Virus record (IMG/VR): IMGVR_UViG_3300042519_004024
Location: 62,001 to 126,000 of that record
Strand: one strand, 5' to 3'
DNA length: 64,000 nt
Below the pieces are notes generated by a model. It made no database searches. It saw only the letters and a program-made list of their open reading frames with translations, and was not told where the DNA came from. A program made the translations under genes and the position numbers. Of this stretch, positions 1 to 64,000 are shown one piece after another (position 1 is the stretch's first letter; every line of letters begins with the position of its first letter).

Positions 1-252
1 ATCACCAGATCCCCTAACAGAAAACGGATCTTCCATTTTTTTATCTTCTATAAAATAACAAAAGAAATCAAAATTAGCATATTCATCACCTTTTTCAAAA
101 TGAATATTCTGTAATTCAAAATCTTTTTTATTTTTAAACTGATTAATAACAAATCTAGATAAAGCCAATGATAGTTCATCTGTTTTTCTTTCTGTAATAA
201 TTTTTTTTGAGATTTTTTTTACAATCCCCTCTAATAGTGTTTTTTTGTACAT
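1..252 (-). CDS. Hypothetical late protein with [ILV]xE-type leader; partial, runs off the left edge
   Basis: Hand translation from ATG 252: MYKKTLLEGIVKKISKKIITERKTDEL..., open to position 1; TATTTAT motif at 257-263. Not in ORF track. Confidence 0.7.
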   Translation of the reverse strand, partial: MYKKTLLEGIVKKISKKIITERKTDELSLALSRFVINQFKNKKDFELQNIHFEKGDEYANFDFFCYFIEDKKMEDPFSVRGSGD

Positions 253-308
253 ACTAATAAATATCATTTAAAAAAAAAGTATTATATTTGTATCTAAATA
301 AAATAGAT

Positions 309-878
309 ATGAGATTTTTTGTTGTACTTTTTTTCTTGATTATTAATAATTTTTTACTTTCTCAACAAATTAATAATCAAAATTTTAACTCTTCGGAGAT
401 GAACCGTGTTTTGTTAAAAACTTTTAACGAATTTCGTAAATCTAAAGGTTTGGATACCCTTATTTATTCTGAAACAGTGTTTGATAGTCTTTCTTACCCA
501 AACTGTGTTGAGGTTTCTTCTTCTTGTAAATTTTACCATCCGTCGCTTACTAATAGATGGAAAAACAAAACTTTAAGAGAGTTAATTGTAAACGAATCTT
601 ATAATAAAATTGGTGGTAACGTAATGAGACATTCTTCAGGACTTCCTTGGATGGATACTTGGGAAAATGCCTTTAGATCTTATGGAATCTTTACTAGTTA
701 TGAAGAAATTGCAAAAATAGCAATTGAAAGTTGGGAAAATTCTCTTGGACATAGTAGAGTTCAAAATATGTCTTTTGAGTCTGGTGGGTTACCGGGGTTA
801 TTTTCTTGTCATTCGGCTTATGGTAAGAACGGTTACATTTACATATATATAAATTTTGTTACCGTACACAGAAATTAA
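309..878 (+). CDS. CAP/SCP-domain secreted protein
   Basis: Signal-peptide-like start MRFFVVLFFLII (ATG 309); CAP motifs LLKTFNEFRKSKGL and AIESWENSLGH. Confidence 0.7.
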   Translation: MRFFVVLFFLIINNFLLSQQINNQNFNSSEMNRVLLKTFNEFRKSKGLDTLIYSETVFDSLSYPNCVEVSSSCKFYHPSLTNRWKNKTLRELIVNESYNKIGGNVMRHSSGLPWMDTWENAFRSYGIFTSYEEIAKIAIESWENSLGHSRVQNMSFESGGLPGLFSCHSAYGKNGYIYIYINFVTVHRN

Positions 879-881
879 TTT

Positions 882-1490
882 TTACTGTTGTAGATGTGTC
901 ATAAGAACACCACCTAACGCAGTTGCATGTACTTGTAAATGGTTAATCGATTCCATATCAAGTCTTGTTTTTCTTTTTGTATAATCTAAACCTAAAGTTC
1001 CAATAAACTTATCATCAATTGTTTTAATTGCAAATAAGTAACCAGACTTACAGTTAGTATCTTCTGCAATATATTTTAAACCATATGTAGCAATTGATTC
1101 ATCCTTGTAATCAGGAATTTCAATAACGTCGTTACTTAGTAATTGATTTATAGATTTTGAAAATAGGTTTACTGGTATGTTATGAAAATTTGTTTGGACT
1201 GATGTGACTCCAGGATGTACCGTTTCATACATTATAGAAAACTTAGCCATTGATTTTCCTGTTGGGTAAAAGTTACCCCCATTGTGGAATTGTGTTATCC
1301 AAACCCTATCAGCATTAAACTCTTCTTTTATGTGTTCTATTTTGTTTGTTACAAGCTCTGAAACCCTTAAAGTTTCTTTAACCATATCAGGTTTTTCCTT
1401 CTTCTCAAGCTTACTCTTTATATAAAGAACTAAGATTGGTCCGATAACTCCCGTTATAAATGCAATAATAATCCCCACGTATTCACTCAT
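882..1490 (-). CDS. Single-TM protein with GAF-like domain; holin/antiholin candidate
   Basis: Hydrophobic aa 5-24, basic KSKLEKKEK, then GAF-like segment (ADRVWITQFHNG...IKTIDDKFIGTLGLDY); next to lysis genes. Confidence 0.6.
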   Translation of the reverse strand: MSEYVGIIIAFITGVIGPILVLYIKSKLEKKEKPDMVKETLRVSELVTNKIEHIKEEFNADRVWITQFHNGGNFYPTGKSMAKFSIMYETVHPGVTSVQTNFHNIPVNLFSKSINQLLSNDVIEIPDYKDESIATYGLKYIAEDTNCKSGYLFAIKTIDDKFIGTLGLDYTKRKTRLDMESINHLQVHATALGGVLMTHLQQ

Positions 1491-1499
1491 AATATTTTT

Positions 1500-1748
1500 T
1501 TAATTTGATCCAGAATAATTTCTTTTATTTTCCATTTTTTCATAATAACCTTCTTTAGAACCTTTCCAATCCCAAGGCAAATTATTTTTCATATTGTATT
1601 CCAACTTATCTTTAGAAATTCCTTTTAATTTCATCATAAGTTTTTTATAAAAAGATTCATCATTATTATCCTCCTTATCTTTTTCTAATATAACTTTTTT
1701 GACAATTCTTGTCAAATCAGTTTCGGTTAATCTTGTAAATCTTTTCAT
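1500..1748 (-). CDS. LTESDL-leader family protein
   Basis: MKRFTRLTETDLTRIVKKVILEK from ATG 1748; TATTTAT at 1757-1763. Confidence 0.8.
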   Translation of the reverse strand: MKRFTRLTETDLTRIVKKVILEKDKEDNNDESFYKKLMMKLKGISKDKLEYNMKNNLPWDWKGSKEGYYEKMENKRNYSGSN

Positions 1749-1774
1749 ACTAATTAATAAATATACCGTTAATC

Positions 1775-1800
1775 TAAAAACCCCCACTTTTGGTGGGGGT
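1775..1800 (-). terminator. Intrinsic terminator after small holin
   Basis: ACCCCCAC-CAAAA-GTGGGGGT followed by T-run on minus strand. Confidence 0.8.
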
Positions 1801-1823
1801 TAGTTACTAATTTTAATAAAAAT

Positions 1824-1991
1824 TTATTTCTTGTCAACAATAGACCAAATAGCCCCTGTTAATGTCATAGCACCACCAACTATTTCAGTAACAGTTGTTT
1901 CATCCACTAAACCTTTCATTACTAAGATACCACCAACAAATGTCAATGCATGTCTGATGATTCCCATAATTTGTTCTTTAGTTAATTTCAT
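1824..1991 (-). CDS. Small two-TM putative holin (Pam3-gp28-like), 55 aa
   Basis: Hand translation MKLTKEQIMGIIRHALTFVGGILVMKGLVDETTVTEIVGGAMTLTGAIWSIVDKK; directly after endolysin; IRHALTFVGG motif. Below ORF-track cutoff. Confidence 0.75.
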   Translation of the reverse strand: MKLTKEQIMGIIRHALTFVGGILVMKGLVDETTVTEIVGGAMTLTGAIWSIVDKK

Positions 1992-2026
1992 AATATAAAT
2001 TTTAAAAGTTTATTTTATAATAAATA

Positions 2027-2851
2027 TCACTTAAGTAAGTTATAGTATTCTTTAAAGTGTTTTATTCTATCGGCAAGTCCTATTGTACCACCATTTACTC
2101 GTTTTGTCACCGCAGTAACTGTAGCATCATCAGCCCCCTTATCACAAATGGACCACAATTTATTTGAGTCGAAAAAGAATGCAGCAGAAGCTAATGGGTA
2201 TTTTGTTGCTACCAAGTCAGGATTTGCAATACAATCTTCACCAATGAACTTAGTAAAACTTGTGTAGTTTGCCTTCCCTGTTAATTGGATATAGCCTCTT
2301 CCTCTGAATTTAAAACCTTCTTTAGACAATTCATCACCATTACCCATTCTTCCACCATAAACTCTTGAAGCAATTTTTTCGGGTTGTCTTGCATATGATT
2401 CAGCAAGGGTTCCTGGAAAGTATTTACCAAATATTTTCTTTAGACCGTCCGCAGAATAGTTTAAATTTTCTGAAACCGCTTTAAATCCGCCTGATTCGTG
2501 TCCACATTGTGAAAGGAAATGTGCAAGTCTAAGGTTATTCGTAATATTGAATTTTTTTGCAGTTTCAGGTATTTGTGCAATAACAACATCAGGAATATGT
2601 CCTTTTAATCTTTCAATATTTAATCCTGTCACTGGTGTAATTACAACGTCTTCTTTAACTACTTGGGTTGTTCCAAACATTTTCGACCAAGTGCCGTCAC
2701 CAACAATACCATCGGCAGTTAATCCGTTTGCTGATTGCCATTCTTTAACTTTTTTTTCAGTGTTAGGACCAAATGAACCGTCTGCAGTTAAACCTAATTT
2801 TGTTTGGAGTTTTTTTACATCGTCTCCTTTCGATCCTACTTTTAATAACAT
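2027..2851 (-). CDS. Endolysin: peptidoglycan-binding domain plus glycoside hydrolase family 19
   Basis: LKVGSKGDDVKKLQ...DGIVGDGTW binding domain; HFLSQCGHESGGF, FRGRGYIQLTGKANY, VTKRVNGG GH19 motifs. Confidence 0.92.
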   Translation of the reverse strand: MLLKVGSKGDDVKKLQTKLGLTADGSFGPNTEKKVKEWQSANGLTADGIVGDGTWSKMFGTTQVVKEDVVITPVTGLNIERLKGHIPDVVIAQIPETAKKFNITNNLRLAHFLSQCGHESGGFKAVSENLNYSADGLKKIFGKYFPGTLAESYARQPEKIASRVYGGRMGNGDELSKEGFKFRGRGYIQLTGKANYTSFTKFIGEDCIANPDLVATKYPLASAAFFFDSNKLWSICDKGADDATVTAVTKRVNGGTIGLADRIKHFKEYYNLLK

Positions 2852-2862
2852 AGTTTTTTGTT

Positions 2863-3540
2863 TTATTGTTTATTTTCTGTTGCGTATTTAATACCCATAA
2901 TGGTTCCTACAATTGAGAATGCGTTTGTTAAAAGAATACCAAAAATGTTAGACCAAGCAGCACTAATAACTTGTGTGTCTTTACCCATAACAAGTGTGAA
3001 CACATAAACACCGGTAGTAATAATACCAACACCAACAATAATATAAAGTGCGACTCTTACTATTGTTGATATTAATTCTGTTTGATTTTTCTTTTGTAGT
3101 AAGTCTAAATCATTTTCGGCGTTTTGTTTGGCGGTTTCAGCCACGATCCTTGCTTGTTCGACTTTAACCATTTCATTTTTTAACTCTTCGGTAAGTCTTA
3201 AATTATCTTGTTTCCACTCATTTAATTCTCTATTTTGAACTTCAAAGGTTAATCTCGATTCTTCAACATTACTTAAACTTTGTTGTAGCTCCTGTAGTAT
3301 TCTTTCATTTTCTTGATTTGCAACCACTAAGTCTTCATTTTGTTTTTGTATTTTTTTTGTCATCTCAAGACGTTTCTTTCTTTTATCTTCGTCTTTTGAT
3401 AAACAATTTTTTAAATACTCTTTAAACTCTTCGTCACCCTCATTGTCAATAAGTTTAGTAATATTACCTTCAAGACCTATACCTTTTTTTTGATACAAAT
3501 CTATTAAAGTTTTTTTAGTATTACTATCTATTTTTATCAT
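2863..3540 (-). CDS. Coiled-coil protein with two C-terminal TM helices
   Basis: Heptad-rich aa 50-150, two hydrophobic helices near C-terminus; 4-nt overlap with response regulator. Confidence 0.8.
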   Translation of the reverse strand: MIKIDSNTKKTLIDLYQKKGIGLEGNITKLIDNEGDEEFKEYLKNCLSKDEDKRKKRLEMTKKIQKQNEDLVVANQENERILQELQQSLSNVEESRLTFEVQNRELNEWKQDNLRLTEELKNEMVKVEQARIVAETAKQNAENDLDLLQKKNQTELISTIVRVALYIIVGVGIITTGVYVFTLVMGKDTQVISAAWSNIFGILLTNAFSIVGTIMGIKYATENKQ

Positions 3541-3974
3541 TTGTAAACTTTAAATGGTAATGTTCTGTTTTTATAACCCTCATAGTCTTTTCTGAATTCT
3601 TCTAAACGAGGTTCAATATCATCTGATTTAATAATCCAGAATTGAGCACCAGCCTGGAGCGCTTTTGCTTGTTCTTCAGATTCATTTGATGATGATATAA
3701 TACCAATAACTACATGATTACCATACTCAAAATTAATTTTTCTAATTAATTCTATACCATCAAAAGAACTTCCTATTATATTTAAATCAACAAACACACA
3801 TTCAGGTTTATCATTATCGTCCCCATTTTGGAACCATTTTTGAAATAGTTTTGCCGCTTCATCAGAACTGCTTAACGCATTTAAAGACAAACTTATGTCA
3901 AGTAACGAACAAGCGTCTTCAAATACCAAATGGAATAAATCCTCGTCATCCACTAATAAAATTGAATCAATCAT
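3537..3974 (-). CDS. Single-domain CheY-like response regulator
   Basis: LLVDDED acidic pocket, VFVDLN phospho-Asp, ISSS switch residue, FWIIKS conserved Lys; no output domain. Confidence 0.92.
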   Translation of the reverse strand: MIDSILLVDDEDLFHLVFEDACSLLDISLSLNALSSSDEAAKLFQKWFQNGDDNDKPECVFVDLNIIGSSFDGIELIRKINFEYGNHVVIGIISSSNESEEQAKALQAGAQFWIIKSDDIEPRLEEFRKDYEGYKNRTLPFKVYK

Positions 3975-3992
3975 TTTTTCTTTTTTTGTTTT

Positions 3993-6116
3993 TTATTTTA
4001 TTTTTATTTTCATTTTTGTTCCTATCTCATTTTTCTCACAAGTAATATTAAACTTGTGTTCCTCTAAAATTGCAACGCAAATATTTAACCCCAAACCTGT
4101 GCCTGATTCTGTTTGTCCTTCTTTTCTTATGTATGGTTTACGTAGGTGATCAAAATCTTGTTGTGTAATCCCTCTACCATTATCTTGAATGTATATATTA
4201 TTCTCATCAGAATAAATTTTAACGAACTTAGTGTCTGAATCATTATATTTTAAACCATTCCTAATAAGGTTATCTACCGCAGTACAGAATAACGCTTCGT
4301 TTACTTCTATTGTTGGTAAGTCCTCAATAATAACCTGACTACTATAAGCCGTAGATGATAGGTAATCAGATAGAATTGATTTTAAATTACATTCCGTTTT
4401 ATTTAAAACCACGTCTTTTTTAACTAAGTTGGTGAACTCATAAACGCCTTTATAAACTTTTTGTGAATGTTTAAGTCCTTCCTTAATCATTCTAATTGGT
4501 GCTTCTATTTTTAATGATGTAATATCTTCAGAACTTAATCTTCTTTCTAAAGAACTTAATCCTCTTGGCATGTAAGTATTTATACCTGAATGCATATCGT
4601 GTCTTAATATCTTTGCTGCGTGTTCTAAGTAAGTGTTTTTCTTTTCAATTTCTTTTCTTTGTTCATATGAATTGGTCACATCTGTTGCGATTTTCATAAC
4701 ACGATAAATTTTACCGTCTAAACCAACAATTGGGTTGTATGTTGCTTGTAGATGAACTAAAGTACCGTCTTTTTTAACTCTAGTGATTTCACCCGTAAAT
4801 AATACTCCTTCATTTAATTTTTTCCAAAAAAGTAAATATTCTTTACTTTTTGCATGATCCTCGTCTATAAAAATTCTGTGGTGTTTTCCAATTATTTCAT
4901 CCGGTGAAGAATAACCCATAGTATTTAAAAACAATTCATTAGCAAAAATAATGTTCCCTTGTAAATCAAACTCAATAACCGCATTAGATTTATTTATCGC
5001 ATTCATTCTATTACGGATCTCAACTTCTTTTCTTTTAAGTTCTGTGACATCTTGTCTAATTGATGAAAACCCTTCTAATTTACCATACTTATCAAAATTC
5101 GCTTTGATGTATGTATCAACATAGTATAACTCTCCTGACTTTCCTTTATTGGTTACAACGTCATTCCATATCTCACCTTTCATTACGGTTTCATACATCT
5201 TACCCCAATATCCATCAGGTTGTAATCCAGAGTTAACAACAATATGGTCCTTACCTTTAACCTCCTCTAAAGACCATCCTGAAACTTCTTCAAACTTATG
5301 GTTTACATAAGTTATTTTACCTTTGTTATCAGTAACTGAAACAATTGACGACTCGTTTAAAAACTTTTCAGTTTCTTTATTTCTTCTATTTAAATCGTTT
5401 CCTTCTTTAACAGAATAGGCAAACGTATATAAAGATGAAAGAAGTTGTGCAAAATCAACCTCAACTTTATCCCATTCACGAAGAGTTAAACTTTCAATAC
5501 ATATGACACCAATAGTTTCTCCTTTATATGTTATTGGAACATCCAACATTGATTTTACACCGAGTGGTTTTAAATACCCCTCAGTAAAACAAGAAGTCGC
5601 ACTATGTGTTTCAGCATCATTAGCAATAATGATTGGGTTAATTAATAGGGATAGGAAATATGGTTGGAAGTCTTTTTTATGTAGTTCAATGTTTTGGTAC
5701 CAAGTATCTTCTGATTTAATATATAATTGCTCACATATGATTGAACTTTTATCTTTATTATATAACCATATTGAACATCTATCAGCATTAATAGATTCTA
5801 TCACTTCTTTGGTTAAAACCTTAGCGCCTTCCGAAGTATTACCCTCATAAAATAAAGGATTGTGTGATTGAGATATAAGAGTTTCATTTAGTTTTTTAAC
5901 ATACTTACTCTGTTCTTTACCTTTTTTATTTCTTTTTATGTATTCAATAACAACGAAAGCAAAGAATGGTAAAAACGCCAAAAAACAAGTATAACCAAAA
6001 TACCCAATTTCGTCTATGTAATTTATAAAATGAAACACAAGTAGTGATTGGGTGGTAAAGAATGTTCCCATAATTATTACGGAAATAATCAAAGAAATTT
6101 TAGATAATTTTGTCAT
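3993..6116 (-). CDS. Sensor histidine kinase (2TM-GAF-PAS-PAS-HisKA-HATPase)
   Basis: Two N-terminal TMs; GAF; two PAS/PAC domains; H-box ILRHDMHSG; N-box DNLIRNGLKYN; G1 DNGRGI; G2 GTGLGL. Confidence 0.93.
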   Translation of the reverse strand: MTKLSKISLIISVIIMGTFFTTQSLLVFHFINYIDEIGYFGYTCFLAFLPFFAFVVIEYIKRNKKGKEQSKYVKKLNETLISQSHNPLFYEGNTSEGAKVLTKEVIESINADRCSIWLYNKDKSSIICEQLYIKSEDTWYQNIELHKKDFQPYFLSLLINPIIIANDAETHSATSCFTEGYLKPLGVKSMLDVPITYKGETIGVICIESLTLREWDKVEVDFAQLLSSLYTFAYSVKEGNDLNRRNKETEKFLNESSIVSVTDNKGKITYVNHKFEEVSGWSLEEVKGKDHIVVNSGLQPDGYWGKMYETVMKGEIWNDVVTNKGKSGELYYVDTYIKANFDKYGKLEGFSSIRQDVTELKRKEVEIRNRMNAINKSNAVIEFDLQGNIIFANELFLNTMGYSSPDEIIGKHHRIFIDEDHAKSKEYLLFWKKLNEGVLFTGEITRVKKDGTLVHLQATYNPIVGLDGKIYRVMKIATDVTNSYEQRKEIEKKNTYLEHAAKILRHDMHSGINTYMPRGLSSLERRLSSEDITSLKIEAPIRMIKEGLKHSQKVYKGVYEFTNLVKKDVVLNKTECNLKSILSDYLSSTAYSSQVIIEDLPTIEVNEALFCTAVDNLIRNGLKYNDSDTKFVKIYSDENNIYIQDNGRGITQQDFDHLRKPYIRKEGQTESGTGLGLNICVAILEEHKFNITCEKNEIGTKMKIKIK

Positions 6117-6120
6117 ATTA

Positions 6121-6175
6121 ATAAATATAACAAAATCTTAAAAACTATTTACTTTTCAAACTAAGACATATTTAT
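6121..6175. promoter_or_regulatory. Divergent pair of TATTTAT putative late promoters
   Basis: Minus copy 6121-6127 before the kinase and plus copy 6169-6175 before the YkuD-like gene; motif precedes more than 20 genes in sense orientation. Confidence 0.7.
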
Positions 6176-6191
6176 AAATAAAATTAATATT

Positions 6192-6800
6192 ATGAGTTAC
6201 ACAAGAGAACAAATTGAGACAGCCGTAAAGGCTAAAGGGTACAAATGGTTTGAGGATTCTTCAAACAAAAGTTATGACGTAAACATAGTTGGGGTTAGGA
6301 ATACTTCTCCAGCCGTTTATAGAAAGGTTACAAATGTTTTTGATGATCACTTAACCATTTCTTTTAAAGATGAAAAAGGTAGTTGGCAGTTCTACTGTTG
6401 GATGGGTACTTGTGATCCAGGTAAAAAAGGTGTACAACAATTCCATAACAGTAAAGGTGTTGCAAGACTTGTTCCGGGACAATACAGAGGTGTATGGAAA
6501 GTGGATAAACATCAAGGTAAGTATGATGCTCTTTGTCAAAGAAATGGTAACGTTACTGTATGGAGAGATGCTAACAAAGATTTAGTCTTTGAAGAAAAAG
6601 TAACTGATACAGGAATGTTTGGTATTAACATTCACAAAGCAGGTCAGGATTCACAATGGGTTGAAAATTGGTCTGAGGGTTGTCAGGTATTCAAAAGAGT
6701 TAAGGACTTTGATGAATTTATGTCAATATGTAAAAAAGCCGCAAAAATTCACGGAAACAAATTTTCTTACACTCTTTTAGAGTCGACAGATATTAAATAA
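6192..6800 (+). CDS. L,D-transpeptidase (YkuD)-like protein
   Basis: GINIHKAG-x8-WSEGCQVF resembles the His...S-x-G-C catalytic motif. Confidence 0.6.
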   Translation: MSYTREQIETAVKAKGYKWFEDSSNKSYDVNIVGVRNTSPAVYRKVTNVFDDHLTISFKDEKGSWQFYCWMGTCDPGKKGVQQFHNSKGVARLVPGQYRGVWKVDKHQGKYDALCQRNGNVTVWRDANKDLVFEEKVTDTGMFGINIHKAGQDSQWVENWSEGCQVFKRVKDFDEFMSICKKAAKIHGNKFSYTLLESTDIK

Positions 6801-6802
6801 AT

Positions 6803-6827
6803 AAAGGCTCTTAGGAGCCTTTTTTAT
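6803..6827 (+). terminator. Intrinsic terminator
   Basis: AAAGGCTC-TTAG-GAGCCTTT plus T-run after TAA 6800. Confidence 0.8.
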
Positions 6828-6903
6828 TATGTGTCAAATAGTAATATAAAAAAACACCCATAATCACAATGGGGGTTAAAACTGCAGCAATATACTCACT
6901 CAT
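6811..6903 (-). CDS. Putative 30-aa single-TM micropeptide
   Basis: Hand translation MSEYIAAVLTPIVIMGVFLYYYLTHNKKGS; short, so could be chance. Confidence 0.35.
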   Translation of the reverse strand: MSEYIAAVLTPIVIMGVFLYYYLTHNKKGS

Positions 6904-7003
6904 AACATTAATTTTAATATAATTATCCAAACAAAAAACAATCCAATCTATCAAATGAACAAGGTGGTTGTTTAAATTAACAACCACCCCATTTAGATTA
7001 TTA

Positions 7004-7738
7004 TTACACCATCTTCAACAAGATGTCAGCCGTTCCCTCCCAAGTTTTGATTTGAGATTTTGGAACCCAAAACTCCATCTCACCGATTTCGTCAACACGT
7101 TTCATGTACTCCAAACGGAAAGCTTCTGCTTGTGACTTGTCAGTGATGTAAGGAACCCCTACGTGACTTGCACAAATCTTACCAAGTCCTGTCAACATTG
7201 AAAACTCATCAGTAAGAGTTTTCATACAACAAGTACAAACAGAACCTCTTTTGATTGTAAGTTTAGCTGCGAATTTCACGGCTTTAGGTGAGATTGCAAG
7301 AACCTTAGTCACATCCAAAAGGATTGGGTTGAACTTCAATCCGTAAGTCTCTTTAAGAGATTGTCCCGCCTTACGTCCGATTTTGATTGTATCACCGATA
7401 GCCGGTACATTCAAATGAACAGTCTTTGCCTTGTCCTCTTCTTTTTGGATTTGGTTCAAAGCCGCTGAGATTTGTTTGTCAGACAACTTTCCGTACTTCT
7501 CAAGTTTACCTTTCAACTCGTTAACGAAAGAGTTCTCACCCTCGTATGCTGCGATTTTTTTCATATCGTCAGTCATCTCAACAGCTTTCGCCTCTACAGG
7601 GTTGTTGAAGATTTTTTCAACTGCGGCTCTTTGGTTAGCCGTCAATGATCCGTATTTAGTCATTGCGTCTTTCATTTTCAAGATGAAAGAATTTTTACCG
7701 TTGTAGTTTCTTACTTGTGTTGCGATGTCTGTTGTCAT
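7004..7738 (-). CDS. Early protein with duplicated ~30-aa module and C-terminal DUF6011-like Cys motif
   Basis: YNGKNSF...KYGSLTANQRAA and YEGENSF...KYGKLSDKQISAA; CTCCMKTLTDEFSMLTGLGKICA; host-type promoter upstream. Confidence 0.75.
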   Translation of the reverse strand: MTTDIATQVRNYNGKNSFILKMKDAMTKYGSLTANQRAAVEKIFNNPVEAKAVEMTDDMKKIAAYEGENSFVNELKGKLEKYGKLSDKQISAALNQIQKEEDKAKTVHLNVPAIGDTIKIGRKAGQSLKETYGLKFNPILLDVTKVLAISPKAVKFAAKLTIKRGSVCTCCMKTLTDEFSMLTGLGKICASHVGVPYITDKSQAEAFRLEYMKRVDEIGEMEFWVPKSQIKTWEGTADILLKMV

Positions 7739-7760
7739 ATCTTTTCCGTTTTGATTTATA

Positions 7761-7790
7761 CAAAGATATGAAAATTTTATTAATTACAAA
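7761..7790 (-). promoter_or_regulatory. Bacteroidota-type housekeeping promoter
   Basis: TTTG-N18-TATCTTTG on minus strand. Confidence 0.7.
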
Positions 7791-7803
7791 ATTTATTTCT
7801 GAT

Positions 7804-8310
7804 TTATTTATTTTTTAATTCAAGTAAATATTGATAAAGTTCGTCTTCTTGTCCCGGTGAGTATCCAACATATGATTTAACAATATTACCATATACATCT
7901 AAAATGAAAGTGTGTGGTATATTATTTACCCCTAAAGCTCTTTTTAAATCACCATTTACATCCAACCAAACTTCATAATCCCAAGAACTTCCTTTAACGT
8001 ATGTCTCTACAGAATTTTTAGTTTTCTCATCATCTACTGAAACAGCAATTAGTGTTACACCGGTACTATCAACCCACTGAGAGTAAACATCATTAATTGA
8101 ATTTAATTCTTTTTTACACGGAGCACACCAAGTAGCCCAAAAACTAATAACAACCGGCCCTTCATACTTTAATTTAGCAGTATTTACCCCTTCCCCATCT
8201 AAAGTTTTTATATAAACTGTTGGTAGTTTTCTTAATGTGGTATCAATTTGTGTTGATTGCCCAAAAAATAAGAATGGAATTAAAAATAGTGTTATCAAAA
8301 AAGACTTCAT
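7804..8310 (-). CDS. TlpA/ResA-family thioredoxin-like disulfide reductase
   Basis: Signal peptide; SFWATWCAPCKKEL; NNIPHTFILD. Confidence 0.9.
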   Translation of the reverse strand: MKSFLITLFLIPFLFFGQSTQIDTTLRKLPTVYIKTLDGEGVNTAKLKYEGPVVISFWATWCAPCKKELNSINDVYSQWVDSTGVTLIAVSVDDEKTKNSVETYVKGSSWDYEVWLDVNGDLKRALGVNNIPHTFILDVYGNIVKSYVGYSPGQEDELYQYLLELKNK

Positions 8311-8388
8311 AATTTTGTTTTTTTATTATAATAAATACTCTTGAGGTTACAGAGTTAATTAAATATTGAGCACCTCTATCTCATTTTG

Positions 8389-8461
8389 TTGTCAGTAAAG
8401 GATTCGAACCAATGACACGTCCCTAAAAAGGGATTGCTCTAACCAACTGAGCTAACTGACA
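8389..8461 (-). ncRNA. Aberrant tRNA-Lys-like RNA (6-nt anticodon loop)
   Basis: Perfect acceptor TGTCAGT/ACTGACA, canonical D arm, loop TTTTTA, two T-T mismatches in T stem. Confidence 0.7.
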
Positions 8462-8499
8462 TACCTAATAATAAAACTTTAGTTTTACATTGTCAAGTG

Positions 8500-8573
8500 T
8501 GGTCCTTGTTGGGATCGAACCAACCACCCACAGATTATGAGTCTGTTGCTCTAACCGAATGAGCTAAAGGACC
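8500..8573 (-). tRNA. tRNA-Ile2(CAT), lysidine type (elongator Met less likely)
   Basis: ACAGA-CTCATAA-TCTGT; C4:G69 and C5:G68 match TilS determinants. Confidence 0.85.
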
Positions 8574-8579
8574 TATTTG

Positions 8580-8662
8580 ATGTCAGGGAGGGATTCGAAC
8601 CCACAATGAGCAACCATCTTTAACAGATGGATTCAGTACCACACTTCTTTACACTCCTGACA
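8580..8662 (-). ncRNA. tRNA-like RNA with disrupted D arm
   Basis: Acceptor TGTCAGG/CCTGACA; T arm GTGGG-TTCGAAT-CCCTC; central hairpin CCATC-TGTTAAA-GATGG. Confidence 0.65.
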
Positions 8663-8664
8663 AA

Positions 8665-8769
8665 CAACGACTCTTCAGCATTCTACTCCCCGCAAATACA
8701 TAAATGTAACACGAAATTGTATCTAATTTAACCCTACGTTGGCGGTACGGGTACTGAAGTTCATCGTTG
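8665..8769 (-). ncRNA. Structured ncRNA candidate between tRNA-Leu and a tRNA-like element
   Basis: Nested helices CAACGAT/GTCGTTG, CTTCAGTA/TGCTGAAG, CCCGTA/TGCGGG. Confidence 0.65.
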
Positions 8770-8854
8770 GTACTCGAAGAGGGACTCGAACCCTCACAAC
8801 CCACTGGTCAACAGAGCTTAAACCTGTCGTGTCTACCAATTCCACCATCCGAGC
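8768..8854 (-). tRNA. tRNA-Leu(TAA)
   Basis: Class II cloverleaf, ACAGG-TTTAAGC-TCTGT, encoded CCA. Confidence 0.93.
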
Positions 8855-8944
8855 ATTTTAAAGAGTTATTTTCTCTTTCTTACCATAAAGATAAACAAAA
8901 CAAATAATACAAATAATATTGGTGTCATAATTTTTTAATTTTTG

Positions 8945-9029
8945 TAGTCAGGACAGGAATCGAACCTGTACTAAACCTGGTATACACCATATTAAATTAG
9001 GAACGTGTTACCAATTACACCACCTGACT
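8945..9029 (-). ncRNA. tRNA-like RNA lacking a canonical anticodon arm
   Basis: Acceptor AGTCAGG/CCTGACT, D arm GTGT-AATTGGTA-ACAC, T arm ACAGG-TTCGATT-CCTGT; centre has TGGT-GTAT-ACCA hairpin. Confidence 0.75.
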
Positions 9030-9041
9030 ATTTTTATTGTG

Positions 9042-9113
9042 CGGTCCATCCGGGAATCGAACCCGAAGCATATCCGTGACAGGGATATATGTTAGCCGTT
9101 ACACCAATGGACC
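9042..9113 (-). tRNA. tRNA-Asp(GTC)
   Basis: TATCC-CTGTCAC-GGATA, G73. Confidence 0.95.
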
Positions 9114-9175
9114 AAAAAACCACATTACAAAACCATAAAGGTACAACTCCTGCGGTTGCGTTGTTCATCATATTG

Positions 9176-9247
9176 TAGTCCGTACGGGAATCGAACCCGT
9201 GACTCTGCCGTGAAAGGGCAGCGACTTAACCCCTTGTCGAACGGACC
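9176..9247 (-). tRNA. tRNA-Glu(TTC)
   Basis: CTGCC-CTTTCAC-GGCAG. Confidence 0.95.
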
Positions 9248-9263
9248 ATCTTATTTGGTATTA

Positions 9264-9295
9264 CAAAGATATGTAAACTGTTTCAATCTACCAAA
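9264..9295 (-). promoter_or_regulatory. Bacteroidota-type promoter for tRNA-Glu onward
   Basis: TTTG-N20-TATCTTTG. Confidence 0.8.
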
Positions 9296-9301
9296 TTTTT
9301 T

Positions 9302-9457
9302 TTACTTTTTTTTGTGGGACCCGCTCCCCACTCTAAACTTGTACTTCGTTCTATTAAGCGTTTTTTTCAGTTTTTTTAACCAATCAGTATTCGTGTTAGT
9401 TTTAACAAATTTAAATCTTCCTGATTCGCAAGTTCCTGATAAAACTTCTCTCATCAT
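9302..9457 (-). CDS. Putative 51-aa basic protein in tRNA array
   Basis: Hand translation MMREVLSGTCESGRFKFVKTNTNTDWLKKLKKTLNRTKYKFRVGSGSHKKK; fills a gap between tRNAs. Confidence 0.45.
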   Translation of the reverse strand: MMREVLSGTCESGRFKFVKTNTNTDWLKKLKKTLNRTKYKFRVGSGSHKKK

Positions 9458-9479
9458 TCATTTGTATTAATTGTTTATT

Positions 9480-9552
9480 TGGTGGACACTGTGGGAATCG
9501 AACCCATACGATCTGATTGCAAATCAGTCGACCTGCCGTCGGCATCAGGCCC
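9480..9552 (-). tRNA. tRNA-Ala(TGC), slightly atypical
   Basis: Loop TTTGCAA centred on TGC; G3:U70 and A73; encoded CCA; irregular acceptor/T junction. Confidence 0.8.
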
Positions 9553-9557
9553 ATTTG

Positions 9558-9629
9558 TGCGGGTAGAATGAATCGAACACTCATCTCCACATTGGAAGTG
9601 TGGAGTAATAACCATTATACGATACCCGC
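9558..9629 (-). tRNA. tRNA-Gly(TCC)
   Basis: CCACA-CTTCCAA-TGTGG. Confidence 0.93.
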
Positions 9630-9633
9630 AAAT

Positions 9634-9849
9634 TGTGACTACTCCGTTGGGATTTGTTTCGTCACTTTATCGTGAATGGGGTGATCAAACCCACTAACAT
9701 CACGGGTGTAAGTTTGTATGTCAAACTATCTCCACAAAACATTAGTTTTTATCTCTAAAACTAAAAAAACGACTTGACACCTTGTAACCCCCCTTTTAAG
9801 TGCGTGTTACCATCCTTTCTCAAGTAGAATATACTGCTTACACTCCCGT
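9634..9849 (-). ncRNA. Two-domain structured ncRNA candidate
   Basis: ACGGG(A)GTGTAAG/CTTACACCCGT closes 9702-9849; inner GTAAC/GTTAC and TAGTTTT/AAAACTA; second domain closed by GTGAT/GTCAC. Confidence 0.6.
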
Positions 9850-9929
9850 ACTGACGGTGGGATTCGAACCCACGTTTTAAACTTACCGCTACAGGCATAG
9901 ATGATATAAGCATCCACTGGTACATCAGC
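9849..9929 (-). ncRNA. tRNA-like RNA with rearranged D/anticodon region
   Basis: Acceptor GCTGATG/CGTCAGT; perfect T arm GTGGG-TTCGAAT-CCCAC; no normal D arm. Confidence 0.65.
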
Positions 9930-9935
9930 ATTTAG

Positions 9936-10007
9936 TTGCGGGGGCAGGATTCGAACCTGCGACCTACGGGTTATGAGCCCGCCGAGCTACCACTGCTCTA
10001 CCCCGCG
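9936..10007 (-). tRNA. tRNA-fMet(CAT)
   Basis: C1xA72 mismatch, GGG/CCC anticodon stem, loop CTCATAA. Confidence 0.95.
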
Positions 10008-10014
10008 ATATTTG

Positions 10015-10089
10015 TGGTGAGGGAATGGAATCGAACCATCGGCACAAGAGTTTTCTGTCTCCTTGCTCTACCTACTGAGCTACCGCACC
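10015..10089 (-). ncRNA. Aberrant tRNA-Phe-like RNA (8-nt anticodon loop)
   Basis: Phe-like body; stem AGGAG/CTCTT with loop ACAGAAAA; extra base and mismatch in acceptor stem. Confidence 0.7.
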
Positions 10090-10090
10090 A

Positions 10091-10275
10091 TAATTTGTGA
10101 TTTAGTAGTTGACTCACACTCTCGTTTCACCATCTTGAGCCAACAGGTTAATGTACTTTACGAGTTTCCCGTTTCTTACAACCACAATATTTTAAAATCA
10201 CTTTCGCCCCCTGTATAGACATACGTCAGATGCTTAAGGTCAGCCTTAACTATTAAGGGAGCCACCCGTGATTTT
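10091..10275 (-). ncRNA. Two structured RNA domains in the leader of tRNA array A
   Basis: AATCAC/GTGATT closing with TTAAGG-CTGA-CCTTAA; TTGTGGTT/AATCACAA closing with GTTGGCTCA/TGAGTCAAC. Confidence 0.55.
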
Positions 10276-10360
10276 TATTTTTAATATTTCAATGAACTTC
10301 TTCTTTCTTCACGGGAGTAGGACACCAACCTCTAACTTCCTACCCCCGTTCTCTGTCTTA

Positions 10361-10392
10361 CAAAGATATGTAATCTATTTTAATTTGCCAAA
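10361..10392 (-). promoter_or_regulatory. Bacteroidota-type promoter of tRNA array A
   Basis: TTTG-N20-TATCTTTG, followed by a 12-bp hairpin at about 10311-10349. Confidence 0.8.
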
Positions 10393-10400
10393 TCTTTTTT

Positions 10401-10748
10401 TTATTTTTTTATAAAGTACTCTTCAACTACGAATTTTCTTCCTTCTTTTTTTAGTACTCCAACAAAATCATCTTCGTGATGAATACCACAATAAAAACCT
10501 GAACCATCATGCCACAAACCACGTTTATTGTTTTTGTAAACGTTTTCACCATCAAACGTGATGTAATCAGGTTGGAATTCCTTTGTAAGGTTTGCCGCTC
10601 TAATCATTTCACGATTTTCAGAAGGGGTATAACTCCCACCAAAATCACTTTTGCAAAGAAACGTCGCCTTTCCAACCACAACTTTCTCTCCGTTGAGTGT
10701 TGCGTTTTTATCAAATTTTTTCTTGTAAGTGTAGATATAAACTCCCAT
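10401..10748 (-). CDS. Hypothetical early protein
   Basis: ATG 10748 preferred because promoter TTTG-N19-TATCTTTG (10765-10795) lies inside the longer ORF. Confidence 0.75.
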   Translation of the reverse strand: MGVYIYTYKKKFDKNATLNGEKVVVGKATFLCKSDFGGSYTPSENREMIRAANLTKEFQPDYITFDGENVYKNNKRGLWHDGSGFYCGIHHEDDFVGVLKKEGRKFVVEEYFIKK

Positions 10749-10833
10749 ATGTTTTTTATTTCTACAAAGATATGTAATCACTTTTGATTTGCAAAATCTT
10801 TTTTAAACTTTTTTTACCAATATGTCAAAGAAC

Positions 10834-10863
10834 AAAAAAACCCACCTCTTTTGGAGATGGGTT
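10834..10863 (-). terminator. Intrinsic terminator / possible attenuator 3:4 hairpin
   Basis: ACCCATCTC-CAAAA-GAGGTGGGT plus T-run. Confidence 0.8.
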
Positions 10864-10888
10864 TCAAAATTTATTATGTATTAAATTA

Positions 10889-10963
10889 TCATACCATCTC
10901 CTTATAGGAACGATCCTCAGCTATCACCAATCCGCCTAATAATATGATATGTAAATTTTTCAT
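10889..10963 (-). CDS. Putative 24-aa leader peptide
   Basis: Hand translation MKNLHIILLGGLVIAEDRSYKEMV; late motif at 10986-10992; 3' end complementary to terminator 5' arm. Confidence 0.55.
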   Translation of the reverse strand: MKNLHIILLGGLVIAEDRSYKEMV

Positions 10964-11022
10964 TTGCGTTTTTATTTGTTTTGTTATAAATATATGATAC
11001 TTTTTAAAAGTGTCAAGTTTTT

Positions 11023-11346
11023 TTAATATTTTCTTCTTGAGTATTTAAAATTTCCGTGTCTCTTTTTGTATGCGTCATAAAATGTTCTACCATACTTTTC
11101 GTCACCAAATAATCTTTTTTTAATGTCTTCAGGTATGTCTTCAAAATTTTCTACTTCACTATATGGATCATAATCAAATTCGTAATAACCAGTATCTTCT
11201 AAGTCCTTATCAAAATATGTGTGCTCACCTTCATCATCAACCCAATGATCAGTATCGCCAAACTTTGCTCTATACTTAGATTCTTTAATGACTTTATTAA
11301 CAATTCTAACTAAATCTGATTCTGTTAGTCTTATAATTTTTTTCAT
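11023..11346 (-). CDS. LTESDL-leader family protein
   Basis: MKKIIRLTESDLVRIVNKVIKES. Confidence 0.85.
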   Translation of the reverse strand: MKKIIRLTESDLVRIVNKVIKESKYRAKFGDTDHWVDDEGEHTYFDKDLEDTGYYEFDYDPYSEVENFEDIPEDIKKRLFGDEKYGRTFYDAYKKRHGNFKYSRRKY

Positions 11347-11355
11347 AATAATCTA

Positions 11356-11868
11356 TTAATATCCATGTTTTTTTGGGTACATTATATGTTCTAAATGAGA
11401 AGTATATTCAAAAGTTAAAACATCAAGTACGTCATTAATTCCATTTTTCATTTTTGAATCCTCTTCAAGTGAGTTATATTCATTTTCATAATAACTTATT
11501 AATTCTTCAAAAAGTTTTCCAATCATATTAATATTTGTTTTCCACAACGTCTTCCATTCTTCTTTTTCGTATTGTGAAAGTTCGTCATATTCAATTTCAT
11601 CATTAAATCTTTTTGATGGTCTTCTAGTGAATTTAGACATGTTTCTTTTTCTCCATAAATCATAATCGTGTTGAATGTCTCCATAACGTAAATAATTTCC
11701 TGGGATATTTTTTTCTATAAGGTAATTATTAAACAAATCTATTAACTCCGTTTTAAATTTTTCAATTTCTTCAGGTGTGATTACTTTATAAATTTCAGAT
11801 ATATTATTTTCTTTAATTACTCGTCTAACAATTCTCGCTAGATCGGATTCTGTAAGTCTATTTCTCAT
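11356..11868 (-). CDS. LTESDL-leader family protein
   Basis: MRNRLTESDLARIVRRVIKEN. Confidence 0.85.
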   Translation of the reverse strand: MRNRLTESDLARIVRRVIKENNISEIYKVITPEEIEKFKTELIDLFNNYLIEKNIPGNYLRYGDIQHDYDLWRKRNMSKFTRRPSKRFNDEIEYDELSQYEKEEWKTLWKTNINMIGKLFEELISYYENEYNSLEEDSKMKNGINDVLDVLTFEYTSHLEHIMYPKKHGY

Positions 11869-11882
11869 TTTTATATTTTTTA

Positions 11883-12497
11883 TTATGCATATTCTTCATC
11901 GTCAAAGTCCTCATACTCATCAAATGGGTCCTCACGCCTTTTTGTTATTATCGTCCCTTCACCATCTATTTTACCACCAGTCCCGAATACGTCTTTTGGT
12001 AATTTTCTATACTTTTCAGGTTTATAATCTTCAGGATATCTTTTTTTTTGTATAAAGTCATCCCAACCTTCACCTAATTCTTCATCTCTTCCTTTTGTTT
12101 TTGCAAATGCTTTTTTCAAATCATTAACTGAGTGTCCTCCAATCGCATCGTATGGTTCGTCCTCATCAACTTTATAGAAACCTTCTTTTTCCATTAAGTA
12201 TTCAATATCGTTAGGCAAATCACCATAACCTTCATCACGTAAAGCCATAACAATATCAAATTCACTCATCAAATTAAGGTCGTGTATATCATATTCACAT
12301 TCATTTTCAAGTATATCTCTTGCCTGTTCAATTAAATCTTGAAGTCTTTCCTCACCTCTATCGGTTTGTCCCCACTCTTCATCATCACTATAGTATGGAT
12401 CATACATACTTCTATCTTTATAGTCGTCGTTTTCTTTAATTACCCGTCTAACAATTCTTGCTAAATCTGATTCTGTTAGTCTTATTATTCTTTTCAT
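11883..12497 (-). CDS. LTESDL-leader family protein, acidic
   Basis: MKRIIRLTESDLARIVRRVIKEN. Confidence 0.85.
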   Translation of the reverse strand: MKRIIRLTESDLARIVRRVIKENDDYKDRSMYDPYYSDDEEWGQTDRGEERLQDLIEQARDILENECEYDIHDLNLMSEFDIVMALRDEGYGDLPNDIEYLMEKEGFYKVDEDEPYDAIGGHSVNDLKKAFAKTKGRDEELGEGWDDFIQKKRYPEDYKPEKYRKLPKDVFGTGGKIDGEGTIITKRREDPFDEYEDFDDEEYA

Positions 12498-12499
12498 TA

Positions 12500-13033
12500 T
12501 TATCTGTTGTTTCTACTTTTATCGGACTTTCCGTAATGGTGTCCTGATTGGTATTTATCATAACCTTTTCTTTTAAACCAAGCGGCGTCTCTAAGAGTAT
12601 TACTCGCTAAAGCATAAACGCCTAAAGCAGCAGCAATTCCCCCACTTATAAACATCGCTGCCGGAACAATTGCTAATGCCGCACCAACTGAACTATAGCC
12701 AATAATTTTATCAATAATACTTCTTATTTCATATTCATTATCACCCATTTCATTTTCATCCTCTTCCGTCAATACAGACTCCAAAGAATCTTTAACTATT
12801 GATTGTAAAGATTCAATACCGTTACTTTCTATAAAATCACGTAACATATCTTGCTCTTCAGGACTCAATTGTTCTGTAGCCTCTTTACTACTTTGTTCCA
12901 ATTCCATTTTTGAAAAATCGACATCCGATTCCATATCTTCAGATTGTGAAATCCATTCTTCTTCGTTTTCTTTAATCACTCGTCTAACAATTCTTGCTAG
13001 ATCAGATTCTGTAAGTCTTATAATTTTTTTCAT
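12500..13033 (-). CDS. LTESDL-leader family protein with hydrophobic hairpin
   Basis: MKKIIRLTESDLARIVRRVIKEN; hydrophobic SSVGAALAIVPAAMFISGGIAAALGVYALA. Confidence 0.85.
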   Translation of the reverse strand: MKKIIRLTESDLARIVRRVIKENEEEWISQSEDMESDVDFSKMELEQSSKEATEQLSPEEQDMLRDFIESNGIESLQSIVKDSLESVLTEEDENEMGDNEYEIRSIIDKIIGYSSVGAALAIVPAAMFISGGIAAALGVYALASNTLRDAAWFKRKGYDKYQSGHHYGKSDKSRNNR

Positions 13034-13063
13034 TATTTTTTTATTTATAAATACTTTGTTATT

Positions 13064-14020
13064 TTAAAAACCAAAGTTTAATCTTAAATCGTCTAATTTA
13101 ATTACCTCGGTAACTTCAACAAAATTATCTTCCATACCAACACTATCTCTTCTATCCTCCATTGTCATCTCATCATCTTCAATATATCTTACATGAATTT
13201 CAAGATTAAATGGAACAATTTCTTCATTTGATTCAATTTCATTAAAATCTTCCACTGAAAAATATTTACCTTCGTATTGACTGAACCCATCTCCAATCAT
13301 TATGTTGAAACTTTTTCTTATATTATACCTGTAATCGTCAGTTTCAACTTCTCCATTTCCATCACAATTACTACAAGTACTTGATCCATACCCATCACAC
13401 CATCCACATTCTTCATCTCCAGCACCTTCACATGATGGACATTCAAAATTACCTGTCCCACCACAATCACTACATCTATCTTCACCGGTTCCATCACAAT
13501 GAACACACTCTACCTCCACTTCAACCTCATCACCTTCATCATCTTCTTCAGTATCGGTTTCACTTCCTCTACCATCACAATAACGACATTCTTCATTACC
13601 TGATCCATCACAAGTATCACAATCTATAGTTGTTTCTCCATCACAACTACGACATTCTCGTCTACCTGACCCATCACAGTGTTCACATTGTTCATCACCT
13701 GAACCGTAACAGTAATCACATTCATTTTTAATTACTTCAGTGTCTTCATACAATTCAATAACTGCAACGTATAGGTTCATTATTATTCCTTCCATTGCAA
13801 CAGGATCCATTTTTCTATTTAAAATAAAATATGTCATAACACATACTTTAATTCTTTCTTGTGTGGAATTGACTTTTGATAATAATAATTCGGCTAAATG
13901 ATCACTTTTTATGATATTTATTATTTTTGAAATACCGATAAATACGTTTCCGTATTCGGTTTTCATTAAATTAGCTAAATTATTAGCTATTGAGTATAAT
14001 TTTTTAAATTCAGGTGACAT
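13064..14020 (-). CDS. Protein with ten CxxCxGxG zinc-finger repeats
   Basis: Ten motifs at 11-aa spacing, 5+5 around an acidic loop; no J domain. Confidence 0.85.
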   Translation of the reverse strand: MSPEFKKLYSIANNLANLMKTEYGNVFIGISKIINIIKSDHLAELLLSKVNSTQERIKVCVMTYFILNRKMDPVAMEGIIMNLYVAVIELYEDTEVIKNECDYCYGSGDEQCEHCDGSGRRECRSCDGETTIDCDTCDGSGNEECRYCDGRGSETDTEEDDEGDEVEVEVECVHCDGTGEDRCSDCGGTGNFECPSCEGAGDEECGWCDGYGSSTCSNCDGNGEVETDDYRYNIRKSFNIMIGDGFSQYEGKYFSVEDFNEIESNEEIVPFNLEIHVRYIEDDEMTMEDRRDSVGMEDNFVEVTEVIKLDDLRLNFGF

Positions 14021-14054
14021 ATAGTATAAATATTAAAATACTATAAAATGTACA

Positions 14055-14372
14055 CTATATTAATTTAATAAGGTCCGTTGGGTAAACTTTTTTTAGTTGG
14101 ATGTCGTATGTTTTTATAAACCAATCTAAAAGTAGGCTATCGGTTTCATAATCAAAAAATGACTTTAATTCATTATATAATTTTAAAGGACAATTTAAAT
14201 CGTCTCCGTAACCAATATGATTAAAATAAAAAAACACAAATTGTTTTTTGTTTTTTGTGTCAACTAAATAAAAGGCAATGAAATCTCCATCACATTTGTG
14301 AAGTAGTTTGAGTTTATTTAACTCAGGTAAAAACATATTAATATAATCTGAAAAAGACTTCTCTAAACTCAT
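14055..14372 (-). CDS. Hypothetical protein
   Basis: ATG 14372 overlaps upstream TGA (ATGA). Confidence 0.65.
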   Translation of the reverse strand: MSLEKSFSDYINMFLPELNKLKLLHKCDGDFIAFYLVDTKNKKQFVFFYFNHIGYGDDLNCPLKLYNELKSFFDYETDSLLLDWFIKTYDIQLKKVYPTDLIKLI

Positions 14373-14674
14373 AACTCTTGTACTTGAATCATAATCCAAT
14401 CAACTTCACCTTCAGTTAGGTTACCAAGTACGTCTTCAGTTATATGAGTATTGTATGTAATTTCCCATTCATTTTCATTTCCATGCAGCACGGCAACTTC
14501 CCATTCATTTTCATCTGAAGTATATGACGCATACCTAAACCCTTTTTCAGATATAGGACTTGGTATTTTAAACCTTACAACAGATAATCCATATCCATTA
14601 GGAAAAAATATTAATCCGTGTTGCCCATCAAATGTTGGGTGTGGTTTAAATACAATATCCTTAAATGATTTCAT
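14369..14674 (-). CDS. Hypothetical phage protein
   Basis: ORF track; TAATG coupling to upstream small ORF. Confidence 0.75.
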   Translation of the reverse strand: MKSFKDIVFKPHPTFDGQHGLIFFPNGYGLSVVRFKIPSPISEKGFRYASYTSDENEWEVAVLHGNENEWEITYNTHITEDVLGNLTEGEVDWIMIQVQEL

Positions 14675-14826
14675 TACGCGAAAGTTTTTTTATGTTTTGT
14701 TTTTCTAGTATAAAGGTTTTTTGGTTTTTCAACACGAGCAACAAATCTACCATCAAAAAATCCCGCATCTAATTGATCTTTTCTGATTTGAGTTCTTTTT
14801 ACTTTATGTTGATCGTACGTCTTCAT
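14674..14826 (-). CDS. ArfA-like ribosome-rescue factor candidate, 50 aa
   Basis: Hand translation MKTYDQHKVKRTQIRKDQLDAGFFDGRFVARVEKPKNLYTRKTKHKKTFA; promoter 14842-14872; TAATG coupling. Not in ORF track. Confidence 0.55.
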   Translation of the reverse strand: MKTYDQHKVKRTQIRKDQLDAGFFDGRFVARVEKPKNLYTRKTKHKKTFA

Positions 14827-14841
14827 CTCATTTATTTTTTA

Positions 14842-14872
14842 CAAAGATATAAATATTTTATTATATACCAAA
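14842..14872 (-). promoter_or_regulatory. Bacteroidota-type promoter
   Basis: TTTG-N19-TATCTTTG. Confidence 0.8.
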
Positions 14873-14879
14873 TTTTTTG

Positions 14880-14953
14880 TACCTCCGGCAGGACTCGAAC
14901 CTGCAAAATTCACTTTCTAAGAGTGACGTGTATACCTATTCCACCACGAAGGC
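14880..14953 (-). tRNA. tRNA-Leu(TAG) with short variable loop
   Basis: TCACT-CTTAGAA-AGTGA, A73; variable region only ATTTT. Confidence 0.88.
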
Positions 14954-14964
14954 ATTTATTTATG

Positions 14965-15036
14965 AGCTCAGGGAGGGATTCGAACCCACATACTACGGTT
15001 TTGCAGACCGAGACTTTACCAATCAGACACCTGAGC
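14965..15036 (-). tRNA. tRNA-Cys(GCA)
   Basis: TCGGT-CTGCAAA-ACCGT, U73. Confidence 0.9.
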
Positions 15037-15038
15037 AA

Positions 15039-15494
15039 TTAACGGCAGTGATGGTCTGCCGCTCTTGTTGCAATTTGATTGTCAGGTTTAATATTTGCTT
15101 TATAACCTAACGACGTTGCCCACCCAACAACGGGTTGTACAAGTTTTGAACTAAAGTGTTTTTCTTCACAGTTATAATCCAAATCTATTTCAACCTTAAC
15201 TTTTACTTTTTGAGTTAACCATTCGGCAACCTCGATTGAATAATCAGCTTCATTCCAAAGACGTGTCCATTTGTCTTTTATTTTTTTCACTTTTTGTTTG
15301 TGTAGGATGTAGTGAACACCTCTGTTTCCGTATCTGTATGCTATCACTGTAACATATACGGTACTTCTTCTATGGTTTTGTGAATCCGTTCCAATATGTA
15401 TTTCAGCCCATGGACATTCCTTTAAAACATCTAAGGTGTGTTTTACCACATCAGGGATTGCTTCACCATTAATTGTTCTAAATACTCTGTTCAT
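15039..15494 (-). CDS. RNase H-like YkuK-family protein
   Basis: IHIGTDSQ, RLWNEAD, EIDLDYN, ATRAAD acidic motifs. Confidence 0.85.
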   Translation of the reverse strand: MNRVFRTINGEAIPDVVKHTLDVLKECPWAEIHIGTDSQNHRRSTVYVTVIAYRYGNRGVHYILHKQKVKKIKDKWTRLWNEADYSIEVAEWLTQKVKVKVEIDLDYNCEEKHFSSKLVQPVVGWATSLGYKANIKPDNQIATRAADHHCR

Positions 15495-15505
15495 TATTTC
15501 TACTT

Positions 15506-15643
15506 TTATTTACTTATCAAAAAATAAGTAATAAGAATTTGAGCAATCACGGCAATTATTCTTGCTATTGTTCTTGCTAATGTCATTCGATTTTTCCAAC
15601 CTTCCAACCTTTCTTCAAATGTTGGTTTAACATTTTCATCCAT
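15506..15643 (-). CDS. Small membrane protein, 45 aa
   Basis: MDENVKPTFEERLEGWKNRMTLARTIARIIAVIAQILITYFLISK; start moved to ATG 15643 to avoid tRNA-Phe. Confidence 0.6.
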   Translation of the reverse strand: MDENVKPTFEERLEGWKNRMTLARTIARIIAVIAQILITYFLISK

Positions 15644-15656
15644 ACTATTTTTTTTG

Positions 15657-15732
15657 TGGAACCATAGGGAGTCGAACCCTAACCTCTGGATTTTCAGTCC
15701 AGCGTGACACACCACACTTACACCATAGTTCC
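15657..15732 (-). tRNA. tRNA-Phe(GAA)
   Basis: CTGGA-CTGAAAA-TCCAG. Confidence 0.92.
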
Positions 15733-16227
15733 TTATTTAACTTCAAATGCAAATTTAATCACACGTTTCTTTTTTACCGCATCATCCCAATTACCAATAA
15801 CAACACCATCTTTAATTGTGAATGCGTGTCTTGAAACAAGGATGAAGAATGTCCCAACAGGATTTTGTTTTGCAAAAGTACCAACAGTCATTTCTCGTTT
15901 AGTTACAACACCCTTAGTTTTAACTTCGTACTTTAAACTGTACATCCCCATAGTACTTTTAGTACCCATACATTTAACTTTCTTGTAGTTAATCTGTCTT
16001 CTATCTTCGGCGATTTGTTTCATTTTTAAAACAGTACCATAAGTCCCCTCACGATCTTTACGTCCAAAGTTCTCTTTAACATATTTGTGAGCGTAGTCAT
16101 ATGAAACCCCAAATGAAGATGCAAATGCTCTAACAACACAATCATTCTTCTCTCCTCTTGCGATAGGTGATTCAGCATACCCCTTAATCGCTTCTTTCGT
16201 CGTACAATATGGTAATCCTTCTTTCAT
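15733..16227 (-). CDS. Conserved phage protein, possible Cys-His peptidase-like fold
   Basis: EKNDCVVRAFA and SRHAFTIKDG; ATG 16227. Confidence 0.65.
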   Translation of the reverse strand: MKEGLPYCTTKEAIKGYAESPIARGEKNDCVVRAFASSFGVSYDYAHKYVKENFGRKDREGTYGTVLKMKQIAEDRRQINYKKVKCMGTKSTMGMYSLKYEVKTKGVVTKREMTVGTFAKQNPVGTFFILVSRHAFTIKDGVVIGNWDDAVKKKRVIKFAFEVK

Positions 16228-16274
16228 ACTGTAAAGATACAAAAACTTTTTTAATTGGCAAAATTAAAAATTAG

Positions 16275-16345
16275 CGCGCCCCCAAGGTTTCGAACCCTGA
16301 CCGATGGGTTTGGAATCCATCATGCTACCATTACACCAGAGACGC
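16275..16345 (-). tRNA. tRNA-Trp(CCA)
   Basis: Loop TTCCAAA, G73. Confidence 0.9.
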
Positions 16346-16382
16346 AAGTTGTCCGACCTAGCTCGGAACCGACATCGGATTG

Positions 16383-16455
16383 TACCCCCTCAGAGATTCG
16401 AACTCCGACCTGACACCTTAGAAGAGTGTTGTACTTCCAATTATACGAAAGGGGC
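16383..16455 (-). tRNA. tRNA-Arg(TCT)
   Basis: ACACT-CTTCTAA-GGTGT. Confidence 0.92.
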
Positions 16456-16460
16456 AAATA

Positions 16461-16631
16461 AAAGATGATGAATGACTTTATCAGGAATCCCGCTACTTCT
16501 ATCAAAGCTTCACACACCATTAGAGAGTTGGGTTGTTACATCAATACAATTAAGATTGAATACCTATCCTTAGTTTGTACCCTTGCGACACGTCTCTCCA
16601 CGCTTATCATTCTACGCTTCTTATCATCTTT
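16461..16631 (-). ncRNA. 171-nt rod-like ncRNA candidate (6S-like shape)
   Basis: AAAGATGAT/ATCATCTTT, GAATGAT/GTCATTC, AAGC/GCTT, TGGAGAG/CTCTCTA; bounded by two tRNA-Arg genes. Confidence 0.65.
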
Positions 16632-16633
16632 TG

Positions 16634-16706
16634 TACCTTCGGCGAGATTCAAACTCACATCTTGCGGGTCGTAACCGCAGGTTCTATTCTATTTAACTAC
16701 GAAGGT
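16634..16706 (-). tRNA. tRNA-Arg(ACG), variant D and T loops
   Basis: TGCGG-TTACGAC-CCGCA; D loop lacks GG; T loop TTTGAAT. Confidence 0.85.
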
Positions 16707-16710
16707 ATAA

Positions 16711-16802
16711 ATAGTTCTGGTCAACCACTCGCCACCCACCTCAGGGAATAAAGGGAATACCACCCTATACTTTGAGCCTAAGCCTTGTCCGTTGTGAACT
16801 AT
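16711..16802 (-). ncRNA. 92-nt structured ncRNA candidate
   Basis: ATAGTTC/GAACTAT closing stem, CAAC/GTTG, CTCA/TGAG, AGGG/CCCT; between His and Arg tRNAs. Confidence 0.5.
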
Positions 16803-16805
16803 TTG

Positions 16806-16879
16806 TGTGTATGATGGGGGTCGAACCCATGACCTCTTGAACCACAATCAAGCACTCTACCAACTGAGCTACATACACC
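16806..16879 (-). tRNA. tRNA-His(GTG)
   Basis: CTTGA-TTGTGGT-TCAAG; encoded G-1 opposite A73. Confidence 0.92.
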
Positions 16880-16884
16880 ATATT

Positions 16885-16954
16885 GTCCCGTGTAATGGTA
16901 TCGAACCACTCTAAAGTCGGATATGAGCCAACTTTGATCCCTGATCACACGGGA
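16885..16954 (-). tRNA. Non-canonical CAT tRNA with 8-bp acceptor and 8-bp anticodon stems (elongator Met candidate)
   Basis: TCCCGTGT/ACACGGGA; mini D arm ATC-AGG-GAT; AAAGTTGG-CTCATAT-CCGACTTT; T arm AGTGG-TTCGATA-CCATT. Confidence 0.7.
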
Positions 16955-16958
16955 GTTG

Positions 16959-17047
16959 AGGAAAACAGTGGTAACGATCCACAATCGGTTTCTCACCGAT
17001 CACATTGTTTAGCAAACAAGTCCCGTCGCCTTCAGGGATTACTTTCC
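16959..17047 (-). tRNA. tRNA-Ser(GCT)
   Basis: Loop TTGCTAA; variable arm ATCGGT/ACCGAT; T loop ATCGTTA; U73. Confidence 0.85.
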
Positions 17048-17106
17048 ATAGAGTGTGGTAGGACTGCAGTTCCTTGGGGATCCCACACTATTTATTCCCC
17101 TTTTTG

Positions 17107-17179
17107 TGTTCACGACGGGTTACGATCCCATTACCTCCGACGTATCAGATCGGCGCTCTACCAATTGAGCTACGTGAAC
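17107..17179 (-). tRNA. tRNA-Ile(GAT)
   Basis: CCGAT-CTGATAC-GTCGG; T loop ATCGTAA. Confidence 0.92.
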
Positions 17180-17185
17180 TTATCG

Positions 17186-17258
17186 CGGACAAGGAAGGGT
17201 ACGATCCTACAACCTATCGGTTAACAGCCGATTGCTCTACCAATTGAGCTACTTGTCC
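17186..17258 (-). tRNA. tRNA-Asn(GTT)
   Basis: ATCGG-CTGTTAA-CCGAT, G73; T loop ATCGTAC. Confidence 0.92.
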
Positions 17259-17262
17259 ATTG

Positions 17263-17348
17263 TGGTGGGAGAGGAGGGACTCGAACCCCCAAGGTCTTTC
17301 GACGACAGATTTACAGTCTGCTGAGCCAACCAATTGCTCAACTCTCCC
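17263..17348 (-). tRNA. tRNA-Tyr(GTA)
   Basis: GCAGA-CTGTAAA-TCTGT, variable arm, encoded CCA. Confidence 0.95.
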
Positions 17349-17354
17349 AGTTTA

Positions 17355-17477
17355 GGAAAGGGGAAGATGGTTCTGTGGACATCCCCTTTTATGATTGGCG
17401 TTACTATGACAGTTAAAACTCCGACATAACCACGACTACTGACACGTTAACGTTATATCATTCCCCAATCAACCTTT
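17355..17477 (-). ncRNA. Structured ncRNA candidate between tRNA-Val and tRNA-Tyr
   Basis: TGATTGG/CCAATCA domain then AAAGGGGATG/CATCTTCCCCTTT hairpin. Confidence 0.5.
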
Positions 17478-17478
17478 G

Positions 17479-17552
17479 TACACCCTACAGGGATCGAACC
17501 TGTGACCTGTTGTATGTAAAACAACCGCTACTACCAGCTGAGCTAAAGGTGC
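17479..17552 (-). tRNA. tRNA-Val(TAC)
   Basis: GTTGT-TTTACAT-ACAAC. Confidence 0.92.
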
Positions 17553-17554
17553 GT

Positions 17555-17770
17555 TTATGATGTTATCATTTTAATACTTTCAATTGTGGTAGAGTACATT
17601 CCTTGTTCAATGTAAGGTTTACTATCTTTTAATAGTTTCAAAACAATTTCTGTTGCCTCGTTTTCGGTTTTACCTTGTTTAACCAATCTTACGATTGCTT
17701 TTTCACATTCTTCACCAACCTTAACCATTCCACTTGGAAGTCCTTTTTTAATCTTCTCTACTTTTTTCAT
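17555..17770 (-). CDS. Hypothetical early protein
   Basis: 71 aa directly after promoter TTTG-N19-TATCTTTG (17775-17805). Confidence 0.7.
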   Translation of the reverse strand: MKKVEKIKKGLPSGMVKVGEECEKAIVRLVKQGKTENEATEIVLKLLKDSKPYIEQGMYSTTIESIKMITS

Positions 17771-17813
17771 AGTACAAAGATAATACTTTTTTTTAATCTA
17801 CCAAATTTTTTTG

Positions 17814-17888
17814 TGATCCCGGTGAGGCTCGAACTCACGACCCCTCCATTAAAAGTGGAGTGCTCTAAACCAACTGAGCTACGAGATC
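17814..17888 (-). tRNA. tRNA-Lys(TTT)
   Basis: CTCCA-CTTTTAA-TGGAG. Confidence 0.95.
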
Positions 17889-17948
17889 TTCTGTTTGTCA
17901 TTCTTGTCACTTTCCATGTTACTTGTTTTTAATTGTTTATTTATTTAG

Positions 17949-18022
17949 TCTAAGTGGCAGGGATCGAACCTGCGGCCTGATGCTCCCAAAGCACCCGCTC
18001 TTCCAAACTGAGCTACACCTAG
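17949..18022 (-). tRNA. tRNA-Pro(TGG)
   Basis: GGTGC-TTTGGGA-GCATC; C1:G72. Confidence 0.95.
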
Positions 18023-18028
18023 TTATTG

Positions 18029-18117
18029 TGGAGGAAGAAGTAGGTGTCGATCCCAATACCCGCAAAGGTACCGCCCGTTTTCAAGACGGGGTCACAAGCC
18101 GTTGTGATTCATCTTCC
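18029..18117 (-). tRNA. tRNA-Ser(TGA)
   Basis: CCCGT-CTTGAAA-ACGGG; variable arm; T loop ATCGACA; U73; encoded CCA. Confidence 0.87.
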
Positions 18118-18123
18118 TTATTG

Positions 18124-18195
18124 TTGTTCCCCAAGGGTTCGAACCTCGATTCCATGGACCAAAACCATGTGTCCTGCCGATTAGACGAGGGAACA
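18124..18195 (-). tRNA. tRNA-Gln(TTG)
   Basis: CATGG-TTTTGGT-CCATG. Confidence 0.93.
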
Positions 18196-18238
18196 TTAAT
18201 GAAGCCAATATGTCAAAGAACTTTTTCTTTTTTGTTTG

Positions 18239-18311
18239 AGGTTCCTATCAGGTTCGAACTGATGACTCCGGGTTACAAAGCCGGGATATTACCAAACTAT
18301 ACTAAGGAACC
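18239..18311 (-). tRNA. tRNA-Thr(TGT)
   Basis: Loop TTTGTAA, C31xC39 mismatch, U73. Confidence 0.88.
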
Positions 18312-18324
18312 AAATTTTTGGGTA

Positions 18325-18357
18325 TAAAAAAACCCGAACTTTTTGGGTTCGGGTCTT
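18325..18357 (-). terminator. Intrinsic terminator / possible attenuator before tRNA array B
   Basis: ACCCGAACC-CAAAA-AGTTCGGGT plus T-run. Confidence 0.8.
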
Positions 18358-18388
18358 ATATTTCTTTTATATTTTTAGTTAATCTCTA

Positions 18389-18499
18389 TCAACTCATAAA
18401 TGAAAATGCCCTAACTCGCGACTTAAGCGTACGATACACATTGAACGACCACTGAATGCTCGGGTTACAAATGTTCATATGTCTATTAGTTGTTTTCAT
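18389..18499 (-). CDS. Putative 36-aa leader peptide
   Basis: Hand translation MKTTNRHMNICNPSIQWSFNVYRTLKSRVRAFSFMS; late motif 18506-18512; several GC-rich codons (TCG, CGA, AGG, ACG, CCG). Confidence 0.55.
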   Translation of the reverse strand: MKTTNRHMNICNPSIQWSFNVYRTLKSRVRAFSFMS

Positions 18500-18617
18500 C
18501 TTGTTATAAATATATCGTTATTTCTAAAAGTTTTAATTCTTATACAAATTTAGTTATTTTTTTCTATTTGAAAAGTGTTTTATTGTTTTTTTTATATTTA
18601 TTTAAAAAATATTTCTT

Positions 18618-20003
18618 GTGGTAGAAAAAAAGGCTTTAAATGAAGAATTAAAAAGAATTAAACAATTAATGGTATATGATATGAATTACCATAATTCTAA
18701 AATTTATGAGGATGTTGTCACATCTTCTAAAGTCGGTCAATGTAAAATTACCCCAAATCCAATTCAGGAAAATGAGGTTGCGATTATCTCCTTTGATAAA
18801 AACAAATCACAATTTAGAGTTGGTATGAAATTATTTTTTGGATCCGCTAAAACTGAAACTCAATTAAAAAATGGTTTTGATAAACTCATTAATTTAATTT
18901 TACAATACCCTGATCTTGATGAGGGAATAAAAAATAAAATTAAAAGTGGTGAATTTGCTTTAGGTATACCTACAGTATTAAATGTTATTGGGTCGGCAAG
19001 TAGCGTAAGGGGGGTTCCTGTTATGCCAACAATAACTAATAATAAAGCATCAACAAAAATTACATCAATTAACGTCAATTCTTTTGCGTCAAATATTAAT
19101 AGAACCGCAGATAATTACAAAACACTTAAAGATGATGAAATTAATAACGGATATGCCACAGGACGTATACAAACAATAACTGATTTTATAAAGTCAGGAA
19201 AATTAACAAAAATACAGTCAGGTATGGATGTTGAGGTTAAAAACAATGTTGCGGTTATTACCGATACGGGTGGTTGTGACGATGAGCATAGAAATACCGA
19301 CATATACCCAAATGCTGGACAATTTGCTCTTTTGGATATGTATGTCACTTTATCTAAAAAAATAATTGTCGCCACTAACCCATCAACTTGTATTAATAAG
19401 TTGACAATTAAAATTGGTTATGATAAAGATCTTGCAACTACTGAACTTCAAAAACACGAGTGTGATTTTGGAATTTTTAATGTATATGCAAATGATGTTT
19501 TTGTTAAAACTATTAATTTAAATAATTATGTTTTTGATACCGGTTTAAGAACTAGAGAAACTAATGTTGATGGATTAAAAATAACTGATTTTACTGAAGG
19601 TAGGGAATCTGATGGGTTAACTGGAGGTACTAGATTTTATACCATAACAATAAACCAAAATGATAAGTTATGGAATGATATTATGGCAAACGCACCTAAA
19701 TTTGGTAACCATATTATGTTATCATATAAAGGTTTCCCTAGCGCTTGGTACGCCGGTAAGAAGATTTACGCCCAAGGAGCTAGAAACAGTAAAACACTTG
19801 GACCAGCAAAAAAATGGGATGGTAGTGATGCAGAATCACATGCGTCAGCAGTTTATTTAGATATTACTCTTTATAGAAAAGATAAAACAAAGGACAATAT
19901 TAAAGGTTGGACAACAGCAACTGCAAGAGGTGTTCAAATGATTACAATTGCTGACTTAACACCTTGTTCAAAATCTAGTGATAAGAGAATAGTAATATCT
20001 TAA
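18618..20003 (+). CDS. Hypothetical late protein, probable virion-associated
   Basis: 461 aa; leader ALNEELKRIKQLM; TATTTAT at 18595-18601. Confidence 0.75.
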   Translation: MVEKKALNEELKRIKQLMVYDMNYHNSKIYEDVVTSSKVGQCKITPNPIQENEVAIISFDKNKSQFRVGMKLFFGSAKTETQLKNGFDKLINLILQYPDLDEGIKNKIKSGEFALGIPTVLNVIGSASSVRGVPVMPTITNNKASTKITSINVNSFASNINRTADNYKTLKDDEINNGYATGRIQTITDFIKSGKLTKIQSGMDVEVKNNVAVITDTGGCDDEHRNTDIYPNAGQFALLDMYVTLSKKIIVATNPSTCINKLTIKIGYDKDLATTELQKHECDFGIFNVYANDVFVKTINLNNYVFDTGLRTRETNVDGLKITDFTEGRESDGLTGGTRFYTITINQNDKLWNDIMANAPKFGNHIMLSYKGFPSAWYAGKKIYAQGARNSKTLGPAKKWDGSDAESHASAVYLDITLYRKDKTKDNIKGWTTATARGVQMITIADLTPCSKSSDKRIVIS

Positions 20004-20127
20004 TTTTTTTTATTACTATAATGTATTTGTTCTTCCTCTAATCTACGTAAAAAAACGTAGTATTCTTCCGATTCTATAAATTCATTGTGGATTAATTCTA
20101 ATATTTCTTCCATTACTATTGTGTTAG

Positions 20128-20201
20128 TGATCCGCTCAGGATTCGAACCTGAGACCTACTGCTTAGAAGGCAGTTGCTCTATCCAGCTGAGCTAGCGGAC
20201 C
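20128..20201 (-). tRNA. tRNA-Arg(TCT), second isolated gene
   Basis: ACTGC-CTTCTAA-GCAGT; canonical cloverleaf. Confidence 0.95.
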
Positions 20202-20207
20202 ATATTA

Positions 20208-20393
20208 TTAGATTTTTTTTACCTCGTAAACGTGTCCCGAATCTGAGTTGGTTTGAAAAATATCTTTCATTTCTTCAGCCTCTTCTTTGGTTTCAAACTC
20301 CCACACTTCAGTATCACTGTTTAAAAGAATTACAGGTACTTTCTTACTTCGGTTATTTGAATTCACGCTTACGTGTTTAACTATTACGTACAT
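20208..20393 (-). CDS. Hypothetical protein
   Basis: ATG 20393; TATATTTG at 20408-20415. Confidence 0.7.
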   Translation of the reverse strand: MYVIVKHVSVNSNNRSKKVPVILLNSDTEVWEFETKEEAEEMKDIFQTNSDSGHVYEVKKI

Positions 20394-20474
20394 ATCTTTG
20401 TTTTTAACAAATATAATAAATAAAAATCCCCCAGTCAATAATGAAAGGGGGAATATTTCTTTGATTTTATTTTA

Positions 20475-20777
20475 TTACCTTCCGATAATCAATTCATTAA
20501 AATCAATGTCATTTGCACCTTTTATTTTACCCTCAAGTTCATCGTACATATAAGATTTAACTACCGATGTTACTGACTGTTCCGCTTGTGCAATTTTTGT
20601 TTCCATCCAATCTTCAAGCTCTTCACCATCTTCCATTAATTCCCACATTTTATAGCAAAGTGTTGCCATTGTAAACAATTGTTGTTTAGCCATGTAAGAA
20701 CCATCTTGATCGCTTTCCTTAAGGATTTTAACCATTCGTTCCAATTGTTTTTCTGTTATTATCACTTTTTTACTCAT
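20475..20777 (-). CDS. Leader-family acidic protein
   Basis: MSKKVIITEKQLERMVKILKES from ATG 20777. Confidence 0.8.
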   Translation of the reverse strand: MSKKVIITEKQLERMVKILKESDQDGSYMAKQQLFTMATLCYKMWELMEDGEELEDWMETKIAQAEQSVTSVVKSYMYDELEGKIKGANDIDFNELIIGR

Positions 20778-21577
20778 ACCGCCTTTGTTGTACATCCTAC
20801 TTTAATACACATCTTTATTGCTATTGAATCACAGTACTTGAAATCTTGTCCTGGACCTGGCATACAATTTACAAATTCAGGACACTTAAATACGTCTTTA
20901 CCTCCAACATTCCAATAACATTGGTTAACTTTGCCGTCTTTATTTATATAATTGTTATCAATTTTATCATCACTTTTTTTTGCGTTATTCATAATACATT
21001 CCATAAACCCTGGATAATTAGGAACCGGATTTGCAAATAAGTATTTTTGCATACAGTATTTTACTTCCTCACAATCAAATTGATTGACGTAATCTTGTTT
21101 TGTTTTTTCATCATCAACGTATCTTTCTTGATTATTATCATCATAATCATCACAATTACATTGCGGTAAATCGATACATCCTTCTTCTTCTAACGCCTTT
21201 AATGTGTTGTAACCAACTTTACCATCAACAGTCAATCCATTGTTTTTTTGGAACTCTTTAACCGCATCTCTTGTATGTTGTCTAAATTTTCCGTCACAAC
21301 TATTTTTATCTTTGGCACAACCGGTATTCATTCCTCCACCTTCATACTTAATGTTGTAACCACATTTAGATAATGCGTGTTGGATTTCTTTAACAACGTC
21401 ACCGTTTGATCCGTATGCTGCCATTTTTCGTTTACAAATAATATCACATAACTCATCACCTTCTTGTATTATACCATACTCATAAGCCTCATTAAGGTGT
21501 TGGGTTTTTGTTGCATAGGTATGCATGTTAATTATTCGTTTCTTTTCTTCTTCAGTTATAATAAAACTTTTATTCAT
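20774..21577 (-). CDS. Leader-family protein with peptidoglycan-binding domain and Cys-rich C-terminus
   Basis: MNKSFIITEEEKKRII; GSNGDVVKEIQHAL...AVKEFQKNNGLTVDGKVGYNTLKAL. Confidence 0.85.
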   Translation of the reverse strand: MNKSFIITEEEKKRIINMHTYATKTQHLNEAYEYGIIQEGDELCDIICKRKMAAYGSNGDVVKEIQHALSKCGYNIKYEGGGMNTGCAKDKNSCDGKFRQHTRDAVKEFQKNNGLTVDGKVGYNTLKALEEEGCIDLPQCNCDDYDDNNQERYVDDEKTKQDYVNQFDCEEVKYCMQKYLFANPVPNYPGFMECIMNNAKKSDDKIDNNYINKDGKVNQCYWNVGGKDVFKCPEFVNCMPGPGQDFKYCDSIAIKMCIKVGCTTKAV

Positions 21578-21588
21578 AACGTATTATA

Positions 21589-22071
21589 TTAAGCGGATTT
21601 TACAGTTTCCAAAAATCCTTCATTTATTCCTTTTAGTTGTGCAATTGCTTCAGAGTATGCCTTCATACCTTCATTTAATTTTTCCATTCTATTTTCAATA
21701 TCATCACCTCTTCTTGTCGCCCCTAATTTTTCAACTCTTTTTTCAATTTTTTCTTTATTAGCTTCGTCAAATAACGCCGCTAAATCATTTTCCATTTCTG
21801 TTAATTCATTTTGCATTGATGTTGCTCTACTTCTAACTCTTGCGTATGCCGCTTCAAGTGCCGGATTCAACTGAGTACCACCAGCAAATGTTGATCCAAG
21901 GTTTTGTCCAAATGTTTTAAATCTACTAAAAAACCCAACAGTGTTAGCCTTCAGTCTATCCCACCATCCTTCATTCATTATTTCTATTCTTTTTCTACTT
22001 TCTTGAATAAATCTTTTTTCTGTAATTTTATTCAATTCTTGCATTTGTCTAATTTTTGTGTAACTTTTCAT
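21589..22071 (-). CDS. Leader-family helical protein
   Basis: KITEKRFIQES...IMNEGWWDRLK; coiled-coil pattern. Confidence 0.75.
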   Translation of the reverse strand: MKSYTKIRQMQELNKITEKRFIQESRKRIEIMNEGWWDRLKANTVGFFSRFKTFGQNLGSTFAGGTQLNPALEAAYARVRSRATSMQNELTEMENDLAALFDEANKEKIEKRVEKLGATRRGDDIENRMEKLNEGMKAYSEAIAQLKGINEGFLETVKSA

Positions 22072-22096
22072 TTTTTTATTTTTTATTTTTTATTTA

Positions 22097-22465
22097 TTAC
22101 CATGTTCTGCAAGCCCAATATCTTGGTTTCCATCTTGGTCCAGGATTATCACAATTATGTCTCGCTCTAAATGAACGTCTCCTCTCAGGATTGTTCTTTT
22201 TAATCACCATTCGTTTTCCTTTTGCGGATTTTCCACCAAACCCAAAATTCACTTTAACAACTTTACCTTTATCGTTTTTAACATATACCTTGAACTTTTT
22301 GATGTCTCCTTGCATAATCTTACCAAGTTGAACTTTTCTTCCTTGGTATTCGGCTTCATTTAAAAAATCAATGTTTTCTACTGTTCCGTAAACGTCCTCA
22401 TAAATTACAGTATTTCTTTTAAGTTCTTCGGAAATTACTTTTTTTATAATATCATTAATATTCAT
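22097..22465 (-). CDS. Leader plus basic DUF6321-like domain
   Basis: MNINDIIKKVISEE; KKFKVYVKN...VKVNFG...NPERRRSFRARHNC...RYWACRTW. Confidence 0.7.
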   Translation of the reverse strand: MNINDIIKKVISEELKRNTVIYEDVYGTVENIDFLNEAEYQGRKVQLGKIMQGDIKKFKVYVKNDKGKVVKVNFGFGGKSAKGKRMVIKKNNPERRRSFRARHNCDNPGPRWKPRYWACRTW

Positions 22466-22487
22466 ACAAATAAATATCACATTAATA

Positions 22488-22514
22488 AAAAAAAGGTGAG
22501 TGTTACCTCACCTT
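22488..22514 (-). terminator. Intrinsic terminator
   Basis: AAGGTGAG-GTAACA-CTCACCTT plus T-run. Confidence 0.8.
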
Positions 22515-22579
22515 ATTTTGGGTCGTCCACGGATTGTGAACCAACTACCACCACTTTGTTTTAAAGAGAAACAAAGAAA

Positions 22580-22846
22580 CTACCCCTCTAACTTGGATTT
22601 TGCCACAACTACTTCAGCCATTGAAACTTCTTTTGCTAAGCCAATAACCATACATTCTTTCAACATATTGGATGGTATATGAATTAAAAAATCCTTCCCG
22701 TTGAATGTTGTAAGGTTTTCACCTAATTCAATTGATACGTGTACCATTTTCAAAAATAATTTGAATTGTACTTCGTCCATAAATGTCTCATTCAATACTT
22801 CCCCGTATTTAGGGTGAACAATCGTTACATGTTTTAGTGTTGCCAT
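22580..22846 (-). CDS. Hypothetical early protein
   Basis: Promoter TTTG-N19-TACATTTG at 22861-22891. Confidence 0.75.
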   Translation of the reverse strand: MATLKHVTIVHPKYGEVLNETFMDEVQFKLFLKMVHVSIELGENLTTFNGKDFLIHIPSNMLKECMVIGLAKEVSMAEVVVAKSKLEG

Positions 22847-22886
22847 ATCTTTTATTTATACAAATGTAATACTTTTTTTTTAATTA

Positions 22887-23303
22887 TCAAATTTCTGTGT
22901 ACTGAATTTTTGAAATTACAATACTTGAATTTCTATCCTCAATTCCGAAGTATTTTAGCTCATTTAACATAGCACCTAAAATACCTCTTCTGTACCAACT
23001 GTTATATCTTTTAGCGTATCGTTGACAGTAACGGTTAGATTGGTAAAAATGCCCCACCTCTGTTCTCATATCAACAATAACGTCAATCTCATAAACGTAC
23101 TGATCTTGGTTATCAGACCACTGAGTTCTTCTGTGTTTATATTTTCTAATGGATTTGATTTTGAAAACAGAATTTCTTAAGTCCGAATCCACATGGTAAC
23201 CATCATTTTGTTGTGGTTTGATTTCCATATTTTTAGTTAATTTTTTAACCACCTTGATGTGGTTATCTGATATCGCTCTTCCTGTTTTGTCGTTGTTTTC
23301 CAT
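22887..23303 (-). CDS. Hypothetical early protein
   Basis: Promoter TTTG-N19-TATCTTTG at 23308-23338. Confidence 0.75.
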   Translation of the reverse strand: MENNDKTGRAISDNHIKVVKKLTKNMEIKPQQNDGYHVDSDLRNSVFKIKSIRKYKHRRTQWSDNQDQYVYEIDVIVDMRTEVGHFYQSNRYCQRYAKRYNSWYRRGILGAMLNELKYFGIEDRNSSIVISKIQYTEI

Positions 23304-23399
23304 ACATCAAAGATAAGCAAAAAAAATTAATGCACAAAAAAATGGATACAAATATTATCTGCATCCATCAATTTTTTTACTTATAAGATTTTAAACCTA

Positions 23400-24335
23400 A
23401 AAAAGAACGCTGAGATTACACGTTTATGTGAGAATCTTTTGAAGGATTATTTTTTCCCTTCGTATCCACCATCTTTTGAATGGTACTTCTCAGTGACGAT
23501 TATTTAGGTGAATCACTCCTTGAGGTATCAATTACTCTCTCATTACTCAACTCTCTTCGAGGATGCCTCCCCAACTAATCCTTGCGGGATTAGAGGTTTT
23601 TGGTAAGAATGTAGTTCAACTTGCGGTATCACTACGCAACGAACGGCTCGTTACTATGTAGTCACCTTTCATTGACACCTGACGGACACTTTTGCTTTAT
23701 AGTTCTTAATTTTACTTAATTAGCTGTAAAGTTTTTTGTGTCGTGGATTGATCGAAGTAGTGGTCCGTCTTTCAGCTTCGTTATCTTTTGAACAACGAAA
23801 TACCAAACTACTCCGTGAAATGTCCCCATTTCCATATTTCAAGATTACTTCGAGATTTAACCTTTGGTAAGGTTCAATCAAGGACAATGTCAGCACCACC
23901 TGTTTGTTGTCATACCTTTCGGTTTTAAGTATCCTATCATAATGGAACACGCAATAATAAAATCGGATAATCTTATTTTTTGCACTATTCCTACGGGTTA
24001 TTCCTATTGGTGTTCCCACCTCAAACTGACAACCCACATTGCCAGTTCGTCTAACCACTTTCCCTACAGCGTTGCCCTCGGTACTAAAGGTTATACGGTA
24101 TCCCGCTTGTGTACTCGATCTCGACAAGTCCGAAGACTCACCAAGACGCAAACCCAACACACTTAAGGGTTCACTTTATCCTACTTTCGTAGTTTATTTT
24201 AATGGACCATACACGGCCCAATGACTTAATTTAGTTTCACACTTAAAGAAAGGGAGGTGTTAATTCTCTTCTTTTATTTTGTGACGACTGTTTCAGTCGG
24301 ATTTAGATTTTCAAAGAACGTTTCAGGACTTTTCC
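23400..24335 (-). ncRNA. Large ornate ncRNA candidate, GOLLD-like (~940 nt)
   Basis: GC-elevated, no credible CDS; hairpins GTC-TTCG-GAC, CTAC-GAAA-GTAG, CTAATCCC-GCAA-GGATTAG, ACC-GAAA-GGT; AGTA/GAA motifs; TAACTTTG promoter 24348-24355. Confidence 0.7.
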
Positions 24336-24396
24336 TGATTTGTTTTACAAAGTTAAGTCTTTTTTTTTGATTAGACAAGTACTTTGTGAACTTTTT

Positions 24397-24540
24397 TTAA
24401 AATTTTTCTACGTACACTTTTTCGGTTCCGTATTTAATCGACATTAAATGTGCAAATTCCAAATTTGGTGTTACCACTTTTTGTCCTTTGTCGTTAACGT
24501 AGGAGTAAATTTCATTTTCTTTAATTGTTTCTTCTGACAT
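24397..24540 (-). CDS. Small hypothetical protein, 47 aa
   Basis: Hand translation MSEETIKENEIYSYVNDKGQKVVTPNLEFAHLMSIKYGTEKVYVEKF. Confidence 0.55.
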   Translation of the reverse strand: MSEETIKENEIYSYVNDKGQKVVTPNLEFAHLMSIKYGTEKVYVEKF

Positions 24541-24709
24541 TTTAAAAAACTTTTTATTATTATTAATGACTTTTGATAATCTTAATGATATTAATTTGTT
24601 TTGTCAAATGTTTAAAGAAAAAAAATGAATTTTTTACGGAAGTATATATAAATATATCATTCAATACCAAAAAACACATTTTTTAAATTTTTTTTGAATA
24701 TTTATTAGT

Positions 24710-25063
24710 ATGAAATTATTAATTAATGATAACCTATTTAGATGTAAGGTTTGTAACACACCTGAATCGATTACAAAGGGTATGATGAAAAGGAGATTCG
24801 AAGGTTTTGATTGTATGGTTTTTTTAATGCCGGAAAAAAAGAACCAAGAATTTTGGATGTATGATTGTTTAATACCTTTAGATATTGTTATGGTTAATGA
24901 TAATATTATAGAAACCATTAATTCAAATTGTCCTCCATGTAAAGACACATCATCTTGTGAATATTATAATGGTTTCGGGAATGTTGTTTTAGAATTTGAA
25001 GGTGGTACCTGTAACACTTTAGGTATTAAATCAGGTGACAAGATAAAAATTGGGTTGAGTTAA
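24710..25063 (+). CDS. DUF192-family protein
   Basis: TPESITKGMM, MVFL, FWMYDCLIPLDIV, VLEFEGG. Confidence 0.85.
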   Translation: MKLLINDNLFRCKVCNTPESITKGMMKRRFEGFDCMVFLMPEKKNQEFWMYDCLIPLDIVMVNDNIIETINSNCPPCKDTSSCEYYNGFGNVVLEFEGGTCNTLGIKSGDKIKIGLS

Positions 25064-26571
25064 CCGTTTTTTATTTTACTATTTAATATTTCAACAAACT
25101 TATCTCTTATGTCTTTTGTTAGTTCTGTCGTTCCTCTTCCTTGTTTTGGATTTGCAAGTGATTCAACATCAATACCTTCTCTCTTCATTCCACTAATAGC
25201 CGCTTGAATTTGTTTTTCAGAAAGTTTTCTAAACCTTAAAAGTTTTTGTTTTATATCTTGTATGAATGTATTTGGTCCTTCATAAAATGCAATTGGTATA
25301 GCTTCTGCCGGTAAGTCTTTGGTGTATGGTTTATCGTAACCACTATAAACAAAACCAATACCCGAAATAGTTGTTATACACTTATGTCCACCAGCATTTG
25401 CAACCAAATAGTCATATGCACTTATTGTATTTGTTTCAGGATTATAAGAAGGCATTTCCCCATAAATTGCGTCCATATCTTTTTGTGTAAACCCAACAGA
25501 ATCTTTTGTTGCCTTTTTTTCAGAAACTTTTTTAATTATCTTATAAGGTAAAATTACTTGTTCAAGTTCAGGTTTGAAACTTAAGAGTACCTCGTCTTTT
25601 ATTTTTCCTAAATCAACCCCTTTTAGTTCCCTATCCGCTTTATAAGGATTACAAGATGCTTGAACCAAACCTACAGGTGCTCCAAGCCCTGTCACTAAAA
25701 AGTCAGCATCAGGGTTTAAGTCAAATGGTGTATATCTATCATATGAACCCTTTTTCATTGATCCTAAACCAAATTGGTATAGTACTCCGCCTTCTTTTTG
25801 GATTACCCCTTCTTTTGATCTATCTTCAAGATATTTTTCTTGGTTTTTTTGCATCGTCTCTACTGAAGCATATCCTTGATCTTTTGCAATTTTTGTTATT
25901 GTATTATATAAATTTTCTAATGATGGTTCGCACTTCATTACTAGGTATTCAAGTAAATCTCTACCATCAACCTTATCATTTTTATAAGCCAAAAGTAGTT
26001 TATTTACAACAAGCCCCATCATCATTTTATTTCTTCTAACACTTTGATCCTTATCGTATTTAAAAATAAAATTCATTACCATTTTTGTTGTAATCTGATT
26101 TGTGGCAAAATTTGCAGAATCAATTGTTGATACGACATATAAATCTTCATCTTTAAATAAATCTTTTGGTGAAATTGTTTGAGAAATTGTTTCAACATTT
26201 GATCTTGAGTGTTTGAAACTGGTTTTTGTATCTTTTTCAACACCAACTTGTGAGTCGTGGTGATCAGTATGAATTTCAAACATTGGTTTTCCGTGTGCAA
26301 AATCAACAAGAACAGGCATAATTTCTCCACTTCCATCCGGTTTTTTAACTGCCCATTCTTTTTCACCGTATTGGATTATTTCGCAATCAACAACTTTAAA
26401 CCCTTGGTTTTCAAGGTACTTTTTCATTGCAATTGCAGTTGTAACTCCATCCAAATCTTGATGAAAGTATATTTTTGCTTTCTTGTACCTTTTAAGAAGT
26501 TCATTTATATCTCTAATACCTGACTCTTTAATAAGTTGTTTTAATTGACTTTCAGTTATAATAATTTTCAT
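25060..26571 (-). CDS. DHH-family phosphoesterase with leader peptide
   Basis: MKIIITESQLKQLIKES; YFHQDLDG, VDFAH, TDHH motifs; NAGGHK. Confidence 0.85.
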   Translation of the reverse strand: MKIIITESQLKQLIKESGIRDINELLKRYKKAKIYFHQDLDGVTTAIAMKKYLENQGFKVVDCEIIQYGEKEWAVKKPDGSGEIMPVLVDFAHGKPMFEIHTDHHDSQVGVEKDTKTSFKHSRSNVETISQTISPKDLFKDEDLYVVSTIDSANFATNQITTKMVMNFIFKYDKDQSVRRNKMMMGLVVNKLLLAYKNDKVDGRDLLEYLVMKCEPSLENLYNTITKIAKDQGYASVETMQKNQEKYLEDRSKEGVIQKEGGVLYQFGLGSMKKGSYDRYTPFDLNPDADFLVTGLGAPVGLVQASCNPYKADRELKGVDLGKIKDEVLLSFKPELEQVILPYKIIKKVSEKKATKDSVGFTQKDMDAIYGEMPSYNPETNTISAYDYLVANAGGHKCITTISGIGFVYSGYDKPYTKDLPAEAIPIAFYEGPNTFIQDIKQKLLRFRKLSEKQIQAAISGMKREGIDVESLANPKQGRGTTELTKDIRDKFVEILNSKIKNG

Positions 26572-26594
26572 ATTAATAAATACCCATTAAAATA

Positions 26595-26620
26595 AAAAAC
26601 CCACTATAATGGTGGGTTTT
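26595..26620. terminator. Bidirectional-type terminator
   Basis: A-run, CCCAC-TATAATG-GTGGG, T-run. Confidence 0.7.
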
Positions 26621-26697
26621 GTTTTGTTTGTTTTAAATTTAATTTTAAGTAAAATAATATTTTTTCTTATTTTTTGTTTTTTAAGTTTAAATAAATA

Positions 26698-27072
26698 TTA
26701 ATTACGGTAGGCATAAAAACCAAACCTAAATCCCTGAGCGGTTAAATCTTTAACTTTTTGTACTAAATTGTCAAATCCTACAATATTATATTTACCAACT
26801 AGCATCATTAATTCATTTAAAAATTCAGCATCAGTTTCATTACCTTGTCCAGAGCTCACAAGTTCTGAATTATAACTAGGTGCTCCTTTTCTTATTTCAC
26901 CATATGTTTTTCCAACAGAAGCCATTTCATCATCACTATTTGGTGTAAAATCAGATGACGAATCTTTTGGTCTACCATATCCGGTATTGTTACCCTCTTC
27001 CTCAGTTTCTTTAATGATTTGTCTAACAATATGTGATAAATCTCTTTCTGTTAATTTTACAATTCTTTTCAT
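26698..27072 (-). CDS. LTESDL-leader family protein
   Basis: MKRIVKLTERDLSHIVRQIIKET. Confidence 0.85.
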   Translation of the reverse strand: MKRIVKLTERDLSHIVRQIIKETEEEGNNTGYGRPKDSSSDFTPNSDDEMASVGKTYGEIRKGAPSYNSELVSSGQGNETDAEFLNELMMLVGKYNIVGFDNLVQKVKDLTAQGFRFGFYAYRN

Positions 27073-27114
27073 AATTTGATTTTAATTATAAATATAACTT
27101 AAATTAAAAAAAAA

Positions 27115-27966
27115 CTATAATGGTGGGGTTTTTTGTAGGATTTCTAATGTTTTGAAGTATTCAACTCTTGTTCTTGCAATATTTGTATAATTTTCACTTA
27201 GTTCTATTCCCAACCATCTTCGGTCAAGTATTTGTGCTGCCACTAAACTAGTACCACTACCGGCAAATGGGTCCATAACTATATCGTTCTTGTAGGACAA
27301 TATTTTGATTGCTTTAGTTGGGATGTCCATCGAAAACGTTGCCTTGGTGAGTGACTTAGTGTCTGCAAAGTAATTCCACTGACCAAAAACAAGTTCCATA
27401 AACTCTTTCTTATCTTCTTCTTCATATACCACTTTCTTTTTTATTGTACCGTCCTCCTGTTCAATTTCAGTTGGTACTCCTTTCCATTGTGGTTCTCCCT
27501 TAACCTTTTTGATGTGATGTTTTTTGTAAGCCAAAATTACACACTCCTTTGGATTATAAATATATGGACTTGATGGTGACATCCAAGAACCCCAAGCAGT
27601 TGTCTTACTACGATGAGGTGATTGTTCTTCTAAATCTACGATCCCAAAGAACCCAAACCCAATTTCTTTCATTATTTGATACATTTCAGAAACAAAGAAA
27701 ATTCTTCCACCTTTTTTTTGTCTATTTATTTCGTAAGGTATGTTCAACGCAATGCGTCCGTCATCCTTCAATACGTTATAAGCCTCTGTTAACCAATTTC
27801 TTGCAAACACAACATAATCATCAAACTCAACATCATCGTCGTGTGTATCATACGCAATACCAACCCCATAAGGTGGTGATGTGACAATTAAATCAACACT
27901 ACCTTCAGGTAATGTTTTCATCACATCAACACAATCTCCAGTTATTATTTTTCCTGTTTCTATCAT
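27115..27966 (-). CDS. Beta-class N4/N6 DNA methyltransferase
   Basis: VTSPPY precedes DPFAGSGTS. Confidence 0.92.
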   Translation of the reverse strand: MIETGKIITGDCVDVMKTLPEGSVDLIVTSPPYGVGIAYDTHDDDVEFDDYVVFARNWLTEAYNVLKDDGRIALNIPYEINRQKKGGRIFFVSEMYQIMKEIGFGFFGIVDLEEQSPHRSKTTAWGSWMSPSSPYIYNPKECVILAYKKHHIKKVKGEPQWKGVPTEIEQEDGTIKKKVVYEEEDKKEFMELVFGQWNYFADTKSLTKATFSMDIPTKAIKILSYKNDIVMDPFAGSGTSLVAAQILDRRWLGIELSENYTNIARTRVEYFKTLEILQKTPPL

Positions 27967-28418
27967 TTTTTCTCTAATGTTTTAATGTGGTGTTCTAAAT
28001 ACCACAACGCCTTTTTAAGGTCTTGTAATTCTTTATCTTTTTCTTTTTTGCCTGCTCTTGATATATACTTAACTGTATTTCCAAGTGAGAAACCTAAGTC
28101 CCAAGCATCAATCACTTTAATTGCCTCATATGGGTTGTTTTCCCCCCCGTAATGTTGTGGGTGGTTTACTTGTTCTTTTTGTGGTGGTGGGGGTATATTT
28201 TTATATGACAAATCATTATTTTCTTCTTCTGACATTTTATTATTTTTATCTATATAGTCTAATATTTCTTCCCGTGTTTTTCCTTGACTGAATAACTTAT
28301 AAACTTCTTTTGAAAATTCATCTGTTGTAAATATTGCATCAGCATCGAGATATTCCATTATTCTATCTAAATTTAGAATAATGTGATATTTACTTAGATA
28401 CCTCTTGTTGAATCCCAT
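27963..28418 (-). CDS. DUF3310 (SaV-like) domain protein with N-terminal extension
   Basis: VNHPQHY...EAIKVI...GNTVKYISRAGKK...DLKKALWYL. Confidence 0.8.
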   Translation of the reverse strand: MGFNKRYLSKYHIILNLDRIMEYLDADAIFTTDEFSKEVYKLFSQGKTREEILDYIDKNNKMSEEENNDLSYKNIPPPPQKEQVNHPQHYGGENNPYEAIKVIDAWDLGFSLGNTVKYISRAGKKEKDKELQDLKKALWYLEHHIKTLEKK

Positions 28419-28530
28419 TTTTTTGGTTTTTAATCTCTAATATCATTTTTCTGATTTGTTTACCTAAATCCATATCGTTTGGATTTTCTTTCACTAATTG
28501 TTCTAAAACTGTTAATTTAACATCTTCCAT
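28390..28530 (-). CDS. Small hypothetical protein, 46 aa
   Basis: Hand translation MEDVKLTVLEQLVKENPNDMDLGKQIRKMILEIKNQKNGIQQEVSK. Confidence 0.55.
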   Translation of the reverse strand: MEDVKLTVLEQLVKENPNDMDLGKQIRKMILEIKNQKNGIQQEVSK

Positions 28531-28556
28531 AATTTTTTTATTAAAAAAGTATTAAA

Positions 28557-29306
28557 TTATATTTTACTTGTCAAATTTTTGTGTCTGATAATTTTTGACT
28601 GTATCACATAATTCATAATTTTTCTTTTTACTATAGGTAGTAAGGTTTCTTTCAAGGGGTAGTCGTTACTATGGTTAACGTTAAAAACTATTAATTTACT
28701 ATGAATGTCTTCATTTTGTAAATTTTTAATCAATGTATTTTTAACTTCTTTAAGTTTTTCATTAAAGTCAGATTTTGAGCATTCACATATTTTTTTTATC
28801 TGACATTTTGTTTCTAAGGATCCCCTCTTTATTGGTTTAATAACAAATTCATATAATAATGTTTTATCCTTATAATCTAAAAAAAATAACCCTTGTTTTG
28901 GGTCTATGTTTTTTGGGTTTTGTACAGCACTTATTGACACTGTATCATTAACAATATCCCAAATTGCCTTAGCGTGATTAAAATAATCTTTAAGACTTTC
29001 TGTGGAATATCTACAAATATGGTATATTTCTAATACCTCTTCCTTTGTTAATAAAGGACAGTCTACCGAAACTAAATCTGATATTAAAATTTCGTCATCT
29101 GGATCCTTTAATGTTTTATTAAGAATAAGGTATTGCCCTTTTTCTATTAAAAGATTGATACTCGCAAGATGTAAGGATATTTCTTGAAATTGTGGATATA
29201 ATTTTAAATTATTTAAATTCTTATCTAATTTTTGTAGATAATCTAAAAGAACATATTGTTTATGCTCTAAATCTATGGGTTCTTGAAATAACCAATCCGT
29301 TTTCAT
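28557..29306 (-). CDS. Conserved hypothetical protein
   Basis: WLFQEPIDLEHKQYVLLDYLQ recalls a Bacteroidota hypothetical family (from memory). Confidence 0.75.
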   Translation of the reverse strand: MKTDWLFQEPIDLEHKQYVLLDYLQKLDKNLNNLKLYPQFQEISLHLASINLLIEKGQYLILNKTLKDPDDEILISDLVSVDCPLLTKEEVLEIYHICRYSTESLKDYFNHAKAIWDIVNDTVSISAVQNPKNIDPKQGLFFLDYKDKTLLYEFVIKPIKRGSLETKCQIKKICECSKSDFNEKLKEVKNTLIKNLQNEDIHSKLIVFNVNHSNDYPLKETLLPIVKRKIMNYVIQSKIIRHKNLTSKI

Positions 29307-29355
29307 TGAAATTTTTAAGATAAAAGTAAGTGAAAGATTAAAGAGTGTAAATAAA

Positions 29356-30531
29356 TTAATTATATCTCATGACGTGATACCAAGTATCTCCTATTTTATA
29401 TTCATCGTCATTACCGTCATAACCATTTAGTATGTTTCCGTAACCATCACTTCTAATCACATAATCAATAAGCTCGTCCATGTCAACAAAATCTAATATA
29501 AAGTCTTTGTCATATCCACGATTTTCTATAAAACTAGCAAAATCATCAGCATATTCGTCAACTTGTGATTCTATAGCGTCTTCTATATCATCTTCACTAT
29601 AATCGCCTTCAGGGTTTTCTTTAATATCTTCAATTAATTGTTCAGAATCATATATTTCATCTTCAATTTGAGATATCTGTTCTTCACTTAGACTTTGGGT
29701 GTTTAATTTATTTTTTAAATCAAATATCTTTTTTTCATAAATTTCAACATACTTTTCTTGTTGTGCTGACAACTCTTTACTTATATTCCATCCTTCAGGA
29801 TCATCTCTTATTGCGTCTTCAAAATCATTGTATAACCATCTTCTAACTTCATCGTCATTTAAATGTTGTTCCCAAACGTGTGAATAAAAGGCTTCATAAC
29901 CCATTTGTTCAATATCGGATTCTAATTTTTCGTAAGCAGCGTCACCAATTTCATTATCCGCATATACTAACCATTCTGATTCAAATTTATCTTCACCTAA
30001 CCAAGTATAATACCCTCCTTTACCATAGTGTTGGTATTTTTCTTTATAAAGATTATATTTATCTTCACCTTCCTCTACAATACCACTATTTAATAAATGA
30101 TCGAATATCGCTTCAGTTTCTTCAGAAACTTTTTCACCGTTTTCAACCTTCCAGGCACCTTCTTCTCTTAATTCTTCTTGTATTTCGCGTTTTATTTTTA
30201 AAACTTTTTCCCTTTCTAAACGATACATTTTAGAACGATGATAATAAAAGCTACCCCTAACTTTAGATTTGTCAAAATAAGGAACTTGTGAATTACCTAA
30301 ATCAAGACCACCATTAACATAGTCAATACTATCAATATTTGTTACATCATCGTCAATTACTAAATCACCAGTAATTGCAATTTTTTTACCCCTATATTGT
30401 GGGAACATTTTAATCATTGCTCCATCACCGTTAACGTACTTTAAAAGATCGTTATACTCATCAGGTGAGACTTCAACCCATTCTTCAGATTGTTCACTTA
30501 AAACCTTTCTAATAATATTTCTTACAAACAT
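29356..30531 (-). CDS. Leader-family acidic protein
   Basis: MFVRNIIRKVLSEQ; TATTTAT 30537-30543; D/E-rich. Confidence 0.8.
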   Translation of the reverse strand: MFVRNIIRKVLSEQSEEWVEVSPDEYNDLLKYVNGDGAMIKMFPQYRGKKIAITGDLVIDDDVTNIDSIDYVNGGLDLGNSQVPYFDKSKVRGSFYYHRSKMYRLEREKVLKIKREIQEELREEGAWKVENGEKVSEETEAIFDHLLNSGIVEEGEDKYNLYKEKYQHYGKGGYYTWLGEDKFESEWLVYADNEIGDAAYEKLESDIEQMGYEAFYSHVWEQHLNDDEVRRWLYNDFEDAIRDDPEGWNISKELSAQQEKYVEIYEKKIFDLKNKLNTQSLSEEQISQIEDEIYDSEQLIEDIKENPEGDYSEDDIEDAIESQVDEYADDFASFIENRGYDKDFILDFVDMDELIDYVIRSDGYGNILNGYDGNDDEYKIGDTWYHVMRYN

Positions 30532-30618
30532 ATATTATAAATACTTTCTATTTACAAATGATTATTTTATAATTATCAAATATTTATATAGAACATAAAC
30601 CTATTAAAAAATTTAGTC

Positions 30619-30774
30619 ATGGGATGCGGATGTAAAAACAAAAATAACGGACAGCAACAACAACCTGAACAAGGTGTTAATACTACTGTTGTTAATACAC
30701 AACAACAACAAAACAACGAGTCTGTTAAAACTTCAATCCAAAAAATTGTAGAAAAATATTACAATAAAAAATAA
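30619..30774 (+). CDS. Small MGCGCK protein, 51 aa
   Basis: Hand translation MGCGCKNKNNGQQQQPEQ...IQKIVEKYYNKK; TATTTAT 30581-30587. Confidence 0.7.
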   Translation: MGCGCKNKNNGQQQQPEQGVNTTVVNTQQQQNNESVKTSIQKIVEKYYNKK

Positions 30775-30839
30775 TTACTGTTTAGTGTATTCTTTTTTTT
30801 ATTTAAGATTGTTTTAAAATAAACAACTAAATAAAAATT

Positions 30840-31727
30840 ATGAGTACAATAAATGTTTACAATTTTTTAGATGGTGCTAACCTTTGTAATATTTTTGCAA
30901 ATTTAATAGTATTGAAAATAAAAGAATCCTTTCCTGACGCAAAAACTGAAATTTCAGTAATAAACGTCAGGAATTTTTTTATTATTAAAGGGCAAACAAC
31001 ATCTGAAACACTTATTAATATTGCCGAAATTTTCCAAGATTTTTTAAATAACTATAACGAAGAATTATCTAAAAAAGTTAGAGTATTTGATATGATTCTT
31101 TACGGTAAAGAGTTTGATGATTTACCTTTAAATATATCATATAAAGAAATCAAGAAAGAATCGATTAAAATAAATAATCTACAGAAAATGATTAATAATC
31201 ATTCAAAAAATAAAATCTACTTTAATATTAAACTTGACGAACTTTCAAAGATAGTTTTTTTTGATTGTCAAAATGAACAATATAGTGATGTTAAAAACAT
31301 TTTAGAAAAGGAGTTTGTAGGGTACGAACTTATTAAGCACGATTTTTCAAATGAGACATATATTTCAGAAAAAATTTACGGACAATCGATGCACAATGAA
31401 AAACCTTATTTATTATTATTTAAATTTATATCAGATCACCTTTTTAAATTAGGTATTAGTAAAGAAGTTGATATGTCGATATCAAGTGTATTACATACAA
31501 AAGATATAACAAATGAAAATATTAATTTAATAATTTCAAATGATAACCATATAGTTAAAAGAGAATGGTTGGAATCTTTAGTTATGGATGTTTTTCCTTT
31601 TGAATTAGAAAAATTAAAAATTCGTTTTTCGGATTGTGATGATTTAACAAGTTTTGTTATAGACTCAGATACCGATAACTACTCAGTATCTGATTTATCT
31701 ATAAGACACGAAATGATATTAATCTAA
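30840..31727 (+). CDS. Degenerate S-adenosylmethionine synthetase-fold protein
   Basis: LCNIFANLIV...PDAKTEISV...FIIKGQTTS parallels the MAT N-domain; GHPDK absent. Confidence 0.55.
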   Translation: MSTINVYNFLDGANLCNIFANLIVLKIKESFPDAKTEISVINVRNFFIIKGQTTSETLINIAEIFQDFLNNYNEELSKKVRVFDMILYGKEFDDLPLNISYKEIKKESIKINNLQKMINNHSKNKIYFNIKLDELSKIVFFDCQNEQYSDVKNILEKEFVGYELIKHDFSNETYISEKIYGQSMHNEKPYLLLFKFISDHLFKLGISKEVDMSISSVLHTKDITNENINLIISNDNHIVKREWLESLVMDVFPFELEKLKIRFSDCDDLTSFVIDSDTDNYSVSDLSIRHEMILI

Positions 31728-32006
31728 TAAATACTCTTTAACCATTTTAACGCCCTCGTGGATATCTTCATAATCTCTATCGGGGGCTAATAATTTAACA
31801 TTAAATGGTTCATCGTTTTCATCTAAAGTTAATAACATTAAAGAAGGTACGTATTCGTTATTTGTAACATTTACATACTCATTATACTCTTCCTCAAAAT
31901 CATCAATATCCCTTTCAATGAATAATATGTTATTTTTTGTAAATTCTTCTTTTATTTGGGTACAGAATGGGCACCCTTTCATTGTGTAAACTACCGTAAC
32001 TTTCAT
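31719..32006 (-). CDS. Glutaredoxin-like protein
   Basis: YTMKGCPFC; YVP cis-Pro motif. Confidence 0.85.
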   Translation of the reverse strand: MKVTVVYTMKGCPFCTQIKEEFTKNNILFIERDIDDFEEEYNEYVNVTNNEYVPSLMLLTLDENDEPFNVKLLAPDRDYEDIHEGVKMVKEYLLD

Positions 32007-32008
32007 AA

Positions 32009-32362
32009 CTAATTGAATGTATAATACTTTTTTAATCCATTTATAAGAAGGGTAAACGTTTGATCCTCACTACCTTCATTTAATATATATAATTTATATA
32101 TATTCTCATCTTTATTTCTTTTATAATATATCATTAATTTACCGTACTCTATCACACCCTCTAACTCAATAACCAAATCCAATAAATTAAATCTATCGTA
32201 CCATATTTTTTTATTCTTTTCAAAAAGTGTGTTTAATCCCTCTATTGTTATATTTCTAGTCCTAGTAATACACGGATAGTTTTCATATTTTTTAAGATAT
32301 AAATCTAAAACATGTTGGGGTAAAACCTTTTCTGTATTTTCTTCAATTTTATGGTAATTCAT
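32009..32362 (-). CDS. Hypothetical protein
   Basis: ORF track; ATG 32362 preferred. Confidence 0.7.
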   Translation of the reverse strand: MNYHKIEENTEKVLPQHVLDLYLKKYENYPCITRTRNITIEGLNTLFEKNKKIWYDRFNLLDLVIELEGVIEYGKLMIYYKRNKDENIYKLYILNEGSEDQTFTLLINGLKKYYTFN

Positions 32363-34010
32363 CGAATAAATCATAATCAGCAATATAATCTAGTAAATAG
32401 TTTTTAGGTTCTTGATTATCCCAAGTTGGTAACATGTACTTTATGTCTGGTTTATTTTCAAATACGGCAATTTGTTTAATTACTTTACCATTAGGAAATT
32501 TTTTAGTCATCTCAGGTAATTTAATCATACCCTTACTATAAAGGTAATTTGCAAACCCTTCTAACTCATTAATTGGTGACAACCAATCTTCACTTAAGTG
32601 TTTATTGTATTTACCTAATTTTTGAACCACTTTAACTCCATCGTTCATATATTTTAACTCAATACTTGCTCTTATAACACTATCTTCACTTCCTTTTCTT
32701 AAAGACACAATAAAACAGTATGGTTTTTCACTATAAGTTCTAACACAGTTACTTTGTACCATAGATTCTCCTTCGTATTGTTCTGTCGTCTTTAATAATA
32801 CAGGATAATATGTTTCACCATTGTTATATATTGGTTTTTCAATCAAATAGGCGTCTTCACCATAAAATCTTGTTACTGTACCTGAACGATAAGATTGTAC
32901 AAGTGCTGACCACTCTGAATGTTCTTTTACATAATCATCGTAGTTTGTTGCTGTGATTTTAACGTACTCACCATATTTTTTTAAGGACTCTTTATATTGA
33001 AGGTGATCGTTTAACGAGTTTAACACGGTTTCGGAGTTACTTGTATTTAAAATTTTAACAATATTTTCTTTTTCTTTTTTACTAATATTTGCCATTATGG
33101 AACCGTAGTCACCGTAAAAATCATTAGTTCTTTCACTTAAAAAACATTCACTATTAATTGTATTAAATAAGTCTAACCCAAATAATCTATAAAAAATCAT
33201 AATACCACTCAAATCGATATTGTTGTACTTATTCAATAGTTCTCTGATTTTAGTCCCTTTAAGGTTATGTTTATTCATAAACCAAGTAACTAAATTATTA
33301 TCATATTGTTTGATTTCTTTTTTAGGTGTATAAAATGACTTAAACTTTGAAAAAGCGTCTGGGTATTTAATACCTGAAAATTTAAGGTACAATTGGTAGA
33401 ACTTATCGTTATTGTCTAATTCGGTGTCAAATTTGGTTCCTGTTCTTTCAGCAACTATATTTAAAAACGTAGAAATAACCTCATCTTTAAATTTTATATT
33501 TTCATCATCTTTAGGTGTCATATAAAAATAACATATGTTGTTATATAACGACATATTACGTAAATCCGTTTTATGCATAGACATTTTAGATCCAATCTTA
33601 CTCTTCTTTTTAAGGTTAAGTTCACCAGAATAAAAAGTCTTTCTTTTAATGTTAAAAGTCAGATAACTAATTTGTCTTCTAACTTTAAAATATTTTTTTG
33701 ATACGTCCCTATAATTAATGTATGAATAAAACTTTAATGCAATTTTATTTTCATTCTCTTCAATTACCAAAGTTTTTCTTTTCATATGTACTTCAGCAAA
33801 TGGATTACCATAGTTTTCTAAAAAAACCGTTTCATCTTGTGATTTAAATTTTAATTTGAATGATCCTTGAACTCTATAGGGAACAGGATTAAGGTTATCA
33901 AAAATATCGTCATTATCAACTATTTTTTGTTCAATTTCATTAAAATTTTCAAAAACTTCAGTTATATAATGAACGTCTTGTGCTTTAAACAAGTTTGTCA
34001 TTTCAGACAT
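32349..34010 (-). CDS. PcfJ-domain protein
   Basis: EGESMVQSNCVRTY...IVSLR...RASIE...VVQKLGKYN. Confidence 0.8.
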   Translation of the reverse strand: MSEMTNLFKAQDVHYITEVFENFNEIEQKIVDNDDIFDNLNPVPYRVQGSFKLKFKSQDETVFLENYGNPFAEVHMKRKTLVIEENENKIALKFYSYINYRDVSKKYFKVRRQISYLTFNIKRKTFYSGELNLKKKSKIGSKMSMHKTDLRNMSLYNNICYFYMTPKDDENIKFKDEVISTFLNIVAERTGTKFDTELDNNDKFYQLYLKFSGIKYPDAFSKFKSFYTPKKEIKQYDNNLVTWFMNKHNLKGTKIRELLNKYNNIDLSGIMIFYRLFGLDLFNTINSECFLSERTNDFYGDYGSIMANISKKEKENIVKILNTSNSETVLNSLNDHLQYKESLKKYGEYVKITATNYDDYVKEHSEWSALVQSYRSGTVTRFYGEDAYLIEKPIYNNGETYYPVLLKTTEQYEGESMVQSNCVRTYSEKPYCFIVSLRKGSEDSVIRASIELKYMNDGVKVVQKLGKYNKHLSEDWLSPINELEGFANYLYSKGMIKLPEMTKKFPNGKVIKQIAVFENKPDIKYMLPTWDNQEPKNYLLDYIADYDLFDELP

Positions 34011-34031
34011 AAAAATAATATTATAAGATTA

Positions 34032-34310
34032 CTAATTCAAACAAATTAACCCCATGTGGTGTTGCATATACGGTAAAACCTTTTCTACATTTTTTGTTTC
34101 ACCATTCAAATCTAAAATTAACTTAATTAATTGATTTCTTGTTGGTTCTAATGGTTTTCCGTCTTCTTTGGAGTTTTCCTCAACAATTTCTCTAACACCT
34201 TCAAAAAACTTCTCTGAATCAATTTTACCAATTAATTGTTTTAACTGTTCGGGGTTCTTATCAAAGAATCCTTTAAAATTAACCATATATATTTCCACAT
34301 CAACATTCAT
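34032..34310 (-). CDS. Hypothetical protein
   Basis: ORF track; ATG 34310. Confidence 0.7.
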   Translation of the reverse strand: MNVDVEIYMVNFKGFFDKNPEQLKQLIGKIDSEKFFEGVREIVEENSKEDGKPLEPTRNQLIKLILDLNGETKNVEKVLPYMQHHMGLICLN

Positions 34311-34365
34311 ACTCAATATTTTAATTCAACAAAAATAACAATTATTTTTGGTTATAAAAAGTTTT

Positions 34366-35721
34366 TTAAGAGAATAAATGGAAATTTTCGTCAGTATCTA
34401 TTCTTTCTCTTAAAGCGTCAGGGATTACATTACTTACATTACTATTCTTTAAGTTAATTACTGTTAATCTTGGTAGATTTGCAATACAACTAGGTAATTT
34501 TTCAAGAGTAGGGTTATCAGGTAATGATAAAAATTGTAGTTTATCTAAATTACATATAGCTTCAGGTATTTTTGAGACACACCCAACTAAATGTAATGCT
34601 GATAAATTTTTAAATTTACCGATACTTTCAGGTATAGGTAAACTAAATGGTTCTCCACCTTTTCTAGTAAATTCAAGTCTTTCAATATTTTCAGGTAATG
34701 TTTCAAAAAACTCAGGGAAACCGTAAAGAACGATGAATTTTGATGCCGAATCACCAGGGTAATTTACCGATACTTTCTTACCGTTATTTTGTGATAATCC
34801 TTGCATAAACTGTGGTTTGAAGTACTCCTTCAATTCAGGTTCTTGTTTACGTAAGAAATCAACTAAATCAATTTGTCTATCTGATGGATCCATGTATTGA
34901 TTTGATGGGAAGTGGAATTGGTATCTTAATGCTGGTAGTCCTGATTTTTCACCGACATCCATACTTCCTGTGAATTTTGTAGGTGAATTAGGTATCACAA
35001 CATATAAAGGACCATCTTTAATGTATCTATCAAACCAAGTTAAACCTGGTGATGATGTACACCATCTTGTTTCACCTCTTTGTGGTTCTAAGTAATATCC
35101 ACCATAAAAACATGCGGCGTCTTTACCAAGTTGTCCTGTATCTGAAATTTTTACAACAGTCCAATTACCAAATTTCTTAACTTCTTCGGCACCTGGATGT
35201 TGGTAAGTTGTTGACGCTTCTTTTTTCTCGTCTGCAGTTGCTTTAGTCTTCTCTAATGAAAAGTCTTTAACTTGATCGTAAAGAGTTTCAGGGGTTAACT
35301 TATTAATATCACGGTATTCTTGTTGTAATCTATTTTTATATCTTTCAAACTTCATCAAGTCACCCGTAACTTTGTACAAGTCTTCCATAAATAACTCTTG
35401 GTATTGTTGATACGCACCTTTATATCTTGGTGAGTCAGGTTCAACGTCCAAATTTGTTGGGGTTACAAAATTTTTAAGTATCCATTGGGTGTATTTGCCA
35501 ATTTTTACTTTTTCCATATCTTCGGGTTTAGCGGTTCCTGCATCCATTCCTTCAGGAATTCTTGATGTTGGATCGGCAGCGATGATGTCAAATAAAATAT
35601 TAAAAGGCATCATACCCTTTCTTGTTTCTTTTTTAGGTTTAACATATTTGTCAAATAGCACCTGAAATCTTGAACTCTCAATGATTAAATCTCTTAAAAT
35701 GCTCGTAAATCTAATAGCCAT
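34366..35721 (-). CDS. Leader-family protein with C-terminal leucine-rich repeats
   Basis: MAIRFTSILRDLIIES; ETRWCTS; IPESIGKFKNLSALHL, IPEAICNLDKLQFLSL, LPSCIANLPRLTVINL. Confidence 0.85.
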   Translation of the reverse strand: MAIRFTSILRDLIIESSRFQVLFDKYVKPKKETRKGMMPFNILFDIIAADPTSRIPEGMDAGTAKPEDMEKVKIGKYTQWILKNFVTPTNLDVEPDSPRYKGAYQQYQELFMEDLYKVTGDLMKFERYKNRLQQEYRDINKLTPETLYDQVKDFSLEKTKATADEKKEASTTYQHPGAEEVKKFGNWTVVKISDTGQLGKDAACFYGGYYLEPQRGETRWCTSSPGLTWFDRYIKDGPLYVVIPNSPTKFTGSMDVGEKSGLPALRYQFHFPSNQYMDPSDRQIDLVDFLRKQEPELKEYFKPQFMQGLSQNNGKKVSVNYPGDSASKFIVLYGFPEFFETLPENIERLEFTRKGGEPFSLPIPESIGKFKNLSALHLVGCVSKIPEAICNLDKLQFLSLPDNPTLEKLPSCIANLPRLTVINLKNSNVSNVIPDALRERIDTDENFHLFS

Positions 35722-35765
35722 AATTGTTTTTTATTAATAAATATCACAAATATAAGAAAAATTAT

Positions 35766-36605
35766 TTAATAATTCATTATTAAAAGTTCTTCACCCATGT
35801 TTTGTTTTGTTCCTTTCTTTGCCGCCGCAGCCTTTGCAAATTCTTTTTTAACCCAAGTATATTCATTTTCAGGAAACCATTCATGAAGTAGTTCAAAATC
35901 ATAATAAGATAAACTAAATTTACCTTTTATTTCTTTTAGTGTATTTGCAAGTCTTTCGTGGTCTTGTCTATCAAAATCATGGTTGGAATAGTAATTCTCT
36001 GTTTTCCAATATGGTGGATCTAAATAGATGTATGTCGTTGGTGAGTCGTACTTTTTAATAACGTCAGCAAAATCCATATTCTCAACGTGCGTAATTTTTA
36101 AAAAGTGTTCAATCCAATCAGGTTTAGATAACTTATCTCTAAATGTAAGATATTTTGATTTGTACTTACCCTTCAAGTCAATAAATGAACTCGTTTCAGG
36201 TTTACTACCACTAAATACTTGTGTTAGTACATATACGTATTTAGCGGCAACTTCATAATCACCAGGTTCTAAGCTGAAACCTTCATTAAAAATTTCAGCC
36301 TGAAACCTTACAAACTGTTCTTTATATATTGGTGGTGTTGGTTCCTCACCAAACTTCTGACAATCAATTGCGTTAATTGCCCTCAATAATTCACTTGGGT
36401 TTTGTACACACTTAAATAGATTGTAATTTAGTGGATTAAAGTCGTTGTAAACAACTTTCTTTAGGTTAGGGAACTCTTTTAAATCCATATTAAAGAAACA
36501 CCAAAACATCCCACCAAATGTTTCAACATATGTTTCCATATCTTTATCGTAGAAAGGGACTATCCACTTTCCAATCTTACTTTTACCACCAATATAACTT
36601 AACAT
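35766..36605 (-). CDS. dam: Dam-like (D12 class) DNA adenine methyltransferase
   Basis: YIGGKSKI, ETFGG, YLDPPY; ATG 36605 after promoter 36610-36641. Confidence 0.9.
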   Translation of the reverse strand: MLSYIGGKSKIGKWIVPFYDKDMETYVETFGGMFWCFFNMDLKEFPNLKKVVYNDFNPLNYNLFKCVQNPSELLRAINAIDCQKFGEEPTPPIYKEQFVRFQAEIFNEGFSLEPGDYEVAAKYVYVLTQVFSGSKPETSSFIDLKGKYKSKYLTFRDKLSKPDWIEHFLKITHVENMDFADVIKKYDSPTTYIYLDPPYWKTENYYSNHDFDRQDHERLANTLKEIKGKFSLSYYDFELLHEWFPENEYTWVKKEFAKAAAAKKGTKQNMGEELLIMNY

Positions 36606-36664
36606 AATACAAATATAGTATTTTAAATATTTATTTTCAAATAGAACTTTATTAAAATATAAAC

Positions 36665-36823
36665 ATGGAACAAAAAAAGGCAACACAAGTTACGGGATGT
36701 AAACAGTGTAAAAAAGGATTAAATTTAACTCAGAAGTCATTAATTGTATTATCTATTTATGTTTTTTTTGCTGCTATCTATGGTACAGTACAAATAGTTA
36801 AAGACTTATACAACTTCTTTTAA
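36665..36823 (+). CDS. Small membrane protein with CxxC, 52 aa
   Basis: Hand translation MEQKKATQVTGCKQCKKGLNLTQKSLIVLSIYVFFAAIYGTVQIVKDLYNFF. Confidence 0.55.
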   Translation: MEQKKATQVTGCKQCKKGLNLTQKSLIVLSIYVFFAAIYGTVQIVKDLYNFF

Positions 36824-37798
36824 TATATCCTTTAAATTATTCTTTACCTCATCATTTAATTCATAATCGTTGGTGATTGTTAATTTTACATAAAAGTCTC
36901 CGCTACCGTGAGCATCTTTATAACCTTTTTTAACTAACCTCAATGGTTTGTCTGAATTTAAGTTTTTAGGCATACTAATCATCAAATTACCATCTGGGTG
37001 TGGTAATTTAATTTGTTTTTCAGTTAAAATTTCTAAAACATTTAATTTTAAACTATAAACAAGATCCCTACCTACTTTATCAAAATCATCTTTTTTTATT
37101 AATTCAACCTTCAATATTAAATCTCCACGATTATTAGTCATTCTACCATAGTCACCCTTTGTTGGTATCCTCAAGAAATCACCATTATCTACATTTTTTG
37201 GTATGCTAACTAATAAATTTTCCTTTTCTTTAACCATCCCATGTCCACTACATGTATTACACTTTTTAGTAATCACACTTCCGCTCCCACCACAATAATC
37301 ACATGACATGTTAAAAATTTGTTGAAACATCCCCGTTCCCATTTTTTTCATAACATATCCTTGTCCGTTACACACATTACATACCGATCTATCCCCACCA
37401 TTACCATTACAAGGTTTACAGGAAACTAAATAATCATAACTTAGATTTTTTTGTACACCAAAATAAGATTCAATGGGGGTTATCTCTAGATTTATCACTT
37501 TGTCGGGAACCTTTGCGGTTTGTTTTCTACCACCATTCATCATTTCTTCAAACATAGAATGTACGTCAAACCCTCCACCCATATTACCCATAAATGGGTT
37601 ATTTTTTCTGTGATCGTAATCTCTTCTCTTACTCTCGTCACCTATTATGTCATAAGCTTCAGCAATATCTTTAAATTTTTCCTCACCATCAGGGTTTACA
37701 TCTGGATGATATTGTTTACTTAATTTTCTATATGACTTTTTTATTTCGTCCTGAGAAGCCTTTTCATCAACCTCAAGTATATCATAATAATTTTTCAT
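36806..37798 (-). CDS. dnaJ: DnaJ chaperone
   Basis: J domain with HPD, G/F-rich linker, four CxxCxGxG, C-terminal domain. Confidence 0.93.
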   Translation of the reverse strand: MKNYYDILEVDEKASQDEIKKSYRKLSKQYHPDVNPDGEEKFKDIAEAYDIIGDESKRRDYDHRKNNPFMGNMGGGFDVHSMFEEMMNGGRKQTAKVPDKVINLEITPIESYFGVQKNLSYDYLVSCKPCNGNGGDRSVCNVCNGQGYVMKKMGTGMFQQIFNMSCDYCGGSGSVITKKCNTCSGHGMVKEKENLLVSIPKNVDNGDFLRIPTKGDYGRMTNNRGDLILKVELIKKDDFDKVGRDLVYSLKLNVLEILTEKQIKLPHPDGNLMISMPKNLNSDKPLRLVKKGYKDAHGSGDFYVKLTITNDYELNDEVKNNLKDILKEVV

Positions 37799-38441
37799 GA
37801 AATCAAATTATTTAATTGTTTTATTCAAAAATAAGAAAAAAAGAAAAATTATCAAACATTACGTAAATAAAAGTAGTGCTCTGAAGAAATTCAATGATAT
37901 GGTATTAATTAATAGTGAAATATTATTTGATAAATTAATTGAGAACGCTACCCCCTGTGATTATGAAATAGCGTTATTAACAAACCAAACAAAAGTACAA
38001 CAAAGTCTATTTTTAACAGATAACTTAGGTAGGAATAATCCAGTTAATTTAGAAAATCCGGATTACGTTTTTTTAGATATAAAAAAATATAAAGTAGAAG
38101 AAACTATTTTTGATTGGCAGGAACAAAAAAAAATAAAGTTTTTAGATTTAATTAAAGAATATTGTAGTGATAAAAATTTTAAGAGTATTTTTACACTTAA
38201 CAATAAATTATGTATTCAGATAGATGAGGACGTTTCTTTATTTTCTCTTAAGGATAAAGATGAATCTGAAAGATTATTAGAAGTAATGCAAGATTACTTT
38301 ATATCTAACTCAAGGAGTGATGCGTTCTTTGTTAAAGATGTTTCTAACGCACAAAGAAAATGGTTGTACGATATTATGGAAAAGAAGGGGTTCGATAAAA
38401 GAAGATTATATCGACTAAAGACTACTTTTTCAAAAAGATAA
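37797..38441 (+). CDS. Hypothetical protein
   Basis: 214-aa ORF filling the gap between minus-strand genes. Confidence 0.75.
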   Translation: MKSNYLIVLFKNKKKRKIIKHYVNKSSALKKFNDMVLINSEILFDKLIENATPCDYEIALLTNQTKVQQSLFLTDNLGRNNPVNLENPDYVFLDIKKYKVEETIFDWQEQKKIKFLDLIKEYCSDKNFKSIFTLNNKLCIQIDEDVSLFSLKDKDESERLLEVMQDYFISNSRSDAFFVKDVSNAQRKWLYDIMEKKGFDKRRLYRLKTTFSKR

Positions 38442-38643
38442 ATTCAACATCACCTATAGAAATTATTGCCCTTTCATCTTTGTTGTTTTTATTAAGGTTT
38501 CTACTTATATCGTTGAACTCATATTCATCTAAAACAACATTAATTGTTATTTTTTTTGAGTTCTTAAATACGTCTTCCGATAATTCAACAATCTGAGCCA
38601 TCTTGGTTAATTTATCCCTAAAGTTCTCTTGATTCTCTCCCAT
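38422..38643 (-). CDS. Hypothetical protein
   Basis: ORF track; packed operon. Confidence 0.65.
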   Translation of the reverse strand: MGENQENFRDKLTKMAQIVELSEDVFKNSKKITINVVLDEYEFNDISRNLNKNNKDERAIISIGDVEFIFLKK

Positions 38644-38819
38644 AAAGTGTATTTTTTTTCAACAAATATGGTATTTTTTATATGTTGCGGTTTTGTTTTT
38701 TTAATCTCATCACAAAACCTCATTTTTAAATCCTCGTTTTGTTTTTCAGTTATTGTAAATTCTTCTTTGAGTTTATTCAGTTGGTTCTGTAACTCCGCTA
38801 TCGACTTCTTTTTGCTCAT
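38607..38819 (-). CDS. Hypothetical coiled-coil protein
   Basis: ATG 38819; C-terminal LWERIKRTLG. Confidence 0.65.
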   Translation of the reverse strand: MSKKKSIAELQNQLNKLKEEFTITEKQNEDLKMRFCDEIKKTKPQHIKNTIFVEKKYTLWERIKRTLGIN

Positions 38820-39201
38820 TTTCAATAAATTTATTTAATTCTTCCATGTCAAATTTTAAACCTTTCAAATTTTCTAAGTTTTCTTTTTCAAAAATGTTTT
38901 TTAGTTCCTGTACTTTATTTTTAAAAAGTCTTTCTTTTTCTTCTCTATCAATGTTTGTTTTAATTATATTATCAATTATAGATTCTATTTTATCTATTAA
39001 GACTTTTTTATTTTCACAAACTAAAGAATATATCGGGTTTCCTTCCTTTCCTTCACTTTCTAACACCTCTAAGTCTTGAGGTATATTTTTTAACATCACC
39101 CATGTTGATGGGAATGTCATATCAAAACTGACGTAGTTTTTTAATACTCTTACAGATTTTAAATATTTCGAACACTTCCCGATAAAGTTACTATAAATCA
39201 T
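38773..39201 (-). CDS. Hypothetical protein
   Basis: ORF track; packed operon. Confidence 0.7.
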   Translation of the reverse strand: MIYSNFIGKCSKYLKSVRVLKNYVSFDMTFPSTWVMLKNIPQDLEVLESEGKEGNPIYSLVCENKKVLIDKIESIIDNIIKTNIDREEKERLFKNKVQELKNIFEKENLENLKGLKFDMEELNKFIENEQKEVDSGVTEPTE

Positions 39202-39204
39202 TAT

Positions 39205-39393
39205 TTAATATATTAAGTATGTTATTATATAAGAAACAAATAAACCATAAGTTAATGTTTCCCATTTATTTAATTCAAAGGGTTTTGGTGGATCTGAAAA
39301 AATGGCTCTAACAAAATCAAATGTTAATTTTAAAAGAGCCACTATCGAAAATATAAAAATAAACCCAAAAATCGGTGTAAGGTTATTAAGCAT
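39205..39393 (-). CDS. Small two-TM membrane protein
   Basis: Two hydrophobic segments in 62 aa. Confidence 0.7.
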   Translation of the reverse strand: MLNNLTPIFGFIFIFSIVALLKLTFDFVRAIFSDPPKPFELNKWETLTYGLFVSYIITYLIY

Positions 39394-39571
39394 TTTTTTC
39401 TTCTTTAGAATGGTTTAATACTTCTTTTCTTAAAACTTGCATAAGTTCTCTTAATTCTTGAGCGGTTTTTCTTGCTCTTGTTCCTGCCGACTTATTTCCT
39501 TTTTCATAAAATTTAGTTGTCTCAGCGGATAGTTGTTCTACTAATGTTTTTATTTGTTCAAGTGTTTTCAT
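39386..39571 (-). CDS. Histone H1-like (Hc1-family) protein
   Basis: KFYEKGNKSAGTRARKTAQELRELMQVLRKEV. Confidence 0.85.
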   Translation of the reverse strand: MKTLEQIKTLVEQLSAETTKFYEKGNKSAGTRARKTAQELRELMQVLRKEVLNHSKEEKNA

Positions 39572-39639
39572 TTTTTAAAAAATTATTTTTTTATTTTTTA
39601 TTATAATAGATGTTATAACTTATTTGTAAATAACATATA

Positions 39640-40128
39640 CTAATTTTTAAGTGATCTTTCAAGTACTTTATATATGTCAGTAAAAATTTCAATGTCAGAT
39701 TTTGTTTTTTTATACTTACTATCAAAGATTTGTCTAAAAAAAGTATAAATACTATCTTTTATTTTTAAATCATTCTGGGAGTAAAAAACCTCAAAGAAAA
39801 ACCCTTCAAAAAATTCTAAATCAGTTTCATTAAAGTTGAACTTTATGTTTTCTTTTTTAAAGTTTTCTATTGTTTTGCCCCAACACCATCTAAAGTGGTT
39901 TAATTTTTGCTCTGTTGTCATACCGACTTTAGTCTCTTTATTATCATCAAAATCATCACCCAAATAGGTGTCATTTAATAAATTTAAAAAGGATAAACAA
40001 AAATCTCTAAATAATTCTGTCAATTCAGGTGTAATGTTATTTGCAAGGTACCAAGCGGTTATATCTTCTTGGGACATTGGTTTGGCTAACCAATCAAAAA
40101 AACGACCCATGTTATTATCTGTATTCAT
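39640..40128 (-). CDS. Hypothetical protein
   Basis: 162-aa ORF. Confidence 0.75.
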   Translation of the reverse strand: MNTDNNMGRFFDWLAKPMSQEDITAWYLANNITPELTELFRDFCLSFLNLLNDTYLGDDFDDNKETKVGMTTEQKLNHFRWCWGKTIENFKKENIKFNFNETDLEFFEGFFFEVFYSQNDLKIKDSIYTFFRQIFDSKYKKTKSDIEIFTDIYKVLERSLKN

Positions 40129-40171
40129 ATAACAAATAATAACATGGGTCTAATTAAAAATGAAGTTTAAT

Positions 40172-41575
40172 TTATTGTGTTTTTTTACCGTATGAAATTA
40201 AATCTTTCATTTTTTCAATGTCAGAAATAACTTTTCTTTCATTTTGTGATTCTAATTTCATCATTATTTTAGATACTTTATCTGTTGTTTCACCACTTTT
40301 ATCGGAAACTACGGGTTGAGGTGATTTGTTGTAAGCCTTTCTTTTAATTTTAGCCAACAAGTTATCTTTTCTTATTTTATTTCTTCTTTGGTTTGTAGGT
40401 GTCTCTACCGCATTTGCCCATTCAGGGTTATTTCCCGTTCTTGAAGATCCAACTGTTAAATCATCAACCCATTTTTCGTCAGGGTGAATTTCATCATAAT
40501 CTAAATTTTCTAAAGCCGCTGCTGTAAAATTATCAATATATTCGCCAACAGCGTCTGAAGGAATATAAGCCATTTTTGACATTTTTGCTAATTCTCCATT
40601 TCCTTTTGGAAAATGTCTTGGGTTCATTTCATAACCACCTTTAGAACCATCCTTTAGGTAGTCCTTCATTTTCTTAACTACGCTATCAATGTAATCGTCA
40701 TTTTCTTTTTTAGACTTTTCTTGGTTAGCTCTTGTTAATTTAATAGGATCACTTTTACGTTTTGTTGTTGTTTTTTTCTTTTTCTTCTTTTCTTCTAAAA
40801 CAATATTTTCAATTATATCTATAATTTCGTGTTCACTAAAAATAAATCTTTCTCCTGTTGATTCGTCTAAGTATAACTCATATGTCTCACCACACTCTTT
40901 ACACTCACTCTCTTTACGATTATTAAGTTTAACTCCTCTACCTAATAAAATATCTTTTCTTGTCACTTTTTTGTCACCACTTAAATCAGGAAATCCACTT
41001 TCTTTTGTTTCAGTTTTTTTACCTCTTCTTAAAAGTTTAAAATCTTCAGCATCGATTCTATTATTTTTATTTCTATCGATTCTTTTTTGATTACCTTTTA
41101 ATGATTCTCCAAGTTCACTATCTTTACTTTTCATATGATGTTTCATCATTCTTATATTTGGCATATCATCATCTTCAAATGATGTTTCATCTTCATCGTC
41201 ACCTCTAAGTAATTTTTCAATATCCTCAATAGACATTGGGCTTTTAAATCTTTTTTTACCAAATCTTGGGTGTCCGTCATCCATCCCCCCTAATTCTTGA
41301 ATATCACCTTCATACATTGATCCACCACATTCCGAACATTCTCCTTCATACATTGATCCACCACATTCCGAACACTCATGTCCATTATCACTTCCTTCGT
41401 ACATTGATCCGCATTCCATGCATTCGTTTTCATACATATTTTTAGAACCACATTCTGAGCAAATTTGTTTTTTCATTTTACTATCTTCAAAAATTTTATT
41501 TTTAATAATGCCAATTCTTTTATCAATTTCTTCTGAAATTATTCTATCAACAATATTATTTATTTCTCTATTCAT
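40172..41575 (-). CDS. Leader-family protein with CxECG-SMYE repeats and EF-hand-like motifs
   Basis: MNREINNIVDRIISEE; five CxxC motifs; DRNKNNRIDAED and DLSGDKKVTRKD. Confidence 0.8.
   Translation of the reverse strand: MNREINNIVDRIISEEIDKRIGIIKNKIFEDSKMKKQICSECGSKNMYENECMECGSMYEGSDNGHECSECGGSMYEGECSECGGSMYEGDIQELGGMDDGHPRFGKKRFKSPMSIEDIEKLLRGDDEDETSFEDDDMPNIRMMKHHMKSKDSELGESLKGNQKRIDRNKNNRIDAEDFKLLRRGKKTETKESGFPDLSGDKKVTRKDILLGRGVKLNNRKESECKECGETYELYLDESTGERFIFSEHEIIDIIENIVLEEKKKKKKTTTKRKSDPIKLTRANQEKSKKENDDYIDSVVKKMKDYLKDGSKGGYEMNPRHFPKGNGELAKMSKMAYIPSDAVGEYIDNFTAAALENLDYDEIHPDEKWVDDLTVGSSRTGNNPEWANAVETPTNQRRNKIRKDNLLAKIKRKAYNKSPQPVVSDKSGETTDKVSKIMMKLESQNERKVISDIEKMKDLISYGKKTQ
41307..41374. 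repeat. 32-nt exact direct repeat, 36-nt period
   Basis: CCTTCATACATTGATCCACCACATTCCGAACA at 41307-41338 and 41343-41374. Confidence 0.9.
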
Positions 41576-41595
41576 ATAAATAAATATCAAGTACT

Positions 41596-42087
41596 TTATA
41601 AAGTACCATCTATTTTATTTATTATAATAGCTTTTATTTCTTCAACACTTAACCCTGTTCTTAAAGAAACATTGTATATTGCCTCATTCATTGGTGATAG
41701 TTTCCTTTTGACTTTAACCGGTTTGTCTTTACTATCTCCTTGACTGCAATAAGGAAAAGTTTTACATTTTTTTCTTATCGCCACAAACCCACCTCCTTTA
41801 ATTTGTGGTACCTTAAATGATCTCCCTCTACCAACGGGATTATTTCCTCTCATATTAACGTCTTCAAATCCAGGAGCATCATAACTACCAGCAGATGTTG
41901 ATGATGTTTCCTCTTTAAATTCACCTTCTTCTTTTGGTAATCTTTTATATTCGGATCTAGCCTTGTCGTCATCAGCAAATAAACTTAATTTTGAGTTGAC
42001 TGCACCCGCAGAAACGGCACCTGTACTTTCTTTACCTTCTACTTTCTTTTTTAATGCTTCAAGTATTATTCTATTAATATTCATCAT
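41596..42087 (-). CDS. Leader-family protein
   Basis: MMNINRIILEA; internal KEETSSTSAGSY; KKCKTFPYC. Confidence 0.75.
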   Translation of the reverse strand: MMNINRIILEALKKKVEGKESTGAVSAGAVNSKLSLFADDDKARSEYKRLPKEEGEFKEETSSTSAGSYDAPGFEDVNMRGNNPVGRGRSFKVPQIKGGGFVAIRKKCKTFPYCSQGDSKDKPVKVKRKLSPMNEAIYNVSLRTGLSVEEIKAIIINKIDGTL

Positions 42088-42332
42088 TTTTTATTTTTTA
42101 GTGTTGTTTGCCACTGATTCTTTTTAGACCACATTAAATAATAAAACTCAGACATCATATGAACTATAATTTCATTTATATCACCTCTCAAGTTACCTTT
42201 ACTTAATTCTGATTTAATTTTATCGACAATATTATCTTCAAATTTTTTTAATGTAGTTGCATTTAAAAAATCTTTTATTTCTTTTTTAATAGTCGCCTCA
42301 ATTTCTTTTTTTTCTACGTTAGTTAAAGCCAT
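42084..42332 (-). CDS. Hypothetical protein
   Basis: ORF track; coupled to neighbours. Confidence 0.7.
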   Translation of the reverse strand: MALTNVEKKEIEATIKKEIKDFLNATTLKKFEDNIVDKIKSELSKGNLRGDINEIIVHMMSEFYYLMWSKKNQWQTTLKNKK

Positions 42333-42742
42333 TACTTAAATATTAAAATACTTGATAATATTGTTATGATGGATCCACCGACAATCTGAAATACGGTATT
42401 CTTTACCTTTAATTTTTTGATGTCCTGTCTAAGTTCTTTATTTTGATCATCAACAATTTTAAATTTTTCGTTTTCTTTTTCTATTTGTAATTTGTAGTTT
42501 GTTTCTTTCTGTTCAAAAGTCACAATAATAGAATCTTTTAATTCTACTTTTTTTATTGTTTCAACTAATTCAATATCAGTTAGTTTTGAAACTTTTGTTA
42601 TTGAATCCAATCTATTTAAATCCGATGCTATTTTTTTAGCTACCGTATATGGTATACATATTTGGTTTGTATCATTTACTGTTGTTTGTGAAAAGGAAGT
42701 AAATGATGTTATTAAAGTGATAATAAAAAGTAATTTTTTCAT
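42332..42742 (-). CDS. Signal peptide, coiled coil and C-terminal TM (spanin-like candidate)
   Basis: MKKLLFIITLITSFTSFSQ; heptads; VFQIVGGSIITILSSILIF. Confidence 0.6.
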   Translation of the reverse strand: MKKLLFIITLITSFTSFSQTTVNDTNQICIPYTVAKKIASDLNRLDSITKVSKLTDIELVETIKKVELKDSIIVTFEQKETNYKLQIEKENEKFKIVDDQNKELRQDIKKLKVKNTVFQIVGGSIITILSSILIFK

Positions 42743-42744
42743 GT

Positions 42745-43095
42745 TTAGTAATTATATCTTTTATGTAATAGACTATCGATTTCTGATTTTGTCATTTTAT
42801 CAATCTCTTCACCTTTTTCTTTATAGTATTCTTTTATTGTTATCTTTTGATTTCTAACTTTGGCAATTGTTGAGTCTATTTTCGTTAATTCTTTTTTATA
42901 TGATTCAATTTGTGAGTCTAATTTTTTTTGGCTTTCCACTAACAAATGAATTTCATTATTTAATTGTTCTAATTTATATTTGTCTAATTCTGACATTTCA
43001 GGTTTTGGTGTTGCCAAATAAACAACTAAATATAAAACACCAATGAATAGTATTCCCCCTAAAACGTATTTATAATATTTTTTTACAGTTTCCAT
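42745..43095 (-). CDS. N-terminal TM plus coiled coil (i-spanin-like candidate)
   Basis: VLGGILFIGVLYLVVYLA then heptad repeats. Confidence 0.6.
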   Translation of the reverse strand: METVKKYYKYVLGGILFIGVLYLVVYLATPKPEMSELDKYKLEQLNNEIHLLVESQKKLDSQIESYKKELTKIDSTIAKVRNQKITIKEYYKEKGEEIDKMTKSEIDSLLHKRYNY

Positions 43096-43097
43096 AA

Positions 43098-43646
43098 TTA
43101 TTCAGGTTTTTGTATTGTCTTTTTTCTACTTGAAATAACTTTAGCCCATTTTGATTTAAATTTTTCATAAAAACCTGTCAACTTAGTTATTAGTTCTGTT
43201 AATTTTTCGTCCAGTTTAATCATATCTCCGTTGATATAAACTCCATTATTCTCTCCAATTGAAAAGAAGAATTCTAAATCAAAGTCAATAACTTTACCGC
43301 TCCATTGTACTTCATTTTGATACATATTTAATACACCAAAATCAGATAAGTCTGAAACATCCTCAACGAATTCATCCATTGTTTCTTGGAACGCTGTTTT
43401 TTCCTCTGTCGTTAATTCTAAATCTCTTTTTTCTTTTCCGTGTAGTGATAATAACCCACCAGAGATTCTATACGTCTTACTTTTATCTCTTTTAATTTGA
43501 CTTGAGTCTGTTTCAGATGAGTTTTGTAATTCATCGTCTTCTATGTTATTTTCAATACTTTTACCTAAATTAGTTGCTTCAGGTTGTTCCATAAGCATTC
43601 TAGTTTTTTTAAGTAATGCTTTTATTTCGTCATATTCATTTATCAT
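43098..43646 (-). CDS. Leader-family hypothetical protein
   Basis: MINEYDEIKALLKKTRMLMEQ. Confidence 0.75.
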   Translation of the reverse strand: MINEYDEIKALLKKTRMLMEQPEATNLGKSIENNIEDDELQNSSETDSSQIKRDKSKTYRISGGLLSLHGKEKRDLELTTEEKTAFQETMDEFVEDVSDLSDFGVLNMYQNEVQWSGKVIDFDLEFFFSIGENNGVYINGDMIKLDEKLTELITKLTGFYEKFKSKWAKVISSRKKTIQKPE

Positions 43647-44235
43647 TTTCTAATTGTTGTTTAAAATGTTTAAAATTAAAAGAAGGGTTTACGTCTTTAT
43701 GTGTGAAATCAAAATTACTTCTAGACACTATACCTTTAAAATGTTCAACCCCATCGAATCTAACATTATGTCCTATACAATCTTTTGGTATTTTAAACTT
43801 TTCACAAAGTTGGTTAACCAATATTGTAAGGCTATTCATTTGTTTTTTGGTATATATGTCCCAAAAAAAATAATCTCTCCATTTTTTCTCGTACACCTCT
43901 TTTTTATAAATATCTCCAATCCAATTAACGTACGTTTCATCTAATGGATTTTTTTTTAACCACCCATTATTCTCTATACTTATAATTATTGAGTTTTTAT
44001 CAATATCAACATCTTTCATAAACTCTGAATATTTTTCAGGTTTCATTACTTCATATGTGTCCCCATTTTTAGATATTATATAATTTGGTAAATATGGGTT
44101 TTTTTTATTATATCTATACCTTAAAGAATTGATATAGTTTTTATAATCCCGTCCGGTGTCTGTTAAAATAATTTGTTTTTTATTTTCGTTGACTCCCTTT
44201 TCTTTAAATTCTGTTAATTCGTAAAGATTTCCCAT
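43636..44235 (-). CDS. Amidase_2-fold protein, probably catalytically dead
   Basis: QIILTDTG, PNYIISKNG, ISIENNG, YTKKQMNSL, GIVSRSNF, KDVNPSF; Zn-ligand His positions replaced. Confidence 0.7.
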   Translation of the reverse strand: MGNLYELTEFKEKGVNENKKQIILTDTGRDYKNYINSLRYRYNKKNPYLPNYIISKNGDTYEVMKPEKYSEFMKDVDIDKNSIIISIENNGWLKKNPLDETYVNWIGDIYKKEVYEKKWRDYFFWDIYTKKQMNSLTILVNQLCEKFKIPKDCIGHNVRFDGVEHFKGIVSRSNFDFTHKDVNPSFNFKHFKQQLENDK

Positions 44236-45613
44236 AACCGTCTCTATTAAGGTATGTTAATTTTTTAGATTTAGGTTCTTGTGATGGTAAATTATCTACT
44301 AAAATTTCTTCTTTCTTTTCTTCTTCTACTTCTTTATTTTCTTTTTCAAATAATAAATTCTCTAATTTAATTAATTCCTCTTCGGTTGGTTTTATCGGTT
44401 CATCACTATTATTTTCAGGTATTTTATAATTTTCGTCTAATATTTTTTGTAATTGTTCTAACCACTCCTTAGTAGGTTTTAATTTATATTTTTCTTCATC
44501 TTCTACTTGATCGGTACTTGGTCGGTACTTGGTCGGTACTTGATCGGTTTCTTCCTCATCGTTATAATATGGTGTAAAAGCTAACGACGTAGGTTCATCT
44601 ACTAAATCTTCTTCAGTTGGTTCTGGTAATTTACTTTCTTTTTTTAATTTTTTTACCCTGTCCCATACCCTTTTTATTTGGTCGGTATTTGGTCGGTACC
44701 TATTTGGTACTTGGTCGGTTACTTCAACCTCATCATGTATGGTATCATGTATTGTATCATGTATGGTCTCTTCTTTGTGAGGGACATTGTTGTCCCTCTC
44801 TGAATTTTTGTCTTTTCTTTTACTTTTAAAGGCTTGGTTTGTTGCAATAACTAATGTTATCGCTAACGGATCAAAAACAAAAATTAATATCAATATGAAA
44901 AGATTTGCAGTTCTTTTAATATCCCAATCAAGTAACTCACTTACATATTTTAATGCCCCTAATTCACTTCCTGATATTTCTTCTGATTCCATATTTAAAA
45001 TATCAACATCAAGTTTTGTAATACTATCATTCATATTGTCAATTCTTTTTGCAATTGTATCCCTTCTCACTTGTGCCTGTGATAACTGAGTTTCAAATGA
45101 TTTTCTATTGTCATTATTTGCCCGTGTAACAACTTGTCCTGTTTTTCTATCAACAGATTGTGTTGTTGTATTATTAGACAAACCATCTCTTAATTTTGTA
45201 ATGTCACCATCTAATGTGTTTTTTTCTTTAGTTAACTCGTCTTTAACTTCTTCAAATCTTTTCTTTTTGACTTCAACGTTTTTAACCTGTTTTTCATTTA
45301 TTTCAAGTTTCGTAATATTTCCTTGAAATCCTGTACTTAGTAATCCATAGATACCTAATGAAGTGATTAGTGATAAAGTAATAAGAGCGATTGTTAAATA
45401 TATTTTTAAAACTCCGTAAGTCTCTTTCCACTTATCGTGAAGATATGTTGCGATAGCAATTTTAGATACCTCTAAAAATGAACCCATAATAATTACCGGT
45501 ATCGCAACACCAACAAAAACAATAGACAACCCAACGACACTATAATATGCTGCGGTTCCTGACAACCCTAAGGCACAAACTAACAAAAACCAAGGTAAAA
45601 AATTTTCTTTCAT
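44204..45613 (-). CDS. Multi-TM coiled-coil membrane protein with repetitive tail
   Basis: Three N-terminal TMs, coiled coil, TM ending DPLAITLVIA, acidic tail. Confidence 0.8.
   Translation of the reverse strand: MKENFLPWFLLVCALGLSGTAAYYSVVGLSIVFVGVAIPVIIMGSFLEVSKIAIATYLHDKWKETYGVLKIYLTIALITLSLITSLGIYGLLSTGFQGNITKLEINEKQVKNVEVKKKRFEEVKDELTKEKNTLDGDITKLRDGLSNNTTTQSVDRKTGQVVTRANNDNRKSFETQLSQAQVRRDTIAKRIDNMNDSITKLDVDILNMESEEISGSELGALKYVSELLDWDIKRTANLFILILIFVFDPLAITLVIATNQAFKSKRKDKNSERDNNVPHKEETIHDTIHDTIHDEVEVTDQVPNRYRPNTDQIKRVWDRVKKLKKESKLPEPTEEDLVDEPTSLAFTPYYNDEEETDQVPTKYRPSTDQVEDEEKYKLKPTKEWLEQLQKILDENYKIPENNSDEPIKPTEEELIKLENLLFEKENKEVEEEKKEEILVDNLPSQEPKSKKLTYLNRDGYGKSLRINRI
44504..44767. 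repeat. 11-nt and 12-nt tandem repeats in membrane-protein gene
   Basis: TCGGTACTTGG x3 at 44511-44543; degenerate copies at about 44675-44718; ATCATGTATGGT-like x3 at 44732-44767. Confidence 0.85.
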
Positions 45614-45650
45614 AATATAATATTATAGTAAATAAATATAAAAGATAAAC

Positions 45651-45785
45651 AAAAAACCCTTCACCGGTACCAATGAAGGGGGTAGTTTCATCTTACCATG
45701 TAGATAAAATTGAGGAATTTCACCCTGAGAACCTCGTGTCTCATTCCGCCGAGTTGTATGGGTAATCTCGGTTCAACCCCTTTTT
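45651..45785 (-). ncRNA. Structured 3'-UTR element ending in a terminator
   Basis: CCGAG/CTCGG, GGAAT/ATTCC, GAGA/TCTC; terminator CCCTTCA/TGAAGGG plus T-run. Confidence 0.5.
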
Positions 45786-46323
45786 AAATATATATTACTT
45801 TATATTTAGTTATTAATTTTTGTTCAACAGTAACTCTATTTGTTTTTTTTTCTTCGTCTTTTGTTTTTAAAAAATCACCATCATCAGAAAATGCCGAAGT
45901 AATTATATTAAAAAAGTTACCGTCCTTTTTTAATAAAACCTCCATATAATTAAATTTTTTCTCATCTTCATTATCTGTTCTTTTATGTACAAAAATTATT
46001 TGGTTATTATGTGGTGATTCATCTTTAAATGAATTATAAATTTTTTCCACATTTTTTGAAAATAGTTTTTTAATCATAGAATCAGGTACGGCAAGTCTTG
46101 GTTCAATTTGGTACTTAGATTTTCTTGTTTCCAAATATTCTTTATATTTATCAACAATTTCATTGTAAGTATCTGATCCAAACCTTTCTTTTCTTTGGTG
46201 AAATGTTGATTTTAATTGAATGAGTCTATTATCCACCGCCTTAGAGAATATTACAGTTCCACTTTGTCTTCTGTGTGAAGTTTCATTAATTACTATATTT
46301 TTTAATGAGAATAATAGTTTCAT
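45784..46323 (-). CDS. Leader-family hypothetical protein
   Basis: MKLLFSLKNIVINET; TATTTAT 46329-46335. Confidence 0.75.
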   Translation of the reverse strand: MKLLFSLKNIVINETSHRRQSGTVIFSKAVDNRLIQLKSTFHQRKERFGSDTYNEIVDKYKEYLETRKSKYQIEPRLAVPDSMIKKLFSKNVEKIYNSFKDESPHNNQIIFVHKRTDNEDEKKFNYMEVLLKKDGNFFNIITSAFSDDGDFLKTKDEEKKTNRVTVEQKLITKYKVIYI

Positions 46324-46336
46324 ATAATATAAATAT

Positions 46337-46364
46337 AAAAAGGGTGAGAAAACTCACCCTTTTA
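46337..46364. terminator. Bidirectional intrinsic terminator
   Basis: AAAGGGTGAG-AAAA-CTCACCCTTT. Confidence 0.85.
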
Positions 46365-46480
46365 TTTTTTCCGTACCGATTAGAGGATTTTAAACCCGAC
46401 ACACTAACCGCGGTGTCACGACGACTTACGACCCCAGGAGTAAGCTTCCCGACAAACATTTAGTTAACTATCAACGTTTG
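46365..46480 (-). ncRNA. Stand-alone sRNA candidate downstream of the sigma gene
   Basis: Own promoter 46486-46517 and terminator 46337-46364; hairpins CAAACGTT/AATGTTTG, GCTTAC/GTAAGT, GACAC/GTGTC. Confidence 0.6.
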
Positions 46481-46524
46481 TGATACAAAGATATATTCTT
46501 TTTTTGAATCTGCCAAACATTTTA

Positions 46525-47340
46525 TCATAAATATTCAAATAAATCCGCACATTCATTTCTAAGTTTTCTTAGTGCCTTTTCTTTAATCTGTCTAACACGT
46601 TCTTTTGTTAGTCCAAAATCAGAACCAATATCTTCAAGTGTTCTTGGTGTTCCTGAAATACCGTAGTAATCTTCAACAATCAATCTTTCTCTTTCGTCCA
46701 ATATGGACATTATGTTCATCATCTTTTCTTTTAACGCATCTTTAGTGGAAAAAACTTCATCAGGTGATTCAACATTATCATTTTTAATAATATCGATAAG
46801 TGTGTCACCATCTTCATTGATGTGCATATCTAAATCGATGATTTTAGGTAATGTTGCGAATTTATCGGATAATTCCTTATTAGTCTTCTCGTTTTCTTTT
46901 TTCTCTTTGTACATGTCTTGTACAACATTAACCGGAAGTCTAATAGTTCTTGAATTCTCATTAAGGGATTGTAAAATAGACTGCTTAATCCACCAAACTG
47001 CGTATGAGATAAATCTATTGTTTTTAGTCCAATCAAAGTTTTTGATAGCTTTCATTAATCCGAAGTTACCTTCAGCAATTAAGTCAGCCAAATCTATTCC
47101 TTGATTTTGATATTGTTTTGCAACTGTAATAACAAACCTTAGATTACCTTCAAGTAATTCTTTATAGATATGTTCTCTTTCTCTTTCGCTACAGTCGTTA
47201 GATGTAATACGTTGTGACAACATTTTTTCTCTTTCGGGAGTCATCACTTTATATTTTCTAATTTCTCTTAAATAAATTTGAATCTCATCTTGATTCAAAG
47301 GGTTTGACGACTTAATGTCCTCCATCTTTTCTCTTTCCAT
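46525..47340 (-). CDS. rpoD: RpoD-like sigma-70 factor (Bacteroidota type, no region 1.1)
   Basis: YLREIRK; NLRFVITVAKQYQNQG; RFISYAVWWIKQSI; TLEDIGSDFGLTKERVRQIKEKALRKLR. Confidence 0.92.
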   Translation of the reverse strand: MEREKMEDIKSSNPLNQDEIQIYLREIRKYKVMTPEREKMLSQRITSNDCSEREREHIYKELLEGNLRFVITVAKQYQNQGIDLADLIAEGNFGLMKAIKNFDWTKNNRFISYAVWWIKQSILQSLNENSRTIRLPVNVVQDMYKEKKENEKTNKELSDKFATLPKIIDLDMHINEDGDTLIDIIKNDNVESPDEVFSTKDALKEKMMNIMSILDERERLIVEDYYGISGTPRTLEDIGSDFGLTKERVRQIKEKALRKLRNECADLFEYL

Positions 47341-47890
47341 AATTGTCTAAAATCTCTTTTTCTTTCTCTGTTAATGAATCTATTCCTTTCTCTGATATTT
47401 TGTCCAAAATCTCATCTACCGTTGGTAAGTAATCGGGTTCTGTTTTCATAACCATCTGATTAAAGTCTGCGGGTAGAAGAAACTCAAACGTAAAATTTTT
47501 TAATTCTTCTCTTCTTTCTTTTAATTTTGTTTCTACATTAATTTCACCTGTTCTGTTTTCTTTCTTTTTTTCTCCGTCAATATTCAAAAAATCTTTCTTT
47601 AGTTTTCTTGGCATTTTTATGTCTACGTTCTTAGTTACTTCCATTAAAAAGTATTGTTCCGTTATTTCTGACATAGCCATATCGATATAATCTTTAAGGT
47701 CAGTAAAAACTTCTTTACTTCTAAAATGAAAAACCACACCATACTCACCATAAGTAAATTTTAAAAACGGTGAAGAAACTACGGTTAATAACTGAGACGA
47801 CAAATTTGTTGCCAAGTTTTCTTGTTCGTCAAAATCTCCAAAAATAAATAACATATAACAGGGATCTTGTTTTGGTTGTCTTTTACGCAT
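47312..47890 (-). CDS. Hypothetical protein with DUF6576-like C-terminal motif
   Basis: VDEILDKISEKGIDSLTEKEKEIL; ATG 47890. Confidence 0.7.
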   Translation of the reverse strand: MRKRQPKQDPCYMLFIFGDFDEQENLATNLSSQLLTVVSSPFLKFTYGEYGVVFHFRSKEVFTDLKDYIDMAMSEITEQYFLMEVTKNVDIKMPRKLKKDFLNIDGEKKKENRTGEINVETKLKERREELKNFTFEFLLPADFNQMVMKTEPDYLPTVDEILDKISEKGIDSLTEKEKEILDNYGKRKDGGH

Positions 47891-47965
47891 CAATTTGTTT
47901 TTAATATATACTACAAAGTTATAAATTTTTTCACTAACACCAAACATATTCAACTAATAAATATT

Positions 47966-48865
47966 TTATTTAAGTGTTTTATTATTTTTTCTTTTCAAAA
48001 GGGCATCTTCTTTAGAGAGTATGAATTTAACTTTTGGGTTTGGTTCTTCATGAGTAAATGGTGTTAAATTCTCCACTCTTTTTTTAGATAAATCAACATA
48101 CTCTTCATTTAAATCGATTCCAACAAAATTTCTATTATTAAGTTTTGCCATTTTTAATGTTGTTCCACTACCACACATTGGATCTAAAACTAAATCCCCA
48201 ACATTACTCCAAGATAAGATATGATCCTCTGCTAAAGATTCAGGAAATATTGCTGGATGTTGAAACGCTAAGTCGTCCTTACTTGAAAACCCTTTACCGT
48301 TATTTATGTACCAAACATTATATCTTGTACCAAACTCAGACACAACGAACTTATCTACTTTTTTTAGATTACCATCTTTTTCTCTCTTAGATGGATCTCC
48401 AAAGTTACTATGTCCTGCCCATCGGTTAGGTTTGTCTTTAAGAAGATTAACAGTTTTAGGTTTACCTTTTGAAAGGATTAACATGTATTCAAATACTTGT
48501 GAATATCTACCCGTTTCAGGAAACGGAGCTCCATTCTTATGGTATATCATGGTATCATACAAGGTAAAACCAATCTCCATAAATTTAAGGGCTTGTCTAA
48601 ACGAACTCCCTGTTTCACCACCATTTTTTACCTGATCATTAACAACCCAAACAACCACACCACCTTTTTTAGTTACTCGATATAATTCTTTAGCCATCTC
48701 AACAAATGGGAAACTAAAACCGTCTTCATACACAACCTCATCTTTAATCTTACCATTATAGGTTCTAAGATTATCGTATGGCGGTGATGTTACCGTCAAA
48801 TCAAAAGTATTGTCTTCATAATTCTGTAATACCTCAATAGCATTACCTAGTATAACTTCATTCAT
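47966..48865 (-). CDS. Beta-class N4/N6 DNA methyltransferase
   Basis: VTSPPYDN; HPAIFPESLA; LDPMCGSGTT. Confidence 0.92.
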   Translation of the reverse strand: MNEVILGNAIEVLQNYEDNTFDLTVTSPPYDNLRTYNGKIKDEVVYEDGFSFPFVEMAKELYRVTKKGGVVVWVVNDQVKNGGETGSSFRQALKFMEIGFTLYDTMIYHKNGAPFPETGRYSQVFEYMLILSKGKPKTVNLLKDKPNRWAGHSNFGDPSKREKDGNLKKVDKFVVSEFGTRYNVWYINNGKGFSSKDDLAFQHPAIFPESLAEDHILSWSNVGDLVLDPMCGSGTTLKMAKLNNRNFVGIDLNEEYVDLSKKRVENLTPFTHEEPNPKVKFILSKEDALLKRKNNKTLK

Positions 48866-49551
48866 ATTTTTTCAAAAATTATCTTTTTATATTTTGCATT
48901 TTTTTTAAGACTACCACAAATAATGTTTTCAGTATAATCAACATCAGCAGAAAATTTTAACTGAGTAAAACTACTATTATTTTTGGCTTCTCCTTTCCAA
49001 AAGTTTTTATCTAAATTAACTAACATAATAAAAATACCATTAACATAGTCACCACCAACCTCAACTTTTTTATCTCTGTCTATTGATAATGATATTAAAA
49101 GAAATATATCTGTCTTTGACGTGGTGTGTGTTGCGCCGGTAAACCCTTTATCACTTTGTGTAACTTTTATTTCGATTATTACTATTTCGTCGTTAAACTG
49201 AAATATAGCATCAAAAGATTTGTCTTTTATTTCATCGGTATTAGTAACCTCAGTTATTTTAAGGACTTTTATGTTAGCATCTCTATATAAAGAAAGAACC
49301 GTATTTAGTTTATAAACCAAATACGATTTTACACCATCATAAGATAGTCTAGTTGTTGTCAATACAGTGTGTTGTTTTGTGTCATCTTCAACATCTTTAA
49401 CCCACTGATTTATACTTAAACCTTCTCTATTTGCAATAGGAAATATGGTTAAAGGAATTTCGTTATTGATATAATCGACAAGGTGTTTAGCAAACCCAAG
49501 TTTTTTTAAATGAATAACTAAATCCCTAACCAAAATTTTCTTATCTGTCAT
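48862..49551 (-). CDS. Putative PD-(D/E)XK restriction endonuclease
   Basis: KSFDAIF-x8-IEIKVT; ATGA overlap with methyltransferase; ATG 49551. Confidence 0.6.
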   Translation of the reverse strand: MTDKKILVRDLVIHLKKLGFAKHLVDYINNEIPLTIFPIANREGLSINQWVKDVEDDTKQHTVLTTTRLSYDGVKSYLVYKLNTVLSLYRDANIKVLKITEVTNTDEIKDKSFDAIFQFNDEIVIIEIKVTQSDKGFTGATHTTSKTDIFLLISLSIDRDKKVEVGGDYVNGIFIMLVNLDKNFWKGEAKNNSSFTQLKFSADVDYTENIICGSLKKNAKYKKIIFEKI

Positions 49552-49602
49552 TTTACACTTATTTATACAAATATAAGAATAAAATATCAATTGGTCACTA
49601 GT

Positions 49603-52026
49603 TTATTGAAAAACTTTCGAGATATTATCTTCTTTGACTATTTTTATCGTATTATCCCCCCATGTATTAACAATTGTTGAGTGACTTATTATTAATATTG
49701 TTGGGAAAAAGTCTTTAATCGCCGTAAAGAAATTATGTACCATATCTAAATTTTCATTTGATATTTTTCCGAACACCTCATCAAATACAATAATATTTGG
49801 TCGAGGTAAACTACATATCTTACTTAAAACCGATCTTAAAGCAAGTGATGCAATTGTCCTTTCATAACCACTACCTGAAGACATTAGTTTCTCAACACCA
49901 GTACCATTATCAATCATATTAAACTCAACTTCGTTTTTATCATTGATTTGAATTTGTAGTTTAAAATATGCGCTTTCTTCCATTAGTCTTTGAAGTTCCG
50001 AATTAATAAGTGGAATCATTGTTTTCATTATAATCTTAGAGATTCCGTTTTTACCGTAAACTTCCAAATAAATCTTATAAATTTTTTCCTTTTCTTGTTC
50101 TTCAGCAATTTTTATAATATTATTCAAATTTGTTTTAATTTTTTCTTCTAAAGATTTAATGGAATACTCATCACCATTGATTTGGTTTTGTGTATTAGTT
50201 TTTTGTCTATCTAACTCTTCCAATCTTAGATTAGCCTTCATTATCATTGAATCAGTGTGTTCGTTAGATTTAATTTTATCCAACATCTTATCGTACTCAG
50301 TTAACTTTGACTGTAGTCCTTCTATCTTTAACTGATAATTTTCAATTGTTGCATCATATTTTTCTTTGATGAGTTTGTTTTTTTCGTACTCATCAAACTC
50401 CTTTTTAAGTCTAACAAATGTTAATTCTATGCCTGTTAAAACCTGCATTGTTTGGTAATTTTGATCCTTTTGCAGGATATAACCATCAAGTTCAGATATT
50501 TTTTGTTGGGTGATTGATGCATTCATTAAATCAATTCCACAATGTTCACATTTAATTCCTCCCTTTACTGAAGATTTTAATTTTTCAATTTCAGATATTT
50601 TTGTATCCAATTCAACCTTCACTTTAAACGCATTATTATACTCTTCCTTTAACTTGTCGTGTTCGTCTTCTTTATAGTACTCTTTTGGTTCAACAACATT
50701 AAGTTCATTAAGTTTTATTTTTGTTTGTTCAATTTGATACTCGTGTCCTTCAATTTCTTGTTTAACCTGGCTTGGATTCAATCTACTTAACTCAACATCA
50801 ATATCTGTATGTTTTTTAGATATCATTTCGTCTCGGTAATTACTACCTTTACTGATGTTAGCAACTATATTTATTAGCTCAAGTTTATTAGTTTCAATTT
50901 TACCCTTTAATTCAGATATTTTTATTTCATTATTTTCATTATCTGTTTTTAACTGTTCTGTATTATATATGTTTGATAACATAGACTTAGAAAAGTCAGA
51001 ATATATTGATTTTGCAACCTCTTCTTTTCTTCTTAAAAAATCAAGACCCATAAACCGTGAAAGAACTTGTCCTCTCGCAGTTGGTTTTGAATCAATTAAT
51101 TCTTCAAGGTTTGTTGCTGTTGTAAGAATTGTCATTAAGAAGTCTTCTTTTGTTCCGATAGATTCTTTAATGAATTTTTCAGTTTCTCTTCTTTGTTCAC
51201 CAGTAAAGTTTTGTAATGTCCCATCAGATAATTTTTTAAAAAAGTCCAATTCGGTTTTTACATTCCATTCACCCTTTTTAGATAATTTTCTTTCAATATT
51301 TCTAATGATAATATACTCTTCACCATCAATAATAATCTCACCTTTAACTGTTACTTTATCTTTATCGGTAAACCTGTTAAAGATTTCTTCGGCTTTTGTG
51401 GTTTTTGTTGTTTCATTAAAGAATAAAAATAATAATAAGTCCACTGACAAAACAGTTTTACCTCCAAAATTTGGTGGATTTGATTCAATAACAGTTAATC
51501 CATTTGTTTTTTCAAAATCAACTTTTTGATTTTCACCGTAAGAAAGAAAATTTGAGAACTCGATATTTTTTATAAACCATTTCTTAAAAACTGCGGTTTC
51601 TGTTTCAGTTTCTAACATTTTATTTTCAACCATTTTATTATGATTCAAAATCGCATCCAAATGTTTATCGTAATTTTTACTTGTTATAAACTGTCTAAGT
51701 AACTCAATTTGGTAGTTTGTGTCCATGATATTCACAGACACATCTACTGTTTGCTCACCTTCTTCCTTTTCAATTTTAGCCTTTGTTATTACATTGACAT
51801 TTGTTGTGTTATACTTTTTTTGAAAGTAATGTTTGACACTCTTAATCTTATCTTGGGTAAAATTTTCATTATTGTCTTCCCAAACAACTTGAATTGTTGG
51901 GTTATCAAATTTTGAAAAATCTAAATCTTTTGTCATTATATTATAATTAAACGGTTTACTCTCCTTGAACAGGTTCAGTTGATTCGGATCCTTCTTGTGT
52001 TGTTTCTTCTTGTATGTTTTCCTCAT
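49603..52026 (-). CDS. sbcC: SbcC/Rad50/gp46-like ATPase with N-terminal extension
   Basis: FIKNIEFSNFLSYG; PNFGGKT; Zn hook CEHC; MSSGSGYE; IIVFDEVFG; ISH. Start may be ATG 51936. Confidence 0.9.
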   Translation of the reverse strand: MRKTYKKKQHKKDPNQLNLFKESKPFNYNIMTKDLDFSKFDNPTIQVVWEDNNENFTQDKIKSVKHYFQKKYNTTNVNVITKAKIEKEEGEQTVDVSVNIMDTNYQIELLRQFITSKNYDKHLDAILNHNKMVENKMLETETETAVFKKWFIKNIEFSNFLSYGENQKVDFEKTNGLTVIESNPPNFGGKTVLSVDLLLFLFFNETTKTTKAEEIFNRFTDKDKVTVKGEIIIDGEEYIIIRNIERKLSKKGEWNVKTELDFFKKLSDGTLQNFTGEQRRETEKFIKESIGTKEDFLMTILTTATNLEELIDSKPTARGQVLSRFMGLDFLRRKEEVAKSIYSDFSKSMLSNIYNTEQLKTDNENNEIKISELKGKIETNKLELINIVANISKGSNYRDEMISKKHTDIDVELSRLNPSQVKQEIEGHEYQIEQTKIKLNELNVVEPKEYYKEDEHDKLKEEYNNAFKVKVELDTKISEIEKLKSSVKGGIKCEHCGIDLMNASITQQKISELDGYILQKDQNYQTMQVLTGIELTFVRLKKEFDEYEKNKLIKEKYDATIENYQLKIEGLQSKLTEYDKMLDKIKSNEHTDSMIMKANLRLEELDRQKTNTQNQINGDEYSIKSLEEKIKTNLNNIIKIAEEQEKEKIYKIYLEVYGKNGISKIIMKTMIPLINSELQRLMEESAYFKLQIQINDKNEVEFNMIDNGTGVEKLMSSGSGYERTIASLALRSVLSKICSLPRPNIIVFDEVFGKISNENLDMVHNFFTAIKDFFPTILIISHSTIVNTWGDNTIKIVKEDNISKVFQ

Positions 52027-52210
52027 CTTGTAATAATCCTGTTAATCCTGACATTGTGTCTCCTGACATTGACGCAAATTGTTCTTTCATTTTTTCCATT
52101 TGTTCTTCAAATGCCGCTTGCCAAAGTTTTTGCATTCTTTTTTCTTGTACTTTCAGATTGGCGTTTCTTTTCACCACTTTTGCTCTATGAGCCTTTGCTG
52201 CTTTTCCCAT
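51956..52210 (-). CDS. Hypothetical protein
   Basis: Basic N-terminus, acidic C-terminus. Confidence 0.7.
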   Translation of the reverse strand: MGKAAKAHRAKVVKRNANLKVQEKRMQKLWQAAFEEQMEKMKEQFASMSGDTMSGLTGLLQDEENIQEETTQEGSESTEPVQGE

Positions 52211-52232
52211 TATTAGTTATTATTAGTTATTA

Positions 52233-52583
52233 TTACTTGTTATTACTTGGTCTATTTTCTTCAAACCATTCTATTATTGCATTTATTGCCCATACAAATC
52301 CGGCAGATAACATACCATCAAAAAATACGGATAAAAATTTATTAAGTCCAATAATATCTGCGTTTGGTGAAAAATATACTAAAGATAAAAAGAATCCAAC
52401 CCATGTTGAAGTACAGAGTACACAAGATATTAACCCTGATAAAAACTCACCTAAAAAATTAAATGGTGATAATTTATTATTACCCCAATTATGGATTTTT
52501 TGTCTAAATCCGTTAAAAATCGATCCGTAAACCAAAATGTTTGTCATTCCATAGGCAACTATTGCCCAAATTAATAAATTCAT
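52233..52583 (-). CDS. DUF1360-like membrane protein
   Basis: LISCVLCTSTWVG, three TMs; ATG 52583. Confidence 0.75.
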   Translation of the reverse strand: MNLLIWAIVAYGMTNILVYGSIFNGFRQKIHNWGNNKLSPFNFLGEFLSGLISCVLCTSTWVGFFLSLVYFSPNADIIGLNKFLSVFFDGMLSAGFVWAINAIIEWFEENRPSNNK

Positions 52584-52584
52584 A

Positions 52585-53274
52585 TTATTTGTATAAATCA
52601 TCGTTTAGGTTAGAACTCCCGTGAAAACGAGCCTTTGTAAAGTCACTCTCTTTTGGTTGTTCTAACAGTTTATTTTCTAACTCTTTGTTTTTTATTTTTA
52701 AATCTCTAATCTCAACATTCAAATTTGTTATTGTTTTTTGTAACATTTGAAGTTTGTTATTATCTGTATTTTGGAAATTATTTTCCATTTCTTCTATCTT
52801 AGTGGAAAATATTTTCCGTTCTGACTCAATTTGTTCATTTAAATGGAAAATATTTTGCTCCAACTGTTCGATTTTTCCGAATAGTTCGTTTTCACTACTG
52901 TTGTCGTAAATTGTTACAATTTTTTCTACGGGGACTTCTTTAATAATCTCCTTTTCAACTATTATTTCTTTTATTACTTCAACCGGTACTTCAACTATTT
53001 TTTCAACTTCTTTAATAACCTCAACAGGTATTTCCACCCGTTTTTCAACTATCACCTCTTTAATTACCTGTTTTTCACCAACAATACCCGTTTTTAAGTC
53101 TTTTTCATCTTCATTAAGTGTTTTTCCTAAAAGTCCGTATTTCTCAATATTAAACCCAGTATCAAAACACTTCTTAACAAATCCATCGACATCTTCAATA
53201 CTGTTTAATTTACAATATTCAGATACTAATTTCATTATGTTTTTATTAAACATTTCTGAGTACTTCAGTTCCAT
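52585..53274 (-). CDS. Protein with VEVPVEVIKE repeats and coiled coil
   Basis: EVIVEKRVEIPVEVIKEVEKIVEVPVEVIKEIIVEKEIIKEVPVEKIV. Confidence 0.75.
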   Translation of the reverse strand: MELKYSEMFNKNIMKLVSEYCKLNSIEDVDGFVKKCFDTGFNIEKYGLLGKTLNEDEKDLKTGIVGEKQVIKEVIVEKRVEIPVEVIKEVEKIVEVPVEVIKEIIVEKEIIKEVPVEKIVTIYDNSSENELFGKIEQLEQNIFHLNEQIESERKIFSTKIEEMENNFQNTDNNKLQMLQKTITNLNVEIRDLKIKNKELENKLLEQPKESDFTKARFHGSSNLNDDLYK

Positions 53275-54025
53275 TTTCAATATCTTCAAAAGATTTTATT
53301 GAGAACTTTAAAAAAGGTTTTGGGTTTTCAAGATCCGTATAGACATATTCTTTAGTTCCGAAATCATAAGTTCCGAAACCGTGGTTTCGGATACTCTCAC
53401 CAATGTTCTGTTGTATTGGTGATCCAATCATATATCCTTTACCTGTTTTAAAACTAAATTCTTGTCTTTTATGAATATCTCCACATAAAACAATATCTAA
53501 CCCATCAAACTTTTCAGTATCGTAAGCATGATCACCAAAGTCATAACCTAAATCAGTAGTCATACCTTGTATTGGTCCGTGAAATAAACCAACCTTATTA
53601 CCTTTAGCTTCACTAATATCAGGTGGGATATTCCCTTGGTATTGTGAATAAACGCACCAACTAATGTTCTCATCTTCATAAACACCTCTGTCTTTATAAT
53701 AAACAATGTTTTTATTATTTAATGAGTCTATAATTGGGGATAATGCGTCTAACCTTTCAATATTATTCACCAAAAAGTCGTGGTTACCTGGTATGATGAT
53801 TGTTTTTGCGATATTTGCACATTCAGTTAAAATCCAAGCAACAAACTCAATAAGTTCAGGAGTCATTTGATTTTTAGAATGAACTAAATCTCCTGTAAAA
53901 ACAATTCTATCAGGATTTAATTCTTTCCATTGTTCAATTGCATTCTGCAATATCTTTCGATATTGTTCGTGATCCTTAAATAGTTTTACGTGAAGATCAG
54001 AAAAGTGTATAAGTTTATTAATCAT
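53246..54025 (-). CDS. sbcD: SbcD/Mre11/gp47-like metallophosphoesterase nuclease
   Basis: SDLH, GDLVH, GNHD, FHG, GDIH. Confidence 0.9.
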   Translation of the reverse strand: MINKLIHFSDLHVKLFKDHEQYRKILQNAIEQWKELNPDRIVFTGDLVHSKNQMTPELIEFVAWILTECANIAKTIIIPGNHDFLVNNIERLDALSPIIDSLNNKNIVYYKDRGVYEDENISWCVYSQYQGNIPPDISEAKGNKVGLFHGPIQGMTTDLGYDFGDHAYDTEKFDGLDIVLCGDIHKRQEFSFKTGKGYMIGSPIQQNIGESIRNHGFGTYDFGTKEYVYTDLENPKPFLKFSIKSFEDIENGTEVLRNV

Positions 54026-54269
54026 TTAATTGTGTTTTTGTTCCGCAATATACTTCAAAAGGTGGTTTATATGGATCATCATCTTTTTTCAGAGGCATAA
54101 TTATAGGATTAAAAGGTGATGGTATTGTTGTTCTTGGGTTAGGAAAAAATGAATCAACCTCTTTAACCTCATTCATTTTTTCAACAATTGGTGCTATTAA
54201 AATGTGCTCATCCTCTAACCTACCATGTAGATATCCTTCTAACCAAAAATAAAATTCTTTATGTGTCAT
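54018..54269 (-). CDS. Hypothetical protein
   Basis: MTHKEFYFWLEGYL; coupled to neighbours. Confidence 0.7.
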   Translation of the reverse strand: MTHKEFYFWLEGYLHGRLEDEHILIAPIVEKMNEVKEVDSFFPNPRTTIPSPFNPIIMPLKKDDDPYKPPFEVYCGTKTQLND

Positions 54270-54412
54270 ATTAATTCTCTATTATATAAATTTACTAAAA
54301 TAAGTCTTGCTAATTTAAACTCCTTTACCCTGTTTAATCTTAACCCATATGCTAACGATACTGTTTTAAGATGAGGGTACGCCTCACTAATAGTCATTTT
54401 ACCTATTTCCAT
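54266..54412 (-). CDS. Small hypothetical protein, 48 aa
   Basis: Hand translation MEIGKMTISEAYPHLKTVSLAYGLRLNRVKEFKLARLILVNLYNRELI; overlaps both neighbours at start/stop. Confidence 0.6.
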   Translation of the reverse strand: MEIGKMTISEAYPHLKTVSLAYGLRLNRVKEFKLARLILVNLYNRELI

Positions 54413-54627
54413 CACTTATCAAATAATTTAAAATCTTCGTTAACATTACCACATTCATTACACATGTAAGTTGGAAAAGGTACGATAGTGTCTTCAGAAC
54501 TACCTGTTAATATTTTTGATACTTTTTTTAAAATTGTTACTTCTTTGAAGTAAACTGATTTACATTTTTCACACTCAACAGTTGGTTGATCTTTTAAGTT
54601 GATTTTTGGTTTAATGATGTCTTCCAT
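54412..54627 (-). CDS. Zinc-ribbon protein
   Basis: CEKC...CNECG. Confidence 0.8.
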   Translation of the reverse strand: MEDIIKPKINLKDQPTVECEKCKSVYFKEVTILKKVSKILTGSSEDTIVPFPTYMCNECGNVNEDFKLFDK

Positions 54628-54738
54628 TATTTTATAATATAATTTACGTTTATTTTAATTGTTGAACAGTCCCAACTTGTGTTGGTGTACCATATAGGTG
54701 TTATCGTACTTTCCATGATTTAATATAATTTATTTTAT

Positions 54739-55596
54739 TTATTTAGTCAAATATTCCTTGATGTTCATCTTCATAATTGTGTCCACAACCTCTTTTGAAA
54801 CTCGGTATTCGGTAAAATCTTGCTCATCAGTAAGATGTACTATTACACAACCATAAAAACTGATACCCTCATATTTGGTTCCTTCTAACATTTTTACAAG
54901 TAATTTACCATATAGCGGTAACTGTGTATTATAGTGTCCAAGAGCATTGTTTGGTAAATACTTAAATGGTTCTCTCATTGGTTTTGTGTAGTCGTTGGTT
55001 TCCATGTTTTTCTTTTTGTTGGTTTTCCAATCAGTTATGACAATACCAAACCCCGTTCTTTGTTTATTAAACATTAACCAAGCTTTATCAGGTTGTCCTG
55101 TATACCCTAACTCAGGATGACCTAAAACTATCTCCGTATCTAAAAGTACGGCACCTCTATCTTCCATAAGTTTTAAAAACTTATATCCAGCCTTAATCAT
55201 ACGATCACCTTTCATAATCATTTCCATATCACATTCATAGATTGGTTGTCTGACTTGTTTGTTTAAACCACTTCTTTTTAATGTTTCAATTTCCAATTCA
55301 TAGTGAACCCTACTACCCATATTTGTGGATATTTTTCCCGCTTCTTCCCATTCTGCAAGTAAAGTTTGCATAACATAAGGATCCCCTTTTGCTTTATTTC
55401 TTGCAGCCTCCTCGGTTGGGAAATCGTCATAGAATAACTTCATTACTTTTGACACTGATGGGAAATCGTCTTTGATTTCTCCATCGGTATCTTTCATGGT
55501 GTATCTATGTTTATCTTCTTCAAAAGTTAAACAAAGTTCTTTTTGTCTCTCTGATAAGATATCACGTATTTCTTCTGCTATTTTTTTTAAATTCAT
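54739..55596 (-). CDS. PD-(D/E)XK exonuclease
   Basis: GSRVH, TEIVL, GQPDK, ITDWKT, HYNTQLPLY. Confidence 0.85.
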   Translation of the reverse strand: MNLKKIAEEIRDILSERQKELCLTFEEDKHRYTMKDTDGEIKDDFPSVSKVMKLFYDDFPTEEAARNKAKGDPYVMQTLLAEWEEAGKISTNMGSRVHYELEIETLKRSGLNKQVRQPIYECDMEMIMKGDRMIKAGYKFLKLMEDRGAVLLDTEIVLGHPELGYTGQPDKAWLMFNKQRTGFGIVITDWKTNKKKNMETNDYTKPMREPFKYLPNNALGHYNTQLPLYGKLLVKMLEGTKYEGISFYGCVIVHLTDEQDFTEYRVSKEVVDTIMKMNIKEYLTK

Positions 55597-56513
55597 TGTT
55601 TTTCTTGTATGAAATATTGTGTTATATGCCCTCTTAAATCACAAACATCCTTATCTTTTGGTAGTTTGACGAGTTTTACTCTGTTGTAAAGGGTACCTCC
55701 ATTTAGTTTATCGTATAATTTTTTTGCGTCATCATATGCGTCACCATCTAAACAAATTATAATGTCTTTTTTCGCCTTTTCGTAAAGTTTTTCCCACATA
55801 TTATCATTAATGTACTTTCCAAGAAGTGCAATTGAATTGTCTAAAAAGAATGAGTCAAATACCCCCTCAACAATATATATGTCTTTTTTAAAATCTATTA
55901 AACTTTCATTAAAAATTAAAAAATCTTTTGCCGCTTCAGGATTTTTGTATTTTAGTTTTGATTTTGGGTTCCAAGATCTTGATACAAAAAAGTTTAGTTC
56001 TCCTTTTTTATTATATGATGGTACTATGATTCTTCCGGCATATTCCCCGTCAATACATAACCCAATTTGGTACTTATCTATAATTTCTTGAGTAATTCCT
56101 CTTTTTTTAAGATAGTTAAAAGCCTCTTTTCTTGGTATATGTAATGGGTGTATTTCGTCAAACTTTTTATACTCTTTAGGTAATTCTAATTTTTTAAATA
56201 CCTTTTCTTTTTTTTCAAATTTATCAGGTCTGATTAACTTATAGGTCTTTTTGTCTTTTTTAGAACCATACTTATCAATCAATTTACCTAAATGTCCGTG
56301 AGTTTCGTGAGTTTCCGCACAAGCCCAACATTTATATACATGATTTTGATAATTAATTTCAAGATTACCTTTTCCGTCAGTTTTAGACAATCCTTTAATA
56401 TCATAAGAACAAACAGGACAATCCACCGATATTTGTCCAGAATATTCATTAACATTTTTTGGTTCTCCAAAAATTGTTTGTATTAAATCTATTAAAAGTG
56501 ATTCATCTTCCAT
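55593..56513 (-). CDS. DNA primase (Zn finger plus TOPRIM)
   Basis: CPVC...CWAC; YIVEGVFD; CLDGDA. Confidence 0.88.
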   Translation of the reverse strand: MEDESLLIDLIQTIFGEPKNVNEYSGQISVDCPVCSYDIKGLSKTDGKGNLEINYQNHVYKCWACAETHETHGHLGKLIDKYGSKKDKKTYKLIRPDKFEKKEKVFKKLELPKEYKKFDEIHPLHIPRKEAFNYLKKRGITQEIIDKYQIGLCIDGEYAGRIIVPSYNKKGELNFFVSRSWNPKSKLKYKNPEAAKDFLIFNESLIDFKKDIYIVEGVFDSFFLDNSIALLGKYINDNMWEKLYEKAKKDIIICLDGDAYDDAKKLYDKLNGGTLYNRVKLVKLPKDKDVCDLRGHITQYFIQEKQ

Positions 56514-56588
56514 ATATTAAAAATAGTAATTTTATATGGAATGTCAATTATCGGTTATTTAAACGATAATCTAAAATATCGTATAAAT

Positions 56589-56614
56589 AAAAAACCCACC
56601 TTTTTGGGGTGGGC
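56589..56614 (-). terminator. Intrinsic terminator
   Basis: CCCACC(C)-CAAAA-AGGTGGG plus T-run. Confidence 0.75.
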
Positions 56615-56634
56615 TAATAAAATATTTTATTTTT

Positions 56635-57126
56635 TTATTCGTCAGATGCGTCACAATAATCATAACAAATATCTTCTAATTTTGGACATTCTATTTCAAA
56701 TTGTTGTCTTCCACCAAAGAATTTTTTCTTACCTCTTAGGTATAGTTGATTCTCTTCGCAATCATAAAATAATTCTAATTTACTATCCATTCCTGGTTCC
56801 CAATTTTCTCCTCGTTCAACTAAAAATCTATGTAGTTTTTTGTTACAACCCTCTTCAGGACCATTATCAAAAAATTGAGGATTGTTTGACATGTCTCTAA
56901 CTTCTAATATACTGTTACAACCTAACTCATCTTCTGTTTGTGATTCGCAAGCCGTTCCACCTAAAATTACTTCCATGATTTCTAATCCACAACTTGGGTC
57001 AACTATTGTAAATTGTTTGCCTCTAACTTTCATATCTAATTTAGAAATTCCAGATTCCGATTCTTTAACAATTCGTCTAACCAATCTAGTTAGATCCGAT
57101 TCAGTAAGTCTAATAATTTTTTTCAT
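56635..57126 (-). CDS. LTESDL-leader family protein, Cys-rich cargo
   Basis: MKKIIRLTESDLTRLVRRIVKES; eight Cys. Confidence 0.85.
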   Translation of the reverse strand: MKKIIRLTESDLTRLVRRIVKESESGISKLDMKVRGKQFTIVDPSCGLEIMEVILGGTACESQTEDELGCNSILEVRDMSNNPQFFDNGPEEGCNKKLHRFLVERGENWEPGMDSKLELFYDCEENQLYLRGKKKFFGGRQQFEIECPKLEDICYDYCDASDE

Positions 57127-57183
57127 TATTTTTTTTTTAATTATTTATAATAATAAATATATGTTATTCATAAAAAAATTAAT

Positions 57184-57789
57184 TTACCAAATTTTTTCTT
57201 GGTTCATATAACCTAAAACACAAGTATAAGAATCTGCCATATCAAAACACTCTTTTTTCAAAGTATTGTTTTTTGTATATTGCCATTGTATTTGTGGTTC
57301 TTTGTCTGACACTTTTTTCCAAATAAGTTCTTTCTTATCTATGTCTTTTGGAAGTCCTCCAAATAAAACATGTTTACCCTTATCGTTTTGTTGTACGAAC
57401 TCAGGCCAAGCATATTTTCTTGAATTATAGGTTGATATGAAATTTGGCGCAATTCCTATTATATCATAAATCGATTTAGTAATCATTGAATTATAACGTA
57501 ATAGTGTTCCTACTGTCCAAATATTATTAGAATTAAGTAATGGTTCTTCTATGACTACTTTAGTAATACCTAAGTTTCTATAACCTTCTAATTTTTCTTC
57601 AAAAGCTTTAACCTTTAAGATTAACTCTAAAATTTTATCGTCAACTTTTGGTTTAATTACTGGCGAGAAATGTGTTAACTCTAAAAGTTCTTTTGTTTTT
57701 ATATCAAATAAACTCCACCCAATGGTTTTTGTTGAAATGTCTAACCCTAATACTTTTGGGGTATTTTTAAAATCTAAATTTTCTGACAT
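57184..57789 (-). CDS. RuvC-like Holliday junction resolvase
   Basis: VLGLDIST, VVIEEP, DMADSY. Confidence 0.85.
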   Translation of the reverse strand: MSENLDFKNTPKVLGLDISTKTIGWSLFDIKTKELLELTHFSPVIKPKVDDKILELILKVKAFEEKLEGYRNLGITKVVIEEPLLNSNNIWTVGTLLRYNSMITKSIYDIIGIAPNFISTYNSRKYAWPEFVQQNDKGKHVLFGGLPKDIDKKELIWKKVSDKEPQIQWQYTKNNTLKKECFDMADSYTCVLGYMNQEKIW

Positions 57790-57793
57790 ACTA

Positions 57794-60007
57794 TTAAAAA
57801 TCTAACTTAATCGGATACTGTTGTATTCCCTGTCTTTTTTCAGGGGATTGTATCTTCGATATAACCATAAGTTCTTTATTAGCATTGTAAAGAGCAACTT
57901 CAGTTATGTAAGGAGGTGTAGAACCGTTCCACGTAGGGTTAGACGAATCAAAAAATTGTGTTTGTCCTAAATTACAAAGGAAATTCATAACATATATCGT
58001 TGCCTGTATATCCGTTTCAATATTACCAAAGAAATAGTATTCCCCACCAAAATTCAAAGTTAATCCTGTTTGCCCTATTTGTGGTAGTTGTATGTAATTA
58101 TTTAAATCATAGATAGGTGCGGTGTCATACATATTTTTTGTAATCTGTATTGTGGTGCCTGTCATACCTGTTTGTGTTAAATAATTATTTACAGTTGTTG
58201 CCGATATTTGTGAATATACGTTAATTTCTCTCCATAATGTTGAGGATGGTCTGGTTGTACCACTTGGTACTTTTTGAGCTAATATTTTAATATTATTTGC
58301 GGTAAACCCTGAAGGTATTGTTGCGAGATTTTCTTGTAAAAATGGAAATTCATTACCAAATCTAACTAAAATGTCCGAAGCCCCCGGCAATAAACTTTGA
58401 TTGTTACCTGTAATTGTTGAGTAATAATTACAATGCAGTGAGTTTGTGAATCCTGTATTTTCAAATAGATAAGTTAAAAATAAAGTCTCAGTGTCCCCTG
58501 TTAATAAACCTGCTGTCCCACCTAAAACGCCACTAAAAGTATTTGGTGTGACTAAACCAAGTTTAGGTGCCGGTAATGTCCAACTTCTATTTGATTTATA
58601 ATTTAATGATGCAATTATTTCATCATCATCAAAAACAATCATTTTTAAATCAGGAAACACTTTACCTACTCTATTCGGTACACCATTAGTGTTTGCGTGT
58701 GTATCCCATAAATGATAGTATCTTAAACCAGGTGCGTTAAAATTTAAATCTTTTTTAGATTTCATATAATGTACTTGGAACAAGTTTTGAGTTGTGAACC
58801 CCGATGGGTCAGTATAGAAAACCTCACCTATAGTTGCGTTTGGATTTTTGTGCCACATTAACCAAGGAATCGATAGTTTAAAATTTCTAGCTTGTCCTGT
58901 ATTTCCTGGATTTGTTGGATCATAGTCCTCCATTGCAAATTTTTCACCATAAAAATTATCTATGGATTGATTTGTATAATGTATAATGGCTATTGCCTTT
59001 TGTTCTTCAGGTGTTACTGTTATTTTTTCTAAAAATGAATTATAATAATAAACAGAATCCGTATCTAATTGTCCTTTTTGACTATTGTAACCTAAATATT
59101 CTTTAGTGTTTGTGTAACCTGTAGATTTAAATTTATTATAGTCTTGATAAGTATTACTGAATAATCCTGCCGGTGATTCTGTCCAAGGAATATTCATATT
59201 CCATATGTACACATTTCTTTGTGAAACGTCACAATTTGTTTCAAAATTGAATACGTCATTTGCCCAAAATGGTTGTGGTGTAAACGTATCATACATCACA
59301 GTCATACCGCTTGGATAGAACATTGTACTTGACAAACCACTCAAACCAATAGATGCAAAATTAGGTAAATTCCTATCAACTTGAATATCTATTGTTGTTG
59401 CTGTCGAACTATCCCCTGTAACGGCTACCACTAAATATGTGAACATAGGTGTCGATGCCGATAAAGGTTGTAAACTATCTGTACTAAATAATGTTAAAAA
59501 CATTCCAGGTGTTACTGTACCAGAAACTGAAGGATCTATAGTTGTTGCTGATAGTGTTATTACATTTCCTGATGTTATACCTGAATTTTGTATTACAAAA
59601 TTAGGGTTTATTGTGTACGCTGAAGATGTAAAAGCACTAAAACTAATTGATGACCCCGTAGAACCCGTAAAAAAACCTCTTGGTGCCGCACTATTATATA
59701 CACTATCAATATATGAATTATCAAATGGAACACCAAAAGTACTACCTGAAGTTGAGTCTATAAAAAGTGGGTATTTAACATGCATCCTATTTTTCTGTGG
59801 TACAGGTGATAAATTTTGGGCGTTATACTGAGGCATTAAAACGTTATAATCAACCATATCCATGTTTGATACACAATCATAACAAACTTCACTATCACCC
59901 ACTTGAAAATATGCAATATCAAACTTACCTTGTGATATTTTTTTTCTTGCGGCGTCTGTCATTAACGTGTTTATTAATGCTGCGGTATTTTTAATAATAT
60001 ATGACAT
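57794..60007 (-). CDS. Virion structural protein (tail/baseplate region)
   Basis: 737 aa, S/T/G-rich; ends ITEVALYNANKELMVISKIQSP; late motif 60013-60019. Confidence 0.7.
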   Translation of the reverse strand: MSYIIKNTAALINTLMTDAARKKISQGKFDIAYFQVGDSEVCYDCVSNMDMVDYNVLMPQYNAQNLSPVPQKNRMHVKYPLFIDSTSGSTFGVPFDNSYIDSVYNSAAPRGFFTGSTGSSISFSAFTSSAYTINPNFVIQNSGITSGNVITLSATTIDPSVSGTVTPGMFLTLFSTDSLQPLSASTPMFTYLVVAVTGDSSTATTIDIQVDRNLPNFASIGLSGLSSTMFYPSGMTVMYDTFTPQPFWANDVFNFETNCDVSQRNVYIWNMNIPWTESPAGLFSNTYQDYNKFKSTGYTNTKEYLGYNSQKGQLDTDSVYYYNSFLEKITVTPEEQKAIAIIHYTNQSIDNFYGEKFAMEDYDPTNPGNTGQARNFKLSIPWLMWHKNPNATIGEVFYTDPSGFTTQNLFQVHYMKSKKDLNFNAPGLRYYHLWDTHANTNGVPNRVGKVFPDLKMIVFDDDEIIASLNYKSNRSWTLPAPKLGLVTPNTFSGVLGGTAGLLTGDTETLFLTYLFENTGFTNSLHCNYYSTITGNNQSLLPGASDILVRFGNEFPFLQENLATIPSGFTANNIKILAQKVPSGTTRPSSTLWREINVYSQISATTVNNYLTQTGMTGTTIQITKNMYDTAPIYDLNNYIQLPQIGQTGLTLNFGGEYYFFGNIETDIQATIYVMNFLCNLGQTQFFDSSNPTWNGSTPPYITEVALYNANKELMVISKIQSPEKRQGIQQYPIKLDF

Positions 60008-60037
60008 ATAATATAAATACTAATTTTTTATTTTTAT

Positions 60038-61639
60038 TTAAAACTCCCTTGGTGGTCTTGGACAAATTAAACCTGTTTTTGTAAGAATTACTTGTTGTGG
60101 AACCGTTGAAGAGTTAACTGACTTACATAATATAGGACTTATTGTTATATTTTGTATGTTTACACTATCTTTTATATTAGCAAATAAGTTACAATGATCG
60201 CTTTCAACACAAGGTGTGTTTATGTATTGTACTATAGTTCCCGTTATAGTTCCACTACCAGATAATTGTACGTTATAGGATGTTGTGTAAGAACTTAAAT
60301 TTATATCACCTCCTTCACATATAGGATTAAAAGATGTTGATCCAACTGTTGGTCCTGTTGTTGGTGATGATATTGTAAACGTTCCCGTTTGGTTTGTTGT
60401 AATATTGTTACTGTAGCTGATTGATGGTGTAGTGATTGTATATGCAGTTGTATTGATGTTAAATAATAAATCCATATTAATTACTGTACCTACAGGTAAT
60501 GGATATGGACTAACATTTATTGCCCAAGTCGATGTTTTTGTTGTTGCATTACCTACAGTTACATTTGAACCGGGTGTTAATGTTAGACTTACGTTATAAT
60601 TTTGAAATAATTGTTGTGGTGTTAATGTTACTGTCTGACTTGTAATTGTATTATTAACATCTTTAACGTAAACTGTATATGTTCCTGCGGCTAACCCAAC
60701 AAAACTATTTGATATTTGATAATTTACAGAATCAATTGAATACGTATACGGTGCTAATCCTCCGCTAGGTGTTATTGTTATTGTACCATTACTAGTCGTT
60801 GAACATGTAGGATTTGTACTATTAACTGTCATAGTTAACGGTGGTGTTTGACATATTCCTGAACTAACAAAAACAGAAGAGTTAAAAGCCAACGGTCCTG
60901 TTAATGTCCAAGTACCTGTTGGTGGGATTGTTGGTGATTGTAGATATAAACCTCCGACATAAGTCCATCCACTAACATTCCATTGTGTTGTTCCTGTATT
61001 ATAATATATTGTTTGGGTTGAGCTAGTCCAAGATGGGTAACCATTTATAGTTCCTCCTGAACTAAAATTAAATTGTTGTATATTTGATGGTCTGATAAAT
61101 TCTAAACATAAATCAGTTGGGTATACTGGTGTTGGTGTGGGTGGAGGTAAACATTCTGTACATCCCGTAAAAGGGCCTGCAGAGTATATTGGGAAATTTC
61201 CAATGTATGTTTGTCCCGTATATGTTGTGGTACCATTACTTATCCAACAACCTATTTGTGTTGTTAATTGATATATTGAACCATTATTAAGTGGGTTAGT
61301 TAAATCCGCTAAATAATATATATTATTATTTGGTGTTTCACAATTCTCTAATACTTCAAGATAGAACGTGTCGTAACCTACAGTACATGTTGTTGTTGCA
61401 GTAAAATCTCCGTAATAATCAACTACAGTTGCGGTATAATTACCGGGACTTAGGTTTGTTAATAATGTACCTTGTGAACCATTGTCCCAAGTAACATTAT
61501 ATGGCGATGTACCACCTGTAACAAATAAAGCAATTAACCCATTTGTAGATTCAGGTGTTGATGCGTTAATACTGTCACATTCTAAACCTAAAGGTAAGAT
61601 TGTTATTATATTACAACTATTTCCACTTAATTGCCCCAT
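60038..61639 (-). CDS. Virion protein with SprB-like repeats
   Basis: VTGGTSPYNVTW...NLSPGNYTATVVD and NPTC...GTITITPSGGLAPYTYSID...LAAGTYTVYVKD. Confidence 0.8.
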   Translation of the reverse strand: MGQLSGNSCNIITILPLGLECDSINASTPESTNGLIALFVTGGTSPYNVTWDNGSQGTLLTNLSPGNYTATVVDYYGDFTATTTCTVGYDTFYLEVLENCETPNNNIYYLADLTNPLNNGSIYQLTTQIGCWISNGTTTYTGQTYIGNFPIYSAGPFTGCTECLPPPTPTPVYPTDLCLEFIRPSNIQQFNFSSGGTINGYPSWTSSTQTIYYNTGTTQWNVSGWTYVGGLYLQSPTIPPTGTWTLTGPLAFNSSVFVSSGICQTPPLTMTVNSTNPTCSTTSNGTITITPSGGLAPYTYSIDSVNYQISNSFVGLAAGTYTVYVKDVNNTITSQTVTLTPQQLFQNYNVSLTLTPGSNVTVGNATTKTSTWAINVSPYPLPVGTVINMDLLFNINTTAYTITTPSISYSNNITTNQTGTFTISSPTTGPTVGSTSFNPICEGGDINLSSYTTSYNVQLSGSGTITGTIVQYINTPCVESDHCNLFANIKDSVNIQNITISPILCKSVNSSTVPQQVILTKTGLICPRPPREF

Positions 61640-61640
61640 A

Positions 61641-64000
61641 TTAGAATGTTGATCCGTTTAATCTTTTCCAACCTGTATTTGTTTTATAATAAAGATATGT
61701 ATTATCCCAAGTTATTGAACCTGGCTCACCTGCAGTGTCGGCACTACCTGTTGGTGTATATGATTCTGTTATTATGAAATTAGGTACATATACAGTATCA
61801 CTATTTGTTGCACTTATTGAGTTTCCTCCTAATATAACACTTCTAGATGCACTAACATTATTATTTATACCTCCAATTATTGCTGATTGGAAAGACGTGA
61901 TGGTATTTCCTGAACCGACAAAAATACCTGAATGGTAAACAGGGTCCGATGGGGTAGCCCCTGAAATTACGCTATAAGCACTTCCAATAATTGTTGATCC
62001 TGATGTATCTCCAGAATCTACAGTATTTAATCTACCACCTATAACTACACTCCAATCTCCATCAGCATAATTTAATTCTCCGTGTGAAAATGCTAATTCA
62101 TTTGATCTTGAACCAACACCACCAGCATGTGAACTACTTCCGTAAGCATTTGTACCTTTATTTTGTGCGTGAGAATATTGCCCTGACGCTATTGAGGAGT
62201 CTCCTTCAGCATGTGCAAAAACATTTGTCGCTTGTGAAGAACCTTCAGCGTGTGAGAACATTCCTGACGCTAACGAACCACTACCCTCTGAGTGTGAAAA
62301 ATTACCTGAAGCGGTTGTTGATCCACCTTCAGCGTGGGCTCCAATACCTGTGGCGTTACTTCCTGAACCTTCACTATGTGAATAATCACCTGATGATGTT
62401 GTTAAATTACCTTCAGCGTGACTATAAATACCATAACTATATGATTGCCCTTCAGCAGATGAAAATTGACCAATAGAATATGAACCAGACCCTTTTGAGG
62501 TTGATCCTGTACCTATTGCGTAAGTCCTTATACCACTAGCATTACCATAATGTCCACCAAAAACTTGGTTCCCTCCCCAAAATGATGGTCCGTTAGTGTC
62601 AGACATAATAGCATTGTCTCCTAAAGTATCAACTGACGTGTCATATAAATAAACAATAGTATTTGTACCATCAAATGTTACCGCACTAACACTAAATACG
62701 GATGATGGATATAATGAAGAATATGAAGTATCATCAAAAAATACAAATGAAGATATTCCTGTTGAAAAATTTGAGGATACGTCTCCGTAGGTTGACTCTA
62801 TAGCACAAATACCTGCGGTACACCCCGTTAATAAATAACCGTTATTTGATCCTGTTTCAGTCAGTTCACCATTCGCATGTGAATAATCACCATAAGTTTT
62901 ACTGTTATTACCTAACGAAAAAGATAATGTTCCATAAGCGTTAGAACCATTAGTTTGTGTTTCATCCCAAATTGATATTGGTGAACATCCGTGAACGTTT
63001 CTTACATAAAAGTCTACAAAACAATTTCCTGAAGAAGAACCAGGTAAGTTATAATATGTTGTGGCACTTATTGTGTTTGCCGATAACCCGTTTGTAAAAT
63101 TAGTCGGTCCGTTAACTGTTCCTCCCGTAAATACACTACCACCCCCTGATGGTGCTTGCCAAGTTGCGTTTCCATCATTGTCAGATGTTAAAACCCACCC
63201 ATTCAATTCGTTTCCATCCACATATTTAAAAGTCCCTGTTGTTCCCGTTCCACCAACCTGTAAATTAGCTGTTGGGATTTCTGTTCCGTCAGGATTTAAC
63301 CTCAAACCTAAACTACCATCGGATGGTAGTGGACCACCTTTAAGATACATTACTGAATTACCATTTTGTTCAAACCATAAATTACCAGTATTTCCTGTTT
63401 GTGAGATGTTTATTACCATCCCGTCACTATTATTACCAAGAGATAGTATTCCTTTATTTTTATAAAAATTACTTCCCGTTACAGATACCCCGCTTGGTCT
63501 AACATAATTGTCTCCACCATATTCTAATTTTATATGTTTGTTAGATGCTAACGTTGAGGAAGCCATAATAACTGTATTACCACTTGTATTATTATTTGCC
63601 GATTGTATTGTGTTTGTGTCAGGATTATCAAAATTTACAATAAACCCTTTTCTATTTATTGCGTTATATCCAGCAACTATGGTATATGGATTAATTGAAT
63701 TGTCAGATTGTACATTAACACTTCCAAGATTCATAATGTTACCACCACTTGATATATCTATCGTTACTCCACTTGTGGATCCAAAATAAACATTACCTTC
63801 ATCAAGAGGGTTTATTCGTAAAGGTGAACACGAATGTATGTTAGAGACATATAAGTCACTAATACAATAACCTGTTATTGCATCAAACACTTGTTGTATT
63901 GATGCTTTATATGATGAACCCGCAGGGTCTTGTGATGTATCTCCTGTTATTACGATGTGAAGTAAATCGTTTACGGTTACTCCACTCGCTAAGGTTCTTG
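61641..64000 (-). CDS. Tail-fibre protein with YadA-head-like repeats; N-terminus beyond window
   Basis: Frame open from 63890 to the edge; many SHAEG-x8 repeats, IGG-x2-N repeats, terminal YLYYKTNTGWKR. Confidence 0.8.
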   Translation of the reverse strand, partial: RTLASGVTVNDLLHIVITGDTSQDPAGSSYKASIQQVFDAITGYCISDLYVSNIHSCSPLRINPLDEGNVYFGSTSGVTIDISSGGNIMNLGSVNVQSDNSINPYTIVAGYNAINRKGFIVNFDNPDTNTIQSANNNTSGNTVIMASSTLASNKHIKLEYGGDNYVRPSGVSVTGSNFYKNKGILSLGNNSDGMVINISQTGNTGNLWFEQNGNSVMYLKGGPLPSDGSLGLRLNPDGTEIPTANLQVGGTGTTGTFKYVDGNELNGWVLTSDNDGNATWQAPSGGGSVFTGGTVNGPTNFTNGLSANTISATTYYNLPGSSSGNCFVDFYVRNVHGCSPISIWDETQTNGSNAYGTLSFSLGNNSKTYGDYSHANGELTETGSNNGYLLTGCTAGICAIESTYGDVSSNFSTGISSFVFFDDTSYSSLYPSSVFSVSAVTFDGTNTIVYLYDTSVDTLGDNAIMSDTNGPSFWGGNQVFGGHYGNASGIRTYAIGTGSTSKGSGSYSIGQFSSAEGQSYSYGIYSHAEGNLTTSSGDYSHSEGSGSNATGIGAHAEGGSTTASGNFSHSEGSGSLASGMFSHAEGSSQATNVFAHAEGDSSIASGQYSHAQNKGTNAYGSSSHAGGVGSRSNELAFSHGELNYADGDWSVVIGGRLNTVDSGDTSGSTIIGSAYSVISGATPSDPVYHSGIFVGSGNTITSFQSAIIGGINNNVSASRSVILGGNSISATNSDTVYVPNFIITESYTPTGSADTAGEPGSITWDNTYLYYKTNTGWKRLNGSTF

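Follow-up and report, generated by a model that had tools for sequence, protein, structure and literature searches.

On the minus strand of the window (the whole stretch of DNA that was analysed, 64,000 nt), a short leader ORF and an intrinsic terminator separate a promoter from a run of tRNA genes, and on balance we think it probable that this arrangement, unit 2, leads a phage tRNA operon and controls it by ribosome-dependent transcription attenuation. The window belongs to a genome that forms a single contig of 213,924 bp with 30.8% G+C and that recurs in many lake and river metagenomes. All 24 tRNA genes called by ARAGORN lie on the minus strand, at 8.3–20.2 kb of the window. A DNA search of GenBank phages with this region and with both of its leader units returned tRNA matches only or none, and no cultured phage resembled the region.

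Bacteroidota sigma-A promoters consist of a TTTG-like −33 element and a TAnnTTTG −7 box about 19 nt apart. In a promoter scan, the form TTTG, 19 nt, TAtcTTTG was recurrent in the window, and the architecture of the unit 2 promoter was shared with six other promoters there. Because of these repeated promoters, and because one protein of the genome contains an SprB repeat, the genome points to a host that probably belongs to the Bacteroidota.

The unit 2 module and its inheritance

The features of unit 2 and of the tRNA genes behind it are the following.

18545..18575, minus strand: promoter, with −33 element CTTT (18575-18572), a 19-nt spacer and −7 box TAAATTTG (18552-18545)
18500..18540, minus strand: conserved 5′ leader of ∼40 nt, with the box AAAACTTTTAGAAATAACGATATATTTATAAC that includes a 15-mer at 18517-18503
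18389..18499, minus strand: leader ORF of 36 codons plus TGA, MKTTNRHMNICNPSIQWSFNVYRTLKSRVRAFSFMS, its frame open in 35 of 35 distinct nucleotide variants
18458..18465, minus strand: ACCCGAGC, codons 12-14 (AAC CCG AGC), a near copy of the terminator 5′ arm that is complementary to the 3′ arm
18400..18415, minus strand: ORF-end segment GTTAGGGCATTTTCAT, codons 29-34, in which GTTAGGG partly matches the terminator 5′ arm and TTTTCAT complements ATGAAAA
18326..18357, minus strand: intrinsic terminator, stem AAGACCCGAAC/GTTCGGGTTTT, loop CCAAAAA, U-tract 18331-18326
17813..18311, minus strand: putatively gated tRNA run (ARAGORN, Rfam)
18311-18238, minus strand: tRNA-Thr(TGT), standard ARAGORN and Rfam call
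18206..18221, minus strand: 16-mer TTCTTTGACATATTGG, conserved in the spacer and located 8-12 nt before the 5′ end of a tRNA
18195-18123, minus strand: tRNA-Gln(TTG), standard ARAGORN and Rfam call
18117-18029, minus strand: tRNA-Ser(TGA)-like, called at a relaxed ARAGORN threshold only
18022-17948, minus strand: tRNA-Pro(TGG), standard ARAGORN and Rfam call
17888-17813, minus strand: tRNA-Lys(TTT), standard ARAGORN and Rfam call
17775..17811, minus strand: next canonical promoter, TTTG, 19 nt, TATCTTTG, which would close the unit 2-dependent stretch in this genome

A preliminary description of this DNA had placed the unit at 18325-18512, and its elements do lie there on the minus strand, but the true promoter falls outside that interval (−33 element at 18575-18572, −7 box at 18552-18545). 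Transcription is predicted to start near 18540. Because the true promoter is farther upstream, the 15-mer ATATATTTATAACAA (plus strand TTGTTATAAATATAT) lies in the 5′ UTR of unit 2; in the paralogous unit 1, at 10.9 kb, the −7 box falls inside this 15-mer. The context common to both units that had been noticed is genuine, the 15-mer having exactly two copies in the 213,924-bp genome, at 18517-18503 and 10995-10981, and a scan of viral contigs for it gave chance AT-rich matches only. The 5′ leader of unit 2 is homologous to the unit 1 promoter, with the −33 element degenerate, and some relatives have a 7-nt insertion (AAAACAA) between its box and the ATG. The −33 element of unit 2 itself is CTTT in the window and CTTG in relatives, and across 46 distinct variants the features of a Bacteroidota sigma-A promoter are found (CTTG, 19 nt, TAnnTTTG), with the spacing and the −7 box kept (nn being AA, TA, CA or TC) and with unrelated sequence farther upstream.

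The strong terminator that had been read behind the ORF was recovered as a hairpin ACCCGAAC/GTTCGGGT followed by T7, at 18354-18326, with a folding energy of −13.4 kcal/mol. The 14.5-kb tRNA region has no strong minus-strand terminators other than this one and that of unit 1. As in an attenuator, the unit 2 terminator stands between the leader ORF and the tRNA genes, its stem 34 nt past the stop codon and its U-tract 14 nt before the start of tRNA-Thr. In accordance with the preliminary description, our scan found no TAnnTTTG between the terminator and tRNA-Thr (18311), the nearest same-strand boxes being 18552-18545 upstream and 17782-17775 downstream. The short ORF thus lies, as attenuator leaders do, in the 5′ leader of the same predicted transcript as the tRNAs, with no promoter between them. 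Across the variants, 99.2% of the cells of the terminator stem are paired and seven double changes occur, and none of 500 shuffles equalled the real alignment in pairing or in covariation; the arms are found as CCCTAAC/GTTAGGG, CCCAAAC/GTTTGGG, CCCGAGA/TCTCGGG and CCCGAGAT/ATCTCGGG. The predicted terminator is hereby shown, at the level of aligned variants, to be under structural selection with compensatory changes.

Five tRNAs had been placed behind the terminator. Those for Thr, Gln, Pro and Lys are standard calls, whereas Ser(TGA) appears only at the relaxed ARAGORN threshold, and a gated run of five holds for this genome but not for relatives that have a longer unbroken tRNA run. The 16-mer TTCTTTGACATATTGG in the first spacer occurs exactly twice in the genome, once per unit, and its 62 occurrences across loci are mostly between tRNA-Thr and the next tRNA or before tRNA-Leu(TAA). 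It was considered as a promoter and rejected, since there is no −7 box at the right distance and the motif stands 8-12 nt before tRNAs.

To place unit 2 among its relatives, an exhaustive HMMER search with the leader peptide was used; it returned a 36-aa homologue at 78% identity, called in another assembly (locus L136), and a 145-aa protein, P0018, that was set aside as an apparently spurious repeat match. Conserved stretches from the comparison of the window with L136 then served as search patterns and gave 57 further loci in viral and metagenome collections, and later more, so that the comparison overall comprises about 100 related sequences, with the unit 2 module in about 60 freshwater metagenome loci. 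In these loci the promoter, the ORF, the hairpin with its U-tract and tRNA-Thr stand at fixed spacing, with tRNA-Thr(TGT) 73-81 nt past the stop codon in practically all loci that extend far enough, and with Gln, (Ser), Pro, Lys, Val, Tyr and others next in order. Upstream, the distance to the tRNA-Arg gene ranges between 70 and 5,057 nt, with different genes in between. Since the promoter, the ORF frame, the terminator and the tRNA-Thr junction are kept against a changing upstream context, it is shown, as far as these alignments can trace descent, that the promoter, the leader ORF, the terminator and the array head are inherited as one module. The 461-aa gene that neighbours unit 2 in the window failed as a synteny anchor: relatives at ≤84% identity have other upstream genes, with no tRNAs. 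Its homologues reach down to 49% identity, and because only near-identical contigs have the unit upstream, the gene is, to judge by this distribution, an insertion between tRNA-Arg and unit 2.

The 36-aa ORF that had been proposed is present as 36 codons at 18499-18389, and its length stays at 35-37 aa among 35 distinct variants, with a pN/pS of 0.40-0.50. All indels inside it are multiples of 3, whereas indels in the flanking non-coding and spacer sequence are of 1-2 nt. The frame kept in 35/35 variants, the in-frame indels and the pN/pS of 0.4-0.5 are evolutionary signs of translation, and they support the view that the leader ORF evolves as a translated coding frame. A non-coding small RNA as the sole reading of this GC-rich patch, whose fold has a z-score of −2.8, was rejected for the same kept frame and purely in-frame indels. 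The codons had been called GC-rich and unusual for this DNA, and indeed, against 36-codon windows of the phage's genes, their usage ranks in the bottom 2% and their GC3 in the top 1.5%. CCG makes up 8.6% of Pro codons and AGC 1.8% of Ser codons; in the leader, CCG13 is invariant and AGC14 is found in 29/30 variants. Because synonymous changes occur at several of the ‘rare’ codons (TCG27 to TCA; all four Thr codons used at Thr15), the variants show that rare codons as such are apparently not what is conserved; Arg23, likewise, is CGT or AGA. Codons 28-29 are hypervariable, and an absence of D, E and G from the peptide was dropped as a rule, as D and G occur at these two codons in some variants. 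That the peptide's own sequence is conserved may mean that it has a separate function, which counts against attenuation.

Many freshwater metatranscriptomes contain a 219-nt stretch of unit 2. Contigs assembled from RNA libraries span 18261-18595, several of them ending at 18326-18333, on the U-tract, and in three separate runs the U-tract is crossed into tRNA-Thr (18088-18484, 18261-18358 and 18282-18373). These contigs, which are unstranded and come from assemblies that hairpins break, agree with partial termination. Some extend upstream of the predicted start site, to 18581-18595, which counts against attenuation. The adjacent 461-aa gene has zero RNA-library contig coverage. This pattern bears on the proposal that the terminated 215-nt transcript or the basic 36-aa peptide is itself the functional product, as a trans-acting small RNA or an RNA-binding peptide, with its position before the tRNAs incidental synteny. 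A transcript present in many metatranscriptomes where the neighbouring gene is absent, a leader and 3′ UTR conserved as much as the ORF, and the fold z-score all suit this proposal, for which rnTrpL and peTrpL provide a precedent (PMC6614838, PMC7968998). The same proposal is compatible with attenuation as well, however, and it leaves unexplained the invariant tRNA-Thr junction amid upstream recombination and the match of leader content to tRNA content described below; together with the lack of any matching Rfam family, this makes it, in our judgement, very improbable.

Candidate switch pairings in unit 2 and unit 1

If unit 2 is an attenuator, part of its leader would be expected to compete with the terminator, and two such pairings had been proposed. 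The first is real at the level of predicted base pairing: ACCCGAGC can form a duplex with the 3′ arm of −13.9 to −14.1 kcal/mol, p ≤0.003 against shuffles (≤1/300), at the same site throughout the main clade. ACCCGAGC is made of the rare codons CCG and AGC, and by analogy the unit 2 ORF is like the leaders of known attenuators in carrying an apparent copy of the terminator 5′ arm. The second pairing, of GTTAGGG partly with the 5′ arm, did not rise above chance: in the main clade, including the window, GTTAGGG (18415-18409) showed no excess over shuffled controls, and the helix has an A × G mismatch in 36/42 variants, being Watson-Crick in L136/L163, L172 and L154. Nor did any upstream segment in the main clade, again including the window, beat shuffles in pairing with the 5′ arm (p about 0.3-0.4). 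In the antiterminator test of the window's own unit 2, therefore, the complement of the 5′ arm was at chance level and only the ACCCGAGC : 3′ arm duplex was significant. In the divergent L139/L140 clade, the homologous ORF end carries a significant complement of the 5′ arm, 7 to 10 bp long. The ORF-end segment also contains TTTTCAT, the exact complement of the start region ATGAAAA, and in the consensus fold the start region AUGAAAA is paired with UUUUCAU in codons 32-34. A purely thermodynamic switch in unit 2 was rejected, since in equilibrium folding the terminator has a probability of at least 0.98 under every ribosome mask.

The paralogous unit 1 has the following features.

10987..11017, minus strand: promoter, CTTG 11017-11014, a 19-nt spacer and TATATTTA at 10994-10987
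10889..10963, minus strand: leader ORF of 24 codons plus TGA, MKNLHIILLGGLVIAEDRSYKEMV, 22-24 aa in all variants
10894..10901, minus strand: candidate antiterminator 5′ strand GGAGATGG, last ORF codons, perfectly complementary over 8 bp to the terminator 5′ arm CCATCTCC at 10860-10853
10834..10864, minus strand: terminator AAACCCATCTC/GAGGTGGGTTT followed by T7, with the 16-mer next at 10832-10817

Alignment and folding together show unit 1 to be the clearest case, with a predicted antiterminator that co-varies under the last codons of the ORF. Its promoter is kept in the five relatives aligned, and the −7 box region in most of the 25 variants of A5; the 25 ORF variants collected have in-frame indels and synonymous changes. 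The antiterminator folds at −13.1 kcal/mol versus −14.9 for the terminator, and for the nascent RNA its predicted probability is 0.945, falling to 0 once a ribosome occupies the stop codon. In the antiterminator helix 94.8% of cells are paired and 0/500 shuffles reach the observed values, support equal to that of the terminator. All three partners are altered jointly in a second haplotype, becoming GGAGAGGG, CCCTCTCC and AGAGGGG, at the cost of a Met-to-Arg change in the peptide, and in five variants a U-A pair becomes G-C together with the 3′ arm. Unit 1 has two alternative predicted hairpins only, with no anti-antiterminator. In most relatives its terminator is followed by tRNA-Leu(TAA) and a second array; in the window, a promoter and a 126-aa gene are inserted after the terminator. 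Because a strong promoter of its own follows unit 1 in this genome, the attenuator is not always needed, which counts against attenuation.

An unregulated alternative treats unit 2 as a small protein gene of the usual kind, with its own promoter and a terminator that leaks without regulation. Read-through at a constant rate would then supply the tRNAs, and the hairpin would do no more than fix a ratio or shield the 3′-end of the small mRNA once RNase P has cut at tRNA-Thr. The conserved peptide with its pN/pS of 0.4-0.5, the main clade without a significant antiterminator, the terminator predicted to be stable in all conditions and the contigs that cross it are all as this alternative would have them. 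It leaves unexplained, however, the co-varying antiterminator of unit 1, one change in which costs a Met-to-Arg replacement, as well as the rare-codon copy of the 5′ arm in the unit 2 ORF and the existence of three unrelated leader peptides that mirror their arrays. A hairpin that only stabilizes RNA would, moreover, need no conserved U-tract. For these reasons we hold the unregulated alternative to be unlikely.

Leader content and the proposed mechanism

The content of the leader peptides was compared with that of the tRNA arrays in tests that are post hoc, made after the pattern had been noticed, on variants that are mostly close relatives and hence on few independent cases; with this reading, the unit 2 peptide holds all 15 amino acids of its array (T, Q, S, P, K, V, Y, N, I, H, R, W, F, C, L), as do 0.27% of 36-residue windows of the phage proteome. 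In-set residues account for 32/35 (P = 0.0099) and residues of the second array are depleted (P = 0.0019). All 15 are kept in 28/29 peptide variants, including the L139/L140 peptide despite its much diverged sequence. In unit 1, residues 4-17 are almost only L, I, G, A/V, E and D, with the core LHIILLGGL(A/V)IAED, and they match the second tRNA cluster (Leu-TAA, Met, Ile-TAT, Gly, Ala, Glu, Asp); the content of the two units differs by a Fisher test at p = 0.0097. A third leader, at locus L258, has the run W-S-S-R-W-S-R-S followed by a terminator and a Ser(TGA)-like tRNA, and farther along its array come Ser(TGA), Ser(GCT), Ser(GGA), Arg(CCT) and Trp, with four Ser tRNAs in all; 11/26 of its residues are in the Ser/Arg/Trp set (P = 4.6e-5). 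The leader's AGA codons fall outside what the downstream Arg(CCT) tRNA can decode, which counts against attenuation, and a scan for relatives of the L258 leader found none. These comparisons support the view that leader amino-acid content mirrors the downstream tRNAs in three separate leaders, those of unit 2, unit 1 and L258. Leader codons that correspond to the regulated product are likewise found in known attenuators, here by post-hoc tests on few independent cases.

The content match is also what weighs against a ribosome-dependent attenuator that senses global translation capacity (transcription-translation coupling, ribosome availability or early host shut-off) and not particular tRNAs. 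Such a sensor would fit unit 1, in which two hairpins with no anti-antiterminator mean that any ribosome lag gives read-through, and unit 2, whose leader has no run of one codon; known leader ORFs do respond to general ribosome stalling (PMC12121999, PMC6310831). The contents of the leaders, though, differ by unit and follow the arrays, by the Fisher test and by the L258 figure given above, and a general sensor needs none of this. A sensor of global capacity therefore seems to us quite unlikely.

Under the favoured reading, that of an attenuator responsive to tRNA supply, host RNA polymerase would start at the Bacteroidota-type promoter (−7 box 18552-18545), transcribe the 40-nt leader and then the 36-codon ORF, and arrive at the intrinsic terminator, 14 nt short of tRNA-Thr. 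The tRNAs for Thr, Gln, Ser, Pro and Lys, or the longer array in relatives, would be made solely by polymerases that pass it. The leader ORF would be translated, its codons sampling the amino acids of the downstream tRNAs. A leading ribosome that keeps pace would let the terminator form; when cognate tRNAs are scarce, the ribosome would lag, an alternative RNA fold would form and the polymerase would pass. We infer that read-through at unit 2 is regulated, what its antiterminator would be, and that tRNA supply would be the signal. With 34 nt between stop codon and stem, a ribosome that terminates is out of reach of the terminator, which counts against attenuation. The initial proposal of a tRNA-supply sensor that switches on the phage tRNAs therefore stands in part: the inherited module, the coding ORF, the terminator, the content match and the unit 1 antiterminator argue for it, but the GTTAGGG helix is at chance level and the terminator probability stays at 0.98 or above.

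More broadly, and quite tentatively, phage tRNA arrays may carry ‘codon-sampler’ attenuators that gauge the host tRNA pool codon by codon, such that the phage's own tRNAs are transcribed only as needed; the two units and L258 would be the first members of a wider class. If so, the pool being gauged might fail after host shut-off or after cleavage by anticodon nucleases. For decades there has been debate over the reason that phages have tRNA genes and over the control of these genes, with roles proposed in codon compensation, in the replacement of degraded host tRNAs and in escape from tRNA-cleaving defences (PMC10264068). If unit 2 works as proposed, its leader ORF would be a built-in gauge of the tRNA pool that tests the codons served by its own array, and it would be the first known attenuator controlling tRNA genes. 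It would extend leader-peptide attenuation to Bacteroidota phages and to a many-codon sensor, and would make the debated role of phage tRNAs directly testable by reporter fusions.

Comparison with known systems

No attenuator of tRNA genes came up in the literature searched, including that on phage T5. Phage T5 is alike in that promoters, very short ORFs and tRNA genes are interleaved in its tRNA cluster; it is unlike unit 2 in that the small ORFs abut tRNAs (T5.070 ends 5 nt before tRNA-Cys) and no terminator or attenuation is annotated. With small ORFs that abut tRNAs and no terminators, it was rejected as a precedent.

T-box riboswitches likewise couple the state of tRNA to read-through of an intrinsic terminator, but they bind uncharged tRNA directly and use no ORF, and the T-box covariance model had no match in an Rfam scan of 7500-21500. 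No T-box is known to control tRNA genes. In other leaders, a ribosome stalled on a short upstream ORF remodels the RNA so that polymerase reads on (PMC6310831, PMC10314930, PMC12121999). The ermK, msrD, hflXr/lmo0919, vmlR and toiL-topAI leaders share this logic of termination relieved by stalling, though toiL differs in acting through Rho. In these stalling sensors the signal is a ribosome-bound antibiotic and the targets are resistance or toxin genes, whereas in unit 2 there is no drug and the targets are tRNAs.

Unit 2 also shares its logic with the attenuators of amino-acid operons. The Rfam model Thr_leader (RF00506) scores 29.5 bits at 18323-18409 against a gathering threshold of 55 (E = 0.039), a match driven by the terminator, and unit 2 is not a member of that family. 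Unit 2 differs from amino-acid operon attenuators in that phage tRNAs are regulated here and not biosynthetic enzymes, in its Bacteroidota-type promoter, and in a leader that covers about 15 amino acids, each represented once or a few times, with no single-residue run. Like trpL, hisL, thrL, leuL and pheL, it has a promoter-proximal short ORF and a terminator before the genes to be regulated, and, as in those operons, leader codons match the regulated product and a copy of a terminator arm lies upstream. In trpL, too, the start region is sequestered by a distal segment after transcription.

Leader codons and RNA-library contigs at unit 2

In unit 2, the leader/terminator unit that precedes tRNA-Thr, two adjacent codons of the leader ORF stand out:

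18409-18417, minus strand: hypervariable codons 28-29 of the unit 2 leader ORF

Codon 28 encodes R, H, Q, G, D, Y or K among the variants and codon 29 encodes V, I, S, N or D, and the reading frame is always kept. The two codons adjoin the leader segment that partially matches the 5′ arm of the unit 2 terminator.

Upstream of the leader, contigs from RNA libraries extend 40-55 nt beyond the predicted transcription start site of unit 2, to window positions 18581-18595, past which their sequence departs from that of the window. These extensions may reflect read-through from upstream tRNA-Arg units in relatives, or they may reflect DNA carry-over.

The tRNA region and its inserted genes

Comparison of the window with related contigs (L136, L133, L173) shows a mosaic tRNA region, in which one gene of the window lies between tRNA-Arg and unit 2:

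18618-20003, plus strand: 461-aa gene

L136 is without this gene, and there 70 nt lie between tRNA-Arg and the leader ATG. Other genes are inserted among the tRNAs of the relatives, for instance a 180-aa HTH/sigma70_r4-like ORF in L133, and the inserted genes are probably insertions of the homing-endonuclease type. Short conserved sequence and atypical genes also accompany the tRNAs:

18206-18221 and 10817-10832, minus strand: conserved 16-mer TTCTTTGACATATTGG
8388-8461, 8944-9029, 10014-10089, 9848-9929 and 8579-8653, minus strand: tRNA-like genes, called tRNA-???, with 6- or 8-nt anticodon loops

The 16-mer occurs 62 times across the loci, 8-12 nt from a tRNA 5′ end and on its upstream side, and the tRNA that follows is Gln, the Ser-like tRNA or Leu-TAA. 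In some relatives a canonical promoter precedes the 16-mer, which is therefore transcribed, and it may act as a processing signal. As for the tRNA-like genes, one in the window is called with a CTA anticodon at a relaxed threshold, and relatives (L164, L190) have Pyl(cta) and Stop(tta) tRNA calls.

Other genes and a clue to the host

Four further features of the window are protein-coding:

3996-6116, minus strand: 707-aa phage protein with GAF, PAS and histidine-kinase ATPase domains (PHROG ‘kinase’)
11023-13033, minus strand: tandem array of four paralogues (107, 170, 204 and 177 aa)
13064-14020, minus strand: 318-aa ORF in which a Cys-rich 33-nt repeat (families D1 and D6) occurs eight times
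60041-61639, minus strand: 533-aa protein with a SprB repeat

A sensor kinase is an unusual gene for a phage. The tandem paralogues, which found no match in the PHROG comparison, all share a 78-nt conserved 5′ end (family D3), and the 318-aa ORF had no family match. The SprB repeat is a motif of gliding-motility adhesins in Bacteroidota, and its presence in the 533-aa protein fits the host assignment drawn from the promoters.

Follow-up and report, generated by a model that had tools for sequence, protein, structure and literature searches.

The window analyzed here is a 64,000-nt stretch of an IMG/VR virus record of 213,924 bp that CheckV places at ~71% completeness. Its minus strand carries a large structured RNA of the GOLLD family, directly upstream of whose promoter lies a conserved open reading frame of 47 aa (Table 1). 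Genes in the neighborhood encode a PG-binding lysin-like protein, a DNA methyltransferase, DUF192 and DUF3310 proteins, an SbcC-like protein and a virion protein. An array of 24-26 tRNA genes occupies positions 8388-20201 of the strand that carries the RNA, and the GOLLD unit lies 3.2 kb ahead of this array in the direction of transcription. The record is labeled as a provirus, yet its GC content is even along its length (0.28-0.36 per 10 kb), with nothing that looks like a host flank. The phage genes and the tRNA array agree with the initial annotation of this DNA, which had placed the RNA in a phage and noted that GOLLD RNAs occur near tRNA genes. Within the array, ARAGORN reports two tRNAs with irregular anticodon loops (8388-8461 and 8944-9029, minus strand; 'tRNA-???', anticodon tt), both of which Rfam scores as tRNA (47.7 and 46.8 bits), and Rfam alone matches a tRNA at 10015-10089 (minus strand, 39.6 bits) for which there is no ARAGORN call.

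Table 1. Features of the GOLLD locus, in coordinates of the window
Feature	Position	Strand	Remarks
Conserved 47-aa ORF	24397..24540	minus	directly upstream of the GOLLD promoter
Promoter, Bacteroidota sigma-A type	24348..24378	minus	TTG 24378-24376, 20-nt spacer, TAACTTTG 24355-24348
Leader hairpin UCAGG-AAAAG-UCCUGA	24323..24338	minus	stem CAGG/CCUG vs CGG/CCG among relatives
Leader motif AACGUUCUUUGAAAA	24308..24322	minus	GUUCUU core invariant in 21 clade members, remainder nearly so
Hypervariable leader insert	24222..24307	minus	at least four unrelated sequence types at the same position in relatives
Hairpin CGACUG-AAA-CAGUCG	24299-24285	minus	inside hypervariable leader insert
C/U-rich tract	24261-24243	minus	inside hypervariable leader insert
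GOLLD 5' domain core	23816..24221	minus	406 nt (393-416 nt in relatives)
GAAA hairpin CUAC-GAAA-GUAG	24192-24181	minus	read from sequence
UUCG hairpin GAGUC-UUCG-GACUU	24139-24126	minus	read from sequence
GOLLD 3' domain	23407..23815	minus	whole RF02032 model, 409 nt (406-421 nt in relatives)
A/U-rich variable linker	~23757-23693	minus	within 3' domain; 61-78 nt, sequence varies
Hairpin CUAAUCC-CGCAAG-GAUUAG	23593-23575	minus	read from sequence
Observed RNA 3' end	23410..23411	minus	contigs from two independent studies run straight into Illumina adapter sequence here
Intrinsic-terminator-like hairpin	23335..23369	minus	13 pairs (23369-23341) and T run

With respect to the host, the pattern TTG-N17-21-TAnnTTTG, which we take to be the -33/-7 consensus of primary-sigma promoters in Bacteroidota, was counted 16 times on the coding (minus) strand of the window against an expectation of 5.3+-2.4, and a Shine-Dalgarno-like 4-mer precedes only one of 43 minus-strand genes. 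From this promoter type and the near-absence of Shine-Dalgarno motifs we infer that the host is likely a member of the Bacteroidota; of the Bacteroidota phage named in the initial annotation, the phage is confirmed, and the host is well supported by inference. A tblastn search with two large proteins yielded remote or no matches to cultured phages, a protein atlas returned viral clusters only, and the provirus flanks of the record contain no visible host DNA.

A full-length, two-domain GOLLD RNA

The RNA coincides with the island of elevated GC content that had first drawn attention to this region: in 200-nt windows, GC is 0.36-0.46 over 23400-24299, compared with 0.17-0.35 in the 600 nt that flank it at either end, the value for the whole window being 0.311 and neighboring coding regions reaching 0.375. 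The minus strand of the RNA (934 nt) folds at -255.3 kcal/mol (z -4.74), compared with -221.3 kcal/mol (z -2.47) for the plus strand. The three hairpins picked out in the initial annotation (24126-24139, 24181-24193, and 23575-23593) are all present on the minus strand, and the further hairpin that it placed downstream, near 23343-23368, is the terminator-like structure of Table 1.

In the window, this region also contains an uninterrupted ORF of 146 aa with a GTG start (23720-24160, minus strand), and an open frame of this length could be taken to mean that the region codes for a protein and that the RNA structure is incidental. This ORF belongs to no Pfam family, and its frame is interrupted by 1-13 stops or a frameshift in all 20 of the relatives compared, while compensatory changes keep the base pairing intact. 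We therefore reject the protein-coding interpretation, to which we assign practically no probability, in line with the initial remark that the overlapping ORFs lack a phage-like composition.

The identity of the RNA emerges from a scan of the whole window against Rfam, in which the GOLLD model (RF02032) matches positions 23815-23407 of the minus strand with 329.1 bits, more than twice the gathering score of 150, and an E-value of 1.5e-93. The match spans model positions 1-416 of 416, with just four non-canonical pairs flagged, and is the sole non-tRNA match in the window. When the segment 23300-24450 was rescanned with permissive filters, ROOL, OLE, group I and group II introns and all other families gave no match at E<=1, so that among the covariance models suggested at the outset GOLLD alone matches. 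Automatic Rfam annotation by itself would have named this RNA GOLLD. No tRNA was found inside the linker of the 3' domain (~23757-23693), a segment that is disordered within the GOLLD cage and in some members contains a tRNA.

RF02032 models only the conserved 3' domain of GOLLD together with the linker, and accordingly the ~530 nt from 23816 to ~24345 needed a separate test. Relatives were drawn from IMG/VR by a scan for two invariant words of the 3' domain, which returned 35 viral contigs, every one of which also contains the 5' part, at 73-93% identity; the window was then aligned with 20 full-length, non-identical relatives (21 sequences). For this alignment RNAalifold predicts 226 pairs, 93 of which are preserved by changes on both sides. 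The 5' core, with ~13-16 helices including two conserved GAAA loops and two multistem junctions, accounts for 112 predicted pairs, of which 57 have compensatory double changes, and 97.9% of cells are paired; when the partners are slid by 1-3 columns, only 4-14 double changes and 34-43% paired cells remain. The corresponding figures for the 3' domain are 100 pairs, 32 with compensatory double changes, and 98.7% of cells paired, against 4-13 double changes and 43-51% paired cells in the slid control. The 5' part is a conserved structured RNA domain whose support within this clade is no weaker than that of the 3' domain, and the RNA is under purifying selection for structure. A search of the 21 sequences for non-nested covarying helices (pseudoknots with at least four consecutive pairs, at least two of them covarying) found none, at the low power imposed by many invariant loop and linker columns. 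The 35 sequenced relatives constitute a ready covariation data set for the poorly modeled GOLLD 5' domain.

Given that positions 23816-24342 match no family, Rfam modeling just the 3' half, that blastn against phage GenBank records matched the 3' domain alone, and that the first 77-132 nt are hypervariable, the RNA might be regarded as a new giant class, as the initial annotation had allowed, or as a chimera in which a GOLLD 3' domain is joined to an unrelated, clade-specific 5' RNA of ~525 nt. A profile of the 5' core largely refutes both notions. In nhmmer searches, this profile gives collinear matches in two distant phage lineages, each lying directly upstream of a GOLLD 3' domain: in LR745206 (locus L040; E 4.5e-48) and in Acinetobacter phage Herod (E 4e-4), where the match extends across the whole profile. 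The collinear matches in two distant lineages indicate that this is the canonical GOLLD 5' domain and that no foreign RNA has been joined on. Moreover, a leader hairpin followed by GUUCUUUGAAA is common to L040 as well, the core (393-416 nt in the clade) equals in size the 420-nt 5' region of the env-38 GOLLD (PMC12286853), and a variable 5' domain belongs to the definition of GOLLD, whose 5' domains are structured regions of ~300-450 nt with less conservation than the 3' domain. We consider a new class or a chimera extremely improbable; the RNA is an ordinary full-length, two-domain member of the known GOLLD family, as the initial annotation had proposed in the first place, and both the Rfam score and the covarying 5' domain with its homologs in other GOLLDs support this. 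The locus leaves the definition of GOLLD unchanged and adds a new member from a well-populated clade of freshwater phages.

GOLLD RNAs are among the largest structured RNAs of bacteria or phages. The structures of two have been solved, namely that of env-38, an 833-nt RNA from a marine metagenome that forms a 14-mer cage of D7 symmetry (PDB 9MEE) and whose residues 1-420 make up a separate, less conserved 5' domain (PMC12286853), and that of a 700-nt RNA from Streptococcus agalactiae that forms a 12-mer (PDB 9L0R; PMC12990946). Neither needs protein to assemble into a closed cage, and nanomolar concentrations suffice (PMC12286853, PMC12990946). The RNA described here resembles env-38 in the size of both parts (a 5' region of ~420 nt compared with a core of 406 nt, and a 3' part of ~413 nt compared with 409 nt), in the variable inter-domain linker, in the presence of both P21-region hairpins (as modeled by Rfam), in the GAAA loops of the 5' domain and in the phage and tRNA context. 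It differs in the 119-nt leader (hairpin, near-invariant motif and hypervariable insert) that is added before the core, and in having its own promoter, whereas env-38 lies just downstream of a tRNA. With the S. agalactiae GOLLD it shares the family and the conserved 3' domain, but that RNA has no P9, P11a-c or P21b, and its 5' domain is smaller (PMC12990946). Being ~230 nt longer and matching the Rfam 3' model in full, the present RNA is closer to env-38 than to the S. agalactiae RNA.

The distant homologs detected with the 5' core profile differ in their arrangement. The copy in the uncultured 635-kb huge phage LR745206 (L040; Rfam GOLLD, 287 bits) and that of the Acinetobacter phage Herod/AM24 group (L039; 225 bits) both have a homologous 5' core and sit within tRNA arrays, wedged amid tRNA genes that leave room for at most ~945 nt and ~781 nt, respectively; they are presumably freed by tRNA processing. 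Unlike these, the GOLLD of the window stands alone, with a promoter and a terminator. ROOL and OLE are other large, ornate, homo-oligomeric RNAs, and ROOL, too, is a cage-forming RNA known from phages, where it lies close to tRNAs; neither ROOL (RF03087) nor OLE shows any match in sequence or structure to the present RNA at E<=1.

Boundaries and abundance of the transcript

The promoter TTG-N20-TAACTTTG, already recognized as the RNA's own in the initial annotation, is kept across the aligned relatives, and transcription is predicted to start in the TAAAACAAA that follows it, at ~24344-24340 (near 24342). It belongs to an extended promoter class, cTTGaca, ~19 nt, TA(A/T)CTTTGTAA(A/G)ACAAA, of which each relative locus (L006-L036) contains 2-5 copies, also in front of other genes. 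Another promoter of this kind on the minus strand of L012, near 9409, is followed by AACGUUCUUUGA, which resembles the GOLLD leader motif, hinting at a 5' leader element that may be shared.

From the predicted start to the end of the Rfam match, the RNA would be ~934 nt long (879-964 nt in the clade), comprising a leader of 119 nt (77-132 nt in relatives) and ~815 nt of 5' core and 3' domain. The excess over the 833-nt reference thus derives from the variable leader, so that the description of the RNA as longer than typical holds only marginally, the two structured domains together being close in length to the reference and another GOLLD possibly reaching 945 nt. The leader motif AACGUUCUUUGAAAA occurs once in the window, and in the distant L040 a hairpin of different sequence takes the equivalent leader position, with GUUCUUUGAAA retained after it. 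The terminator-like hairpin lies ~40 nt past the mature 3' end, and the relatives have a hairpin of different sequence in the same place.

Within the leader insert, AACACCUCCCUUUCUUUAAG (24243-24262, minus strand) is similar to the anti-Shine-Dalgarno region at the 3' end of 16S rRNA. Of the 21 aligned sequences, only those of the window, L005 and L020 have the CACCUCC version, and another group has CCCCCC at this place, which argues against a conserved anti-Shine-Dalgarno mimic.

By sampled-word indexing, six metatranscriptomes and numerous DNA runs from freshwater were found to contain the stretch, and contigs from four RNA runs from freshwater or rivers (X10, X16, X17, and X18) were placed on 21500-27000. 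In these four metatranscriptomes, where depth is that of assembled contigs without direction, summed over relatives of at least 90% identity in runs chosen for holding the sequence, the word depth is 199-28,137 across 23340-24259, compared with 0-10.5 on the 1.8-kb downstream flank and 0-2, save for one spot, on the 2 kb upstream beyond 24628. For contigs of X10 that are identical to the window, the depth is 316 at 23411-23844 and 2.7-4.2 at 22693-23185. This contrast with the flanks rules out carry-over of DNA as the source. Hence the RNA over at least 23410-24288 is ~100 to more than 1000 times commoner than the neighboring genes in environmental RNA; it is a discrete, abundant non-coding transcript, whose strand and 5' end we infer. 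In natural waters such as lakes and rivers, then, this GOLLD RNA, with its defined 3' end, vastly outnumbers the transcripts of neighboring phage genes. In X10 only, a depth of 102 was also seen at 26652-26835, covering the 3' end of an ORF on the minus strand (26698-27072) and adjoining intergenic sequence, with values near 0 in the neighboring bins.

The observed 3' end, a fragment end in heavy use, falls 3-4 nt short of the point where the Rfam model stops and precedes the terminator hairpin by ~40 nt; we read it as a mature end generated by trimming. Toward the 5' end, contigs that match exactly extend to 24268-24288, and the depth in 24260-24443 is 3-78; the first ~55-75 nt of the leader, with the promoter-proximal hairpin and the conserved motif, may be removed, or strain variation in the hypervariable insert may break the assemblies. 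The conserved RNA runs from ~24342 to 23407-23410, and thus the initial extent of 23400-24355 captured a real RNA within slightly wider bounds. In the scenario that we consider probable, the host RNA polymerase would start at ~24342 and terminate at the hairpin 23369-23341, and the 3' trailer would be trimmed back to the last GOLLD helix.

The downstream genes are on the same strand, and the next start codon follows the end of the GOLLD RNA after only ~100 nt; this arrangement could suggest a long structured 5' leader or cis-regulator of those genes (the first ORF starting at 23303), as opposed to a free-standing RNA. Between the two, however, lie the terminator-like hairpin and a separate TTG/TAnnTTTG promoter (23337-23308), the RNA depth drops by a factor of ~100 or more at 23410, the point at which contigs run into adapter, and the downstream genes vary, with an ORF of 138 aa in six loci and an opposite-strand tmRNA in others. 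A cis-regulatory leader is therefore highly improbable, and the locus appears to be an independent transcription unit, well delimited by promoter, leader, two domains and terminator. Taken together, we hold it to be very likely that the window carries, on its minus strand, a full-length, expressed GOLLD gene and that this gene belongs to an uncultured phage (214-kb record), probably a jumbo phage with a freshwater host from the Bacteroidota.

The upstream gene, predicted cage assembly and a possible link to translation

The 47-aa ORF has intact homologs of 47-52 aa (40-55% identity) in the same place and on the same strand in 27 of the 29 relatives for which upstream DNA is available, and it stays while other GOLLD neighbors vary. 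It is a single-copy gene in the genome and belongs to no Pfam or PHROG family; an AF2 model of the protein adopts a beta-beta-alpha-beta topology (pLDDT 75), for which no fold match was found in the PDB. Its family comprises ~104 cluster representatives in a large protein library. Divergent members adjoin GOLLD together with SmpB and tmRNA (L049/L050), a tRNA array (L048) or a tmRNA (L052), and family members also lie beside tRNA or tmRNA genes where there is no GOLLD, from which it follows that the ORF tracks the translation-RNA island and not GOLLD alone. The ORF was not found in the distant GOLLD loci or in L025, and these absences, together with its occurrence without GOLLD, weaken the idea of a GOLLD-specific partner. 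That the strain-specific leader insert or the 47-aa gene is a functional module of the GOLLD system as opposed to a passenger we consider very improbable; if this were so, a small protein binding the RNA would be the first protein partner of any GOLLD, and an insert decorating or addressing the cage would tie cage RNAs to the capture of ribosomes or mRNA.

As for the assembly of the RNA, by homology to the two solved GOLLDs it can be predicted that the 3' domains would form a ring, capped by the 5' domains, and that the copies, linked by kissing loops and A-minor contacts, would make up a closed, hollow, protein-free dihedral cage with the linker facing inward. By this analogy, a cage of some stoichiometry is somewhat more probable than the failure to form one. 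Between 12 and 14 copies would be expected, and 14, as in env-38, is the more likely number since both P21-region hairpins are present and the 5' core is of env-38 size. The loop AGGCA (23568-23564), with an invariant GC dinucleotide, is a candidate symmetric kissing loop, mapped through the Rfam model only, and is consistent with the symmetric kissing loop reported for L21a.

In several relatives, the GOLLD 3' end is closely followed by a phage tmRNA gene on the opposite strand (L010:13561-13958, L014:8787-9186, L015:7805-8203, L030:1947-2348, L021:8352-8942, and L049:2476-3371), and L049 also encodes SmpB; no tmRNA was found in the record from which the window comes. In L021, a group I intron match (94.7 bits) overlaps the tmRNA match, which is weak there. 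Since the GOLLD unit heads an island of 24-26 tRNA genes and adjoins phage tmRNA and SmpB genes in relatives, we tentatively hypothesize that GOLLD acts on the translation apparatus during lytic growth, perhaps keeping tRNAs, ribosomes or related factors sequestered or protected. This is guilt by association and, as such, our best guess, with a chance of being right that we put at roughly one in three. The recurrent linkage to tRNA arrays, tmRNA and SmpB makes the translation machinery a more sharply defined candidate target of GOLLD cages.

Conceivably, GOLLD could instead be an anti-defense decoy or sponge directed, for example, at host nucleases or RNA-sensing immunity, or a monomeric or protein-bound RNA with a catalytic or regulatory activity. 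No biological role has yet been established for GOLLD (PMC12286853), the very high abundance would suit a sponge, and a conserved small ORF travels with the RNA. Against these possibilities, two independent GOLLDs form nanomolar, protein-free closed cages (PMC12286853, PMC12990946), the linkage with tRNA, tmRNA and SmpB recurs, and the small ORF is missing from distant GOLLD loci and present in places without GOLLD. Thus, we consider such functions unlikely and favor, with the reservation expressed above, an action of the cage on translation.

With respect to the wider distribution of the family, the exact GOLLD word pattern occurred in only two records in one scan of a collection of species-representative genomes. 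These two, the MAG contigs L037 (CAZDRR010000001.1) and L038 (JAMCRC010000018.1), are labeled Saccharibacteria and Patescibacteria, a point against the likely Bacteroidota host. The former contains at least 17 tRNA genes, a match to the abiF RNA and part of a GOLLD 3' domain that scores below threshold (nhmmer E 1e-7, profile positions 108-405), and may be a mis-binned phage contig or carry a divergent GOLLD. Among the tRNA genes of a relative, a 'freshwater-1' RNA (RF02979, 87.7 bits) is found at L010:3348-3409.
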